Below are positions 1-64,000 of a stretch of DNA of 64,000 nt, piece after piece. Under the pieces are notes generated by a model. That model made no database searches, was not told where the DNA came from, and worked only from the letters and a program-made list of their open reading frames with translations. The position numbers and the translations under genes are program-made. The DNA comes from a virus (Duplodnaviria; Caudoviricetes), in IMG/VR virus record IMGVR_UViG_3300020045_001587, positions 1 through 64,000 of that record; one strand, given 5' to 3'. Each line of letters begins with the position of its first letter. Within the stretch, counting starts at the first letter, position 1.

Positions 1-116
1 GAACATCTGCAAGTCGACATACAGACGCTACAACCACTTTGAATTTATTTTTATCCGAACATTTGAATGCCTTATCTCGTTCACTTCGTCCAGAAATATC
101 TGTATCAATGAATTCT

Positions 117-410
117 TCTGACAACACATTCCTAAGCAACATCCGTGCCAGATAGTGTATAGTTGCATAATAGCAACATGAATAAGCGCCATGCCAGTGT
201 GAGATGAGGTGCCTTAGCAGAGGCTCTACAACAGGCGCAGAGTGTGTTTGGCTAGGGAGCTATCAACAGCCCTGTGATGGCTGCTTACGCGACTGTTATG
301 CAAGGATAGGAGGGTGTTGCGAGGGAGATTAGGAGTGGCGCTTATTCATGTTGCTATTATGCAACTATACACTATCTGGCACGGATGTTGCTTAGGAATG
401 TGTTGTCAGA
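117..410. repeat. Perfect 75-bp inverted repeat (arms 117-191 and 336-410) with a 144-bp spacer
   Basis: The left arm TCTGACAACACATTCC...AATAAGCGCCA is the exact reverse complement of 336-410, checked base by base; the region is non-coding. Confidence 0.97.
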
Positions 411-448
411 GTGCTATCATATTCCCTGTATTGCTGTTGTGCAATAGC

Positions 449-466
449 TTGTGATGCACGTCACAA
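449..466. promoter_or_regulatory. CRP-family operator-like palindrome TTGTGA-TGCACG-TCACAA
   Basis: Matches the CRP core TGTGA-N6-TCACA exactly. Confidence 0.5.
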
Positions 467-845
467 TTTGTCCGATGAGGCCATAAGGCACGAAAGCATA
501 TTAAACGACAGCCATATGACTACAACAATCCCGCATAAACACTACGCTCTCATGTTAGTGACCACTTACACACATTAGTCACTGTAAAGCATCCTTGGCA
601 TAACACTGTTATTGCTACTATACAAAACGTATAGTGAGAGTGTACTTATTCGATTGCTGTACACATCGCTAGTAGACAGCCTTGTCAGAACAGGCCACAA
701 GCGCCCACTACATACTCCCGCTACGCTCCTATCAACCTGCCCTTACAACGCTGCTGTGGCCCTGTATAACACGTTTAAATAGCGTTCTCCAATGACAAAA
801 GCCAGCGTTAGCTAGCTCTATTGTGTTGATTGATATTGATTGTCA

Positions 846-1061
846 TCACTCCTTGTAAAACTGATCTGCCAGTGCTGCGCAGCGATCATGGAATAAGCTA
901 TAACCTGCTTCAGCGCACCAATCAAGATGCTGGCCTGCCTCCCTCCACCGACCCATACATACAGCCTTATGAGCCGCTTGAAGAATTGCTACAAGGTTGT
1001 CGGGTGCTTCAAATAACAGATCAAGAACCGTGTCTTGTTTCGTATCTTGTGCGTTTTTCAT
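846..1061 (-). CDS. Hypothetical protein (71 aa)
   Basis: ORF with an upstream GGAATG RBS-like sequence and the promoter at 1112-1140. Confidence 0.7.
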   Translation of the reverse strand: MKNAQDTKQDTVLDLLFEAPDNLVAILQAAHKAVCMGRWREAGQHLDWCAEAGYSLFHDRCAALADQFYKE

Positions 1062-1111
1062 ATCATTCCCCTATTCCGTTAAGCCTGCTTGTCAGGCCAT
1101 CCAATGAGTCT

Positions 1112-1140
1112 AGTATAGCAAAGCTATTCAGGCTTTGCAA
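1112..1140 (-). promoter_or_regulatory. sigma70-type promoter TTGCAA-17-TATACT
   Basis: Near-consensus hexamers with 17-nt spacer. Confidence 0.75.
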
Positions 1141-1519
1141 GGATTATTTACATCTCACCTCTAGCATAAGCCAGAAGCATATCAATAGCGTTCATGTAAT
1201 CAATATCACCAATCATGCCCTTGCTGTATAGGGCGTCAATCTCGTTACGGGCGTTAAGGTAATCAAACATTGTCATTCCCCTATTATGCGAATGGGTTCA
1301 TCTTCTCGCACATTGCCCGAAACTCTTTGCTGCTGACAGCATGCACATCGAGCATGACAGAGTTACCCTGATAGTCTCCTAGTACCCACTTCGCATTACC
1401 TTCTGCGCCGAAGTCTTTCTCAAGATAGAGGCCGTAGAATTCTGCGATTTGCTTGAACATGATGGTTTCCTTAGAGAATTTGTTTACCAGCTGGAGGGCT
1501 TTGTTCTGACCATGTAGAG

Positions 1520-1548
1520 ATACTACAGAGTCTTCTAAGGAAACGCAA
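1520..1548 (-). promoter_or_regulatory. sigma70-type promoter TTGCGT-17-TAGTAT
   Basis: Hexamers and spacing, intergenic. Confidence 0.6.
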
Positions 1549-1552
1549 GCGT

Positions 1553-2461
1553 TTATTGTGGAATACCTTTGAAGATATGTTCAATGACAGCTACAGTCCA
1601 TCCGTTGCCTAGAACAGCGCTTGCCTGATTATATGTTAGGCAGTTGGTGTATCCAACAGGAACTGTTTGCGCTTGCTCCAGTTCGGTGCGTGTCAAGTAC
1701 CGGCAGAAGTCTTCATACTCGACTAGCCCGCTATTCGGGCAACGGTCTTGCTTTGTAGAGACGCAATAGATTTTATCGTCATACGTCACATTAGGGCAAG
1801 ATGCTACAGAATTTCTACCTTGTCCTTCCGACCACATACGGATACGGCTTACTGTTTTGTTAAGTTTGTACTCTGACAAATCGCCCAGTTCCTTATAGTC
1901 CTGAAAGCTAATGTTCTGGTCTAGGATTGGTTCATATTTGATATTCGTCCAATAGTACCGTGCTCGGCGTTGATATGATACTAGTGAGGAATTGATTAAC
2001 TCCCCTTCAACACCAAGGTAATCGTCTAGCTGTTGCTTGCTTTCCTTCTTCATTTTGACATTCTCAAGCAGCCATAAAAGACTGGGATTTTCTGCTTCAA
2101 TTTCTTTCTTGATACGTAAGAATTCATAGAACAATTGCGACTTGTGGCCTAGGAGTCCTTTGGATTCTTCGCCGTTTTGCCCCATTGCCCGAAGACTAGA
2201 GAAATCTTGACATGGACTGCCGCCGCACAATAGGTCTATTCGGCCCACAGTATATGAGCCGTTCTCTGCATGAAGGATTCCTTCAGCATAGCTAACTTTA
2301 GTCACATCGCCGATATGGATAATGTCTTCCCAGTTGTGTTTAGATACCTTAATGGCATTCTTGTCCACCTCACTAGCATAATACGCTTTCGGCGTGATAC
2401 CGATGTTATCCAATGCAATGCGCCCACATGACATTCCGTCGAACAAACTTAATACTTTCAT
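1553..2461 (-). CDS. DNA (cytosine-5) methyltransferase
   Basis: Motif I SLFDG, catalytic GGSPCQ (IV), ENV (VI), QRRAR (VIII), LGNGW (X). Confidence 0.95.
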   Translation of the reverse strand: MKVLSLFDGMSCGRIALDNIGITPKAYYASEVDKNAIKVSKHNWEDIIHIGDVTKVSYAEGILHAENGSYTVGRIDLLCGGSPCQDFSSLRAMGQNGEESKGLLGHKSQLFYEFLRIKKEIEAENPSLLWLLENVKMKKESKQQLDDYLGVEGELINSSLVSYQRRARYYWTNIKYEPILDQNISFQDYKELGDLSEYKLNKTVSRIRMWSEGQGRNSVASCPNVTYDDKIYCVSTKQDRCPNSGLVEYEDFCRYLTRTELEQAQTVPVGYTNCLTYNQASAVLGNGWTVAVIEHIFKGIPQ

Positions 2462-2701
2462 AATTTCCCTTGTTAGTATGTTGCCATTTTATAGATTATT
2501 GCATCTGCCGTTTCTTCTACCGTAATACCTTTGTTAAAGCAGGCTACCAACGTAGCATACTCTAATTCCACAAGAAAGCCCATAGTGCGCTCTGCTTCTA
2601 AGATGGCGGCTACAGCGTTTTTGAAGGCTTGGTTCATGTTCTTAGCTCCTTGTGTGTTTGTGTTTCAATCGTTTGATGCTTCCGCATCTCCTATAAGTTC
2701 T

Positions 2702-2729
2702 ATTCTACACGCTCTATAAAATTATGCAA
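2702..2729 (-). promoter_or_regulatory. sigma70-type promoter TTGCAT-16-TAGAAT
   Basis: Hexamers, intergenic. Confidence 0.55.
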
Positions 2730-3250
2730 GTAATTTATCATTGTAATTTCCTATCACCACAATAGAAAATCCCTATTAGACATTATGAGCAACAGGCCCT
2801 CACACTGTATGGTCTACCTTCGGTCGCCTGGCTTGACGCCCCGTTATTATTCCTATGAATAATGCTGCCCTGTGCTTACGAGACGCACAGCCCGATCCAC
2901 AATGGTACTTACAAGGACAGTTTCCCTTGCTTGAGCGCCAAAGTAGCTCAAAAACTGAAACATTGACATGGATTATCCTAATTCTATTTAGGCGCTTTTC
3001 AGCCCTATAGGAACGTAAATTTTCGGGCATGTTCCTATGAATTTTGCAAATGGAATTGTTCTGTAATTCCAAGCGCATTATTGTGTCAGCCTGTATTGCC
3101 ATTTACAAATGCTGTTATACATACAATCTTGCGGAATGTCGCCGGAATGATTTTGTTTTCGCTCTACTATTTTGTTCCATACCAATACGTCATTAATGCA
3201 CACAGGAAACCAAGCCTTCCATGTGTGCCATTCGTATTCGTCAACGTGCT

Positions 3251-3700
3251 TCATTCTGTCGGCCCTTTAGGAAGTTCTCGCCAGTGTGTAACATCATTAT
3301 TGAAACACGTATAATCCCGCGAAGACCACCACTTACCGTCTGCAAAGTAGGCCATCATAATAGCTGGATCATTCTCACAAACAACTAGATAGTCTGTTAG
3401 ATGGGAATCTGGCAAAGCATCAACAACACTGTGCCATTTATTCTTAGCATAAGAAGGCTGGCTATGCTTGAGAATGAAGGCTTCTGTGTCTTTCTCTTTA
3501 CTAGCTTCTTGTTCAAAGAACTCTAAACTCTTACCGTGGCAAATATAACCATCGTCGTTAGCGTATAAAAACGGCTTTTCAGTGTATTGTACATTATTGC
3601 CAGCACTCCATTGATAACACATCTCCCGCAACACCTCCTGAAGACGCTCACTCTGTTCTGGCGAGCTAATTTTAAACTTCAGAGACTTAAATTGTTCCAT
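3251..3700 (-). CDS. Phage protein with C-terminal DUF551-like domain
   Basis: C-terminus WHSV..ALP...VTHWRELPKGP is typical of DUF551. Confidence 0.7.
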   Translation of the reverse strand: MEQFKSLKFKISSPEQSERLQEVLREMCYQWSAGNNVQYTEKPFLYANDDGYICHGKSLEFFEQEASKEKDTEAFILKHSQPSYAKNKWHSVVDALPDSHLTDYLVVCENDPAIMMAYFADGKWWSSRDYTCFNNDVTHWRELPKGPTE

Positions 3701-3733
3701 ATCATTCCTTCCGTGCGTTGTTTGTATGTGTCT

Positions 3734-3762
3734 ATATTAGGGCATTGTGTTGGGGCTGTCAA
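3734..3762 (-). promoter_or_regulatory. sigma70-type promoter TTGACA-17-TAATAT
   Basis: Consensus -35 and 17-nt spacer. Confidence 0.8.
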
Positions 3763-4878
3763 GCCTTGATTTCAACAATCCGCATAACAACATCCTCACC
3801 ATATGTAGCACTAGACCGGAAGGAAAGAGGTACATCAACCGTCATCTGTGGTGCTACTTGCCTAGCCCTGTCAATTGTTACATTATGGCACCACAAATAG
3901 GCATACACTTCGGCTTCTCGCATTGTGTCAAATGTGCAACAAGCCCATTGTTTCTTATTTGTGTGAATGGAAGCATCCTTCCAGACGTTATTAGCCTTGT
4001 CCGAACATTCTTGCACTTTGAACATTATTTCTCCCATTGCCATTCTGTACGAATAACAGCATCCGCACTAAAACTAACCCTCACGGGTTGCGCCACCCGA
4101 GCATAGTTTAAAGCTAGGTCATTCTCTATGCGTGCTGGCTGTGTTATTGTAAATAATACATTTGTTGTCATCTCACATCCGAACTCTTTTAGTAGCTCGG
4201 TAAGACGCTGTTCAAATTTTATTGTGTTCACAGCAACGCCTCCCCAACAGCTTCCAATGCTTGTTTGTAGCGTAGGGCATAATATTCTATGCTGTATGTT
4301 GTAGGGTGGGTCATGTCATTCCTCTGTTCATCTGTCGAGCAATATTATCAGCACTCACTGTCATAAGCGTCTCTGAGCATTCATCACAGCCAAGAAAGAA
4401 TAAGCATTCAACGTCATTTGTACTAAGCCTATTATGCTGCACCTCAGACCGATTGACAATAGAGGTTTGCCATGTAAGATGAGTGCTACCACAGTTTTTA
4501 CATTCTGTTGGCTGTTTCATTTTAGTCTTTCGTTATCGCAAAACGTATTTATATCAGTTTGTTGGGCTGGCGTCAAGTAAAATGTGAAAATAGTTTTGAA
4601 TGCTTCAATCAATCCGCTGTCTTCCTCGTAGACTCCTGAGACTATTTTCTTATAATCGCTCATCAGGGCATTCACTACAATATTGTTTTCTTCGTCGTAT
4701 GTCATTATAGCTCCACAGTATATCCAACGTTAATCAATTTATTGTCGGTCGGGTGCTGTATGTAGACATTGGCCTTACACTCTTTACCGTCAACAAGGCA
4801 CCTAGTTTTAACCATGTCCCGCCCCAAGTCGTCCAGTTCTGCGGGGTCTTGTAATAGCTCTATAACTTCATATTTCAT
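3759..4878 (-). other. Cluster of small hypothetical genes (3759-4043, 4025-4231, 4311-4520 Zn-ribbon-like, 4517-4705, 4705-4878)
   Basis: Abutting or overlapping leftward ORFs with RBS; CxxC...CxxC in 4311-4520. Confidence 0.7.
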
Positions 4879-4887
4879 ATAAATCCT

Positions 4888-6180
4888 TTATTTAGAACAA
4901 TCCACCACTTGTGGGGCGTCATCTTCAAGCCAATTCATTTTCATGCTTACCACTCGGTCAACCTCAATGACGCGCTTGTATGCGTAAGACATAGCAGACA
5001 CAAGAAAATCGGAATTCTTACGTTGCACAATAAAGCTGTCATGCACCACAAGCACAGGCTGTTGAATCTTTACAAACTCGTCCAGAACATAATGCGCGAT
5101 CCAGCTATCCTTGTTCTGTAGAATTAGCCCGGTGCATTCCTTGTTACAGAATTTACTTTTGAACTCTGGTAGCTTTTTGTATATATCCTTTACTACGTCA
5201 TTGCCTCTAGAATAACAGTATGTTCCTTTGGGTTCCTCGTCAATCAGATCGCTAATTGCTTGCTTAGCCTTGTACTCAGATGTAGCGTTAAGCATGATAT
5301 TTATGCCTAGCTTTACAAGCCGCCGATTATTTGTGCTATAGTTTTGCTTGTCTAGCACATGATAATAAATGTCAACACCACGATATGCAGTAATTCCCAT
5401 TATATCAGATAGCATATTTATGTGCAAGCAATCAAAATCAATTTCAACTATTGATTCTCCGTCAATTGTTGTTCGTAGTCTGTTGTTAGTTTTCTTATTC
5501 TTTATCTTTAGAATGGCAGCCTTAAACCACCGACCACCAAAGAAGAAAGATTCATTATTGAATATCCTACCGTACATATTGACCATGTAGTCGCCATTAT
5601 AGTCTAGGAACTCATGCTTAAAGTTCATCAAGTTAACAGCGCTCACTACTCGTTCGGCTTCCAGAATGCTGTCATTGAATTCAAACGAAACCTTGTTCTT
5701 CTTCTTGTCCCTTAACTCAATACTGGCATTAGCGAGAACATGGCTTATCTCGGCATTAGTAATCAAGTCATCTTTCTTTGTACAGAACTTATTAATGAAT
5801 AATTCTGTAGGTACAACATAAGAGGACTGCTTAGTGTCAATGCTGCCATACTGCCTACTAGCAGGATAATCAAACAGATAACCTAGTTGCTCTAGTTCTT
5901 CCACAGCATTAGTGATCGAGTGATTAGATAAATCTCTTTTATTATAGATGGTCGGTAGCTTGGCTGTCTTAGCTCTAAGATAATACAATCTCTGTCTCCT
6001 AGCAACACAAGCAATCATATTCATGATCACAACATGCAAGGCACTACGATTCTTAGTCTTCCATCTTTCTGTTGTCTTACGTACTCTCTTATCTATATCT
6101 ATATTCAACATCATACGCTTACTGTTGCTTGTGTATGCTTGTGTGCTTAGGGTTATTCCTTCTTCTGTTACTCGTATCAT
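4888..6180 (-). CDS. Compact T7-RNAP/PolA-superfamily polymerase-like protein (430 aa)
   Basis: GGRWF, motif A-like VEIDFDCLH, motif B-like RRLVK, motif C VHDSFIV (T7 RNAP has IHDSF). Confidence 0.7.
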   Translation of the reverse strand: MIRVTEEGITLSTQAYTSNSKRMMLNIDIDKRVRKTTERWKTKNRSALHVVIMNMIACVARRQRLYYLRAKTAKLPTIYNKRDLSNHSITNAVEELEQLGYLFDYPASRQYGSIDTKQSSYVVPTELFINKFCTKKDDLITNAEISHVLANASIELRDKKKNKVSFEFNDSILEAERVVSAVNLMNFKHEFLDYNGDYMVNMYGRIFNNESFFFGGRWFKAAILKIKNKKTNNRLRTTIDGESIVEIDFDCLHINMLSDIMGITAYRGVDIYYHVLDKQNYSTNNRRLVKLGINIMLNATSEYKAKQAISDLIDEEPKGTYCYSRGNDVVKDIYKKLPEFKSKFCNKECTGLILQNKDSWIAHYVLDEFVKIQQPVLVVHDSFIVQRKNSDFLVSAMSYAYKRVIEVDRVVSMKMNWLEDDAPQVVDCSK

Positions 6181-6320
6181 CTAATCCTCTATAACTTAGT
6201 ATTCCTCCACAGTCAGGCGGGCCTACTCATTAAGGCAAGAAAAACATACACAAATACCCGAAAAGTGAGTATCCATGCGGGTTCTGAGACATTTCATGTT
6301 AGGTTATGCCCGCCTTCACA
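6181..6320 (-). ncRNA. Putative structured 5' leader / ncRNA upstream of the polymerase-like gene
   Basis: Closing stem AGGCGGGC/GCCCGCCU (6308-6315/6215-6222), inner ACCCG/CGGGU stem, possible UACUCA/UGAGUA pseudoknot; starts right after a consensus promoter. Confidence 0.5.
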
Positions 6321-6324
6321 CTCA

Positions 6325-6352
6325 ATTATACAGCAAATTTGTACCCTGTCAA
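6325..6352 (-). promoter_or_regulatory. Consensus promoter TTGACA-16-TATAAT
   Basis: Perfect hexamers upstream of the leader and polymerase-like gene. Confidence 0.85.
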
Positions 6353-6361
6353 TTGGTAGTA

Positions 6362-8169
6362 TTACGTAGACAAAGTAACAACATTAGCCTCCCACCAATC
6401 CACACAATATTGACAACTACCGGACATCTGTACAACACCTCCCGACAACGTGCTAATCTTATGCACCTTACCAATACGTGTCATCTTGTACATGTCGCAT
6501 TGCTTCACCATAACTTCTTTCTCGGCTGGCTTTACATTGCCGACAGCCATTCGTGGAATTCCTACATGCTGGAATACTTGGCCGTTCTTTGATTGTGTTT
6601 TAGTGTTATTGTACATATCAACGCTCCAACGTAACAGACCCATGAAATTGCTTAAACCCTTCCTTAGCCCAATCATCCTCATTGCAGCCTATACGGGGTT
6701 CGAGAGCATGACTTATAACAGTGCCCCAGAAATACTCACAACATGAGCCTGTAACAATTAAAATAAGACTTGCATCATACTTGCACACAACAATATTTCC
6801 AACATAAAAGATGTTGTCGCTATCATCAGATGATTGTACCACAGTAGATTTAAATTTGTTCATTTGTATTTATCCTTAAAATTGATTACAGCCCCTTAGA
6901 GCCACTCTTACTATCTTCCTACACTTACCCTTGCCAAGCTCTACAAACGTCGCTATTAGCCGTTAAAGGGCATTGCTGTGGATGTCATTACACCAACCTA
7001 GACAATGCGTCTCTAGCATCAGTCAAGTTATCATATGCTTCTGTACAATCTTCTTTCAATTGCTCTAATTCATCAATAAACTCATCCAGCTTGTCACGAT
7101 CAGACGCTACTTTAGCCATATGCTTGTCAATATTCTTGACAATACTCTCAATCTTACTTTTGGTAAGCATATCATTCCTCCAAACAATCAATAGTTAATT
7201 GTGCAATATAAGCTGCATACGTTCCCGGACATTTTAGCACAATTTCTTTGAGATTGCTTAGGACAAGTGTTAGTTGTTTATCTGTCATTACAACACCTTT
7301 AATTGTGACATCAATTCAGCAATTCTTTTATTATATTCTTTTGCAGTGATTTTGCCAGAATTAAATAATGTACCAAGGTGGTAACGTGATTGGATAAACT
7401 CTTGTTCGGTCATTGTACACCTTTTAAACGTTGTTTGTACCTATATTTATCAAGATATTCCCCTTCATAAATACATCCCTCTACAAAGTAGCTGTATCCG
7501 CTCCATTTATTTTGAATACAATACGCTTCTGCATCCTCAAGCGTTTTGAATTCTTTTTCTTCACTCCCGCAGTAAGAGTTATAATCCCTGTCTACTTCGC
7601 CAATGAAAAATCTCATTACGTATTCTCCTAATTTATACAAAGTTATTCTTTAGTTCTTGAGCAATACCAGCCAGCATAAAACCTTGCCCAAAACAATATT
7701 TGTACAATAGTAAATATATGCCAATTCATATTATTCTTCTTCAATCAACTCATTTTCAACACAGCAAGTTATCCAAGCGTCCTGCTCACACTCATACCGA
7801 CCTGTACCTTTTTCATCACCCTCTGTCCAATAGTGATAAAATCCATAAGGTAGGCGCCTATTTGGAAAACTAGCGTAAGTAGACTCTACTCTATAGCCTG
7901 CCATGCGTGCAATAGCTTTATGTGTCAATTTCATATCATTTCTCCTCAATATCCAAAACACAGGCTTCACAGAACGAATGCATTCCAAGCCCTGTATGTT
8001 CGCCAAACACTTTGATAATTTCCCATATTTGCATTTTAACAATGTCTCCTTCCTTCGTGTGGTATGTCATGCGAAATTGCTTAGGAATGCTATTATACCT
8101 GTTATTGTAAATCTCTGCGCCATGTGCTGTCAATGTGAAATAGGCGTAATTGTTAATGTTTATTTTCAT
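6362..8169 (-). other. Cluster of small hypothetical genes (e.g. 6618-6863, 6988-7191, 7410-7640, 7936-8169)
   Basis: Co-oriented short ORFs with RBS-like sequences. Confidence 0.65.
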
Positions 8170-8807
8170 TTGTTCAGCCCTTGCAAATAAGCATTAATAT
8201 AACTTTCAATAGTATCCTCCGATCCGTCTGCATCATCCCAATCATATTTAGTCATTTCTTTCATAAGATTTTTAACCGCGATAATAGGAATAACGTCACC
8301 GCCAGCAATAGAGTGCTCAACGGCTTTGTTGGCTAGATTGCGTGCGGCTGTTGATGACCAAGTGAATTTATCCTCTGGAGCCTCATCTACAGCAAATTTA
8401 TAATAGTGTGTTTCTAATTCCCCATAAGATAATTTCGTCTCAATAACAGGTGCTTTGCTGGGCCATTTGCACCCAGTTAAGTGTAACCAGTCAGGGTTGG
8501 ATACAGAAACAGTAAACTCATGTCCTTGATCGTCTAAGAGTCTGTCATTAGTGAACACTGGCTTGCCTTCGCAATAACCAAGAGGGGCTAGGAACAAATC
8601 GTAACAGGTATTTTCTCTCTCCGTGTAGTGTCCTTTACTATCCAGTGGAAACACTTGTCCATCAATTGCGACCACTACTTGATAGAGCGGCTCATTCTCT
8701 GGCACATAAGCAATAAACTTAGCTTCCCGTCCTGCTCGCGTACAAATAGGGTGCTTTGCTTGTGCCAATGCTAAGTCAAACTCACGCATATTTTCTGGAA
8801 TGTTCAT
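8166..8807 (-). CDS. Hypothetical phage protein (213 aa)
   Basis: Long ORF overlapping its neighbour by 4 nt; FDLALAQAKHPICTRAGR resembles a recurrent phage module. Confidence 0.8.
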   Translation of the reverse strand: MNIPENMREFDLALAQAKHPICTRAGREAKFIAYVPENEPLYQVVVAIDGQVFPLDSKGHYTERENTCYDLFLAPLGYCEGKPVFTNDRLLDDQGHEFTVSVSNPDWLHLTGCKWPSKAPVIETKLSYGELETHYYKFAVDEAPEDKFTWSSTAARNLANKAVEHSIAGGDVIPIIAVKNLMKEMTKYDWDDADGSEDTIESYINAYLQGLNK

Positions 8808-9280
8808 TTTACAATACCTTTAAGAAATTCTAACAGTTCTGCCGGATTGATTACGTCAATATAGTCTTCGTAAAATCCTGCTGCATTGTCCCAATCAATG
8901 CTAGGCTTTAGCACGGACACCTTTGTAGTTGCATATTCTATTGCAGCCATTAATTGTAGTATAGTAATGTTCATAATTAGCCCACTTTCTTTACGGAAAT
9001 AATTTTAATATTTGTACTGTCATAGTCTGCATCTTCAGGATACATTTGTCCAAGCTGTACAGCCGCATCTAATTCTGTCTCGGCTGGAATTTGATATTTT
9101 CGCTCTTTCGTCACGCCAACTTTAGTTTTTGTGTAAGTAAATTCATACAGGTTCATTATACAACCTCCACTTTATGTAATTGCCTCTTGCCACATTTAAG
9201 GCAAGTACGCTCCTGCCAAAGCCATCTAGTATTACTAAACTCTACATCTTTCCACACGCTCCATTTATGCCAGCAGAGCA

Positions 9281-9673
9281 TTATTTCTCCTTCATTGTAG
9301 ACAAACGCTCATTAATTCGAGCAAGGTTGATTTCTATGGCTTCGGCTGTAGGCGTATAATCTTTCCAGTATGCCGCTGGTATCTTGTCCTGCCATTCTTC
9401 CCGCAAGCTGCTAGTGTAGCTTGGTTTGTACCCTCTGCGGATCATTTCTGCGGTTAGTTGCGCGTGTCGATCTGCAATATAGCCTAGCTTGTCGTAAAAG
9501 AAAATTACATGAGACGTGCTCAATTTATAGGCAGATGGCTGTTTGTGCGTCCAAGGCTTTGATGATTGCGACGCCTTGTAAGCTAGAGGGAGGATTCTAG
9601 GAATCTCACGCCACTCCGCGATTAAGTGAGCACGATGTAGAGATTCTACAGGAACAACGTTCACTCGCGTCAT
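9281..9673 (-). CDS. denV: Pyrimidine-dimer DNA glycosylase / endonuclease V
   Basis: MTRVNVV (catalytic Thr2), HLIAEWREIPR (Glu23/Arg26 equivalents), HVIFFYDKL, EMIRRGYKP as in T4 DenV. Confidence 0.93.
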   Translation of the reverse strand: MTRVNVVPVESLHRAHLIAEWREIPRILPLAYKASQSSKPWTHKQPSAYKLSTSHVIFFYDKLGYIADRHAQLTAEMIRRGYKPSYTSSLREEWQDKIPAAYWKDYTPTAEAIEINLARINERLSTMKEK

Positions 9674-9873
9674 AATTAGTCTTCCTTGATCTGTGCAGCA
9701 ATACGTACAGCAATCTTTGCAAGCCGTTCAGCCATCATCATTTCGCGGACGCTCAGAATCTTACCTTCTTCGATAGCGTCTTCCAAGTCTTGCATTGCAC
9801 GGTAGATTTCTTCAAATGTGTTCATAACAATTCTCCTAATATTTGCCGTCGCTCATGCTTCAGCCATGTAGCT

Positions 9874-9902
9874 ATAATACTGCACAATATAGACAATTGC
9901 AA
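9874..9902 (-). promoter_or_regulatory. sigma70-type promoter TTGCAA-17-TATTAT
   Basis: Hexamers and spacing. Confidence 0.75.
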
Positions 9903-9937
9903 GCGTTATTTTATGTATCCTTGCATGTAGCCTAGAA

Positions 9938-9960
9938 ACAACAAAAGCCCCGAAGGGCTT
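9938..9960 (-). terminator. Intrinsic terminator
   Basis: AAGCCC-TTCG-GGGCTT followed by TTGTT on the minus strand. Confidence 0.85.
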
Positions 9961-9963
9961 CTA

Positions 9964-10326
9964 TTATACATTCTTCAGCTTGTTCACTACAGCCTGACAC
10001 ACCGAGAAACGCACGGCAGATAGCTTGTCTGGAAAATCTTTATACCAAATAATTGCATCAGTGTTAGCTACAACAACACCAGCCGAACCTATCATAGGAG
10101 ACATAGCATATTCAACAGCCAATTCAAAGCACTCCTTGCTATCTTGTGTCCAGCGTGGGATTTCCATAGCAGGCCCGCAAGGCCAATTCGGAGAAATACC
10201 CTCTACATAGGAGTTCTTATAACTAACCCCTTCGGCAAATTGAGTCGGGCGGCTAAAGATGTGCTTCCAGCCCAACAATTTCGCCAATTCCTTATCCAGC
10301 GCAAGACAATCGTTTTCGTATGTCAT
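9964..10326 (-). CDS. NinX/ABA-sandwich-like phage protein
   Basis: LDKELAKLLGW...PRWTQD...AVRFSVCQAVV pattern. Confidence 0.55.
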   Translation of the reverse strand: MTYENDCLALDKELAKLLGWKHIFSRPTQFAEGVSYKNSYVEGISPNWPCGPAMEIPRWTQDSKECFELAVEYAMSPMIGSAGVVVANTDAIIWYKDFPDKLSAVRFSVCQAVVNKLKNV

Positions 10327-10678
10327 AATTATCCCCCCTTAAATAAACATTTCAATTACATCAAATTGGCTTACGACAATTTCTCGGCCAAGTCTGTTAA
10401 TACATCTCATCTTAGCACAATCAATCCACTCTAGGAAGAAACATTTATATGTTCCCATGCCAGAGCTAACAATTAATACAGAGCCTTGCCTCATAATTGA
10501 TATGTCCTGTCAGAAACGCTTGTACGCGCTTTAAATTGATTGTTGGTATGATTCTATGTCCTAGGCCAGAAAGCGGCTAGAATAGCCCTTAAACAAGGCA
10601 TACGAGGCATCTAGCGGCTATTCTGTTGATGCATAGGCCAGCCTAATTCCCTTCGGGCTTGCTCATGTTCGGCTTGTG

Positions 10679-11576
10679 TCATTGTTGTTCCTCTATCGTC
10701 CAGATAAAGCCTTCAGCCTCAATGACAGATACGGGCTTTGCAGGATTACCTACCAGTTCCCAAAATTCCGTGTACTTACTGCACACATTTTCTAACTCAT
10801 AGATGAGATGCTGTTTTTCTTTTTGGAGACGTTCTATAGTTGCGTCAGCATCTTTCAATTTCTGACACGTAACGCAAAGCCATCCATCGGTGCAGCATTC
10901 GCCGTGACCTGTTACAGTTCCGCATGGTTTAAACATTTTATTCTCCTTCAATATCTTCAAGGATTTCTTTCGCTTCTTTTAGCATCACCTCAACAGACAT
11001 AACATGACCACTAAGGACCGCATGCATAAGACCTTTTAGAGCGGACTCAAGTGCCTCTATCTTATTATCTGCTTGAATGGCCAGTTCAGCCGCCCCATGG
11101 CGTGCATCTCTGTGACCTTCAGCATACGCCATAGAGGGCTTTGCGGAGATTCCGACTAATGCTTTCTTGAAGGAATCTTCTGGAAGGTTCATAATTTCGT
11201 TGTGATAGTAATTCTTCATAACATTCCTAATTTAAATTTGACAAATAACAACCAAGCAGGACGACTAGAAATTATTCTACAATAGAGCCTGAATATAGAC
11301 AAGCCCTATTAGAAAATTTATTCAACGCCATGCATAAATTGCAGAATAATTACCTTTTGTGTTACTTGCAAATTCCTCAGCATGGATGATTTTTACAGCG
11401 TCGCTAAATGGAAGTACGGGGTTATTTTGACAGAACGTGCGCAAGTCGCTATAAACGCTGTAGTTAACATTCCCGTTATCATCAAAAATCATGCGCGATG
11501 TTTCCGAGCCTTCGCGGTATGGATCACCTAGAGTAGGGCAATCACCGTCTGGCGTAAAGTATTTGGAGATGTCCAT
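10679..11576 (-). other. Small hypothetical genes (10679-~10935, 10938-11219, 11322-11576)
   Basis: Co-oriented ORFs; promoter TTGTCT-17-TAGAAT at 11274-11302. Confidence 0.65.
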
Positions 11577-11778
11577 AATCAGCCCTTCAAAGAAACAGCA
11601 TAGCGGCTGCGCTGAATATTGTTAGGCTTGAATTCAGGACCGCTATCAATGCACTTGACAGGGAAGCCGTTAGCCTTACGGGCTGTTGCAAGCTGGCGCA
11701 TAGCAGCGCGGGATTTCATGTAGATGAGCATTTATTTCTCCTAAGAATTTGTCAGACAGCGTTTGCTGCCATGTGTTA

Positions 11779-11807
11779 AGAATAATAGATATTGTGAGGA
11801 TTGTCAA
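11779..11807 (-). promoter_or_regulatory. sigma70-type promoter TTGACA-17-TATTCT
   Basis: Consensus -35 and 17-nt spacer. Confidence 0.7.
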
Positions 11808-12263
11808 GACTATTCTAAAATACTTCTTGTGTGTCAATCTCAGTGAATCCGCAATCCTTGCACATTCGCTGCTGTACAATCTTGACACAGCCGCTACCTT
11901 TACCGACAAAACGATGTGTAACCTCCCAAAGTGCAAAGTTATGAATATGCTTATCACGTTTTAGCCAATTGAACATAACATTTCCTTTAAATTAATTTCA
12001 GCTTATATGCTATAGCCGCCCACAGCGCAATGCAAAGCAACAGGGCGAATACGAGTTCATAATTGATTTTCATTGTGTGCCTCGTAATGCTTATAAGCGG
12101 CCTGTTTGGCTTCTTCGCTTGTCTCAAAGAATGGCATAGAGCAGAACTCACCGTCAATCAAGATTGTGTAGTCTCCGCACATTTCTGAGATGTACAGCGA
12201 ATAAATCGCAGGAAGGTTTAGTATGGCATATTGCATGTTAGCTCCTTGTGTTTGTATGTGTCT

Positions 12264-12293
12264 ATTATCGTCTGTATTGTGATGTGCTGTCAA
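12264..12293 (-). promoter_or_regulatory. sigma70-type promoter TTGACA-18-GATAAT
   Basis: Hexamers; downstream 17 nt identical to those of the 3734 promoter. Confidence 0.7.
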
Positions 12294-12766
12294 GCGTTAT
12301 TTTAGTCATTCTCGCATTCATTCAAGAACAACAGTACGCTGGCCTTCTGGTGGGCTTCCCAAGCCTTTGAATAGGCTTCCATCAATCGCCCGTCATCTGG
12401 CGTAATTTGCCATTGCTTGTACAGGGCTTTTGCTTCTGCACGAGTACGCCAAAATTCATTTTCCAAGCTACGCGAAATAATTTCTTTAGACATGATGTTT
12501 CCCCTCATTCAAATTTCAAAATTTCTTCTGCATCTTGTCTAGTCAGACCAGCACCTAATAGCTGTTCCACAAAAGCGTCCCTGTATGGGTTATTGTGGAA
12601 CGTTCGCCGGATGACATCGAAGGGCCGCGCCTTGTCTGTTATGACGCTGGCAATCAATGTCTTGCCACGATAGGCGCGGGCAATGTTCGGGGTTCCCTGC
12701 ACTTTGTTTGCAGAGGATGATGTGATGCGGATATTTGCGCCGCTGCTGGTTGTAATTTCGGGCATG

Positions 12767-13123
12767 TTATTTGCCTTCCTTTGGCATCTCATCCTCACGG
12801 CCAAGCATACTTGCAATTTGCCAAAACCATGCTTGATCGTCCTCGCACATATCCTCAAACTCTGCCAACAACTCATCAAAGAAGCCCTCTTTTCCGTCAT
12901 AAGGGGAATTGTAAAAGGATTCCAGCTTATCGCCATTCAGCATTGCAACCTGATATTCTTCGTTAGTCAAGAATACGTTACCGCTATTCCGGTTCATCAT
13001 TGCTTGCACACCGCTATCATCAAAATCTGTTGGCAAACCTTGTTCCAGCCATGTATCAAGCAAATCGCGCAACATTTTGATTTCACGATGGCCGAAGTCT
13101 GCGAGGTTGGTAGTAGTGGACAT
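12767..13123 (-). CDS. Hypothetical acidic phage protein (start revised to MSTTTN)
   Basis: AAGGGAATG RBS-like sequence upstream of 13123; promoter TGTACA-17-TATAAT at 13158-13186. Confidence 0.75.
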   Translation of the reverse strand: MSTTTNLADFGHREIKMLRDLLDTWLEQGLPTDFDDSGVQAMMNRNSGNVFLTNEEYQVAMLNGDKLESFYNSPYDGKEGFFDELLAEFEDMCEDDQAWFWQIASMLGREDEMPKEGK

Positions 13124-13431
13124 TTTGCATTCCCTTGTGTGTTGAGTTAGTAGAGCTATTATAAGTCGTCTTGCAGACAATGTACAGAATTATTTAGAAA
13201 CTTGCGTGTTAGTTGCTTCCGTTCAATCGACTAGCAGCATCAATAGCGTCTGCTTTGAATTTGTACCAGCACATTGTACTATTCTTACCACAAATGTAGC
13301 CGGGCTTATTCTCGCCTTGCCATTGCAGAGTGTAGCCGCCACGTTCACCCGTTGCCTTGTATTGCGTGATCACTTTAAACATGTCTAGCTCCTATTAGCT
13401 GGCAACACGTTATGTGCTGCCCATGAATGAC

Positions 13432-13460
13432 ACTATAAAGCACAAATACAGACAATGCAA
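13432..13460 (-). promoter_or_regulatory. sigma70-type promoter TTGCAT-17-TATAGT
   Basis: Hexamers and spacing. Confidence 0.7.
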
Positions 13461-13637
13461 GCATTATTTGAGACAAGAGGCAGAATTCTTTGCTGTACGT
13501 CTAACGCAAGGCTACGCAACAGCCCTCGTATGCCTTACAACAGCCGCTAGGAGCGCTTTAAACGTGCTGGACATAGAGACATACAAGGAACGTGCGGGAG
13601 GCGCTTAGAATGCGTTTAAACAAGAGGAAAAGAATGC

Positions 13638-13666
13638 TTGCAAATTATTGGAAGATGAATTAATAT
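13638..13666 (+). promoter_or_regulatory. Counter-oriented promoter TTGCAA-17-TAATAT
   Basis: The only clear rightward promoter I found in the leftward early cluster. Confidence 0.6.
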
Positions 13667-13748
13667 GTACACATAGCAGCGAGGAATTGAAAGCCTATTT
13701 GGTTAGGAGAGAACTGGCCCTGCAAGAAAGGTTTATATTGGAAGGGGC

Positions 13749-13773
13749 AAAGAAAAGCCGCACAATGGCGGCT
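13749..13773 (-). terminator. Intrinsic terminator
   Basis: AGCCGC-CATTGT-GCGGCT followed by TTTCTTT. Confidence 0.75.
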
Positions 13774-13920
13774 GGTGTTACTACTATTTCACATTAGCGT
13801 AGCAAAATTTCCATCGCAAAGGTTCATAGAAACAATCTACACCTTCCCGCGTATGCTGCTTTACTTTCAAACCACGCCACATTTTGCCACAATACCGGCC
13901 TTCACGCTTGTTTCTACTAG

Positions 13921-14700
13921 TCATCGCGTAAATCCTTTCTCAAACATAAAGCGCAAGCTGCCGTCGTCAATTTCAGATTCAAAGCATCGGACGACATTGT
14001 AACCTATCTGCGGAACAGGCTTCCAGCCATCATCTAGCTGATCTCGCAAGATTGCCGGAATGATGGTAATTTGTTTCTGGAAAGCATGTAAGCCATCATC
14101 AAAGTAAATCCAGTTAAATCCATATTCTTTGGCAATGGCAAGATTGCGATAGTATTGTTTATCGTGTTTCATATTACAGCCCTAATTCAGCAAGCATTGC
14201 ATCGGCGTCAATCTCGCAAGGTTCACCGTATGGCACGCCGTCAAGTAAGATCACTGCACTGGCAACGTCTAAAAATTTATACATATCTGGAAATTGCTCG
14301 GCATTTGCAATGTGGCGTTTGAGGTTGCGTATTTCGGACATCGTATACATCGGCGAAGCGTTGCAGCAAAAGAACTCTGCGCCTGTTTTGTCTGTGATGC
14401 AAATGTTATGCCACTGGTTCATTTCATTTCCTCTGTTGTTTGCGTCAATGAACACATCATAAGGCATTCATTGGCGGCTGTCAATGGTTGTTCTGAGAAT
14501 TGTTAGAAGAAATTACGCCATATCGTACCATTCCACAAGCTGGATTCGCCGAGCAGGGTGTTTACTAATCTTGCCCATCATTACACAGCAATTTTCGTGA
14601 GTATCCGGGTATTGCGTCATATACGTAAGTTCTCCCGACTTTTCGTTAATGGCTACGATGTGGTAGAGGCGTTCGCGTATTTGGTTCATTATGTTAGCTC
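13921..14700 (-). other. Small early genes (13921-14172, 14174-~14425, ~14515-14690) with promoters TTGACA-17-TATGAT (14456-14484) and TTGACA-17-CACAAT (14749-14777)
   Basis: ORFs with GAGG/GGAG RBS and consensus -35 boxes. Confidence 0.7.
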
Positions 14701-15360
14701 CTTTGTGTTGATTTCGTTTGCCTTTCGCCTATTGCTAAAGGTACAGCCATTGTGCCGTGTTCGCTTCAGCCTGTCAAGCGTTTTGCACAAGATATATTCA
14801 TCATATAGACATGGCACAGCTTTGCCGCATATCAATGGCATGTCATTCATGTATATACACTAGCTTTACTGATAGTGCAGCGGCTACATTGCGTCTCAAG
14901 CCAATGCGCAACAGCGTGCCGTCTACTGGTGAACAGGCCGAAAAAGAGGCGTATGGACAGGAAAGATACAATTTAAAATTTATTTTGAGGAAACCATGCA
15001 CAAGGACGAAAAGTATGCAATAATGGTTCATCGGTTGCAGACGGCAGATCGACTAAAAGAGCCGTGGGCGAACGCTTTTATGCTTTGCTAATGTACTATC
15101 TCGTTCTGAATAGTTTACTAATGTACTTTCTATTGATGAACAATTCATTTGTGAATGGCTTGTCAGACAGGCAAATTAGCCTTATAGGGGAGGAAATTTT
15201 CGGGGATGGTCTGGAGAAATTCAATTCTGTTCTATTTTGAGAATTCCTAGGCCATAATTTGAAAATGCGGTAGATTATTTTTCAGCGCAACTGAGTGAGC
15301 GACATGGTTTTTCTAGGATTAAATGAAGCAAAATTCCTGCACCATTTCTCTGGATATGAA

Positions 15361-15394
15361 AAAGCCCTCCGAACATTTCTGTAGGGAAGGCTTT
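15361..15394 (-). terminator. Probable terminator after the tailspike gene
   Basis: Imperfect AAAGCC...GGCTTT stem followed by a T-run on the minus strand. Confidence 0.55.
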
Positions 15395-15413
15395 GTGTTA
15401 TGATTAATAATAT

Positions 15414-17093
15414 TTACACAGTAACAACAGAAACTTCACTGATTTGCACTGTCACACTTCCTGCACCTGCTGCGCTGATAACAAACGATAATGTAAGCCC
15501 ACCACCTAGCGCGGTAACACCCCAAGCAGCGAGGTCTAGTTCGCACAACATAATCCCTGTGAAGCCCTCTTGTAAGGCTACGTCATTTGGGTCTGGAAGA
15601 CCCCATGTAAAGTTAGGATTTACATTGCCAAAACCCGACAAATACATCCTCACATTCTTAAAATTGGTAGGTGAACTGACAGTAACTCGTGCAGTGGCCC
15701 TAATTTTAGAGGATAATGAAGGTAAACGGGCGGCCATATTAGTCGATGTGAATGTCACATAATCACCTCCTGTGCTGAAAGTAGTTACCAATTGTTGGGC
15801 AGACCCTGCACCATTAGGGGCAGCTACAATAGAGCCTACTGTGGAAGCTGACCCGCCATCTACTTTTGTCCAATTCTGAGAAATACCACCACTCGGGGTT
15901 CCTAAATTGAACATCCCATTTTGCAGAATGTTTGCTGACAGTGGAAATAGGGAAGTTCCTGCCTCGTCAACTCGTGCATCGCCTGCTGAAGAAAGCAGTG
16001 GAATGGGAGGAATTCCTTGGGCAATCCATTTTGCTGCAACGTATGAACCAATATAGTACGCCCCTAAATTGCGAGGATGCAAGTCATCATAAGAGTAGTT
16101 GGATTTCATACTACTAGTTTTAGAGGAAGGTTCCGCAGCAACTGAATAAAGATCATATAGAATTGCACGTTTGCCATACTTTAGAACTTTACTGCGAATC
16201 CAGTTGTTGTACGCCAATACCCCACCTTGACGAGAAACATTATAATTTCCATACGTAGAATTCATAGGTAAGATAGTAGCTAGATGTAACACCTTACCTG
16301 ATGCAATAATTGCGTCTAACATAGGTTCAATAGCTGACGTAAGGATAGCCACTGGACAATCCGCTTGTAAGTCATTAATACCTGTTGCAAAAAATACATC
16401 TGTTATGTCTGCTCTTGCTAGTACGGTATTTACTTGCTCTTGCGTAGTTGGATGAACTGAGCTTGTATAGCTTGTGGACCCGGTACTTGGGACTGCTGCC
16501 ATTAGCGACATTGAGAATGCCTGCCCCGATTTCTCCAGCGCCCATTTCACCCACCCGAACGGCTGCGAATACAGGGCAGCACTGGCAATACTCCCACCAA
16601 ATGCTCGTGCGACAATAGAGTCACCAACGAATGCCATACTGTTTCCGGGCCTAGACAAAAGGTTAGTCATACCAAGAGACGCAGCTTTCAACGATACATC
16701 AATACTTCCAGACGAACAAGAAATAACAAATTTCTGAGTCCCGGAATAGTTTCCATAGGTAACAATGGTACTATTTGATACAGCAGTTGTGAATTCAATA
16801 CTTCCGTCAGATTTATACTTAGTAATACTTCCTGTAGCTGAGTTAGATGTGAATGTGGCAGACGTACCTTCTTTGACATAATAAGTCAAGTCATTTCCAA
16901 CGGTAGCAGTTTCAGTTGCCGCCAACCCAAATACAGCCTTGACGCGACCAGTGCGAGTATCACTTGGAATTTGCAGGGAGTTCACAAACCCTGTAATATT
17001 CGTTGAACCCAAGCCTGACTGAGCAAAGACAATTTCTCCAAGCTCATTTACAGGCCATACAGCCGACTCAGCGGTAAAATCATTTTGTGCCAT
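15414..17093 (-). CDS. SGNH/GDSL-esterase-containing tailspike or virion depolymerase (probable start MAQNDF)
   Basis: SGNH blocks FVGDSI, GIND, DDLHP; flanking beta-rich Ser/Thr/Gly-rich domains. Confidence 0.8.
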   Translation of the reverse strand: MAQNDFTAESAVWPVNELGEIVFAQSGLGSTNITGFVNSLQIPSDTRTGRVKAVFGLAATETATVGNDLTYYVKEGTSATFTSNSATGSITKYKSDGSIEFTTAVSNSTIVTYGNYSGTQKFVISCSSGSIDVSLKAASLGMTNLLSRPGNSMAFVGDSIVARAFGGSIASAALYSQPFGWVKWALEKSGQAFSMSLMAAVPSTGSTSYTSSVHPTTQEQVNTVLARADITDVFFATGINDLQADCPVAILTSAIEPMLDAIIASGKVLHLATILPMNSTYGNYNVSRQGGVLAYNNWIRSKVLKYGKRAILYDLYSVAAEPSSKTSSMKSNYSYDDLHPRNLGAYYIGSYVAAKWIAQGIPPIPLLSSAGDARVDEAGTSLFPLSANILQNGMFNLGTPSGGISQNWTKVDGGSASTVGSIVAAPNGAGSAQQLVTTFSTGGDYVTFTSTNMAARLPSLSSKIRATARVTVSSPTNFKNVRMYLSGFGNVNPNFTWGLPDPNDVALQEGFTGIMLCELDLAAWGVTALGGGLTLSFVISAAGAGSVTVQISEVSVVTV

Positions 17094-17190
17094 ATTTCTC
17101 TTTCTTATATTATAATATATTCTCTGCACAGGATGCACAAAGAAAGCTCTCGTCAGAGCGTAAATTCATGCCAGAATAACATGAATTCTT

Positions 17191-17269
17191 ATTATAACAG
17201 AAATCTGCAAAATGTCAAGGAAATGTTGTAGAAATTAATTGTTGACATTGTGTAGAAATGGCGTAGAAT
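17191..17269. promoter_or_regulatory. Divergent promoter pair: minus TTGACA-16-TATAAT (17191-17218) and plus TTGACA-16-TAGAAT (17242-17269)
   Basis: Consensus hexamers at the strand switch. Confidence 0.8.
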
Positions 17270-17318
17270 TGCCTGTGAGTGCTGTGCGTTGTGTGCAGCG
17301 CATGTTAGGGAGAGAAGA

Positions 17319-17862
17319 ATGACCAATAGGATGGATTTGATTAAGAGTTTAGTGAATGCAGCATCGTATGCGTCGGGGTATAGTATTTCTGAGGAAGCCC
17401 TTGAAGAGCGGTTCAAGGAGATTTTTGCTCAATATACCAAACCAGCGGCGGTTACTGAGCGCGACATTCAAGCTGAACTGGATGTAGCATTAAAAAGTTC
17501 GGCCGAATATGTTGTTGCTGTGGAAAAACTACTAGCTGAGAAACAAGTGTCAACCCGCCTGACTGACGCCCTGATGGCGCAAGCCTTGCCGAAGTGGATA
17601 GACGCCGCCAAGGGCAAAGACCCATTCACCGACGACCTAGTAGCGTATATCGAGGGGGCATCCTGTGCGGCAGTCCGTGCAAACCCAACCAGCGGAAACA
17701 GATACCAATCGACTTACTTGGCTGGAAGACCAGTATTGCTGTGACGGTCATGGCTACATTTTGCTTGAGGGGACTTTGAATTGCTCCGAGCATAAAAATT
17801 ACGACCTGCGGGCGGCTATTGACGCGGCTATTCTTGCCGAGCAACTTGGCGGGCTATCCTGA
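17319..17862 (+). pseudogene. Hypothetical gene apparently split by a frameshift at a G5 run (17654-17658)
   Basis: Removing one G joins MTNRMDL...YIEG to HPVRQSV...DTNRLTWLE...LRAAIDAA. Confidence 0.55.
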
Positions 17863-20800
17863 TGTGGTATCTCACAGGTTGCTGGGCACTGGCGTACAGG
17901 TGTACAGGTGGTATGCGCTCCCACTGGTACACACCGTTTCTGTGTCGCTTGTTGGGTGAGTTCAAAGTAGACTCAGATAATGGAACACGTTGCTATACAT
18001 ACAACTGTGTCACACTGCTGATTCCTAAAATTAATAAAGGAAACAAATAATGGCTTATTTTGTAGGTTCGTGCCTAATAACACTTGCGTTCATGTTCGGA
18101 GCATCTACAGCAGACCATGCAACTCTCAAAGATTGTGCTACAAAGGGGGTTGCTAAGATGGCTGGCGGAGGCACTATTAAATGTGAAGTTGTTAAGGAGG
18201 AAGCTAAATGATGGCGTATATTCTAATTGTTGTAGTTACAGCCTGCGGATCGTCATCTTGCGGCACAGCTTGGTCCACAGTGAGTATGCAGCGTTTCGCT
18301 AGTGCTAAAGCTTGTCAATTTGCATCAGTTAAGCTGTTAGAGGTTTCTGAATACCCTAATAAAGTGAAGGTTGTATGTGTCCCAGAGGAAATCAAATGAG
18401 TAACACAGAAAATGATTGGGAATATGGTGCTCGGGTTAGAATGAGGAGCGTATCGTCATATAAGAGGCTTGTAAGGCTTGGATATGCAGCGGCGCCACCA
18501 GAACAAGTAGTCAAGCACGAAACCACAACAGAACAAATACTTAAACAAGGTTTTGAAATTGCTATGTCTATGCTCTATCCTAACGATGATGTTATGTGCT
18601 TCAAAGACAATACTTACAGAAATCATTTGACGCATAAGCTATTCATGTTGTATTGTAGTGGTGTCGGCAACACGTTGCCTCCCGGTAGCATGGAATATTT
18701 TGAGAAACATGACAAAGAGTGTATTGAATAAATTAGCTACGATTTATAACTATCTCGTATCTAACCTACGTAATAATTGACATTTCATATTAAAAGGAAT
18801 AATTATGAACAAATATATCAAAGCTGTAGAAGACGCTAAAGAGATTACACTACTTATTTTCAAAGGGCTTGGAGAAGAAGCACAAGATGCTGTTGAATAC
18901 ATTTCTCAATTGGCTATGCTGAATATTAATAGTGTTGTGGAAGAATCTGTCAAGGAACGTACAAAGCTGTTCCCTATGCACAATGAAGATGGCACACTCA
19001 CTCAATGGTATTTTGATTGTGAAGGCCATTATATTGACGTTGCTAAAGATGAAAAAGGAAATTATTCAATCTACTTCAGGGAACGAGAAACAGATGGAGA
19101 AGGTTGGTTGGATCAAGTTGAGCAGAAGAGTATAGACAATCTACCAAAGCTTCCAGAACCTGACACGCATTGCTTCGATGAGGATACAAGCAAAGATGTA
19201 TGGAGTTATAGTAATGAACAAATGTATGAGTATGGGAAATTGTGCAAACTGATTAATTACACTGTGGAGAAATAAATGAACATTGATGAACGCATTGCTG
19301 ACTTGGAAGCGAGTATTGCGGAGCTTCGTAAGCTACAGGAAATTGGTTATACAGTAAATGATGTAGTTGAGGAAGAATATTATTGGAGTGGGTATCATCG
19401 TCAGGTACTTGGTAAGGATGGCAATATTACAGGAATTGTTATTGACGAAGACGTTATGAAAAAGTATTTTGAAGACCTTGCAAAGGAAACCAAATGAGCA
19501 ATAAAGAATTCTACGTAGGGCAGGAAGTTGTTTGTGTAGAGCCAGCATTTAGTTACGGATTGTTGCTGTTACAAAAACATTACATTGTAGATATTGCAAT
19601 TAACTCATGGGTTAAATTGGATGGAGTAGAAAATAAATGGGACAAGACTCGTTTTGAAGACGCTAAAGAGTGGGCATCTCACCAAAATCCGTATGGAAAA
19701 GATTGGACAGAAAACAAAGGGTATTGTCCTGTTGAGGATGATGTGTTGGTTGATGTGCGTTTTGCTGATGGAGAAGATTGCATAGCACAGATCGCAGGTA
19801 ATCAGCTATGGGTCGAGAGTCTAGAGATATGGGATATCACACATTGGCGTTTGCATAAAGTTGAACAGCCTATCAAGGAAGAAGAATCCTTCAAGGGTCT
19901 TGAGAATGCTTATGACGAATACGAGCCAGAAGGTTCTCCAATGCCAGCTGAACTGTTCACGCCAGCAATTAATTACATGCCCGGTGACAAAGTTATTTAC
20001 AAATACCCTGAAACAAGCTATGTACCTCCTGAGAACATTCCTGTCAAGCGTAGCAAGCATTCCATTGCTGCTGAAGTATATGAGCTAATTACAGGAAAGA
20101 GCTTGACAGAGGATGATGTGAGTGATATTGTAGCTGTATTGCAGCTTATTGAACGAATGGAGAAATAATATGGCAATCTGTAACGGTTGTGGAGGTATTG
20201 TTGGTAGGGATTGTTTTAATCCTCAAGAGTGTGAGTGGATTAGTCGAGATATTGAAGCACGACATTACGCACAACAAGCTGCCGAATATCAAGAGTACGA
20301 GGCTGTTGGTAAGTTGGAGAACGATCTAGCACAATGTCAAGATGAGATTGAAAAACTTCGTTACGAGTTGGACGGAGCTATTTCTGATAGGAATTATTGG
20401 ATTGAATCTTATAACCGTATTTTGGATATGTATAATGAAACCAACAATTGAGCACGCTAAAATTCTCTTTGCAAATAAATATGCAGAGCCTTCTGTTGTT
20501 GAGCATAATGCACAAGCATGGCTAACGGCTGTGCAGGTGATCGGTGATAAATGGCTGCTGGCTAAGAAGGTTGAGAGGAAAGCTAAATGACAAATATGTT
20601 TTCTAAAGAACTCCTAGACTCTTGTGTTGTAGAGCTTCCAGAGAAATATTACATGAGCTATGAATACTCTGACGATGGTATTTATGTTTCTGTGGCAAAG
20701 CACCAAGACGGTGCAGCTACAATTGTAGTTTGTGAAGTTATTCCTTGGCCTGACGGAGAGAAGAAATGAGCAACTATATTCACGGATACACTCGACTAGT

Positions 20801-23200
20801 TGTTTGTGCTGCTAACAAATATGGTCCGCACATTTTCCTCGGTGCTCGTCACTTCGATGAGCGTATGCGAGAATCCATGGAACATTACCATGTGCCAAAT
20901 ATGCGAAAGCAACATGGAGAAGTGCAAGGCTTTGTAGACCAGCACGGTGTATTCATGGACCGAGAAGAAGCACTAAAAGTGGCTACAGAATCTGGACAGA
21001 TTAACAAGTATCGCACGAAGACACATCCAACTAACCTATTATTTTCTGAGGATTTATATTAGTATGACAGACCACCTAGAACCAGACGAGCTTCCCCTTC
21101 TTAAATCCTTGAAAGCTCTTTCTGCACGCTCACAACAAAACCTTGACGGTGATTGTCCTTCAAGGGATGATGTGCTTATTGTGTTTGCTGAGAAGTATAT
21201 TGAAGGGCTGCGGAAGAAGGTGGCTGAGAAGCAATATACTATTGATAGGCTTGAGAGTAAAGTGGATTTGTTGATTAAGAGGGAGAAGATTAATGAAGAC
21301 ACGATTTAGGGTGGCTCAAGTTGGTTCATGGGGAGCTAAGAAACAAGTGCTTATTCTACAAATTTATAAACATTTTCCACCAGACTATTGGCGAGGAATG
21401 CCTGATTATTTGGCGCATAGCAAGTGGGTAGATGCACAACCAGAGGATTTGCTTGAGGGTGACATTGTGGAGAAATCTAATGAAATGTCCTAATTGTTCT
21501 AGCACAGATGGTGCTTATCGAGAGATAGAAGACTTCAATCCGGGTGGTGATCCTGAATGGAGTTATTATGAATTCTGGCAATGCTTTAGTTGTGACCACA
21601 CTGTGTATTCATATGAAGACGGTTTTGAATATTCGGAGGACGAATGAATTGCCAGTGTGACGTATGTCAAACAAATCGTAACAGACAAGTACGAGTAGAT
21701 GCTCTACCAAAGGAGCATCAAGAATATTTTAATGCTATGCTTGAGTATATCTTGGCTTTGGAGTACGATAACAGCTACTACAAAGTTGTGCTAAATGGAG
21801 AATGGTCTTCTGCCGATGCTGTTCTCAAGCGTGCTTTTAAGAAATAGGAATGTAAATATAAGGATGAAGAATGAAAGATAATATACTAACATGGGAACAA
21901 ATTGACCCATACCATAAGCGTGCTGCCGTCATTGGAGGGTGGCTTGTAAAGGCTTATGAGGATGTACAAACTCATAGGGACACTAGCATGGGGCTCCGCA
22001 CTGAAAGTGGCTATGAATGGCGGGTGACGATGTGCTTCGTTCCCGATGAAGGTCATTATTGGAAGAGTGATTGGAGTAAGCGTTGACAACACATACTAAA
22101 ATTATTCCCTGTACTGTGACATTCATGTACAATCCTGAAGAACCTGCTACGGAATTTGAGCCGAAAGTGGAAGAAGAGTTTGAGGTTATTTCTGCGAAAT
22201 TTGGAAATGAAGAAATTATTCACTTGATTGACGAGAATTGTTATGGTATGCTCGATGTGGCTATTGAGAAATATTTAATGGAGAATGCTGATGAGTAAAT
22301 CTGAAAAAGAAGTTCTGATTCGCGCTCTTGAGATTTGCAATGAAAAAGTACGTATTGCAGAAAATGAATGTGATATGCTTGAAGAAGAATTACGAGAGGC
22401 GGGTGAACAGTGCCAAGCATGGTACGAGGCTGCTGATAAGGTTAAGAAAGAACTGGAGGGATTGGAATGAATACAATTGATGCTTATAAAAAGATTCTGA
22501 AAGTAATTAAAAGTTGTGCTAAAGATGCAGTAATTGACAGTAGTGTTGACATAAGTTACAAACTAGAATCACTAATCATTCGTGAAGAAATTCAAGATAG
22601 TTTTGGAATCAATCTATCTAATTGTTATGACTATGGCACTACTTATTTCAAAGTAGATAACGACAAGTATATTGCCAAATACGGTAGTAAGTACAGTCGC
22701 ACCATCTCTTGGTCAGTAGATGGTAAGCAACCAAAAGATGATTGGCTGCTTGCAGTTACCTACCCAACTGGCGCTTATATATTTGGAGAGGATTATCAGA
22801 AAGAGACTTTTGCACAATACTTTGATGAGCTTAAAGAATTTGAGCCAAAGTATGTTGACGAAGTTAACCACTGTCTGTATTATACGGCTGATAAAGCTAA
22901 AGCATTGTATGAGAAAGTTGATGAGATTCTTAATAAATATAAGGTAATATCAGAGGACAATCGTAAGGCCAGTAAGATTGAAATGCTAAAGAAGCAGTTG
23001 AAGGAACTAGAATGACAGACAAAGAAAAGTTGTGTGACCTTCTAACAGAATTTGGAGTAGGTTGGCGAGAGAAACCATATTATACTATTAAGTGTGGAGG
23101 GTACAACTCTTATAATAAGATTGGTGGCTATAGTAGTTTCTACACATTGTTTGAGTTTGATGAAGATGGAAAGTTTATTCAAATGGGAGCTTGGGAATGA
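17862..23200 (+). other. Dense array of about 22 small hypothetical genes (e.g. 18050-18211, 18208-18399, 18805-19275, 19494-20168, 20766-21062, 22467-23015)
   Basis: Overlapping stop/start junctions (ATGA, TAATG) and RBS; no recognisable catalytic motifs. Confidence 0.8.
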
Positions 23201-24537
23201 GTTTATACGAAATTATCAAAGCATTGCAGAATGCTCAAGGAAGCCTTGCAAAGCAAGCTATTCTGATGCAGCACAAGGATAATGAGCTGTTAAAAGAGTA
23301 CATGCGTGCCGTGTACGACCCATCTATTAACTTCTACCAGCGTAAAGCTCCTGTACCAAGTTATGTTTATGAAGACAACCTTGAAATTGTAAACATTAAA
23401 GGTATTGTTCATATGTTGTCAGATCGAATAGTCACTGGTCACAAGGCTAAGGACTGGCTAAAGCGAGAGATGGAAGTTTTTAATGCAGAAGGCCAAGAAC
23501 TTATCAAACTTATGATTGATCGGTCTATTGGCGCTTCCGTTGGTGACATGATGATATTGAAAACTTGGCCTGACCTGTATTTCACGGTGCCCTATCAGAG
23601 GTGCAGCCTACTAGACGATAAAGCTAAGTATAAGTTCTCTAAACTTCCTCTGATGTATGTTCAAGAAAAATGCGACGGATCATTCTTGTACTTGGTAAAA
23701 GAGGCAGGAAAGCCCGCAGAGGCGATTACTCGTGCAGGCTCACGTTACCCTAAAGAGTTTGCTGAAAAGCTCGCTGAAGGTGTTCCTGATGGTGTTGTAT
23801 TGATTGGTGAATTGCTGGTGTATGAAGATGTGTCTACTCACGGAGACTATGTTATGTTAGATCGACAAACAGGTAATGGTATGCTTAATAGTATTCTCAA
23901 AGGTGGTAATGTAGATAAAAACTTCGACTATGAAATGAAGGCTTGGGATATTCTAACTCCTGCCGAATTCAAGGCAGGAAAGAGTGAAACGGTTTATTTT
24001 GACCGACTGAGCAAGTTGTTTTGTATGTATGATTTCTATCAACCAGAGCATGTACAACCTTTGAAGAATAAGGCTGTTAAGACACTTGAAGAAGCATACG
24101 TTATCTACTCTAAATTTACCTCGCAAGGTAAAGAAGGTGCTGTACTCAAGACTCCTGATTTCATTTGGAAAGACGGAACAAGTAAAGATTGTGTTAAGAT
24201 GAAAGTAGAGTTTGAGATTGATTTGGAAGTTGTAGAAATTGTTGAAGGTACAGGTAAAGCCTCTGGTATGATGGGCGCTGTGAAGCTCAAGAGTAGCTGT
24301 GGTAAGCTACTGACAGACGTAGGGACAGGCTTCAGTGATCAACAACGTAAGCATATCTGGGAATTTGGTCTGCCTAAAATTGTAGCAATCAAAGCTAACG
24401 ACATTATCAGCAAGCGGGGTAGCGACACATTCAGTTGTTTCTTGCCGGTGTTCGTAGAAGAACGTCTTGACAAAACTGAAGCAGACAGTTATGATGACTG
24501 TGTTGCTATCCTCAATGCTGCGAAGGGACTGAAATGA
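23191..24537 (+). CDS. ATP-dependent DNA ligase
   Basis: Motif I EKCDG, IGEL (III), EGAVLK (IV), VKMK (V), OB-fold VGTGFSD. Confidence 0.95.
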   Translation: MGMSLYEIIKALQNAQGSLAKQAILMQHKDNELLKEYMRAVYDPSINFYQRKAPVPSYVYEDNLEIVNIKGIVHMLSDRIVTGHKAKDWLKREMEVFNAEGQELIKLMIDRSIGASVGDMMILKTWPDLYFTVPYQRCSLLDDKAKYKFSKLPLMYVQEKCDGSFLYLVKEAGKPAEAITRAGSRYPKEFAEKLAEGVPDGVVLIGELLVYEDVSTHGDYVMLDRQTGNGMLNSILKGGNVDKNFDYEMKAWDILTPAEFKAGKSETVYFDRLSKLFCMYDFYQPEHVQPLKNKAVKTLEEAYVIYSKFTSQGKEGAVLKTPDFIWKDGTSKDCVKMKVEFEIDLEVVEIVEGTGKASGMMGAVKLKSSCGKLLTDVGTGFSDQQRKHIWEFGLPKIVAIKANDIISKRGSDTFSCFLPVFVEERLDKTEADSYDDCVAILNAAKGLK

Positions 24538-24783
24538 TGAAATCATTAAAAGGTATTGTACGAGAAACACACGTAGGGTATGGCGGCAGTATTGCAAAAT
24601 ACCCTTCCATTGTTAAAGAACGCACACTTACAGCAGAAGACATTCAATACATTGAGAGGATTATTAAAGATGGTATGTCAAGCAATTGTGGATATGATTG
24701 CTTTCCGGATGAAGGTGGGATTAATGTTGCCGCGTATCTTCTGGAAGAAGTGAAGAAGCTTATGGCTGTTAAGGAGAATTAAA

Positions 24784-25200
24784 ATTGCACGCTTAAAACA
24801 CGGCCGTCCAAGTAAAGCAATCAAGACACTCTACCTCAACCTAAAGAACCTTCAAGTGCCGTTTGGAAATAGCCTCTGCACTCAGGTAATGGAATGCACT
24901 GTAAGGGTGTACGTAGACACAAAGCCTCCTGACGGAGGCTCCATACGCATTCTGCAAATCTGGACAGATAGAGTGATTAAGTTTGGTGACGAGCATTGTA
25001 GCGTTGTTGTCACAGTTCCGCATAGGAGTGACTTGACAGACTTTCTTCCTGAGGATACGCTAGAGACGCTTACAATATACGTCGAGCAGATGCTGAAACA
25101 TAAACCACAAGAATTCAAGGAATTGAATTACAAGACAGCTATGGGGAAGCGTTATATGAAGTTTTTAGAGAATGATGTTTATTATAAAGAGGGTGTTTAA
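24784..25200 (+). CDS. Hypothetical protein with probable non-canonical ATT start (138 aa)
   Basis: AAGGAG 7 nt upstream of an in-frame ATT; no ATG/GTG/TTG between the in-frame TGA at 24751 and the GTG at 24856. Confidence 0.6.
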   Translation: MARLKHGRPSKAIKTLYLNLKNLQVPFGNSLCTQVMECTVRVYVDTKPPDGGSIRILQIWTDRVIKFGDEHCSVVVTVPHRSDLTDFLPEDTLETLTIYVEQMLKHKPQEFKELNYKTAMGKRYMKFLENDVYYKEGV

Positions 25201-25601
25201 AATGACTGAGAGTGAAATTAAAGAATTCTGTTATAAGCTTGCACAACAAGGAATTTGCCAAGGAAATTGTGAAGAACATCGCGGAGAGGTGAAAGTCGCT
25301 CATACTTCAGGTTGGGGGGGATATTTCTCTTATTGTGAAGAAGCAGTAGCTGAAGATATTCGTAGAGGACTTACTGTTGAGGTTTGTGATGTCTATTATA
25401 AGGAAGCAGAATAATGGTCGAAATTAAAGATGTTGGTGATGATACAACAGAGCTTCATATTGATGATACATTTCTAGCTGGCTGGAGCACATCGGCACTT
25501 CAGAAATATCCAGAAGCTATTTATAAACAAATGATAATTCTGGCTGTTGGCTATGGCGAAGCAAAGGCTAGAAAATCTGTTAGAGAATGTCTTGGGATTA
25601 A

Positions 25602-25997
25602 ATGAAGAAAACCCTCACAGCCTTCCTCTTTCTTCTGCTAATGTCAATAGAAGCGTCTGGTAAGGCTGTGAGCGATTTAGCTTGTGCTGTAGTGGCTTTG
25701 CACAGGGAATGCTCAGGATGCTCTCTGAAGGGCGCTAAAGGTGTTCTAGAGGTAGTGGAAAATAGAGCTAGAATTGACAAGAAATCTTTGTGCAAAGTTG
25801 TACGTTCTTCAGCCTTCCCTTGGAGCAGAAAACAACATTCTTGGAAATTTACAGAAGAAATGTTGACAAGGTATTTTGAAGTGCGTATGATTGAGCCTGT
25901 TGTAGGGAAGATGGCCTACTACTTTAATACAACAAAGATGCCTTATGGGACATATTGCTGTAAAGTGGAAGATCATTATTTTTATTATAGAAATTAA
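25602..25997 (+). CDS. SleB-like (Hydrolase_2) cell-wall hydrolase
   Basis: Signal peptide, LACAVVALHREC, GVLEVVENR, LCKVV..AFPW, YYFN, HYFY. Confidence 0.75.
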   Translation: MKKTLTAFLFLLLMSIEASGKAVSDLACAVVALHRECSGCSLKGAKGVLEVVENRARIDKKSLCKVVRSSAFPWSRKQHSWKFTEEMLTRYFEVRMIEPVVGKMAYYFNTTKMPYGTYCCKVEDHYFYYRN

Positions 25998-26008
25998 AGG
26001 AGAATTAC

Positions 26009-27427
26009 ATGAGTGTAGATTATCGCGCTGTTATTATTGTAGGCTTGCCAAAGGATGAACTTGGCTTGGAATACAATGAAATTGAAGATGCAGGGCTTGA
26101 GTTTGTGCCACGATATTACGATGCACAAGATGGAATTGTAGGTATTGTTGTTTGTGAAAGTGGTGATTATAGCTACGAAGAAATAGCACCAGATTTGACA
26201 GACGCTATTTGTCAAGCGGATAAGACATTTACTGATGCTACTGGTAAAGATGGTAAGCTCTATCTTTCTACTCAAGGATATTAAGGAGAAAATCTAATGA
26301 ACAAAGAAGAAAAGCTGCAACAACTGCAATCTCAATTGAATGCCATTCAGAAAGAAATTGAGCGCCTTAATGAGCCTGAGAGTTATTATGTTGTTGTCAC
26401 TAAGCGAGAAGAAAGTAATTGGTATAAGGTTGGAGAGATTTATAAAGTGTTTTCAAAAATCACTGAGACTGAGCACGGAAGCTATCACGCACTAGTAAAT
26501 AATAAGTATGTCGGGATTTCTGGTAAAAGTTTTGTTAAAATCACTGACCAGATTGTTATTGAGGCTCTGGAAGCCACTTATATTAAATCGTACACTTAAG
26601 GAACTGAAATGAACAACGAACAAACTATTATCCTCACCAAAGCCATCATCCAGCAAACCTTTAGCGAATGGGATCGACGTTTCCGGGAAGACCCTGACAG
26701 CTTTGAAAATATTGCTACGCATTTGCTGCAAGGCAACCATCTAACGTATGGTGAGGAAGCTGCTGAGTATTTCTTGGAAGTGTTTCGGGATGTTGTCTAT
26801 GCTGAAAATGTCGCTAACTGGAAGTGTGGTGTATAATGGGATGGTCTAGTGGAAGTGAATTGGCAAGCAAGATGATTGCTCTTATGGAGCTTGTTGCAGA
26901 TGATGGTGAACAACTACGTGAAGCCTTTCAAGAAATGATTAGGTGTTTTGAAGATTTTGATTGTGACACCTTGCAAGAATGTATTGGTGAGAGTAAGACA
27001 TTTGACCTTGCATTTAAGATGATGTATCCTGAGCACTATGAAGAACTCACTAATTGGGAGAGTGTATAATGAAGAAATATGCTATTGATTATACTGTAAT
27101 TGTTGAAGCAGAGGACATTGACGATGTTGAAATGCTGGCTGCCAATTTAGAAGGAGATATTAAGTTCTGCAATTGGCGAGTTAAGGAAGTGTTTTGCGAT
27201 AGTTTTATTGAGGAAGTGGTGTGATGCAAACAGTCAATGACACATGGATTCATGCAAGCATTTCTAAGGAAGATTTGTTAGCTGCTATTCAGGATAGCCT
27301 TGATGAGTATTTGATGGCTATGAAAACTAATGGTAGTAATTCAGATTATATTTCTGGTGGAGTTGTGGCGCTACGAGATTTGGCGGTAGGGTTGGGACTG
27401 TGTGAGTATGAAGATTTACTTGATTAG
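26009..27427 (+). other. Small hypothetical genes
   Basis: Co-oriented ORFs with AAGGAG-type RBS. Confidence 0.75.
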
Positions 27428-27472
27428 CTATACAGCTAAAGTAGTGTGAATACATAAACTAAGGAGAAAAGA

Positions 27473-28486
27473 TTGATTGAAGTTATTGGTAAAGCAGGAA
27501 TTATAGCAAAGATTTTGGCAGATAGTGTAAATGAACAAGGAAATCGTCTTGTAACATATGAACTAACATACCCTCGTCTGATTCACTCGGAATTACTCAC
27601 GCACAAAATGCTATGCTCTAATTCTGCCAGCAGTCGAGCTATTCCATTTGCAAAGATGGCTGAACAGCTTACGGCACAACCTGTGCGTTTTGGTCAAGCC
27701 AATCCGGGGATGCAAGATAAGGGTGTGGATTTTGACGCTGCTGTATTTGGGTTGTACAGTGCAGGAGAGGCTTGGCTTAAAGCTAAAGACGCTATGGTCT
27801 ATGCTTCTGATGCTTTCTATAACGCAGGCTACCACAAGCAAGTGTACAATCGTCTGACAGAACCATTCCAGATGATGAAGACGGTTATTTCTGGCACCGA
27901 ATGGGACAACTTCTTCTGGCTACGTAATGATAGTGCAGCGGACCCTACACTGCATGAATTGGCACGTTGTATGTTTGAGGCCCTTGAGCAGAGTGTTCCA
28001 CAATTGCTTAAAGCTGGTGAATGGCATTTGCCTTACATTGATGTAGATTATGCTGACATTGGTAATGGTGAACAGCAGTTTTACTTCTTAGATGAAACTC
28101 ATTGTATGGGTGATAACATCAGCTTAGAAGACGCCATCAAAGTGAGTTGCGCTCGTACAGCCGCTGTTTCCTTCCGTAATGAGGACTATGGTCTTGACAA
28201 GTGCTTGGAAGTGTATGCACGACTGATTGACGATGAGCGTAAACATGCTAGTGCTATGCAACATGCTGCTGCGCCGATACAGCAAACTCACTGTAGCCAC
28301 GATTGCCACACTGATGATCTTGACCCTTATAACAGTGTTAATGTAACTTTTGAGCCTCGCTCTTGGCAAAAAGGTATCTCTCACGTAACACGAGATGGTA
28401 AACTATGGAGTGCTCAATACTGTGGCTGGATCATGCATCGCAAAACCATTCCCGGAGAGAATTATGCGAAAGAAAAGCAGGGCTAA
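27473..28486 (+). CDS. thyX: Flavin-dependent thymidylate synthase
   Basis: ELLTHKMLCSNSASSRAIP (variant of RHRx7SxR), HKQVYNRLTEPF, HASAMQH. Confidence 0.85.
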   Translation: MIEVIGKAGIIAKILADSVNEQGNRLVTYELTYPRLIHSELLTHKMLCSNSASSRAIPFAKMAEQLTAQPVRFGQANPGMQDKGVDFDAAVFGLYSAGEAWLKAKDAMVYASDAFYNAGYHKQVYNRLTEPFQMMKTVISGTEWDNFFWLRNDSAADPTLHELARCMFEALEQSVPQLLKAGEWHLPYIDVDYADIGNGEQQFYFLDETHCMGDNISLEDAIKVSCARTAAVSFRNEDYGLDKCLEVYARLIDDERKHASAMQHAAAPIQQTHCSHDCHTDDLDPYNSVNVTFEPRSWQKGISHVTRDGKLWSAQYCGWIMHRKTIPGENYAKEKQG

Positions 28487-29736
28487 ACTCTGTCTCCAGC
28501 TTTACGACGAATTCGCAGGAGAACCATACAACTTGCGAAATGGGAAGCCTCATGGTATGCTTCGCTGTAGTTACTGCAATGAGTATTGGGAGCCTGATAC
28601 TTATGAGACAATTTTGGCTAGTGGTTATAGTCATATGATAACAGTTTGCAAACATTGTGGTGAAGTAAGTTTTCAGTATGAGGAAGAATAAAATGAAATC
28701 AATTGTGCAACAGCTTCAGTCACGTATTGATAGGAAAGGCTACATAATCTCTCAGGATATTCTTTATAGTGATTGGAACCATCCCATGTTAAAGAAAGCT
28801 AAGAAGGAAATTATGGCAGAACAGGCTTTGGATAAGCGTTTGATGGGAGAGCTTATCCGGCTACGTCGGGGTTATGCTGATCTTACTAAAGAATATATTG
28901 GCTTTCTGAGTGGAAAATAATATGACCAAGCAAACAATCCGTCAAGACTTGAAAATCAACTGGATTGCAGCTATTTCTGACAAATCTTGTGAGGAAGCTG
29001 CTCAGTGGCTTGCACAGAATATTCCAGCTAATGCTGTTCTGGAAGTGATGTGCGAGTATGAATATGTTTATGGCGTTGCGTACATTAAAGTAGAGGAGAA
29101 TTGTAATGGTTAAGCGATATGACTTTGAAGATTTCATTGGTGATGATGTAAATCGCATTGAACGTGAATTTGGTGAGTACATCACTTATGAAGATCATGA
29201 AGATGCTCTGCTAGATGCCAAATATGACTATGACCAATTGCAAAAGAAATACGACAAACTTGTGAATAAACTTGGCGCACTTTATCAGGAGGCTTGATGG
29301 ATAATATTTGGTGTAGTATTGAGTGTGACGCTTGGTTAAGTGATTTTGGATACCAAGATTACCTATACTTGTATAGGAAAATGAATTTGGAAGATAGTAA
29401 ATTATCTGAGAAAACTTATACTATGTTGTGTGAAGCGTTCGACAACCAAATGAATGAAGATATGTCTGACTGTAAAAACTTGGCAAATGATGAACAGGAA
29501 ATTCTCGTAAAGAATAATCAGGAGGCTTAATGACGGAAATTGAAAAGCCATATCCAAGCAAATGCTCAAATTCTGAGGAGTATTACAAAAAGCTTGCCTA
29601 CTATCGCTACGGTCTGTACAATGAGCAGAAGGGTGTATTGGAACGGCTTGTTCAGAGGATGGTGGAGATTGATGAGGTGAGAGTGGATGAGGGTAGTGGT
29701 AGGATTTATTGGGTGGGTAGTGGGGAAATTGTTTAA
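28395..29736 (+). other. Small hypothetical genes, including a Zn-ribbon protein (28395-28691)
   Basis: CSYC...CKHC; overlapping junctions. Confidence 0.7.
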
Positions 29737-29759
29737 GGGCGGGTTGTTTAGGAGAGATA

Positions 29760-31529
29760 ATGTCAGCCATTGCTGAGAAGTATGGTATTGATTTGACGCG
29801 AGATGGTAAGGTAGGTTGTCCCGGTTGCATCCGTAAGGGTGGTGATAATAGCCGGAATAACCTACAAGTGTATGGAAGTACGGAGAGCGCCCATTGCTTC
29901 GCTTGTGGCTGGACTATTGCTAGTAAAGAGCATAGGGAAGCAATGGGATGGGATGATGAGGATTATGAGGAGCTTGAAGAAGTGAGTACACGAGAAAAAA
30001 TTACGGCAGAAGATAATGAGCGTATTAAAGGTTATACAACCACTGACGGAAAAGGTTATCGTGGAATTAAAAACAGCACGAATACTTTCTTTGGTGTGCG
30101 CTATGAATTAGATGAAATCACTGGCGAAGTAGTTAAGCAGTATGTTCCTACAACTATTAGTGGGGAGCTTAGTGGCTATCGCACTCGCCGACTCCCAAAA
30201 GACTTTGCAGGACCAGTAGGCCAAGTTGGTAAAGAGTGTGATATGGTGTTTCAGTTTCGGTTCAAGACTCACACTGGCACTTGCATCATAAGTGGCGGCG
30301 AAACCAAAGCATTAAATTCTTACCAGATGCTCTATGACAATCAAGCCGCTCGTGGTAAACTTGATTACGAAACGACCGCTGTAGTTTGTTCTACTTTAGG
30401 GGAGTCTGGCGCGCACAAGCAAGTGCAAGCACAATATGAGTTCTTCAACCAGTTTAAGAAAGTTATCATCTGCATGGATGAGGATGAAGCTGGACAGAAG
30501 GCTGTTGAGCAGCTTGTTAAGGTCTTGCCTAAAGGGCGTGTATGGATCATGCGTATGCGGTATAAAGATGCGGACATCTACGTAGAAAAGAATAAACAAC
30601 AGGAATTTATTCAAGACTTCTTGAAAGCCAAGAAATACGTTCCGAACGGTATTACAGCTTCTACAGACATTACTGACAAGATGCGGGAGTTTCTGAGTAA
30701 ACCCCGTTTGTCCCTTCCACCATATCTTCATAAATTACAGAAGAAGCTGCGGGGTGGGCTTCCAGTTTGTATCTTTAATATTTTGAGTGCTAGTGGTACT
30801 GGCAAGTCTACCCATGTGGATGCAATGACTCTCCACTGGATTATGACAGCAGACAAGAAGGTTGGAATTATTCCGATGGAAACCTGCGAGGGAGAGTACG
30901 GAGTTAATCTTCTGTCCTCTTACTCACAAGTTAAGATGAATTTGTTTGAGACTGTAGAAGAACGGTTGGGATTTATTGAGCGTGAGGACATTCTTGACTT
31001 GCAACAAGAATTGTTCTATGATGCTGATGGCAATCCACGTTTCTACATCCTTGACGCCGAAGCTGAAACTTTACAAGAACGTGTAGAGTACCTAATTGTT
31101 AGCCTTGAGTGTAAAATCATCATCATTGATCCAATTCAAGATGTATTTGACATGCTTGGAGAGGAAGAACAGGCTAAGTTTATGGGCTGGATGAAGGGCT
31201 GGATGAAGAAGGGCATCACTTTTGTGAACGTTAATCACAGCCGCAAGTCTGGTCAAGGTCAGAAGGCTAACAGCAAGGGCGCAGAGCTTTCAGAGGAAGA
31301 TATGATGGGAAGTTCCACCATCTTCAAGTCTGGTGGTGTAAACTTGATCTTGATGCGAAATAAGGACGCTGAAACAGAGGAAGAACGCAACACCACTGTA
31401 ATGAAGCTGAGTAAGGCTCGTGGGGTTGGTGATACAGGCATGGTAGGTAAATACTTCTATGAGATGGAAAAGCACAAACTGTGGGATTTGGAAGATTGGC
31501 AAGCACAGAACGCTCCATCTTATATTTAA
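29760..31529 (+). CDS. T7-gp4-like primase-helicase
   Basis: Zn-binding CPGC...CFAC, TOPRIM GETKA/MDEDEAG, Walker A ASGTGKS, IIIDPI, NHSRK. Confidence 0.95.
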   Translation: MSAIAEKYGIDLTRDGKVGCPGCIRKGGDNSRNNLQVYGSTESAHCFACGWTIASKEHREAMGWDDEDYEELEEVSTREKITAEDNERIKGYTTTDGKGYRGIKNSTNTFFGVRYELDEITGEVVKQYVPTTISGELSGYRTRRLPKDFAGPVGQVGKECDMVFQFRFKTHTGTCIISGGETKALNSYQMLYDNQAARGKLDYETTAVVCSTLGESGAHKQVQAQYEFFNQFKKVIICMDEDEAGQKAVEQLVKVLPKGRVWIMRMRYKDADIYVEKNKQQEFIQDFLKAKKYVPNGITASTDITDKMREFLSKPRLSLPPYLHKLQKKLRGGLPVCIFNILSASGTGKSTHVDAMTLHWIMTADKKVGIIPMETCEGEYGVNLLSSYSQVKMNLFETVEERLGFIEREDILDLQQELFYDADGNPRFYILDAEAETLQERVEYLIVSLECKIIIIDPIQDVFDMLGEEEQAKFMGWMKGWMKKGITFVNVNHSRKSGQGQKANSKGAELSEEDMMGSSTIFKSGGVNLILMRNKDAETEEERNTTVMKLSKARGVGDTGMVGKYFYEMEKHKLWDLEDWQAQNAPSYI

Positions 31530-31543
31530 ACTAAGGAGAACGA

Positions 31544-42717: not shown

Positions 42718-43266
42718 ATGGCGACAAAGAAGCCTAAAGAGCATCTTGTGCGTTGTGGTGGAACAATGACCGAGAGTGCATACCTTGCTTGGATTCGTTC
42801 AGCATTACGCTCTAAGTCTTTGCGCTGGCCCCCACGGTCTGAAGCATTAGAGCTTGCAAGACGGCCCTACAAAGGCCCGAACAAGCGCCAGAAGTGGGAA
42901 TATCAATGCGCAATTTGTGGTGAGTGGCACAATGCTAAAAATGTCATTGTTGACCATCACCCTGTTGCAGCAGGTAGTATTCTCAGTGTTGAGGACATTG
43001 GACCTTTTGCCAATAACTTGTATTGTGAAGTGGATAATTTGAGAGTGCTAGATAAAGTATGCCACGACATTTGGACAGTGGCTGACGCACAACAAATTAG
43101 CTTTGAAGAAGCACGGACATTAAAAACTATTATTGACTTGCTGAAACCAGCTAACAAGAGTAAAATGCAAGCTCTACTAGACTTGAATGGCTACGTATGT
43201 AGAAATCCTGAACAGCGTAGGAAGGCTCTGATGGAAATTTTTAATAAGGGGGAAGAAGATGTATAA
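42718..43266 (+). CDS. HNH-type endonuclease
   Basis: YQCAICG, VIVDHH, NLRVLDKVCH. Confidence 0.75.
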   Translation: MATKKPKEHLVRCGGTMTESAYLAWIRSALRSKSLRWPPRSEALELARRPYKGPNKRQKWEYQCAICGEWHNAKNVIVDHHPVAAGSILSVEDIGPFANNLYCEVDNLRVLDKVCHDIWTVADAQQISFEEARTLKTIIDLLKPANKSKMQALLDLNGYVCRNPEQRRKALMEIFNKGEEDV

Positions 43267-43473
43267 GCGAGTTGATTGTGATGGAGAAGATTATATTGAA
43301 GGATTCTCTTATTTGAATTTGTATGATGAAGAAGAATCTGTTGAGCTAGTAAAAGGTGAACGTTACGTGATTGTTAGAGCCGATGGTGATAAGGTTGGTA
43401 TTTACGACAAAGACATTCCGAAGCTGATTAAGGCTTTGCAAGCTGCTTATGATTATAAGATGAAGGAAATCTG

Positions 43474-44439
43474 ATGACTAAGGACTGGAAACAAGACGCA
43501 ATAATGCTGGCAAACACTGGTGTAATGAGTTGGCGTGATATTAGCATCCAACTTGACGTAGCCAAGAGTACATTAAGCGATTTTCTCAGGAAATACTTTC
43601 AGACTAAGGAAGATGCCTCGCAGGATTATTTTGATGAGGTTTTTAAGGAGAATGAAGTAAAGGACATTACTCACTTGGTTATTCCAGACAGCCAAGTACG
43701 TCCGGGAATCTCCCTAGAGTATCTTCGATGGATTGGTGAATATATTGTACGAAAGCAGCCAGAGGTTATAGTACACCTTGGTGACTTTTGTGATTGGGAG
43801 AGTCTTTCTCAGTGGGATGAGGGAAAGAAGTCTGCTGAAGGTAAACGAGTATTGGCTGACATTGAAGCGTCTATTCTCGGCATGGAAGAACTATTGTACC
43901 CTCTTCGTAAATTGCAAGCAGAACAGAAGTTAGCTGGCGAGAAAGTGTATAACCCTCGCATGGTTATCACTCTGGGGAATCACGAAGACCGCCTTACTCG
44001 GTATGTAAATAACAACCCAAAACTTGAGGGTTTCTTGGATATGTCGCTGTTGCAATACGAGAAATTTGGTTGGGAAGTTGTCCCGTTTCTTACCCCAATC
44101 AATATTGACGGTATCAACTATTGTCATTATTTCCCAAATGTTATGACAGGTCGAGCACTAACAGGTACAGCAAATAATATGCTGAAAACTGTCGGGGAAA
44201 GTTTTACAATGGGTCATCGCCAAACTCTTGACGTAGCTACACGATTTCTGCCGTCCAGTGGGCAACAGCAGTGGGGCTTGGTTGTCGGGGCAGGTTATGT
44301 GCATGAGGAACACTACAAAGGTAAGCAAGGAAATTACCATTGGCGGGGTATTGTTGTCAAGCACCGAGTAAAGAATGGTAGCTACGACCCCTTGTTTATT
44401 TCTTTAGACTGGCTAGAAAGTGAATATGGAAACAAATAA
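43474..44439 (+). CDS. Calcineurin-like metallophosphoesterase with N-terminal HTH
   Basis: IPDSQ, HLGD, LGNHE, GHRQ; SWRDISIQLDVAKSTLSDFLR. Confidence 0.85.
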   Translation: MTKDWKQDAIMLANTGVMSWRDISIQLDVAKSTLSDFLRKYFQTKEDASQDYFDEVFKENEVKDITHLVIPDSQVRPGISLEYLRWIGEYIVRKQPEVIVHLGDFCDWESLSQWDEGKKSAEGKRVLADIEASILGMEELLYPLRKLQAEQKLAGEKVYNPRMVITLGNHEDRLTRYVNNNPKLEGFLDMSLLQYEKFGWEVVPFLTPINIDGINYCHYFPNVMTGRALTGTANNMLKTVGESFTMGHRQTLDVATRFLPSSGQQQWGLVVGAGYVHEEHYKGKQGNYHWRGIVVKHRVKNGSYDPLFISLDWLESEYGNK

Positions 44440-45015
44440 TGCACCAACAAATCACTATCAAGATTAACAATCTGCCACTTGTTCTTATTTGTCTAAGTAA
44501 CGGTCATGTGGCAATTATCCCACAAGGGAAATTCCCTGTAATCTTTGACAGTCCTGAACAAGGAGTGAAAGCTGTAATAACTCCAGAAACAATGCTTGTA
44601 GGAACTACGAATGTGCCGTATAATACAAGTCTTCCTTACAAGGAGATGCCAGAGTTGTTACAATGGCTTGTTGACCAGCAATTAGAAATGCCCGCGTTTG
44701 GGAATATGTTTTAAGGAGGAATACGATGTACCTACCAATGTGTTTTCCAAAATCTGAATACACTGAAGATAGTGCTCTTCATAGATATAACAAGTACCTG
44801 AAAGAATGTAATTTTAGAGTTCTCAACTCTGTAGGTTTAGCAGTTTGTCCTTGGGAGATTTCTATCAAAGACATTGAAGACGACTATGTAATAGCTCTTG
44901 ACCAAGGGCGCAAGTATGATATGACTCCTGAAGCTCGTATTCTGTTTAGCAAGTTTCTAGAGCAAGTGCAGATAGATTTTAATAACAAGACGTTGGAAGA
45001 ACGTAAGGAGTTTGT

Positions 45016-45438
45016 ATGAAAGTTCCAGCGCATCGCATTGGTTACTACGAAGAAACTTATAAGGAAGATATGAAAAATAAAATTAACGATGTAGTAGATG
45101 CCTGCCACAAAGCCTCTTTTGATGCTGGTTGGTGGACTGACAAAGAAGGTAATAGCACGACTCTTAATCCTATGTGTTTTTCCAACAAGCTATGCCTGAT
45201 TCACAGTGAGATTTCTGAATCAATGGAGGGTGATCGTAAAGACTGCCCTGATGACAAACTCCCTCACCGAGATATGCGAGAAGTAGAGTTGGCAGACGCA
45301 CTAATTCGCATTTGTGATTTAGCTGGTGCTTACAATATGGATTTGGGTGGTGCGGTTGTGGAGAAAATGGAGTACAATAAAAATCGGCTGGACCATAAGA
45401 AAGAGTCTCGTGAAGCTGCTGGTGGAAAGGCTTACTAA
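45016..45438 (+). CDS. MazG-like NTP pyrophosphohydrolase
   Basis: LIHSEISE...EVELADALIRICD. Confidence 0.85.
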   Translation: MKVPAHRIGYYEETYKEDMKNKINDVVDACHKASFDAGWWTDKEGNSTTLNPMCFSNKLCLIHSEISESMEGDRKDCPDDKLPHRDMREVELADALIRICDLAGAYNMDLGGAVVEKMEYNKNRLDHKKESREAAGGKAY

Positions 45439-46010
45439 TGTTGTGCATTTCGGTTAGCGACCTAAAGCTAGTAGACGAATTGTCGCATATGACAGAATTT
45501 GAAGTCGTACAAATTAAGAATGACAGCATTGTTGCCAAGTATGCACATGAGTGCGGTATTGACACAGATTTTCCTGTAATGTATATTGCGAACAAACATC
45601 GTAACCTACAAAACCAAATTGTTGTAGGTTATCGGCTGTGCGGTGAAGTGAGGATTGATAGTGAGTTTCGCAATAGTAATCGAAGCAGCATCACAGATCG
45701 TCTAGTTATGACAAGCTACACTGATCCTACGCTTATGGTAGAAGTTGCAGAACTCTCCTTCAAAGTAAGGGATTGGGAGGAGCATCTAAACGACAATGAC
45801 AGCCTTGATTGGGATGCTAGTCGCGCAGAACTACCTGACAGCCAACTAGAAGAAGGTTGGCAGCAAGAGGAAAAGAATATTCAAGCTATGAATGATATGC
45901 TTGTCAGTATTCGCGGCAGTTGCTACAACGCTTCCGGCAGTCTCAAGAGCGCTGAAGAATATAAGAAGTTTGATGAAGAACGTAAGAGCAATATTAACAA
46001 TAACAAGTAA
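45438..46010 (+). CDS. Hypothetical protein (190 aa)
   Basis: ORF coupled by a TAATG junction. Confidence 0.8.
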   Translation: MLCISVSDLKLVDELSHMTEFEVVQIKNDSIVAKYAHECGIDTDFPVMYIANKHRNLQNQIVVGYRLCGEVRIDSEFRNSNRSSITDRLVMTSYTDPTLMVEVAELSFKVRDWEEHLNDNDSLDWDASRAELPDSQLEEGWQQEEKNIQAMNDMLVSIRGSCYNASGSLKSAEEYKKFDEERKSNINNNK

Positions 46011-46020
46011 TAGGAATAAA

Positions 46021-47877
46021 ATGGATAAGCAAGCACTAGCAGACATCACCGTCTTCAACAAATATAGTAAGTTCGTACCAGAGGTATCCCGCCGAGAAAA
46101 CTGGGCAGAAATTGTGAATCGTAATGCAGCCATGCATAAAGAGAAGTACCCACGCATGACTGAAAAGATTGACCAAGTTTACAAGGATTTTGTGCATACT
46201 AAACGTGTCCTTCCTAGTATGCGTTCCCTTCAATTTGGTGGTCGTCCTATTCTATTGAACGAAGCGCGCATCTTTAACTGTGCGTACGCCCCAGCAGAAT
46301 CTCCAAAGTTCTTCAGTGAACTTATGTTCTTGCTGCTAGGTGGCACAGGTATGGGCTACTCTGTACAGAAGCGACATGTAAGTAAGCTGCCTAAAGTGAA
46401 GCAGCCTGAGAGTGACATGGAATATAAGTTCCAAGTTCAAGATAGTATTGTTGGTTGGAGTGATGCAATCAAGGTGGTTGCTAAGGCATTCTTCAACGCA
46501 GGTACTCTCCCTATCTTTGACTATCGGGATATTCGTGAAAAAGGCAGTGAGCTTGTAACTACTGGTGGACAAGCGCCGGGTCATGCTCCTTTGAAGGCTT
46601 GTGTGGAGCAACTGATTGCACTGCTTCGCCCTGCTGTTGGTCGTAAGCTCAAGAGTATTGAAGTGCATGACATGGCTTGTATTATTGCAGATGCTGTACT
46701 TGCTGGTGGTATTCGTCGGGCAGCTATGATTAGTTTGTTTGATCGTGATGATGAAGACATGCTAACCGCTAAAGCAGGAGAATGGTATATCACTCATCCG
46801 TACCGTGCACGTTCTAATAACTCTGCTGTTCTTCCTCGTGGTGAAGTTACGGAAGAAGAGTTTGAGGCTCTGATGAAACGTGTAGAGGAATCTGGCTGCG
46901 GCGAGCCGGGAGTGTATTGGAGTAATAACGAAGATTGGGGTACGAATCCTTGTTGTGAAATTGGCCTTCGTCCTTACCAAATGTGTAACCTTGTTGAGCT
47001 AAATGCAGGAGTTATTACAGACCAAAAGAGTTTTAATGACGCGGCTGAAGCTGGTGCATTCATTGGCACTTTGCAAGCAGGTTATACTGACTTCCACTAT
47101 CTTAATCCTAAGTGGAAGATTGCTTGTGAGAAGGATGCTCTACTTGGTGTATCTATGACAGGTATTGCTTCTGGTAATGTAGAGCCACTTGATATGAAGG
47201 AAGCAGCAGAGCATGCTAAGAAGTGTAACGTAGAAACTGCCAAGTCTCTTGGGATTAAGAAGGCTGCACGAGTTACGGCTGTTAAGCCAGCAGGCACTAC
47301 TTCTTTGGTTCTTGGCACTAGCTCTGGTATTCATGCTTGGCATGGTGAGTATTATATTCGTCGGATGCGTGCTGGTAAGGATGAGAAATTGGCTCAGTAT
47401 ATGATGCAAGCTGCGCCGGGTCTTGTAGAGCAAGATGTATTTGTACCACATCAGGTAGTGCTAAGTTTCCCTCAGAAGGCCCCTGAAGGTGCTACGGTAC
47501 GTACAGAAAGTATGTTGTCGCTGCTTGAACGTGTGAAGAATGTCGCTATCAATTGGGTAGCACAAGGTCATCGTTCTGGTTCTAACAAGCACAATGTAAG
47601 CTGCACTATCTCTGTGAAAGACGGTGAGTGGGAAGAACTTACTAAGTGGATGTGGAATAACCGAGAGCACTACAACGGTATTTCTGTGCTTCCGTTCTTT
47701 GGTGCTGAAGCCTATCCGCAGCTTCCCTTTGAGGACATTAGCAAAGAGAAGTATGAAGAAATGCTTCCTCTGTTGAATGGTATTGACATTAGTAAGGTTT
47801 ACGAGGAAAATGGCAATGCTGTGAACTTGTCTTCGGAGCTTGCCTGTTCTGGACCAAATGGTTGTGAAATTATTTAA
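46021..47877 (+). CDS. nrdJ: Class II (B12-dependent) ribonucleotide reductase
   Basis: FNC, TNPCCEI, CNL, KPAGT, C-terminal CSGPNGC; no beta subunit gene nearby. Confidence 0.9.
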   Translation: MDKQALADITVFNKYSKFVPEVSRRENWAEIVNRNAAMHKEKYPRMTEKIDQVYKDFVHTKRVLPSMRSLQFGGRPILLNEARIFNCAYAPAESPKFFSELMFLLLGGTGMGYSVQKRHVSKLPKVKQPESDMEYKFQVQDSIVGWSDAIKVVAKAFFNAGTLPIFDYRDIREKGSELVTTGGQAPGHAPLKACVEQLIALLRPAVGRKLKSIEVHDMACIIADAVLAGGIRRAAMISLFDRDDEDMLTAKAGEWYITHPYRARSNNSAVLPRGEVTEEEFEALMKRVEESGCGEPGVYWSNNEDWGTNPCCEIGLRPYQMCNLVELNAGVITDQKSFNDAAEAGAFIGTLQAGYTDFHYLNPKWKIACEKDALLGVSMTGIASGNVEPLDMKEAAEHAKKCNVETAKSLGIKKAARVTAVKPAGTTSLVLGTSSGIHAWHGEYYIRRMRAGKDEKLAQYMMQAAPGLVEQDVFVPHQVVLSFPQKAPEGATVRTESMLSLLERVKNVAINWVAQGHRSGSNKHNVSCTISVKDGEWEELTKWMWNNREHYNGISVLPFFGAEAYPQLPFEDISKEKYEEMLPLLNGIDISKVYEENGNAVNLSSELACSGPNGCEII

Positions 47878-47886
47878 GGAGAAACA

Positions 47887-48147
47887 ATGCTGACGATTTA
47901 TTCTAAAAACGGTTGCAGTGCTTGTGTATCAGCAGCTAACCTTCTAACTAATTACAACATTCCTTTCAAGGAAGTTAAGATTGACCAAGATGATAATGCT
48001 AAACAGTTTATTCTTGGCCGAGGATTCCGAACTGTTCCTCAAATCTTCAATGGAGATAAACTGTTCGTTGCAGGAGGTTGGCTTGGTCTTATGAAAATGT
48101 CTGAGCAAGATATCAAGGCTTTGCTTTACGGAACGGAAGGAGCATGA
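47887..48147 (+). CDS. Glutaredoxin
   Basis: CSAC, TVPQIF, GG. Confidence 0.92.
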   Translation: MLTIYSKNGCSACVSAANLLTNYNIPFKEVKIDQDDNAKQFILGRGFRTVPQIFNGDKLFVAGGWLGLMKMSEQDIKALLYGTEGA

Positions 48148-48219
48148 ATGCTTGATTGGCCTGATATGGAGTTTCCACCAATCAATCTCTGGAATGCTCC
48201 ACATTTGAAATAATAACAA

Positions 48220-48259
48220 TTGACAACCCTGAGAAGACCCTATAAAATGGGCTTCTCAG
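48220..48259 (+). promoter_or_regulatory. Promoter TTGACA-17-TAAAAT with the -10 box inside an inverted repeat
   Basis: CTGAGAAG-A-CCC [TATAAAAT] GGG-CTTCTCAG. Confidence 0.75.
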
Positions 48260-48273
48260 CTAAAGGAGAAATA

Positions 48274-49535
48274 ATGAGATTTTCTACATTTTGGAAACTG
48301 TTTGGAGAGAAGGGTGAGCAACATCCACATGTCCCTCCAAAGCCAATTCCACCACCAATGCCAGAAGTTGTACACCCACCTCTGAGTGAGCCTGTTCTAT
48401 CTATAATCCGTACTCTGGAAAACGGTGAGTGGACTAGTTATTGTTCCAAAGGAGGTATTTATTGTCAATCTTATGAGTTCGCACATAAAAAGACTTCTTT
48501 GAAGATTAAAGTCCACGTGAGCGTGATTGATCGAGGTATTGGCGAAAAGATAAAAGTTCTTTACTATACTGACGAGCCTTACATGACGCAGTACGAAAGA
48601 GAAGCAGTTGGTAAAGCAGCGATGGAGAGTAAAATTAAATTTGATGCTATTCAAAAGTTGGAACGAGATGCTAAACGTAAAGAAGAGTTTATGGTATTGA
48701 TAGAAACCACACATTCTAGTAAGGAGAACTAAATGTCAAAACTAATTGACACAGCGCTGTCAAAGCTACTAAAATTCATTGTAGCATTCGTTGTAATGTT
48801 CTTTGCAATTATTGTAGGATATCCACTTATTGTTGTGAGTAGTGTGGCTCTTGTGGCTTATTACACTGTTGCTGTTGTGAAGCTGACGTACCAGAATTTC
48901 TTGAAAGGTGAATGATGCGTTATTCTTCTGACAAAAACGATGAGGGATATCAAGCACTACAAGACGTCAGGGTACTAGGTAAGAATGTATTTGTATATTT
49001 AGACGGAGACAAAGTAGAAGAAGTGTTCACCGTGGATACAGAGATTGGGTATATTCATAAATACTGCCAACCACTTGAAACCACTAAAGATGGTGACAAA
49101 CTAGTAACTGAAGGAATCTTCGGTAATGTAACTATTGAAATTAAATAAGGAAATAATATGACCCAAACTAACACCACTACCACCCTCGTAGAATACTCCC
49201 GCGAACTGATGCCTAAGTTCCGCACTCTTGCCAAGAAGAACGAAATTCTTAAAGAATGGGCCGCAGAAGACACCACTGTTCTTGAATATAAAGTGCAAAT
49301 CAAAGCACTCCAAGATGAAATGAAAGCCTACATTGAAGAAACGGAAAGTGAGCTTGTACGTGAAATCAAAGACCTCTCCACCGATATTGGTTTGGCTTGC
49401 AAGGCTGCTGCTAAAGGCTCTGACTATGAAGCGAAAGATTTGAAAGCGTACTTCAAGAAACGCTCTGAAGATAAGGTTGAGGAAGTTGTGCAGAAGGGCG
49501 TTCTGTTCTGCGAACTGGAACAGGAGCTTGCATAA
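48274..49535 (+). other. Hypothetical genes 48274-48732, 48733-48915 (membrane), 48912-49148, 49158-49535 (helical, possibly DNA-binding)
   Basis: Co-oriented ORFs with AAGGA(G) RBS. Confidence 0.75.
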
Positions 49536-49831
49536 TGTATATTGCCCTCGACTACGACGATACGTACACGCTTGATCCTGCTGCTTGGGATGAGTTTATC
49601 TTGATGATGCAAGAACATCAGCATGAAGTGTATATTGTGACGGGACGTAGTAAACCTATTCCAAAGAAACATCGTAAGCATCTTTCTGATCTAGTTGATG
49701 GTATCTATTACACCGGAGGTAAAGCTAAGAAGCCTTATATGGAACGAATTGGCATTTACATTAATATTTGGTGTGATGACAACCCCAAGCGAATCCTGAA
49801 AGATAAGAAGCCTAAGCTAAAAGAAATCTAA
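49535..49831 (+). CDS. HAD-superfamily phosphatase-like protein
   Basis: DYDDT (motif I), VTGR (II), DDNP (IV). Confidence 0.8.
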   Translation: MYIALDYDDTYTLDPAAWDEFILMMQEHQHEVYIVTGRSKPIPKKHRKHLSDLVDGIYYTGGKAKKPYMERIGIYINIWCDDNPKRILKDKKPKLKEI

Positions 49832-50123
49832 AGTACAATAAAAGAAGCTCAGAGTCCTGTGAAGGATATCTGAGCAAATCCCTCACACGAGGGTATTCCC
49901 ACCAAAGGAAAGCGTATGAATCTTAATGATATTGTTCCGCTGGTTGTAAAGTATTCTCCAGCGGCTAATTGTGTTTTGCAATTGCTGGGTGAACCTCAAA
50001 AGGAATTCATCCACAATAATGCTGAATGGCTCTCGCCATATATGCAAACTAAGGAAGGGCAAGAAGCTTTGCATTTATTTCTCGTAGAGTTTGCAGAGTT
50101 TGTTTTGAAGCAGAAAGCAAGAA

Positions 50124-50621
50124 ATGCAGGGTGAAGTAATATCCCAACAAGCATTAAAAGAAATTCTTAGTTACAACCCTGATACAGGTATATTTACTTG
50201 GATAAAATCCCCTAGGCCGGGCTGGGTTAATAAAGTTGCTGGCTATTTACATGAGACATATATTGACATCTCAATAAATAGAAAAGCGTACAAAGCTCAC
50301 CGTCTTGCTTGGCTGTATATCTACGGAAACTTTCCAGACTGTGAAATTGACCATGTAAACTTAAACAGGACAGATAATAGAATCAGTAATTTAAGGTTAG
50401 CAACGGAAGAAGAACAAGCCAGTAATAAATCAAGGTACAAGAATAATAAAAGTGGAGTGAAAGGAGTCTACAAAGATAGTAGGTATGATAAATGGATTGC
50501 TGTCATTTACAAAGATAGGCGAAGCTATTATATTGGGTCATTTGAATTACTAGAAGACGCTGCTGAAGCAATTAAGATTAAAAGGGAAGAATTACACGGC
50601 GCTTTTTGTAATCATGGGTAG
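50124..50621 (+). CDS. HNH homing endonuclease with AP2-like domain
   Basis: AHRLAWLY, IDHVNLNRTDNRISNLR, NNKSGVKGV. Confidence 0.92.
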   Translation: MQGEVISQQALKEILSYNPDTGIFTWIKSPRPGWVNKVAGYLHETYIDISINRKAYKAHRLAWLYIYGNFPDCEIDHVNLNRTDNRISNLRLATEEEQASNKSRYKNNKSGVKGVYKDSRYDKWIAVIYKDRRSYYIGSFELLEDAAEAIKIKREELHGAFCNHG

Positions 50622-50624
50622 TGG

Positions 50625-50650
50625 GAGGGAGCCGCTTGGCTCCCTCTTTG
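50625..50650. terminator. Terminator at the convergence of the two genome arms
   Basis: GAGGGAGCC-GCTT-GGCTCCCTC-TTT. Confidence 0.85.
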
Positions 50651-50750
50651 CTATGAATTACGTGCTATTGCAAGTTTCAGTCTAAGCTAGTGATGCTACC
50701 AGTCGCCATAAACTATAGTGCTATGTGCTAAAGCAGCATCAATGCACACC

Positions 50751-51815
50751 TCAATTTACGCGAGTGTTTGCGGCGCTGGCAGTTTGACCTGCTGTCCCTT
50801 GTACACCAAAATTGATGTTGCTTTGTGTCTGACGAACAACCTGAATGTCATTAGCCAGATTGCCAACCTGTGCAGCTAGTTGAGCAAGAATCTGGAATTG
50901 TTGCTGTTGCTGAGTCTGTGCTTGAATCTGGTTTTGATTCTGGTTCACAGTTTGGGCAACATTGACTTCCACTTCGCGGCTACGACCAGCAGCACGAGTT
51001 TCTGCCAGTTGTGCTTCAGCGACAGCCAGCATGCGTTGCAGATTAGCATCGTTTTGCGACACGATCAGAGCACGAGTCTTGTCACCGTCATCACGCACAG
51101 CCGTAGTAATAGCGTACTGAGAATCTTTAGTAGCGTTCAGGTTAGCAACACCGTAAGCTGCGATAGATTCTTTGATGGAGCCTTGCGAGGCCAGAGAAGC
51201 AGCAATAGCTTCGGAAACACCCTTGTTGATGCTTGCCGTAGACATTGCAATGTTCTGGTTTGTCAGGCTATTTGCCAGAGCAGAAGCTGTAGCGTTGGTG
51301 TTAGCAATCAGGGTAAGATTATTATCAACACCAGCAAGGGCCAACTGAACTTGTGATTCAGCCAGAGGCACAGCAGCCTTGATGTCGCCAAGAGCTTGCA
51401 GAACAACAGTGTTCTGTGCTGTATCAGTGATTTGTGCAGCCGTAGATGCCAGCAGAGAAGGCGTAACAACACCACCTACAGCGCCATCACCATCACCGCC
51501 TAGAATACCACCACGGCGACCAAGTAGCGCGCCACCCAATACCCCACCCAATACTCCAGCTCCAAGTCCTCCACCGATGGCACCGGCTGTATTACCCCCG
51601 GCATTGCCCATCACCATTGGCAGAACACTTCCCAAGCCACTTCCAAATACGTTTACGTCAGGTGTACTCATTTTCATTTCCTCTTTTAAATGTTTGATTT
51701 TCTTTTCAATACGAGCAGCACGAGCGACACTATTGTCTTCATGCTGTTGTAGGCGAGTGCCTACGTCTTGCAGGGTTTCCACTGACCCCATTGAAGGGGC
51801 TACAGATTCGTCCAT
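50751..51815 (-). CDS. Gly-rich membrane / Gln-rich coiled-coil protein (second in-frame start at 51671)
   Basis: GGGLGAGVLGGVLGGALLG segment; Q/N-rich C-terminus; RBS-like sequence before both starts. Confidence 0.85.
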   Translation of the reverse strand: MDESVAPSMGSVETLQDVGTRLQQHEDNSVARAARIEKKIKHLKEEMKMSTPDVNVFGSGLGSVLPMVMGNAGGNTAGAIGGGLGAGVLGGVLGGALLGRRGGILGGDGDGAVGGVVTPSLLASTAAQITDTAQNTVVLQALGDIKAAVPLAESQVQLALAGVDNNLTLIANTNATASALANSLTNQNIAMSTASINKGVSEAIAASLASQGSIKESIAAYGVANLNATKDSQYAITTAVRDDGDKTRALIVSQNDANLQRMLAVAEAQLAETRAAGRSREVEVNVAQTVNQNQNQIQAQTQQQQQFQILAQLAAQVGNLANDIQVVRQTQSNINFGVQGTAGQTASAANTRVN

Positions 51816-51999
51816 AAAACACCTCTTTCTAATGTGTTAGAATTAAGTAAAGGAGTTATTAGAAAATGTATCTTTCGATACACATTTAGATACTCACAGC
51901 TTCTATGAGTATTCGCACAACATATTGCTACGTCGTGCTCAACGGCTCTTGCCATTGTCTTGCAGAGAACACAAAGAGGGCCATGTTCTCAATTCAAAT

Positions 52000-52266
52000 T
52001 TATTTTGTTGCTTTAATTAATGCGTCCATACGATCTGAACATTCCCAGAAGATAGCTGCATTAGTTGTAATATTCACCAAAGCATCCTTGCCAGTTGTTC
52101 CCTCAAGGGCCACTATTGGCTTGCACGGTTGCTGGAGAGATGGATTCAATTTTACGTCCTGAGATGGCTTGATTGGCAATTGACAGCCCTGAATTGTCAA
52201 GACAATTGTTAGTGTAAACAGGCTTCTCAATAATCTTTGATACAGTTTTGGTGATGGTTCGCACAT
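52000..52266 (-). CDS. o-spanin (Rz1-like lipoprotein)
   Basis: Lipobox-like IQGC after a hydrophobic stretch; overlaps the 3' end of the i-spanin gene. Confidence 0.8.
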   Translation of the reverse strand: MCEPSPKLYQRLLRSLFTLTIVLTIQGCQLPIKPSQDVKLNPSLQQPCKPIVALEGTTGKDALVNITTNAAIFWECSDRMDALIKATK

Positions 52267-52480
52267 TATCTTCTCTATTCTTTTTAGTGTCTTCCAACTC
52301 TTGCGCAATAGTGTTATACTTGTCTTGCTGAATTTTGTCAGCCTTAGCTTGCTTGGCAAGCATATCTTCTGTGCATTGCTTGTAACCGCTCTCGTACACG
52401 TAATAGCCAATTCCGAAGAACACAGCAATGACGATGAGATACTCGCCTAGCTTGGCTTGCCAGCCTAGTAGCCCAAACAT
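52103..52480 (-). CDS. i-spanin (Rz-like)
   Basis: N-terminal TM segment, coiled coil, C-terminal Cys. Confidence 0.8.
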   Translation of the reverse strand: MFGLLGWQAKLGEYLIVIAVFFGIGYYVYESGYKQCTEDMLAKQAKADKIQQDKYNTIAQELEDTKKNREDNVRTITKTVSKIIEKPVYTNNCLDNSGLSIANQAISGRKIESISPATVQANSGP

Positions 52481-52725
52481 TATTCTGGCTCCTTCGGTGT
52501 GTCCTTTTTAATTGCTAATGCACCTCCGAGTGTTGCGAGAATTGCACCTAAGCCTCCTGAGAATGCAAGCATATCAAAAGGGACGTGTTGAATGAATGTG
52601 GAGTAAAAGTGGCAGCCGAAAGCGTATGTTGTTCCTCCTAATGCTGTGAGACGAACAGGGCAGATGGTTTTATTATCAGGTTCTGTTGTGATGTTGTTTA
52701 TTGTCTTCTTCATCTTTTCCCACAT
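52480..52725 (-). CDS. Holin-like two-TM protein
   Basis: Two hydrophobic segments and a charged C-terminus, between endolysin and spanin. Confidence 0.6.
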   Translation of the reverse strand: MWEKMKKTINNITTEPDNKTICPVRLTALGGTTYAFGCHFYSTFIQHVPFDMLAFSGGLGAILATLGGALAIKKDTPKEPE

Positions 52726-52726
52726 A

Positions 52727-53209
52727 CTATTCCCTCACACTCTTGAATAGATCAGATTCCTTCTGGCGGCGGTTAATAAGCCCTTGTACAATTTTACCAT
52801 TGTCTTTATTCCAGAGCTTGAATGCTTCAGCAGCGGATGGCATGTTATCTTGGTCAATATATCGGCGTACTGAGGATGTATTATATCCATCAATCTTTTT
52901 CTTCTCGTCACCCATTCCGATATTGTAAGCAAGAGAAGTACAAGCTGCCAGCTTCTCAGGGGAGTGCTCTAGGAGCTTAGGAGAAGCCTTTAGGACGGCT
53001 TCCATAAACTCTCTAGCACGTACTACTAGGCTTTCCTCAGCTTGCTCCTGAGTCCATTTAACGCCTTTTACAACGCCCTTTGTTTCTCCATAACCAACAG
53101 TCCACACTCCACCGCCATCTTGATAGGCTACTAGCTTACAGCCTTCAAAAAGCTTGATTACTTTTATGGCAATTGGAAGGGCTACCGCAATTAGTTGTTC
53201 TTTACTCAT
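52727..53209 (-). CDS. GH24 lysozyme, probable SAR endolysin
   Basis: E-x8-D-x5-T triad (FEGCKLVAYQDGGGVWT); weakly hydrophobic N-terminus. Confidence 0.93.
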   Translation of the reverse strand: MSKEQLIAVALPIAIKVIKLFEGCKLVAYQDGGGVWTVGYGETKGVVKGVKWTQEQAEESLVVRAREFMEAVLKASPKLLEHSPEKLAACTSLAYNIGMGDEKKKIDGYNTSSVRRYIDQDNMPSAAEAFKLWNKDNGKIVQGLINRRQKESDLFKSVRE

Positions 53210-53274
53210 ATTATTGTTCCTTGTATTTGGTGGAGGGCACTTCAGTGCCCAGCCTTCTGCGAGGCTTTGTGTTA

Positions 53275-53637
53275 CTATTTATCTTGGTTGTGAAACATTA
53301 TTGACATCTGCTGAAGAATATTTTTCTCCATGGCCTGCATGGCCTCTTTAAGGCCTGATATTTGTTCCCTGAAGCCTGATGATACAATTTCAATATCACG
53401 TTGTTGTCGTTGCTCTAACTTCTCGATAAGACGGGCGTTATTTGACACAATACTCTCCATGTCTTTCTCCATTTTACGATCAAGTTCTACAAGTCTGTCA
53501 GAGTTAGCTTTAAGTTCTAGCAGGCGGGAGTGCTCTTTCGTTTCTGCACGAATAAGGTTCCAAACAACTCCAAACAATGCTGATAGGATAACGAAGCATC
53601 CACTAAGTATCCATGTTAAAACTTCTGCGGAAGGCAT
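53275..53637 (-). CDS. Single-TM coiled-coil protein (holin/antiholin candidate)
   Basis: N-terminal TM then charged coiled coil, immediately upstream of the endolysin. Confidence 0.55.
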   Translation of the reverse strand: MPSAEVLTWILSGCFVILSALFGVVWNLIRAETKEHSRLLELKANSDRLVELDRKMEKDMESIVSNNARLIEKLEQRQQRDIEIVSSGFREQISGLKEAMQAMEKNILQQMSIMFHNQDK

Positions 53638-54008
53638 CGTTTTACCCTTTCTTTTATAAATTGAATGATAGGATTAGAGAATATGATGCAAGGAACAATC
53701 TCTAGGTGTTCTAGTGCTTGTACTATCAGGTAGTAGGTATTATTTGTATGGAGAATCCAGCTAATAATATGACTTATTGTCAGCATTGAACATATTCCAA
53801 ATATGGCTAGTTTTGCCGGAACATTCATTCCTATCGCAACCAAAGTTATTAATGTCTCTGCGACAATACAAACCATAAACCATGCCGACCTATTTGTGAT
53901 ATACTCAACAGGAAGGTAGTGGCTCAAGCCCACCAACAACGTGAGCAAGAGCATTCTACGATCCGTCCTGCATAACCAGATAGCTAGTAATAACAGGACG
54001 GCATACAT
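53616..54008 (-). CDS. Polytopic membrane protein (about 4-5 TM)
   Basis: Hydrophobic throughout; start overlaps the micropeptide stop (TAATG). Confidence 0.8.
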   Translation of the reverse strand: MYAVLLLLAIWLCRTDRRMLLLTLLVGLSHYLPVEYITNRSAWFMVCIVAETLITLVAIGMNVPAKLAIFGICSMLTISHIISWILHTNNTYYLIVQALEHLEIVPCIIFSNPIIQFIKERVKRCLPQKF

Positions 54009-54091
54009 TACGCTTCGTCAGGCGGTTTGCCGCCGCCCGTGTCAGGAGTTGGCAAAACAGGAGGAACAACAGGCTCAATAATATCGCTCAT
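54008..54091 (-). CDS. 27-aa Pro-rich micropeptide MSDIIEPVVPPVLPTPDTGGGKPPDEA
   Basis: GAAAGG RBS 6 nt upstream; TAATG coupling to the next gene; too short for the ORF track. Confidence 0.75.
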   Translation of the reverse strand: MSDIIEPVVPPVLPTPDTGGGKPPDEA

Positions 54092-54144
54092 AAACTACCT
54101 TTCAAAGTGTGCCGAAGCACGTTACGTCCAAAGTGGACAATTAG

Positions 54145-56454
54145 TTAAATCAAACCTTCAACAGTACAAGTGAGATAACTATTGGTAGAATACGCACAAT
54201 CAATTTCCCAATCCTTGTAATATCCATAGATGATGAGAGAAGTTTTCTCATTACTATTCAGATTGGTAATATTTGTGTTAGCATTCCATACGCACGGCGT
54301 CGCTCGTGCATTTGATAGAATACGTGCAACCAAATCAACCTGAGAGTCATCTACCAAACTCTTAGTGCTCATACGTTTGGCATAACCACGTTTAGTTAGA
54401 GTAGGATTGCCGAAAGCGTCCACAGTCTTTATTGAGTAGTCTGTAATACCAATTGTAGGCGATGTTTCTGTAGAGCCTAAATAGTATTTTGTGCCTACGA
54501 CGAAGTTACCAATCGCAGGTGCTAGAGTCGCATGATAAATGTCTAACGTCACATAAGTGTCTGCTGACATTGGAAGCCCTGTTATGGTGTAGTCCGTTAT
54601 TGGTACACCTATAGCTCCACCGGTGAAGTCTATCACTGAAGAATACACAGAAGTATATCCAGAATAGACATTAACTGTTATACTGTCAGCCACAACATTA
54701 ATGAAACTCATGCTTGGAAGATTAGCATATGCAATGGTTGCAATAATGCGCCCACCAACTGTCCCTACTGTCTGAGTACCAACTTGGGAGTCAAGCATTG
54801 CATACTTGTTTGTAGGACCAATCACAGACCACCATGTAGGTGATGTGGCAGGATTGTGGTCAGCATTAGATGCTTGTAGGGACGCATACTTTACATGGTT
54901 GTATATAACAGAATTGCTCCCAGCAACATCAACACCATAAGTTGTGGCACTAGACCAAACTGGAAAATCATTCTCTAAGATATTACTATAAACCAACCCT
55001 GTAGTGTACAAGTCAGCAGACCTTACATTGCTGAGTGAGGATGTGTAAGAGTCCGCTGTAGATGTTACAGCCGCAGTGCTTGTAAGTATTACGGAAGTCT
55101 CAACATAGCCAGTTTCAAATTGAGCATTCCATATAGTCTGACTGCCTACAGCAGTCACATCAACTATCCCTGACCCGTTACTGTTAAATGCTGGGTACAC
55201 GTCAACAGAGGTAGTAGAAAGACTGTTATTAAAAGTTCCAATGGAAACCCTCCACCATGCAGGGTAACTTCTAACATTGACATACTTTGGATCATTTGTT
55301 GACGAATTAGTTACATATGCTCCAGTGTCAGTGTTAAAGACAATACCAGCTTTATACGTGCTTGTACCCATAACAATGGCTGGATAGATAGTGGCCCCAG
55401 AGGTTTTCTTTATGAATACCGAGAATACTCTCATCAGAGTATCCGATGGAGTCGTTACAGATTGTGTCAATAAACCAGAGGTTATATTACTAGAATCAGT
55501 GATTATTGTACCTGAACTATTAGATACAGTTGGGTCAGATGAGTTATTAGAACCTACTGAGATATTTGTTGCTACCCAAGGAGAGGATAAAAACGTTCTT
55601 GACCTTAATAACATATTAGTTATGGAAGGCTCTAGGAGTAACTTAGGCGCTAGCGTTAAATTATCTGGAGTATAGTCATTTCTAGCTGCTCCGGTAACTG
55701 TATCTAATAGTCCGCTTGCGTTTGTATAGTATTTAGTCCCTGATGTCGATACAAATGTTTGTACAGAGGGGATATAGCTTGTTGGAACCAGCCCTGTCTC
55801 TACTTGAGCACCCCAAACGTAGATACCTGAAGAGCCATCACCAGTGTAACTAATACCGCCGTTGTATGTTCCCACAATAAGGTTTACTGAGCCGATAGCT
55901 TGAGCAACTGTGCATCTATACCAGCCATTTCCTACATTCTGGATAGATGGAGCTATTGCCGGTGTCCCTTGTGCAATTACTGTGTAAGTACCTGCCACCA
56001 AATCAAATGAGACAGTGCTTCCTGTTCCCCCCGTACCTGTAGTACGAATGTATGCACTTGTCCGCTCTCTCGCTTTTAGATATACGGAGCAAACACAGCT
56101 TGGAGACACACTTACGAAAATAGTTCTGTCAATAGTGTGATTGTTATTAGCTGTATTCTCTATTAAAGCTATTGCTGTGTATGTACCATCTGGCGCTTTA
56201 GCAGCATGTGGTGCAACTGTAGCGTTAGAACGATTCCATACAGCTACTCCAAAATCTTCCGTCTCATTATAAACGTTTGTTGCGGCAGCTTCAATAACTG
56301 GTACAGGGGGGGCACTTAGGTTAGCAGGATTGTACCCGACTCGCAATACGTCGTTAGCTGCGAAGGTCAAGAGTCCTGTGCTATTATAGTAAGCTGCTTT
56401 AGAACTTCTTGTGAATATACTTGTTCCAAGAGTCTGTGGTATAATTAAATCCAT
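54145..56454 (-). CDS. Tail-tip / distal tail protein with two inserted carbohydrate-binding-like modules
   Basis: Directly after the tape measure; two repeats of TN.....F..W...SV.IK...W.R...WxAQxETG. Confidence 0.7.
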   Translation of the reverse strand: MDLIIPQTLGTSIFTRSSKAAYYNSTGLLTFAANDVLRVGYNPANLSAPPVPVIEAAATNVYNETEDFGVAVWNRSNATVAPHAAKAPDGTYTAIALIENTANNNHTIDRTIFVSVSPSCVCSVYLKARERTSAYIRTTGTGGTGSTVSFDLVAGTYTVIAQGTPAIAPSIQNVGNGWYRCTVAQAIGSVNLIVGTYNGGISYTGDGSSGIYVWGAQVETGLVPTSYIPSVQTFVSTSGTKYYTNASGLLDTVTGAARNDYTPDNLTLAPKLLLEPSITNMLLRSRTFLSSPWVATNISVGSNNSSDPTVSNSSGTIITDSSNITSGLLTQSVTTPSDTLMRVFSVFIKKTSGATIYPAIVMGTSTYKAGIVFNTDTGAYVTNSSTNDPKYVNVRSYPAWWRVSIGTFNNSLSTTSVDVYPAFNSNGSGIVDVTAVGSQTIWNAQFETGYVETSVILTSTAAVTSTADSYTSSLSNVRSADLYTTGLVYSNILENDFPVWSSATTYGVDVAGSNSVIYNHVKYASLQASNADHNPATSPTWWSVIGPTNKYAMLDSQVGTQTVGTVGGRIIATIAYANLPSMSFINVVADSITVNVYSGYTSVYSSVIDFTGGAIGVPITDYTITGLPMSADTYVTLDIYHATLAPAIGNFVVGTKYYLGSTETSPTIGITDYSIKTVDAFGNPTLTKRGYAKRMSTKSLVDDSQVDLVARILSNARATPCVWNANTNITNLNSNEKTSLIIYGYYKDWEIDCAYSTNSYLTCTVEGLI

Positions 56455-56470
56455 CGTATTCCTTTAAAGA

Positions 56471-56496
56471 GAAACCTCCTATGTAAGCGAGGTTTC
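56471..56496 (-). terminator. Hairpin between the tape measure and tail-tip genes
   Basis: GAAACCTC/GAGGTTTC 8-bp stem with a weak U-tract. Confidence 0.55.
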
Positions 56497-56506
56497 TATA
56501 ATTACA

Positions 56507-59500
56507 TTAAGCTGGACCAGCAGTAGTTTGCAGAGACTGGCCGTTAGGTGACATGTCAAGAATTCGCTTGTACAGCTTGCGAATATCGCTCTGCATAGCT
56601 GACAACACTTCTAGTGAATCCGCATTGGATTTGTTGATATCTGACGATAGTCCACTAATATCAGAACCTTGTACAACACCTTGAGCTTGTTTGGCTGGCA
56701 ACACCATTTCACCCTTGTGGAGTTTAGCTGTATAGCCATCAAACGGTACGTTATCAAGTCCATTTGCATGAGAGCCATTAGGATGCGAAGCAAGATACTC
56801 TGCTGAAGTGTAGAACCCTTGAGCCACATCCATAGATGACAAGCCGGATTTAAGCCAGAAATCTACTCCAGATGCTTCACCTTCACGACCAAGAATAACT
56901 TGGTAGAGGGTTTTAATATCCTCTGCTGTAGCTGATTTTGGCGCTTCTACAGGTGCCGTAAGCCCACCGCTAGTTGCAGCAGCTTCGTTCTTTGTAGCAA
57001 TAGCAGTAAGAATTGAGGAATTAAAGCTGTCAAGCGCTTTAGCCATACTTGCTGAACTTATTGAGATTCCGTTAAGAACGTCCAGTTGACTCTGTGCCAT
57101 CGTCAACAGATTATCAAGCCCTTGAGTAATACTGTCATAGGTATTCTTTGCTATTACTAATTGAGACTTCAAAGCGTCGAGCTGCTTATCACTCACAGTT
57201 TTAGCACCTTTAGTAATGTCGTTAAGCTGATTAACTTTACCTGCTGTAATGCCCTGATCTTTGACATACTCTGCATAAGATGAGTACATGCTGTCACTAG
57301 GCTTTGTAATAGTGCTCAAAGCGTCTTTCAAACTATCTGCTGTAGGTAGTTTTCCAGTTTTAAGTGCTGTATCAAGAGCATCAGAGATTTGTTGCTGTGC
57401 TGCTCCACGGCTTGTCATTGTGACAGGTGCAGAGGATTTCAACGAATCAACAGTTGATTGCAGAGCATTTGACAAGTCTGTGATGAGTTTGTTGGCAACT
57501 TCAGCACTACTAATCTGAGCATTAAGAATAGCTACTTGAGCGTCGTATGTAGCTTTCGCAGCGTCTTTCTCTGCTTGTACAGAATTCTGAAGAACTTTAA
57601 AACTAGCGTCAGCTTGCTTGTAAGCCATGTCAATAGCTTTTTGCTGGGCTTCTGACAATCCGGTTAAAGCATCTGTTAGACTTGCTGTATAATCTACAAC
57701 TTGCTTAAACGCTGGAGCCAATTGCATTAGGCTTTCAAACATTCTGGCTTGTGCAGGGTCGGCAAGGTTTAGACCATTTACTAGCTTCTTGAAGTCTTCT
57801 GTAGTTTTTACACTTGAATAACCCATCTCAGCCAATGCGGCTGTAACAGCTTTCTGTACAGGAGCAATTTTCTCGGCATCTGTTAAGAAGTTTGTAGCGT
57901 AGAATGTTACTTGTGTGTTCAGGGCAGAAATACCACCAGCCAAGTCTACAAGGTATTGACGAGCTTTAGCGCTTTCTAAGCCAAGCCCACCAAATGCTTT
58001 AGCCATATCTTGACCAAGCACATTAGCAATCTGGTTTGTAGCTGCGAAGGTTTCTGACAAACGCTGCAATGTTCCAGAAGCTGTCTCACCAGATTTAGCA
58101 AAATCGCTCAGGTTAGGAATTAGCTTATTAGCCATATCGTCACCCATACTGTTGAAGAACTTTGCAACAGCATCTTGCTGAATCTTTGTGTTAGATTCAA
58201 TAATGGCAGCTTGTTCAGCAGCCGTACCTTTAACTTCTTTTAAACCTTCAAAGGTGATATTGAAATCTCTTGAATAGTTTGTCAGAGCATCAGCAGATAC
58301 GTTAAGATTCTTGGCAAAGTCTGTTGAAGTAGCTTTCAAACTCGTCAAGCCAGAGGCGAACGTATTGATAACATCCGTAGCCAAGTCTTGCTTTTCTGTG
58401 CCTGACTTATCACTTCTGAACCATCCACCGGACTGTTGCCAGTTTTGGTATGATTGACCTGTTACACCAGACTCTGCGATGGTTCCTGAAATACCTTGTG
58501 AGGTGACGTTCTTGCTACCCATGCCGAACGCACGGTTGATAAGACCGCCAATAGCTCCACCAATAGCACCTCCAATTGGGCCTCCAACAATTGAACCAAT
58601 AATAGCTGAAGTATTAACAACAGCTTGTCCATGACCACCAACACTGTAATCACCAGATATTGCGTTACCTAACATGTGACCTGCGGCTAACCCACCAGCA
58701 TAACCTGCTGCTTGCCCTATTGAATTAGCTGCTGCGCTATTTTGCCAGAATGTGGCTTCTTGTGCATTTGAAGTTCCTAATGCGTTGAATGTTTTCTGAG
58801 CAGCATTGGAAACCATTGTGCTCAAGCCATCAAAGCCTTTAGAAATTGCACTGTACACGTTAGAGGCAATCTGAGCTAAACCAACAGCACCACTAGCCGT
58901 ACCTGCCACAGCACCCGGAGAGCTTGCACCGACAGTAGTTGTAAGTGAAGCAATCGTTCCGCTAATAGGAGCCAGAATAGGCTGCAAAATCATCTTAGCA
59001 AAGCCTATTTCCATATCCTTGATAAGTTTCTTCCAACCTTTGCCACCACCGTCAATGATTGCTTCAGCTAAGTCGTTTCCAATTTGCTTGTTGGCTTGCT
59101 TCCAAGCTGTTGTATATTCCTGAGCAGCTTTGTTGGTAGCTTGTTGGGCTTCGCGTGTTGTTTGTACGTCGCGTAGATCAATCAGAGCTTGCTTCTCATC
59201 TTTCAGCTTCTGTATCGTGTCAGCGCCCACAAATTGATATTCAATTTCCTTATCAATTTCTTTCTGCTTATTGTCAATTGCAGACTGTGTAACTTGATCA
59301 CGCATTTGTTTGTCAGTCACACCAGCGGCGCGAGCCGCTTCTGGAAGACGGTTGTAAGCGTCAATTTCATTCTGAATGGCCGCTGTTTTTCCAGTGGTTG
59401 CTGCCATGAACTTCTCAAAAGCCCTCTGAGAATCTTCAGCTTCTTTTTGGAATACTTTGGCCGTTACATTACCATTCTCTACAATAGCGGCATTTTCTTT

Positions 59501-62128
59501 AGCTAATTCGTCAACATACTTAGTGTACAAATCTGACAACTTTTTAGAAAGCTCATTTTTTTCAGTTGCATTCCGTCCAGCTAATACTGAAGACTTAGCA
59601 ATCGCTTCAGCTTCTTTGACATAAGTTGAAGTAGTTAAGTCTTGTTCTTCTTTGAGCTTTTTACCCTTAGCACTCACATACTCGAACACTGAGAGTTGTT
59701 TTGCTTTATAGGCGTTATCAAAAGCAACAACTTCACTTTGTAATATCTTCTTCTGTTCTTCGCCAGAAGACCTTAAAGCAGCTAATTCAGCCTCAATTGC
59801 AGACAGGCCCATAGCTTTTTCTTTACCATCTTTTCCACCGCTATATGTCAAAGTTCCAGCAGTATTTTTAGCAGCTTCAGCAGCCGCTTTTTGAGAATCT
59901 AGATATGCTTCTTTTTTCTTCTGTTCAGCACTGATAATGCGTTGGGTTAGATCAAGAGCTTTCTGATTTTCTGTTGAAGCTTTGTTTTGAGCATCGGTAA
60001 GCGCCTTCGTAGCGGAAGCAAGCTCTGTCGCCTCTTTACTTCTTAGTTTGTCAAACGTGTAGTCTTGAATGGCTTTCGCATCGTAGGCTTTCTGAGCAGC
60101 ATCTTTTGCTTTCTGAGCAGTAGCCACTTCATTTGCGTTATTTAAACGCATTCTTGACAGTGCCTGATCCTTCAGAGACAGTGACATAGCATCCGATTCA
60201 GTCCTACCCTCTGTCATTAACTTATTGACTTTATCAAGCCTGTCAGCTTCGTCTTCTAGCGATTTTAAGAATGATGTATTATAAGTGTCGCTTAACTTTC
60301 TGGTATTATCATCTGTTTCTTTTGTATGCAACGCCAGCAGGCTCATACCAATAGTAATTGCTGTAAGTACAGCGCCTACTCCGGGAAGCAATCTTAATGC
60401 CATGCCAACAGCACCTACGCCTACGGCTGCACCGTTTGCAGCAACCTGTACAACACCTAGGCTAACAGCAATCCCTGTGAGTCCTCTGGTAACAAGTTCA
60501 AATAGGTTTGCACCTAATGTTGCAGCCTTGAACACAACAAAGGCTTCAATCAAGTATCCTAGTGCTGTGGTGTTTTCTGCAATAAACTGTGCAATACTTC
60601 CAATACCAGAAGCAATGTTTTGGATTCCTGTGATAAACTCTTGTGACGCAAATACAGACTTCATGTTTGATGTAAACACAAGCATCTGTGGAGCCATTCC
60701 TTCAAATGCCTTTGAGAAACTAGTTTTAAGAGTGTTAGCAACAGAATCTAATTGTTTCTGTGTTGTAAGACCTAATTGAGCCGCTTGCAATGCTGCCGTA
60801 CCCGCCGCCTCTGCAATTTGTCCCTGTACTTCACGCAATCTATTTGAATACTTTTCGGTGTCATCAGCAGCAGAATTAACTAGATCACGCAAGCCCTCTA
60901 CATCTCGCAATGCACGCTCACCGAATATATTCATAATGAAGTTTTGCTGCGACTTCAAATCATACTTATTCAGCTTACTCGTAAATTCTTCGTAGGCAGC
61001 AATCAGAGGTTTTGCTCTGCCCTCGGCGTCAGTAAAGCTCATCCCAAGTTCATCTAATGCGTCCTTAGCCTTCTTAGTACTACCTACCGCATTAGCATAG
61101 AAGTTTGTGATAGCCGTACCTGCTGCTGTATTCTTAATACCAAGCTGTGCAAGAGCAGCAGTTTGTGTAAGAATATCCTCAAATGTAGCTCCGTACAATT
61201 TATTTACGACAGATGCACGCTTGACAGCCTCTGAGATAGAGTCAACAGATGCCAGAGAAGTGTTAGCTGCGGCTGTAATTCCGTCTGCTAAATAGTCAAA
61301 GTCCTTTGCTGTAGCTCCGACAGCAGAACCAATAGTAACTAAAGATTCTGCTGCTTTTTCAATAGTTGATCCACCAGCGGTAGCTAGATTGATCGCAGAA
61401 CCAATAGCCAGTGTTGACTCTTTAGCTTTCAAGCCTGCCAGAATCAGGGCATCAAAAGCTTTTGCAACTTCTTGTGGCCCGTAAACACCTTCTCCAATTT
61501 TGTACACTGAGTCACGAATCGCTATCATTTCTTCTGTAGTAGCTGCACCACGGACACGAATACTCTCCAAAGTATTTTCAACATCCGAGCCAACAGATAC
61601 AATACTTTTCAAAGATTGACCAATAGCAAGACCGACTGCCATGCCTGCAAAGTTACCGTAAGTAACCCACAACGCACCAAAGGAGCCAGATAAACCTCGT
61701 GCGAGTGCATGAGCCTCTTGCATAGCTTCATTGTTTGAGCGATGAGCCCTTTCTACGACTTGCAGATTTGCGCTAACTTGTGGAAGGGATACAGCCAATG
61801 CTTGCATTGCTATAGCAAGAGAAAACACGCTAGAAGTAATGGCAGCTTGTGTAGCTGTGACAGATCGCATTGCATTCGCGTATGCGTTACTTTGCGTGAC
61901 GTTTTCACGTAACTGGTCTGACTGCTTGCGGTAGCTTGCCAAAGCGGAATCTAATGCGGAAGCAAGAGCTTTGGCAGATTCTCCACCCGATTTGTTTGCG
62001 GTAGATAATTGACCCGTTGCTTTCTCTGCTTTGGTGGAAGCATCCGTCAGGTTGTTAAGGGACTTAGTGGTAGCATCAATACCGTCCGATACCACTTTTA
62101 CAATAAGACTATTTACGTCAGCAGCCAT
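56507..62128 (-). CDS. Tail tape measure protein (1873 aa)
   Basis: Ala-rich helical protein, TP901-like N-terminal region, HANGLDNVPFDGY...HKGE C-terminus, position after the chaperones. Confidence 0.97.
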   Translation of the reverse strand: MAADVNSLIVKVVSDGIDATTKSLNNLTDASTKAEKATGQLSTANKSGGESAKALASALDSALASYRKQSDQLRENVTQSNAYANAMRSVTATQAAITSSVFSLAIAMQALAVSLPQVSANLQVVERAHRSNNEAMQEAHALARGLSGSFGALWVTYGNFAGMAVGLAIGQSLKSIVSVGSDVENTLESIRVRGAATTEEMIAIRDSVYKIGEGVYGPQEVAKAFDALILAGLKAKESTLAIGSAINLATAGGSTIEKAAESLVTIGSAVGATAKDFDYLADGITAAANTSLASVDSISEAVKRASVVNKLYGATFEDILTQTAALAQLGIKNTAAGTAITNFYANAVGSTKKAKDALDELGMSFTDAEGRAKPLIAAYEEFTSKLNKYDLKSQQNFIMNIFGERALRDVEGLRDLVNSAADDTEKYSNRLREVQGQIAEAAGTAALQAAQLGLTTQKQLDSVANTLKTSFSKAFEGMAPQMLVFTSNMKSVFASQEFITGIQNIASGIGSIAQFIAENTTALGYLIEAFVVFKAATLGANLFELVTRGLTGIAVSLGVVQVAANGAAVGVGAVGMALRLLPGVGAVLTAITIGMSLLALHTKETDDNTRKLSDTYNTSFLKSLEDEADRLDKVNKLMTEGRTESDAMSLSLKDQALSRMRLNNANEVATAQKAKDAAQKAYDAKAIQDYTFDKLRSKEATELASATKALTDAQNKASTENQKALDLTQRIISAEQKKKEAYLDSQKAAAEAAKNTAGTLTYSGGKDGKEKAMGLSAIEAELAALRSSGEEQKKILQSEVVAFDNAYKAKQLSVFEYVSAKGKKLKEEQDLTTSTYVKEAEAIAKSSVLAGRNATEKNELSKKLSDLYTKYVDELAKENAAIVENGNVTAKVFQKEAEDSQRAFEKFMAATTGKTAAIQNEIDAYNRLPEAARAAGVTDKQMRDQVTQSAIDNKQKEIDKEIEYQFVGADTIQKLKDEKQALIDLRDVQTTREAQQATNKAAQEYTTAWKQANKQIGNDLAEAIIDGGGKGWKKLIKDMEIGFAKMILQPILAPISGTIASLTTTVGASSPGAVAGTASGAVGLAQIASNVYSAISKGFDGLSTMVSNAAQKTFNALGTSNAQEATFWQNSAAANSIGQAAGYAGGLAAGHMLGNAISGDYSVGGHGQAVVNTSAIIGSIVGGPIGGAIGGAIGGLINRAFGMGSKNVTSQGISGTIAESGVTGQSYQNWQQSGGWFRSDKSGTEKQDLATDVINTFASGLTSLKATSTDFAKNLNVSADALTNYSRDFNITFEGLKEVKGTAAEQAAIIESNTKIQQDAVAKFFNSMGDDMANKLIPNLSDFAKSGETASGTLQRLSETFAATNQIANVLGQDMAKAFGGLGLESAKARQYLVDLAGGISALNTQVTFYATNFLTDAEKIAPVQKAVTAALAEMGYSSVKTTEDFKKLVNGLNLADPAQARMFESLMQLAPAFKQVVDYTASLTDALTGLSEAQQKAIDMAYKQADASFKVLQNSVQAEKDAAKATYDAQVAILNAQISSAEVANKLITDLSNALQSTVDSLKSSAPVTMTSRGAAQQQISDALDTALKTGKLPTADSLKDALSTITKPSDSMYSSYAEYVKDQGITAGKVNQLNDITKGAKTVSDKQLDALKSQLVIAKNTYDSITQGLDNLLTMAQSQLDVLNGISISSASMAKALDSFNSSILTAIATKNEAAATSGGLTAPVEAPKSATAEDIKTLYQVILGREGEASGVDFWLKSGLSSMDVAQGFYTSAEYLASHPNGSHANGLDNVPFDGYTAKLHKGEMVLPAKQAQGVVQGSDISGLSSDINKSNADSLEVLSAMQSDIRKLYKRILDMSPNGQSLQTTAGPA

Positions 62129-62147
62129 TATATTCCCTTAACATATT

Positions 62148-62690
62148 CTATTTATTATGTACAAACTTAGCAAGGAAGTCCTCACCAAATGCTGTACTCT
62201 CAGCCAGCGCGTCAACTTCATCCAAGAATATTTCTTTAGGACAAGGGGCATCAGGCTCTGAGGCACTGTGATATTCTCCACAATACTCTCTACTCAATTG
62301 CATAATTATTTCTAGCTCATAATCTACAAGCGTATTCTGTTTCAGGATGTGAGGAACTTTTGTGACGCTAATCACATTCCCTTCACCGTCCTTTGTAACA
62401 CTGTCAAGCCATTCTACGTATTGTTCTGTGTAGAACCTATCAGCCCAAGCAATAACCTCACTCCAAAGCAAAGGAGCAACACCCATGCCACTCTGAGAAA
62501 CACTACCTACTTCTCTCCAAAGTTTCACAAGATGTTGCTCATAGTCATCCAATTCTGGAGGCTCTAGGTATGCTGTTCCCTCTACCATTGTTTCTCTGCG
62601 TGGCTTGCTTTGCTCTTTTGGAGTTGCGTTTAGCCACGCAGAGTGTCGGACGTAGAGGGAAAGGTTATTTCTTAGGCTTGCAAGAAAGAA
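62148..62690 (-). CDS. Tail assembly chaperone, -1 frameshift extension (gpT-like)
   Basis: The frame stays open 34 codons upstream of the ATG at 62588 and overlaps the end of the upstream gene. Confidence 0.7.
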   Translation of the reverse strand, partial: FFLASLRNNLSLYVRHSAWLNATPKEQSKPRRETMVEGTAYLEPPELDDYEQHLVKLWREVGSVSQSGMGVAPLLWSEVIAWADRFYTEQYVEWLDSVTKDGEGNVISVTKVPHILKQNTLVDYELEIIMQLSREYCGEYHSASEPDAPCPKEIFLDEVDALAESTAFGEDFLAKFVHNK

Positions 62691-63085
62691 TCAACACTGC
62701 CGAACGCAGATGCGACCTGCGACGTCACCCAATCAAGGTTAGGGTTAGCGTACAGTTGTTCATAAGCCTCAAAACTATCAAGAGGAACACCACCCATGTT
62801 CAGATTCGTGATAGACTTGGTGATGGTGGCGTAGAACTCAGCGTTACTTGCTAGCACTTCTTCAGCAGTTGGGGTTTTCTCAGCTTTACCAGCTTTCTGC
62901 TTCAGAGCATTCTTACGTGCTTGGGTAGCCATGTAATTACGGAAAACTTTAGACGACTTGCCGTACACTTCAATCATCACTGGCTTGCTTTCGTCGTCAT
63001 CTGCGAAGATTGGGCCGTTGACAGGGTGTTCCAGTTGGAAGGCTGTGGTTTCGGAAAGTTGGGTGTTAAGAATGTCAAAACTCAT
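62672..63085 (-). CDS. Tail assembly chaperone (gpG-like; start MSFDIL)
   Basis: Position between tail tube and tape measure; AAGGAAC RBS; LEHPVNG motif. Confidence 0.8.
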   Translation of the reverse strand: MSFDILNTQLSETTAFQLEHPVNGPIFADDDESKPVMIEVYGKSSKVFRNYMATQARKNALKQKAGKAEKTPTAEEVLASNAEFYATITKSITNLNMGGVPLDSFEAYEQLYANPNLDWVTSQVASAFGSVDSFLQA

Positions 63086-63237
63086 ATTATTGTTCCTTGG
63101 TATGGTGGTGGATAACTTTTGGCGATATGCCGTTTTATTGGCTTGATTGTTCAAGCTCTTTGGTATATAATTCTGAAACACTAGATGGGAAGCCGGTAAG
63201 AGCCGGCAATTCCCGTAGTGTTAAAACATTAAGCTAT

Positions 63238-63678
63238 TTAGACGACTACAATGTCACCGGTAACTTCAAGATTTGATTCAAAGGTTGTAACAACGGCTGC
63301 TGTACCAACGACAGTCTTATATGAACTAACCAAAACCTGACAATAGATGATAGTTCCGGTTTGCAATACGATTTTTGCAGCATAAGGTGCATAAACTCCA
63401 ACAGCATTATTCAGGAGAGTCTGACCTGCGTCAGAAGTTTGACGAGCACCTTTCAGTGCAATCTGCCCATTATCTTTTGTAGTCTTGAGCTTGAAAACGA
63501 TACCACTGTCTACCGGAATGTGTTGCGTAACTGCAACAACTGGTCCCACCGAACCAATGTCTGTAACTTCTGAAATCTTCGTGAAAGTTAGTGCTCCGAA
63601 CCCTGCAGCGTCGATGGTAGCCGGGACACCGGCAGAAATCGAGATAGTAGTACCTGCACTTGTAAATGGAATTGCCAT
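63238..63678 (-). CDS. Major tail (tube) protein
   Basis: TSAGTTISIS...EVTDIG...DAGQ; beta-rich; position. Confidence 0.85.
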   Translation of the reverse strand: MAIPFTSAGTTISISAGVPATIDAAGFGALTFTKISEVTDIGSVGPVVAVTQHIPVDSGIVFKLKTTKDNGQIALKGARQTSDAGQTLLNNAVGVYAPYAAKIVLQTGTIIYCQVLVSSYKTVVGTAAVVTTFESNLEVTGDIVVV

Positions 63679-63711
63679 TTGTATTTCCTTTTATGTTATA
63701 ATTGTTAGCTA

Positions 63712-64000
63712 TTATTGTAGAACAACAGCTTTGACTTTTGCACCAGTTGCAGCAGTGATAGCAACAGCACCTTGCAGGAAAGCACTAATGTTATCCAGCA
63801 TCACAAATGCAAAACCACCAGCAGGGACTGAGACAGCGTAGCCAGAAGCTACAGAAACAGTGGTATCACCAGCACCTGAGACAGGGATAGTGGTGCCAGA
63901 AGCCCCATCAATCGTCACTACAATCGGAGATACATCAGTATTGAAAAGTGCCAGTTCTTGCTTGCTACCTTGCGACCACACCAGCGAATCGCCTGAAGTT
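63712..64000 (-). CDS. Virion structural protein, truncated by the window edge
   Basis: Frame open to the window end; small-residue-rich beta composition. Confidence 0.65.
   Translation of the reverse strand, partial: TSGDSLVWSQGSKQELALFNTDVSPIVVTIDGASGTTIPVSGAGDTTVSVASGYAVSVPAGGFAFVMLDNISAFLQGAVAITAATGAKVKAVVLQ

Follow-up and report, generated by a model that had tools for sequence, protein, structure and literature searches.

A minimal PolA/T7-RNA-polymerase-fold protein of the divPolA2/TV-Pol type in a tailed phage and its possible role as a site-targeted primase-polymerase

Introduction

Why would a phage that already has a regular replicative DNA polymerase carry a second, half-size protein with polymerase motifs? 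The question is raised by the gene at 4888–6180 on the minus strand of the 64,000-nt stretch of phage DNA analyzed here (the window). An earlier reading made from the letters alone (the sequence-only reading) described its product as 430 amino acids with the motifs GGRW, IDFD, R-x3-K, and VHDSF and no exonuclease motifs, noted a separate full DNA polymerase, and suggested a minimal RNA polymerase, a primer-synthesis enzyme, or another nucleotidyltransferase, by implication a novel one. The family of this protein is not represented by a model in Pfam or NCBIfam, PHROGs lists it under “unknown function,” and in phage records it is a “hypothetical protein.”

Results and Discussion

The Gene and the Replication Genes of the Phage

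The open reading frame starts with ATG, and its translation confirms the reported length and motifs: GGRW occupies residues 215–218, EIDFD residues 246–250, VHDSF residues 379–383, and the R-x3-K motif is formed by R286 and K290, all with window coordinates verified by translation (Table 1) and with conservation of 94–100% in about 300 homologs. The gene is present in a single copy in this phage. The separate full DNA polymerase also proved real, as it matches PF00476 and T7 gp5 and carries VHDE; the T7 gp5 match has BLASTP E = 7e-16, and T7 DNAP in the PDB is matched with E = 1e-7. The primase-helicase gene lies directly upstream of it.

Table 1. Features of the polymerase gene and of the replication genes in the window.
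Feature	Position	Strand	Evidence
Predicted minimal PolA/T7-RNAP-fold polymerase gene (divPolA2/TV-Pol type)	4888..6180	−	ORF and translation, AlphaFold2, fold matches, AUR84708 profile match
Winged-helix domain of DNA-binding type, residues 30–140	5761..6093	−	Family profile vs. PDB; VIA
Head-to-palm connector (two long helices, one strand), residues 141–200, thumb position (equivalence tentative)	5581..5760	−	Model
Beta-hairpin, residues 204–219, invariant G216-R217 = GR of the T/DxxGR element	5524..5571	−	Model strands 204–207 and 215–219
Motif A strand and helix, residues 242–257	5410..5457	−	Strand 242–249 and helix 252–261 in the model
O-helix-like motif B, residues 283–298, R286-x3-K290-x7-N298	5287..5334	−	Helix 283–298 in the model
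Motif C beta-turn-beta, residues 377–386, H380-D381-S382-F383	5023..5052	−	Strands 377–379 and 382–386 in the model
Perfect sigma-70 promoter, TTGACA-16-TATAAT, ~145 nt upstream of the ATG	6325..6352	−	Consensus scan, 12/12
5′ leader of ~145 nt with a terminator-like hairpin (6278–6248) and a short element, AACCCGCAT	6181..6324	−	Sequence, terminator scan
Toprim + DnaB-type primase-helicase (T7 gp4-like)	29760..31529	+	Toprim_2, E = 5.9e-9; AAA_25
Regular T7-type family-A DNA polymerase, 708 aa, VHDE, Glu at Asp+5	31544..33670	+	PF00476, E = 3.9e-11

Similarity to Known Polymerase Families

Neither the 430-aa protein nor 85 of its relatives matched any Pfam or NCBIfam family, PF00940 (RNA_pol) included; among 49 distant relatives, one reached E = 0.018 with PF00940, which is below the cut-off. 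Similarly, none of 134 family members matched PF00476 (DNA_pol_A). No polymerase in the PDB was found by phmmer with the single protein or by the family profile, the latter yielding only weak matches to winged helices of PadR-type regulators (E = 0.005–0.016). The hhalign comparison of the family profile with T7 DNAP and with the PolA of the window gave nothing, and with T7 RNAP it gave a sole, weak local match placing VHDSF onto IHDSF at 810–814 (E = 0.041).

The assignment of HDSF to T7 RNAP (as IHDSF) and of HDE to PolA in the sequence-only reading held on T7 genes 1 and 5. The protein departs from both prototypes: it has HDS instead of the HDE of PolA in motif C and His instead of Glu at Asp+5, and it has N298 at Lys+8, where T7 RNAP carries Tyr (Y639). 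In T7 RNAP, Y639 reads the 2′-OH and thus provides selection of rNTPs.

Predicted Structure

The AlphaFold2 model of the protein (pLDDT 94.8, pTM 0.91) has a palm and fingers of the family-A/T7 type, the palm being what the polymerase interpretation of the sequence-only reading depended on. The best Foldseek matches of the model were PolA (E = 4e-6). With about 245 residues compared, VIA Z was 15.9 for apPol, 14.6 for Klenow, 13.9 for yeast mtRNAP, and 12.3 for T7 RNAP; for N4 RNAPII gp16 it was 7.8. The other requirement of that interpretation, conservation of the catalytic Asp residues, was observed as well, D248 and D381 being 99–100% conserved in homologs.

The reported lack of exonuclease motifs agrees with the model, where the N-terminal part is a winged helix (VIA Z of 5.4–6.5 for residues 30–140 to MarR/PadR/GntR-type winged helices), and with the absence of matches to exonuclease families. 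Structural alignments to PolA begin at approximately residue 142–150. Helices 137–150 and 170–187 of the model are located where a bi-helical thumb would be; the thumb has been considered missing in divPolA2 phage proteins (Yutin et al., 2024, Virol J 21:200, PMC11348598), and TV-Pol has been described with a bi-helical coiled-coil thumb (Iyer, Abhiman, and Aravind, 2008, Biol Direct 3:39, PMC2579912). In the palm, D248 ends strand 242–249, and D381 lies at the turn joining strands 377–379 and 382–386. E246-x-D248 is the metal ligand pair of motif A, and in the Klenow D705/E710 register, set by motif spacing and secondary structure, H253 at Asp+5 would take the position of the PolA steric-gate Glu.

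Thus, the model and the motifs together make it very probable that the protein is a minimal family-A/T7-type polymerase, exonuclease-free and predicted to be catalytically competent, in which the winged-helix head leads, through a short helical connector and the beta-hairpin that bears the Arg, to an RRM palm with fingers of reduced size. Such an enzyme would be near the minimal working core of the Pol I/T7 RNAP superfamily, with a DNA-reading domain of its own.

Conservation of the Motifs

Residues G216, R217, E246, D248, K290, H380, and D381 show no variation across 85 diverse homologs, and the same seven are 96–100% conserved in 68 bacterial ones. In the bacterial homologs, the values are 96% for E246, 99% for D248, and 97% for H253 in motif A; 94% for D270, 99% for R286, 100% for K290, and 96% for N298 in the fingers; and 100% for D381 and F383 and 99% for H380 and S382 in motif C. 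The hairpin GGR is conserved at 99–100%, with R217 invariant or at 99%. Since the motifs are invariant or nearly so across homologs, they are not due to chance. The exact E/D/H/HDSF state is found in 230 of 296 family members; the family comprises 2348 clusters at 50% identity.

Relation to divPolA2 and TV-Pol

The profile of 85 homologs matches the ORF of AUR84708 (MG592441:25469-26761) with E = 1.1e-42 over positions 12–402 of 414, and in a pairwise BLASTP comparison the two proteins are 26% identical across residues 78–262 (E = 8e-8). AUR84708 of Vibrio phage 1.063.O (MG592441) is a divPolA2 representative (Yutin et al., 2024). Both proteins have 430 amino acids, combine an N-terminal globular domain with an exonuclease-free PolA-like palm and fingers, match mtRNAP as well as PolA in structure, come in addition to a regular DNA polymerase, and have a variable neighborhood. 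Paralogs in some phages, two or three in number (see also Yutin et al., 2024), are a further common feature: two IMG/VR contigs and one 83.9-kb MAG contig carry two copies each. A barbavirus member is present among the BFVD fold matches of the model. The differences concern the regular polymerase, which is PolA in this phage and PolB in barbaviruses, the N-terminal domain, predicted here as a winged helix, whereas no similarity was found for it by Yutin et al. (2024), and the active-site states considered below.

The protein also fits the description of TV-Pol, of which a subset linked to integrases or resolvases has an N-terminal domain (Iyer et al., 2008); this fit is judged by description, as Pfam and NCBIfam hold no TV-Pol sequence model. 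The features in common are the beta-hairpin with an invariant Arg, the RRM palm with two catalytic Asp residues, the fingers, which form an insertion behind the first palm strand and bear a conserved Asp (D270) and RxxxK, the consistent absence of nuclease fusions, and the location of bacterial homologs beside lambda-type integrases or resolvases in restriction-modification (R-M)-rich islands of the same taxa as in Iyer et al. (2008). The N-terminal domain, however, was predicted to be all-helical in that study.

Microcystis phage Ma-LMM01 is said to carry a TV-Pol (Iyer et al., 2008), and its genome gave no match to the family profile at E ≤ 10. Candidates in that genome were rejected: MAP_134, adjacent to a transposase and a resolvase, turned out to encode a primase of the DnaG type, and the PF00476 matches there are the regular split PolA of that phage. 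Sputnik V13 was absent from the top 50 BFVD fold matches, and the look for fused forms found no D5-helicase fusion and no relative of 787–2245 aa, which is weak evidence.

On the comparison with AUR84708, the 430-aa protein belongs to divPolA2 of phages, which matches the integrase/resolvase-linked TV-Pol group of bacterial islands. The family is therefore not new, contrary to what had been implied, since it has already been described by computation, as TV-Pol in 2008 and as divPolA2 in 2024.

Two Active-Site States in One Family

A new observation is that two active-site states exist within this one family: ExD, His at Asp+5, HDSF, and Asn at Lys+8 in the clade of the 430-aa protein, as in 230 of 296 relatives, versus VxD, Glu, FDE, and Tyr, respectively, in AUR84708. 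The Glu/FDE/Tyr and His/HDSF/Asn states form a natural experiment on the choice between NTPs and dNTPs.

The states of AUR84708 are DNA-polymerase-like, and they bear on the possibility that the protein acts on phage DNA as an accessory, primer-dependent DNA polymerase that serves in repair, fills gaps, or bypasses lesions and takes no part in initiation. Repair is among the options considered by Yutin et al. (2024), the fold is nearest to PolA DNA polymerases, and the exonuclease is absent in many repair polymerases too. However, the clade of the 430-aa protein is without the DNA-polymerase states, a repair enzyme would hardly be expected to have a winged helix predicted to read sequence or to pair so strictly with an integrase or resolvase in islands of very small size, and the homolog in phage ICP1 is expressed early, ahead of bulk replication (see below). 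We therefore regard a pure repair function as quite unlikely.

Promoters and the Comparison With T7-Type RNA Polymerases

With T7-type RNAPs (T7 gene 1, mtRNAP, N4 gp15/gp16), the protein shares the palm and fingers fold, the GR hairpin, RxxxK, HDSF, and a small or non-acidic residue at Asp+5. It is half their size or less, lacks the N-terminal domain of the T7 type as well as the specificity loop and the intercalating hairpin, and differs from them in the Asn for Tyr at Lys+8, the lack of a PF00940 match, and the lack of detected phage-specific promoters.

These comparisons allow one to weigh a function in transcription, as a miniature DNA-dependent RNA polymerase whose winged helix reads one or a few phage promoters and which produces mRNA or a specific non-coding RNA. 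This possibility was raised by Yutin et al. (2024); the T7-like motif C, H253 in place of the PolA steric-gate Glu, the VIA Z for mtRNAP, T7 RNAP, and N4 RNAPII gp16, and the weak PF00940 match of one relative all conform to it, and the host-type promoter of the gene resembles that of T7 gene 1. On the other hand, near-consensus sigma-70 promoters (11–12 of 12 positions) in the right orientation are present in the early, replication, and structural blocks, and no repeated phage-specific promoter of at least 16 nt with a promoter-like distribution was found in the window, in a search that one single-target promoter would escape. Because sigma-70 promoters serve all modules and no repeated phage-specific promoter was found, the role of a phage transcriptase is disfavored; moreover, Asn replaces the Tyr that reads the 2′-OH, and it is hard to see what the small integrase islands that house the bacterial relatives would gain from a transcriptase of their own. 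We consider such a function unlikely. Of the sequence-only reading, the polymerase-fold core stands, given the Z values and the conserved Asp residues. Sequence analysis does not single out one of the three activities it named, and a role as the phage's transcriptase is the less favored one, given the sigma-70 promoters.

The 5′ Leader

Promoter-like sites at −170 to −200 are also present in relatives L005, L006, L007, and L010, and long 5′ untranslated gaps are frequent upstream of homologs. The element AACCCGCAT of the leader is common to close relatives and is not repeated elsewhere in the window. These features, along with the terminator-like hairpin, the two or three paralogs in some phages, and the R-M defense cargo of bacterial islands, could be accounted for by a specialized nucleic-acid product unrelated to genome replication, e.g., a leader or small RNA copied into a decoy or signal in a retron- or DRT-like manner, for counter-defense or exclusion. 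The leader was, however, rejected as a structured RNA, as its stability does not exceed that of shuffled sequences (z = −0.7), no Rfam family matches it, and no consensus structure is supported by covariation. Neither the protein nor its neighbors matched PADLOC defense families, and the R-M genes have the appearance of cargo of the islands, not of partners, which leaves this explanation highly improbable.

Genomic Context in Bacteria and Phages

Locus contexts were gathered with an 18-sequence alignment as the query. For bacterial relatives, 240 loci were found and 80 inspected. The gene is adjoined by a tyrosine integrase (Phage_integrase, ~530 aa) in 45 of the 80 inspected loci and by a serine resolvase in 15, type I and III R-M systems make up the cargo of the islands, and no other replication genes are among the recurrent neighbor clusters annotated in these loci. 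The hosts include Rhodobacterales, Rhizobiales, Desulfobacterota, and others. The integrase/resolvase context has led Iyer et al. (2008) to the prediction of priming and copying of the element.

The phage copy has no adjacent recombinase and no helicase in its operon, and no conserved partner gene was found across 44 viral loci, where the recurrent neighbors are AP2-domain proteins, PhoH, a Clp-like protease, DnaB (six loci), and terminase. The 57-aa ORF that follows the gene (4705–4878) shows conservation in just two close relatives (L005 and L006). In the tree, phage copies form their own clade, separate from the island copies (support 0.90–0.97), which points to long retention in phages. 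Among 72,556 plasmid records, three have a relative, none of them small, and the idea of a plasmid replicon was rejected on these grounds.

Possible Function

Taking the fold, the motifs, and analogy with known systems into account, we tentatively propose, at somewhat less than an even chance, that the 430-aa protein is a site-targeted primase-polymerase, that is, a replication starter. Host RNA polymerase would make the protein early from the gene’s own strong sigma-70 promoter, the winged helix would place the enzyme on a specific DNA site, and the palm would start a short chain de novo. Given His in place of the PolA steric-gate Glu and HDSF as motif C, this chain could be RNA, and it would be passed on to the phage’s own helicase-primase and PolA. 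The role would be similar to those of T7 RNAP at the T7 primary origin and mtRNAP at mitochondrial origins, as both enzymes also prime replication at origins. With a replicative PolA and a DnaG-type primase-helicase already encoded by the phage, the protein would more plausibly have an accessory, site-specific function than carry out bulk synthesis.

The arguments for a replication starter are the fold, the conserved active site, the divPolA2 membership, the integrase/resolvase island context, the precedent of CcPol-MP (see below), the presence of a regular PolA and primase-helicase, the long retention in phages suggested by the tree, and the timing and position of ORF100 of ICP1. The arguments against it are that no convincing origin-like iterons or AT-rich block were found beside the gene, that 11 kb separate the gene from the turning point of strand use and GC skew, and that the gene has variable neighborhoods and no conserved partner in phages; near-absence from plasmids is unexpected for a self-sufficient initiator and also counts against it. 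In addition, the ICP1 origin is placed only at the level of 1-kb bins, ORF100 is distant in sequence, and the equivalence of H253 is set by motif register.

De novo priming by this fold has been demonstrated experimentally only for CcPol-MP of SCCmec, an A-family complex and proven primase (Bebel et al., 2020, eLife 9:e55478; Rice, 2023). CcPol, like the protein studied here, is an exonuclease-less A-family polymerase of a mobile element, apart from the main replicase. At the same time, CcPol is recognizable as PolA by sequence, whereas the 430-aa protein has no Pfam PolA match; CcPol keeps the equivalents of E710 and F762 and uses dNTPs, whereas here Glu is changed to His; and CcPol needs the downstream OB-fold partner MP and a helicase, whereas the protein studied here carries a predicted DNA-binding domain in cis and no conserved partner gene was found for it.

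A bolder form of the starter proposal, which we hold to be rather unlikely, is that the HDSF/ExD/His clade represents the smallest natural single-subunit DNA-dependent RNA-synthesizing “initiator polymerase,” in which the winged helix recognizes the origin and the first RNA primer of the leading strand is made by the palm. If so, phages and integrative islands would have a third way to initiate replication, in addition to initiators of the DnaA/Rep type combined with DnaG or AEP primases, and the coupled change from Glu/FDE/Tyr to His/HDSF/Asn would mark a switch in sugar selectivity from DNA to RNA that occurred naturally inside a single family. Priming at a chosen site, if true, would explain how replication starts in these phages and islands, lend experimental backing to the TV-Pol prediction of 2008, and provide a compact polymerase scaffold.

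The Homolog in ICP1

The family is present not only in integrase-linked bacterial islands but also in the model cholera phage ICP1, where the homolog is ORF100, only ~25% identical to the 430-aa protein. According to published expression data, ORF100 is transcribed by 4 min and peaks at 8 min, together with replication genes. It occupies 56.0–57.7 kb of the engineered ICP1 reference, which corresponds to 58.95–60.6 kb in the wild type, and the coverage peak of early theta replication of ICP1 has been reported “near the 60 kb position,” with the origin mapped to 1-kb bins only. ORF100 is thus within a few kb of the mapped theta origin of ICP1, which is a new observation.

Conservation of the Mini-Polymerase

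The window covers 64 kb from the start of an IMG/VR virus record of 83,724 bp, and translation recovers all that the sequence-only reading had described for the 430-aa mini-polymerase, namely, the ORF and its GGRW, IDFD, R-x3-K, and VHDSF motifs. A phmmer search against 1.84 billion cluster representatives yielded relatives in 2348 clusters at E ≤ 1e-3 (445 at E ≤ 1e-10). Residues G216, R217, E246, D248, Y272, K290, H380, and D381 are invariant in 85 diverse homologues; GGR, E246, D248, H253, D270, Y272, R286, K290, N298, and HDSF are 94–100% conserved in 68 bacterial ones, and 230 of 296 members show the exact E/D/H/HDSF state when aligned to the HMM of the family. Judged by sequence, the mini-polymerase is a real, conserved enzyme. 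None of the curated libraries explains it: Pfam and NCBIfam gave zero matches for it and for 134 relatives, PADLOC gave no match, and PHROGs places it in phrog_4756, labelled "unknown function."

Coordinates of the mini-polymerase and other features of the phage genome
Feature	Position	Strand	Details
Mini-polymerase ORF	4888–6180	minus	430 aa, from translation
Mini-polymerase motifs (residues)	GGRW 215–218; EIDFD 246–250; R286-x3-K290; VHDSF 379–383		confirmed by translation
Mini-polymerase gene promoter	6352–6325	minus	perfect 12/12 sigma-70 consensus
Mini-polymerase leader	within 6181–6352	minus	~145 nt, after the 12/12 promoter
Terminator-like hairpin in the leader	6278–6248		followed by a T run
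T7-type family-A DNA polymerase	31544–33670		708 aa; PF00476 E 3.9e-11; VHDE; T7 gp5 E 7e-16
Toprim/DnaB-type primase-helicase	directly upstream of the 31544–33670 polymerase
Sigma-70 promoters	17218, 14484, 12293, 8133, 6352	minus	11–12/12 consensus
Sigma-70 promoters	17242, 24467, 25863, 33685, 38834, 45559, 48220, 48746	plus	11–12/12 consensus
Sigma-70 promoters, structural block (record positions)	65047, 67548, 73655, 77659	minus	11–12/12 consensus
C5 cytosine methylase	1553–2461	minus	PF00145
Thymidylate-synthase-like protein	27473–28486	plus	phrog_85
69-aa ORF	4311–4520	minus	two CxxC pairs
Inverted repeat	117–191 and 336–410		perfect, 75 bp; 144-bp spacer

Predicted Fold

The sequence-only reading had tied its polymerase claim to a palm domain and conserved catalytic Asp residues. 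The AlphaFold2 model, built on the 85-sequence alignment (pLDDT 94.8, pTM 0.91), shows this palm within a PolA/RNAP-type fold, and the catalytic set, D248 and D381 included, is conserved. With Foldseek, suggested in the same reading, the best PDB matches are apicoplast Pol, Aquifex Pol I, and Klenow, all of family A (E 4e-6 to 1e-4). In an independent search (VIA), residues ~145–425 match apPol (Z 15.9, 245 residues aligned, rmsd 3.8), Pol nu (Z 14.7), Klenow (14.6), and T7 DNAP (13.5). Yeast mtRNAP (Z 13.9 over residues 65–414) and T7 RNAP (Z 12.3 over 38–414) match as well, their alignments extending deeper into the N-terminus than those of DNA polymerases; N4 mini-vRNAP (Z 8.6) and N4 RNAPII gp16 (Z 7.8) are weaker matches. 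In the model, the gap between DNA- and RNA-polymerase matches is too small to place the protein in either group. Residues 30–140 form a predicted winged helix: they match MarR/PadR/GntR-type domains at Z 5.4–6.5, and PadR regulators are recovered with the family profile (E 0.005). D248 of motif A ends a strand followed by a helix, R286, K290, and N298 of motif B share one helix, and HD 380–381 of motif C sits at a beta turn.

Family Membership

The mini-polymerase belongs to divPolA2, an extra divergent PolA of ~430 aa from barbaviruses and other phages with an unidentified N-terminal domain, variable neighbourhood, up to three paralogues per genome, and structural matches to both PolA and mtRNAP (Yutin et al., 2024; PMC11348598). 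The family profile matches its representative AUR84708 of Vibrio phage 1.063.O (MG592441:25469–26761; E 1.1e-42) along almost the full model, and a barbavirus protein is found among the BFVD fold matches. Given this profile match and the absence of the family from the 2023 reclassification of PolAs, we regard the gene as a new member of a kind known by computation, its function being predicted. The paralogues reported for divPolA2 have counterparts in some phages of this size class: two 89-kb IMG/VR contigs (L013/L044 and L017/L048) each carry two diverged copies at distant positions, as does an 83.9-kb contig (L054/L055) that was assigned to a Sediminibacterium MAG and looks like a mis-binned phage genome.

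TV-Pol, defined as the minimal core of the superfamily, combines a thumb with an Arg-bearing hairpin, a palm containing two Asp residues, and fingers that carry an Asp and RxxxK, and its primase-polymerase activity was predicted from context (Iyer et al., 2008; PMC2579912). All four structural hallmarks that could be checked, in hairpin, palm, and fingers, are present in the mini-polymerase, and those TV-Pols that carry an N-terminal domain occur in the same taxa and neighbourhoods as its bacterial relatives (Iyer et al., 2008). Membership in TV-Pol is probable rather than proven, since the family profile gave no match in the genome of Microcystis phage Ma-LMM01, whose TV-Pol gene was not located.

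Active-Site States

The contrast drawn in the sequence-only reading between the HDSF form of RNA polymerases and the HDE form of PolA holds: T7 RNAP has HDSF and Gly at Asp+5 (five residues after the motif A Asp), whereas T7 DNAP and the PolA of the window have HDE and Glu. AUR84708 (L138:3470–4762) carries what by sequence are DNA-polymerase states, that is, V-x-D in motif A, Glu at Asp+5, Tyr at Lys+8 (counted from the motif B Lys), and FDE in motif C. The mini-polymerase and almost all retrieved relatives have E-x-D, His, Asn, and HDSF, respectively, and gp100 of Vibrio phage ICP1 has S-x-D, His, and HDAL; hence, divPolA2 comprises at least two active-site types, changing together. By motif register, we infer that the PolA steric gate is gone from the mini-polymerase clade, and E246, on the strand of motif A, seems to have replaced the motif C Glu (of HDE) as the third carboxylate. 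The His/HDSF site is compatible with rNTP use and no proof of it. The Tyr by which T7 RNAP reads the 2'-OH is also missing from this clade. The only assayed relative, CcPol, uses dNTPs and has kept both discriminators, Glu and Phe (Bebel et al., 2020, eLife 9:e55478). For divPolA2, the proposed roles were those of a DNA polymerase in repair or of an RNA polymerase (Yutin et al., 2024); for the mini-polymerase, the repair role is quite unlikely, and the making of a specialised nucleic-acid product highly improbable.

Bacterial Relatives

Scanning prokaryotes at one genome per species revealed 240 loci in Rhodobacterales (Loktanella, Sulfitobacter, HTCC2083), Rhizobiaceae, Mesorhizobium, Brevundimonas, sphingomonads, Desulfobacterota, Lentisphaerota, and others. 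The polymerase gene is directly adjoined by that of a ~530-aa Phage_integrase-family protein in 45 of the 80 inspected loci and by a serine resolvase gene in 15, with R-M genes of types I and III in the flanks. On a midpoint-rooted FastTree tree built from 123 catalytic-domain sequences, phage copies form a separate clade (support 0.90–0.97), in which the sole "bacterial" rows are MAG-binned contigs, two of them being copies on one phage-sized 83.9-kb contig.

A Possible Role in Replication Initiation

While the fold, the conserved catalytic set, divPolA2 membership, and the integrase/resolvase setting of the bacterial relatives are established, the function is a matter of inference. Tentatively, the most economical one is that of a site-targeted primase-polymerase, which would initiate phage replication, or that of the excised island, at a targeted site. 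This role is favoured by the fused sequence-reading domain, the separate bulk replicase (the full DNA polymerase of the sequence-only reading, borne out by its PF00476 and T7 gp5 matches), the lack of any other recurring replication gene among annotated neighbours in the islands, the precedent of CcPol-MP, and the timing and position of ICP1 ORF100. The latter, the homologue in Vibrio phage ICP1 (gp100; 555–557 aa, ~25% identical to the mini-polymerase, annotated as hypothetical), shows the kinetics of ICP1 replication genes in a published RNA-seq table: its reads are high by 4 min (12.9–33.4 thousand), peak at 8 min (20–41 thousand), and then drop. It lies at 56,043–57,710 in the laboratory's engineered reference and 58,951–60,618 in the wild-type record, so that at most a few kb separate it from the early bidirectional origin mapped by published marker-frequency sequencing "near the 60 kb position" (1-kb bins), a proximity that is suggestive but undecisive. 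The initiator role is weakened by the near absence of the family from plasmids, the differing position of the gene among phages, and the lack of origin-like sequence (iterons or an AT-rich block) adjoining it in this phage. The surrounding genes are small, poorly conserved ORFs, and no conserved partner was found across 44 viral loci.

Genome Organization and Transcription

The record ends share a 121-bp terminal direct repeat, which means that the assembly is possibly circular, with an arbitrary coordinate origin; the inverted repeat just inside it could be either a genuine cruciform/hairpin or a product of misassembly where the contig ends. Other genes encode a 1873-aa tape-measure protein, a ligase, and an RNR-like protein; given the encoded C5 methylase and thymidylate-synthase-like protein, the phage DNA may be modified.

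Correctly oriented sigma-70 promoters occur in every gene block of the whole genome (e.g., 17191–17269, with a divergent pair at 17.2 kb, 33685–33713, and 38834–38862), and a genome search for a long, recurring promoter specific to the phage was negative. The entire genome is therefore open to transcription by host RNA polymerase. The host is likely a bacterium with a classical −35/−10 RNA polymerase, and transcription probably does not depend on a phage-encoded enzyme. This argues against a T7-style transcriptase, and a private RNA polymerase, HDSF notwithstanding, is unlikely.

The leader of the mini-polymerase gene contains the element AACCCGCAT, also present in the leaders of three relatives (L005, L006, L010). 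The leader as a whole is no more stable than shuffled sequence (z −0.7), with no Rfam match or supported covariation. Untranslated gaps of 140–500 nt commonly precede homologues. Three genes downstream, in the same direction, the 69-aa ORF with CxxC pairs suggests a zinc ribbon; it is probably not a conserved partner, as no homologue adjoins the polymerase in other loci. An 18–20-nt ATATGCTTGTCAATATTC-like motif containing TTGACA/TTGTCA occurs at 7118–7149 as two overlapping copies 12 bp apart, and two distant copies (45895–45912 and 62271–62290) are 90–94% identical; the motif may be an operator or promoter element.

Follow-up and report, generated by a model that had tools for sequence, protein, structure and literature searches.

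Origins that are activated by transcription or primed by a transcript include the primary origin of phage T7, which lies behind promoters, the lambda origin, which is activated from pR, and the origin of ColE1 with its RNA II. Hairpins known as single-strand initiation signals (ssi) and single-strand origins (sso) are carried by rolling-circle plasmids and ssDNA phages, and the trinucleotide CTG is the start site of the E. coli primase. In the mRNA of the T4 DNA polymerase, a hairpin in the leader forms a translational operator through which synthesis of the enzyme is autoregulated. Iteron-type origins, as set out in the available text of PMC10602881, are built of iterons, an A+T-rich unwinding element, and DnaA boxes. 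Here, these systems are compared with the leader of a small phage polymerase gene, in which a 16-nt core that recurs in unrelated phages and plasmids tentatively points to an origin-type module of DNA.

The viral record analyzed here is 83,724 bp long and has direct terminal repeats; its bases 1-64000 make up the window (64,000 nt), which encodes a T7-type replisome set (primase/helicase, family-A polymerase, exonuclease, and ligase). Genes in its first 17 kb are on the minus strand, and the region of interest, 6181-6352, is the gap between a 106-codon ORF (6682..6362) and a 430-codon ORF (6180..4888). The product of the latter gene (4888..6180, minus strand; 430 aa) was assigned to PHROG 4756 (phrog_4756), a family of unknown function, and matched no Pfam, NCBIfam, or PADLOC family and no PDB sequence. 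Its AlphaFold model (pLDDT 86, pTM 0.82) splits into two parts. The best Foldseek matches of residues ~148-428 were apicoplast Pol, Klenow, Bst, and Taq, and the VIA Z values of this part were 15.2 for apPol, 14.0 for Klenow, 12.3 for yeast mitochondrial RNAP, 10.9 for T7 RNAP, and 7.2 for N4 RNAPII. Structure comparison of the model also matched residues ~34-150 to winged-helix proteins at a Z of ~6. Because of these matches to family-A polymerases and winged-helix proteins, 'mini-polymerase' is a fair label for the product, which is predicted to consist of a minimal family-A polymerase core with a DNA-binding-type domain, an N-terminal winged helix, in front of it. The original prediction had taken the gene product to be polymerase-like and not a reverse transcriptase; both points agree with the model, in which residues ~148-428 resemble family-A polymerases, and with the lack of any match to Pfam reverse transcriptases. 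A megablast search of positions 4000-8000 against phages returned no match, and two DNA sequencing runs yielded only four 151-nt contigs within the polymerase gene and none on the leader. The start codon of the gene (ATG at 6180, minus strand) is preceded by the Shine-Dalgarno sequence AGAGGA at 6190..6185, within a 3' part of the leader (6181..6214, minus strand) that is mostly unpaired in the minimum free energy (MFE) fold.

Phage loci of the same clade were compared with the window, namely L001, L005, and L010, whose proteins are 81%, 50%, and 38% identical to the mini-polymerase, respectively, and L084, whose protein is 93% identical to that of L010. More distant homologues were drawn from viral, metagenome, genome, and named-phage collections. 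A search of viral contigs with P0012 recovered no further close relatives, and scans of metagenomes and genomes recovered distant homologues only; the comparison of leaders leaves out homologues of 50-83% identity that are known from the protein database.

The gene is preceded by a sigma-70-type promoter with a 12/12 match to TTGACA-16-TATAAT (6325..6352, minus strand), in which TTGACA occupies 6352..6347 and, after the 16-nt spacer, TATAAT occupies 6330..6325. This is the sole 12/12 match within positions 4000-9000. Across the 64-kb window, four perfect TTGACA-N15-18-TATAAT sites were counted against 0.12 expected, a number reached by none of 100 shuffles. Promoters are also present at the equivalent position before the homologous gene in L001 (TTGACT-16-TACAAT) and L005 (TTGACT-16-TATAAT). 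The perfect match, its rarity in the window, and its retention in both relatives bear out the dedicated promoter that had been proposed, and it is a real early promoter. Transcription would start at ~6319-6317, and the leader would run for about 138 nt from ~6318 to the ATG at 6180, in good agreement with the ~140 nt first suggested.

Within this leader, the original prediction saw a structured RNA closed by an inverted repeat, and the stems and the loop complementarity that it described are indeed present in the sequence. The box AGGCGGGC (6308..6315, minus strand), which was taken as the 5' arm of the closing stem and lies at about +3..+11 of the transcript, is an inverted copy of the box GCCCGCCT (6215..6222, minus strand), taken as the 3' arm. 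Further in, ACCCG (6282..6278) pairs with CGGGT (6260..6256), and TACTCA (6271..6266) is complementary to TGAGTA (6229..6224). The complementary boxes AGGCGGGC and GCCCGCCT were recovered by a repeat finder as an inverted repeat of 11 nt at 91% (I2) and represent the only 8-mer with two occurrences within +/-150 nt of the core. Taken whole, however, the leader folds like shuffled sequence: the MFE of its 145 nt is -34.7 kcal/mol compared with a shuffle mean of -34.2 (z -0.14), and 82 of 200 shuffles were equally good. The leaders of L001 and L005 likewise fold like their shuffles (z -0.57 and -0.41, respectively), and RNAalifold of the three leaders (window, L001, and L005) gave -5.7 kcal/mol with the outer stem absent. 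The 5' arm of the closing stem AGGCGGG/CCCGCCU is replaced and the 3' arm kept in L001, both arms are absent from L005, and the UACUCA that would pair with UGAGUA is absent from L001. Searches of Rfam returned nothing relevant at E values up to 10 in positions 5800-7000 and nothing at the gathering score across the window. The closed RNA structure that had been predicted is thus not retained in these relatives, and no conserved structure upstream of the homologues emerged from the three leaders.

Conservation in the leader takes another form. Only 64 of the 128 four-fold sites of the gene are identical between the window and L001, and several blocks of the L001 leader are kept: the promoter, ATGAAATG, AGAACCCGCAT, TGCC-TAATGAGTA-GCCCGCCTGAC, and the ribosome-binding region. 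That these blocks survive at such divergence while the outer stem is lost indicates constraint on the primary sequence and not on the proposed fold. The 3' box GCCCGCCT, 44 nt beyond the core, repeats in direct orientation the CCCGCNT that the core contains, a motif that has 13 sites in the 64 kb; three of these fall in the leader within about 100 nt and constitute the sole such cluster. The proposed closing stem is better read as a locus-specific pair of repeats that flanks a widespread core.

The core itself, AACCCGCATGGATACT (6268..6283, minus strand), has no second copy in the 83.7-kb genome, even at a tolerance of 3 mismatches, and the 9-mer AACCCGCAT occurs once per genome in 4 related genomes, always within the leader. 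An exact copy of AACCCGCATGGATACT in the inverted orientation lies upstream of the 38%-identical homologue in L010 (G003), and in L084 the core is still inverted and carries one change. Identity over 16 nt across proteins that are only 38% identical, and in either orientation, favors an element that acts at the level of DNA. The two closest relatives have degenerate forms of the 16-mer (AACCCGCATACAGCCT in L001 and AACCCGCATGTACGCT in L005), so that the full core is not strictly required in this clade. The sequence TGCCNTAATGA is common to the window, L001, and L005, and the composite pattern AACCCGCAT-N25-55-TGCCNTAATGA was found at 11 loci; a homologue of the mini-polymerase adjoins it in L001 and L005 only, and the other nine loci lack such a homologue and resemble unrelated coding sequence. 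Identities of the N-terminal and C-terminal domains to those of the mini-polymerase are 39.6 and 37.3% in L010, 40.9 and 54.5% in L005, and 26.7 and 36.7% in L006. The N-terminal domain is thus relatively better kept in L010, the sharer of the exact core, a small point of protein sequence that hints at a link between polymerase and core.

The core overlaps a local hairpin (6248..6282, minus strand) for which two pairings can be drawn, ACCCG...CGGGT or GCAUGGAUACUC/GGGUAUUUGUGU, the second with 5 G.U pairs. The segment 6286..6236 has a folding energy of -14.2 kcal/mol (z -3.48), matched by 1 of 200 shuffles, and a promoter/terminator scan lists 6278..6248 as a hairpin followed by a T-run. In the RNA, the stem with its 5 G.U pairs is separated from UUUUU by a 3-nt spacer (AUG), and the hairpin stops 67 nt short of the start codon, which leaves the ribosome-binding site free. 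No equivalent stable hairpin is present in L001 or L005 (z -0.23 and +1.1, respectively). The hairpin is followed by a T-rich and A+T-rich stretch (6225..6254, minus strand; 70% A+T in surroundings that average roughly 60%), which holds a TTTTT run at 6244..6240 and the conserved block TGCCTTAATGA at 6237..6227. An antisense ORF in the region (ATGCGGGTT...) was also considered and was rejected as not conserved, its length being 105 aa in the window and 12 aa in L001.

Outside this clade, the exact 16-mer was found in at least 120 viral contigs, and named phages of Pseudomonas, Erwinia, Pantoea, and Escherichia have near variants of it between genes. Of 80 fetched loci, 59 have the core outside long ORFs and thus in an intergenic position. 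Across 90 distinct flank sets, the consensus is CTGA-core-GG(C/G)TTT, which would close an AAACCC/GGGTTT stem over an 11-nt loop; any extension of the helix past that stem is weak, with an excess pairing of 0.05-0.10 per position in the same flank sets. The window departs from this consensus, with TCAG-A before the core, CACTTTTCGGGT after it, and the 3' arm of the stem displaced by 8 nt. Repeats are common around the core: at least three copies of some 8-mer were counted within +/-150 nt at 33 of 73 loci compared with 8 of 133 control windows, and at least four copies at 15 of 73 loci compared with 1 of 133. The window core conforms to the element in being intergenic, single copy, and flanked by a repeat of its own locus, but this flanking 8-mer is present in two copies only, against the three or more at those 33 loci. 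A direct repeat flanks the core in phages YMC11/02/R656 and PAJU2, two inverted copies of the core lie 170-187 nt apart in L090, L105, and L124, and L125 has two copies 80 nt apart.

Most of the 141 ORFs that neighbor the core in these loci have no Pfam match; named families found repeatedly are primase-helicases (9 loci), integrases (3 loci), terminases (2 loci), and GP88 (2 loci). At the nine primase-helicase loci (VapE/DUF5906 or Toprim-AAA_25), the core lies 42-329 nt past the stop codon and is on the same strand as the gene in three. A homologue of the mini-polymerase was not found within 1.6 kb of the core in any of the 80 fetched loci (best tblastn E value 0.69), and the 16-mer was absent from five genomes that carry distant homologues of the polymerase. 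A search of 10 core-carrying genomes or records with a mini-polymerase profile also gave no match, a blank result that shows little. The core occurs with many unrelated initiator types, and nothing ties it to the mini-polymerase specifically. Nor is it a universal host gene, since it was found in just 4 of 401 Pseudomonadota genomes (5 sites, compared with 0 for a reversed control); the idea that the 16-mer is a fragment of a host gene, as in an attP core, was rejected for this reason. No Rfam model exists for the element, with no match at the core in the window, in 20 other loci, or in L211, and no full text that prints the core sequence was found; the closed-access plasmid literature, which was outside the scope of that search, may hold a name for it. 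The AACCCGCATGGATACT element is thus better read as a widespread, single-copy module of mobile elements than as a folded RNA specific to the polymerase. The RNA partner first envisaged for the polymerase is accordingly not supported, its fold not being conserved and its core being shared by at least 120 viral contigs; the 80 that were fetched have no homologue of the enzyme nearby.

The core is also carried by plasmids. Near variants of the 16-mer were found in 81 plasmid records, and the plasmids with a variant include a small Rep_trans plasmid (1,782 bp) and a Rep_1 plasmid (2,480 bp). In pHB2b, a 5,370-bp Rep_3/MobA plasmid, three 21-bp iterons run directly into CTGA-core-GGCTTT. In a Klebsiella IncFIA plasmid, the order outward from repE is an inverted repeat (the operator), four repeats that contain TTTGTCACA, then CTGAAACCCGCATGGATAA, an A+T-rich stretch, and two copies of TGGATAA. 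Judged by the description in the available text of PMC10602881, this order beside the gene of a winged-helix Rep is standard iteron-origin anatomy.

From these comparisons we propose, with a confidence a little short of even, that the transcribed leader of the winged-helix and mini family-A polymerase gene contains an origin-type module, a function inferred from its likeness to origin regions elsewhere. Under this proposal, the host RNA polymerase would start at the consensus sigma-70 promoter and transcribe the ~138-nt leader into the polymerase gene. The module would comprise a short hairpin with the nearly invariant AACCCGCATGGATACT, flanking repeats that are specific to the locus, and the T/A-rich stretch that follows. 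The site could be the core of the phage origin or a priming or assembly site inside that origin, where proteins would gather on the flanking boxes and the hairpin and neighboring A+T-rich DNA would be opened or primed. Transcription that proceeds from the strong promoter across the site might activate the origin or provide a primer, and the adjacent winged-helix polymerase would be a candidate for a protein that acts there. The polymerase and its leader may therefore be linked at the level of DNA, as an initiator-like gene and a neighboring origin. Several observations weigh against an origin at this position. The repeat finder detected no iteron array around the window core, any 8-mer within +/-150 nt being present in at most 2 copies, and no canonical DnaA box was seen in the leader. 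Further, cumulative GC skew turns at ~13-17 kb and not at 6.2 kb, although that turn coincides with the switch in the direction of transcription. The degenerate cores of L001 and L005 and the many initiator types found with the element count against the origin reading as well, and the five G.U pairs of the window hairpin, with the U-run behind them, would also fit an RNA terminator. A bolder version of the proposal, which we consider distinctly unlikely, would make the winged-helix mini-polymerase an origin-specific initiator polymerase that binds the boxes on either side of the hairpin in its own leader, starts DNA or RNA synthesis or extends a short host transcript made from the consensus promoter, and then hands over to the T7-type replisome; the 16-mer hairpin would then be a general, unnamed origin core adopted independently by different families of initiators.

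Other functions could be assigned to the same features. The leader might be a cis-regulatory element, in which a repressor, perhaps the winged helix of the polymerase itself, would use AGGCGGGC and the CCCGCNT boxes as operators, and the hairpin with its U-run would be a leaky terminator or attenuator that keeps expression low, the likeness to origins reflecting shared sequence and not shared function. This alternative is unlikely in our judgment, although several points favor it: one of the boxes overlaps the probable start site, the terminator-like hairpin was flagged by the scan and is locally stable (z -3.48), and hairpins of the terminator-like kind turn up in the interval -120..+12 at 8 of 40 homologous genes, against 5 of 186 for other ORFs and 3 of 40 for the antisense strand. 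The hairpins of L003, L007, and L008 end 54-60 nt before the start, close to the 67 nt observed here. Loss of the hairpin from both L001 and L005, and of the box at +3..+11 from L001, would be surprising for such a regulator, as would a G.U-rich stem set 3 nt (AUG) ahead of its U-run. Inversion of the core in L010 would moreover alter the RNA, and the presence of the 16-mer at plasmid and phage origins is left unexplained. If the hairpin acts as DNA, it could also have some other origin-adjacent role, such as an ssi/sso-type signal for host priming, a site of recombination or resolution, or a small selfish intergenic element, with no particular relation to the polymerase. The variety of unrelated initiators that accompany the core (Rep_trans, Rep_1, Rep_3, RepE, and primase-helicases, along with integrases and terminases) would be expected of such an element, as would the paired inverted copies at L090, L105, and L124 and the two copies at L125, the CTG that precedes the core in the flank consensus, and the mixed strand of the core relative to primase-helicase genes (the same in 3 of 9). 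We nevertheless regard this role as unlikely, given that the core lies between the iterons and the A+T-rich region of the IncFIA plasmid and abuts the iterons of pHB2b, which suggests that it belongs to the origin proper, and that it is single copy in a complete phage genome.

Two further alternatives concern the transcript. The idea put forward at the outset, that the polymerase uses a discrete RNA of ~80 nt, extending from the promoter to the hairpin and U-run, as its template, primer, or cofactor in the manner of a retron, now appears very improbable. A strong promoter followed about 75 nt on by a hairpin and U-run would yield an RNA of that size, and L006 is laid out alike, with TTGACA-17-TATGCT and then a hairpin and T-run. 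Yet conserved structure is absent, the closing inverted repeat is lost from L001 and L005, no Rfam family was matched, the enzyme has a family-A fold and not that of a reverse transcriptase, and the core is inverted in L010 and widespread where there is no mini-polymerase. It is barely credible that translation of a 24-codon micro-ORF (6297..6223, MKCLRTRMDTHFSGICVCFSCLNE) controls the gene. L001 encodes the same residues in codons 1-7, which differ by 2 synonymous changes at third positions, and the ORF of L005, 21 codons long, has T-R-M in common with the micro-ORF in frame; two third-position changes would, however, arise about one time in nine without selection. The micro-ORF is not preceded by a Shine-Dalgarno sequence at any of the three loci (window, L001, and L005), an in-frame TAG follows 15 codons in L001, and the conserved TGCCTTAATGA block falls outside the ORF of L005. 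The origin-type module thus remains the reading that we prefer.

Upstream regions in the wider polymerase family are diverse. Where distant homologues have a terminator-like hairpin (8 of 40 genes, compared with 5 of 186 other ORFs), its distance from the start codon is 17-67 nt, and GGCTAC/GTAGCC is often found in its stem. This motif is enriched 18-fold (2.5 compared with 0.14 per kb, at 12 of 40 loci) but was chosen post hoc. It also tops an unbiased ranking of 6-mers (5 of 23 lineage representatives, 0.51 expected, p 1.3e-4), where it fails correction for 1,445 tests; GGCTAC/GTAGCC upstream of distant homologues is accordingly a lead only. The Vibrio and Aeromonas homologues (L079-L083) have no such hairpin and are preceded by an intergenic gap of 151-279 nt, in which four of the five have a possible small ORF, as read by eye. 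Given this diversity of upstream organization, no single RNA structure accompanies the family. The available text of PMC7145576 places an early bidirectional origin of phage ICP1 at around 60 kb, and a 25%-identical ICP1 homologue of the mini-polymerase is encoded at 52.4-54.0 kb in one isolate and at 58.9-59.9 kb in others. Proximity of origin and homologue was set aside as evidence, these positions being too coarse, and the available part of PMC9410903 holds nothing further on this lead.

An origin-type module in front of its gene would give the uncharacterized phrog_4756 family a testable job, namely initiation or priming at a defined site, and the leader module would provide a defined DNA substrate for the biochemistry of the mini-polymerase. 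The 16-nt core, being common to unrelated phages and to the origin regions of Rep_3, RepE, Rep_1, and Rep_trans plasmids, could also be a useful marker of origins in uncultured viral genomes. If the core is really undescribed, the question arises as to which common factor reads it.

Of the described systems, the operator of the T4 polymerase mRNA shares with the window a hairpin in the leader of a polymerase gene, but the hairpin here leaves the ribosome-binding site free and is lost from the closest relatives, and the core is inverted in L010. As in the msr/msd of a retron, a stretch of about 90 nt immediately upstream of a polymerase gene is bracketed by an inverted repeat. Unlike in a retron, that repeat is not conserved and the enzyme is family-A-like and not a reverse transcriptase; neither the retron families of Rfam nor PADLOC matched the window locus. 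The likeness to ssi and sso signals lies in a conserved hairpin that is independent of the type of Rep, is present in minimal Rep_trans and Rep_1 plasmids, and sometimes occurs as two inverted copies. In contrast to those signals, the strand of the element is mixed relative to its neighbors, and none of the named ssi or sso signals was matched in sequence; the 31 phage records matched by the core search do not include phage G4, and a search of the literature on ssi signals and on the mini-polymerase family found nothing relevant. As at the origins of T7, lambda, and ColE1, a strong promoter of the window fires through an origin-like site. The window differs from those systems in its promoter, which is of the host sigma-70 type, and in an extra small polymerase that has no counterpart there. 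Relative to iteron-type origins, the window has one inverted pair of 8-mers and three CCCGCNT boxes in place of an array and lacks a visible canonical DnaA box in its leader, the module lies wholly within a transcribed 5' leader, and the winged helix of the neighboring protein is joined to a family-A polymerase core and not to a second winged helix as in the Rep of iteron plasmids. The resemblance to these origins lies in the core and its surroundings: in the IncFIA counterpart of mini-F ori2/oriS with RepE, the core CTGAAACCCGCATGGATA... is found between the four repE-side repeats and the A+T-rich stretch, in the Rep_3 plasmid origin the same core abuts three 21-bp iterons, and in the window, as in iteron-type origins, the core precedes a T/A-rich stretch and adjoins the gene for a winged-helix product.

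Because similarity between the window and the locus of its 81%-identical polymerase relative (L001) starts at the promoter of the polymerase gene, the promoter, the leader and the gene itself act as a single unit. The gene upstream of the promoter is a 106-aa ORF in the window (6362-6682) versus a 174-aa ORF in L001 (2241-2765). Within the unit, the leader hairpin has a 3' arm, UUGUGUAUGUUU (6253..6242, - strand), with 92% complementarity across 12 nt to a part of the polymerase ORF (6140..6129, - strand) that corresponds to codons 14-17. The same part of the ORF includes a tandem ACACAAGCA repeat, and the complementarity may well be due to chance.

A total of 4 perfect sigma-70 consensus promoters were identified in the 64 kb window (6352 and 17218 on the - strand, 33685 and 38834 on the + strand), compared to 0.12 expected, so at least a portion of the phage's programme depends on the RNA polymerase of the host. 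Of these promoters, the one at 17218 points towards a divergent block of genes. The promoter at 38834-38862 (TTGACA-17-TATAAT) is followed by a tRNA-like stretch, the two together spanning 38834-38975 (+ strand). This stretch comprises an 8-bp stem (GGCUCCCG/CGGGAGCC) and a T-arm-like hairpin (GGGGUUCGAUACCUC) followed by UCCA; neither ARAGORN nor Rfam returned a match to it, and its fold z was -1.34.

Upstream regions of more distant polymerase homologues also encode hairpins. Terminator-like hairpins were found 17-67 nt before the polymerase start codon in L003, L006-L009, L017, L027, L031, L041, L055, and L057, with GGCTAC/GTAGCC recurring in their stems; this motif was enriched upstream of the homologues, but not significantly so once corrected for multiple tests. 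Further, stems compared by eye between L003 and L007 revealed a compensatory change of C-G to G-C. In 4 of the 5 Vibrio/Aeromonas homologue loci fetched (L079 and L081-L083), a putative small ORF of roughly 40-55 codons was discerned by eye before the polymerase gene, in a gap of 216-279 nt. Among these Vibrio phage homologues, 2 records carry an annotated small CDS that overlaps the start of the polymerase gene.

Two copies per contig of the 16-mer forming the conserved core of the leader were present in L090, L105, L124, L125, and L154, among the viral contigs listed. These copies are inverted and 170-187 nt apart in L090, L105, and L124, inverted and 80 nt apart in L125, and direct and 76 nt apart in L154; such pairs could indicate priming in both directions, or sites that are paired. 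The densest short-repeat cluster of the window lies near the left genome end, where 4 copies of the 8-mer AGCAACAT, on either strand, occur within 300 nt (~101-400).

In Vibrio phage 1.121.O (L003; MG592495.1, 27.6-34.7 kb), the gene for the polymerase homologue lies, with a few small genes, on the opposite strand between neck/head-closure genes and a head-completion gene; this group looks like an inserted cassette. The homologue in ICP1 (553 aa, 25% identity) is encoded at 52.4-54.0 kb in ICP1_2006_D (L067) and at 58.9-59.9 kb in other ICP1 isolates. The early bidirectional origin of ICP1 has been placed 'near the 60 kb position' (PMC7145576); the ICP1 homologue lies in the general area of that origin, although a position this coarse does not amount to evidence.
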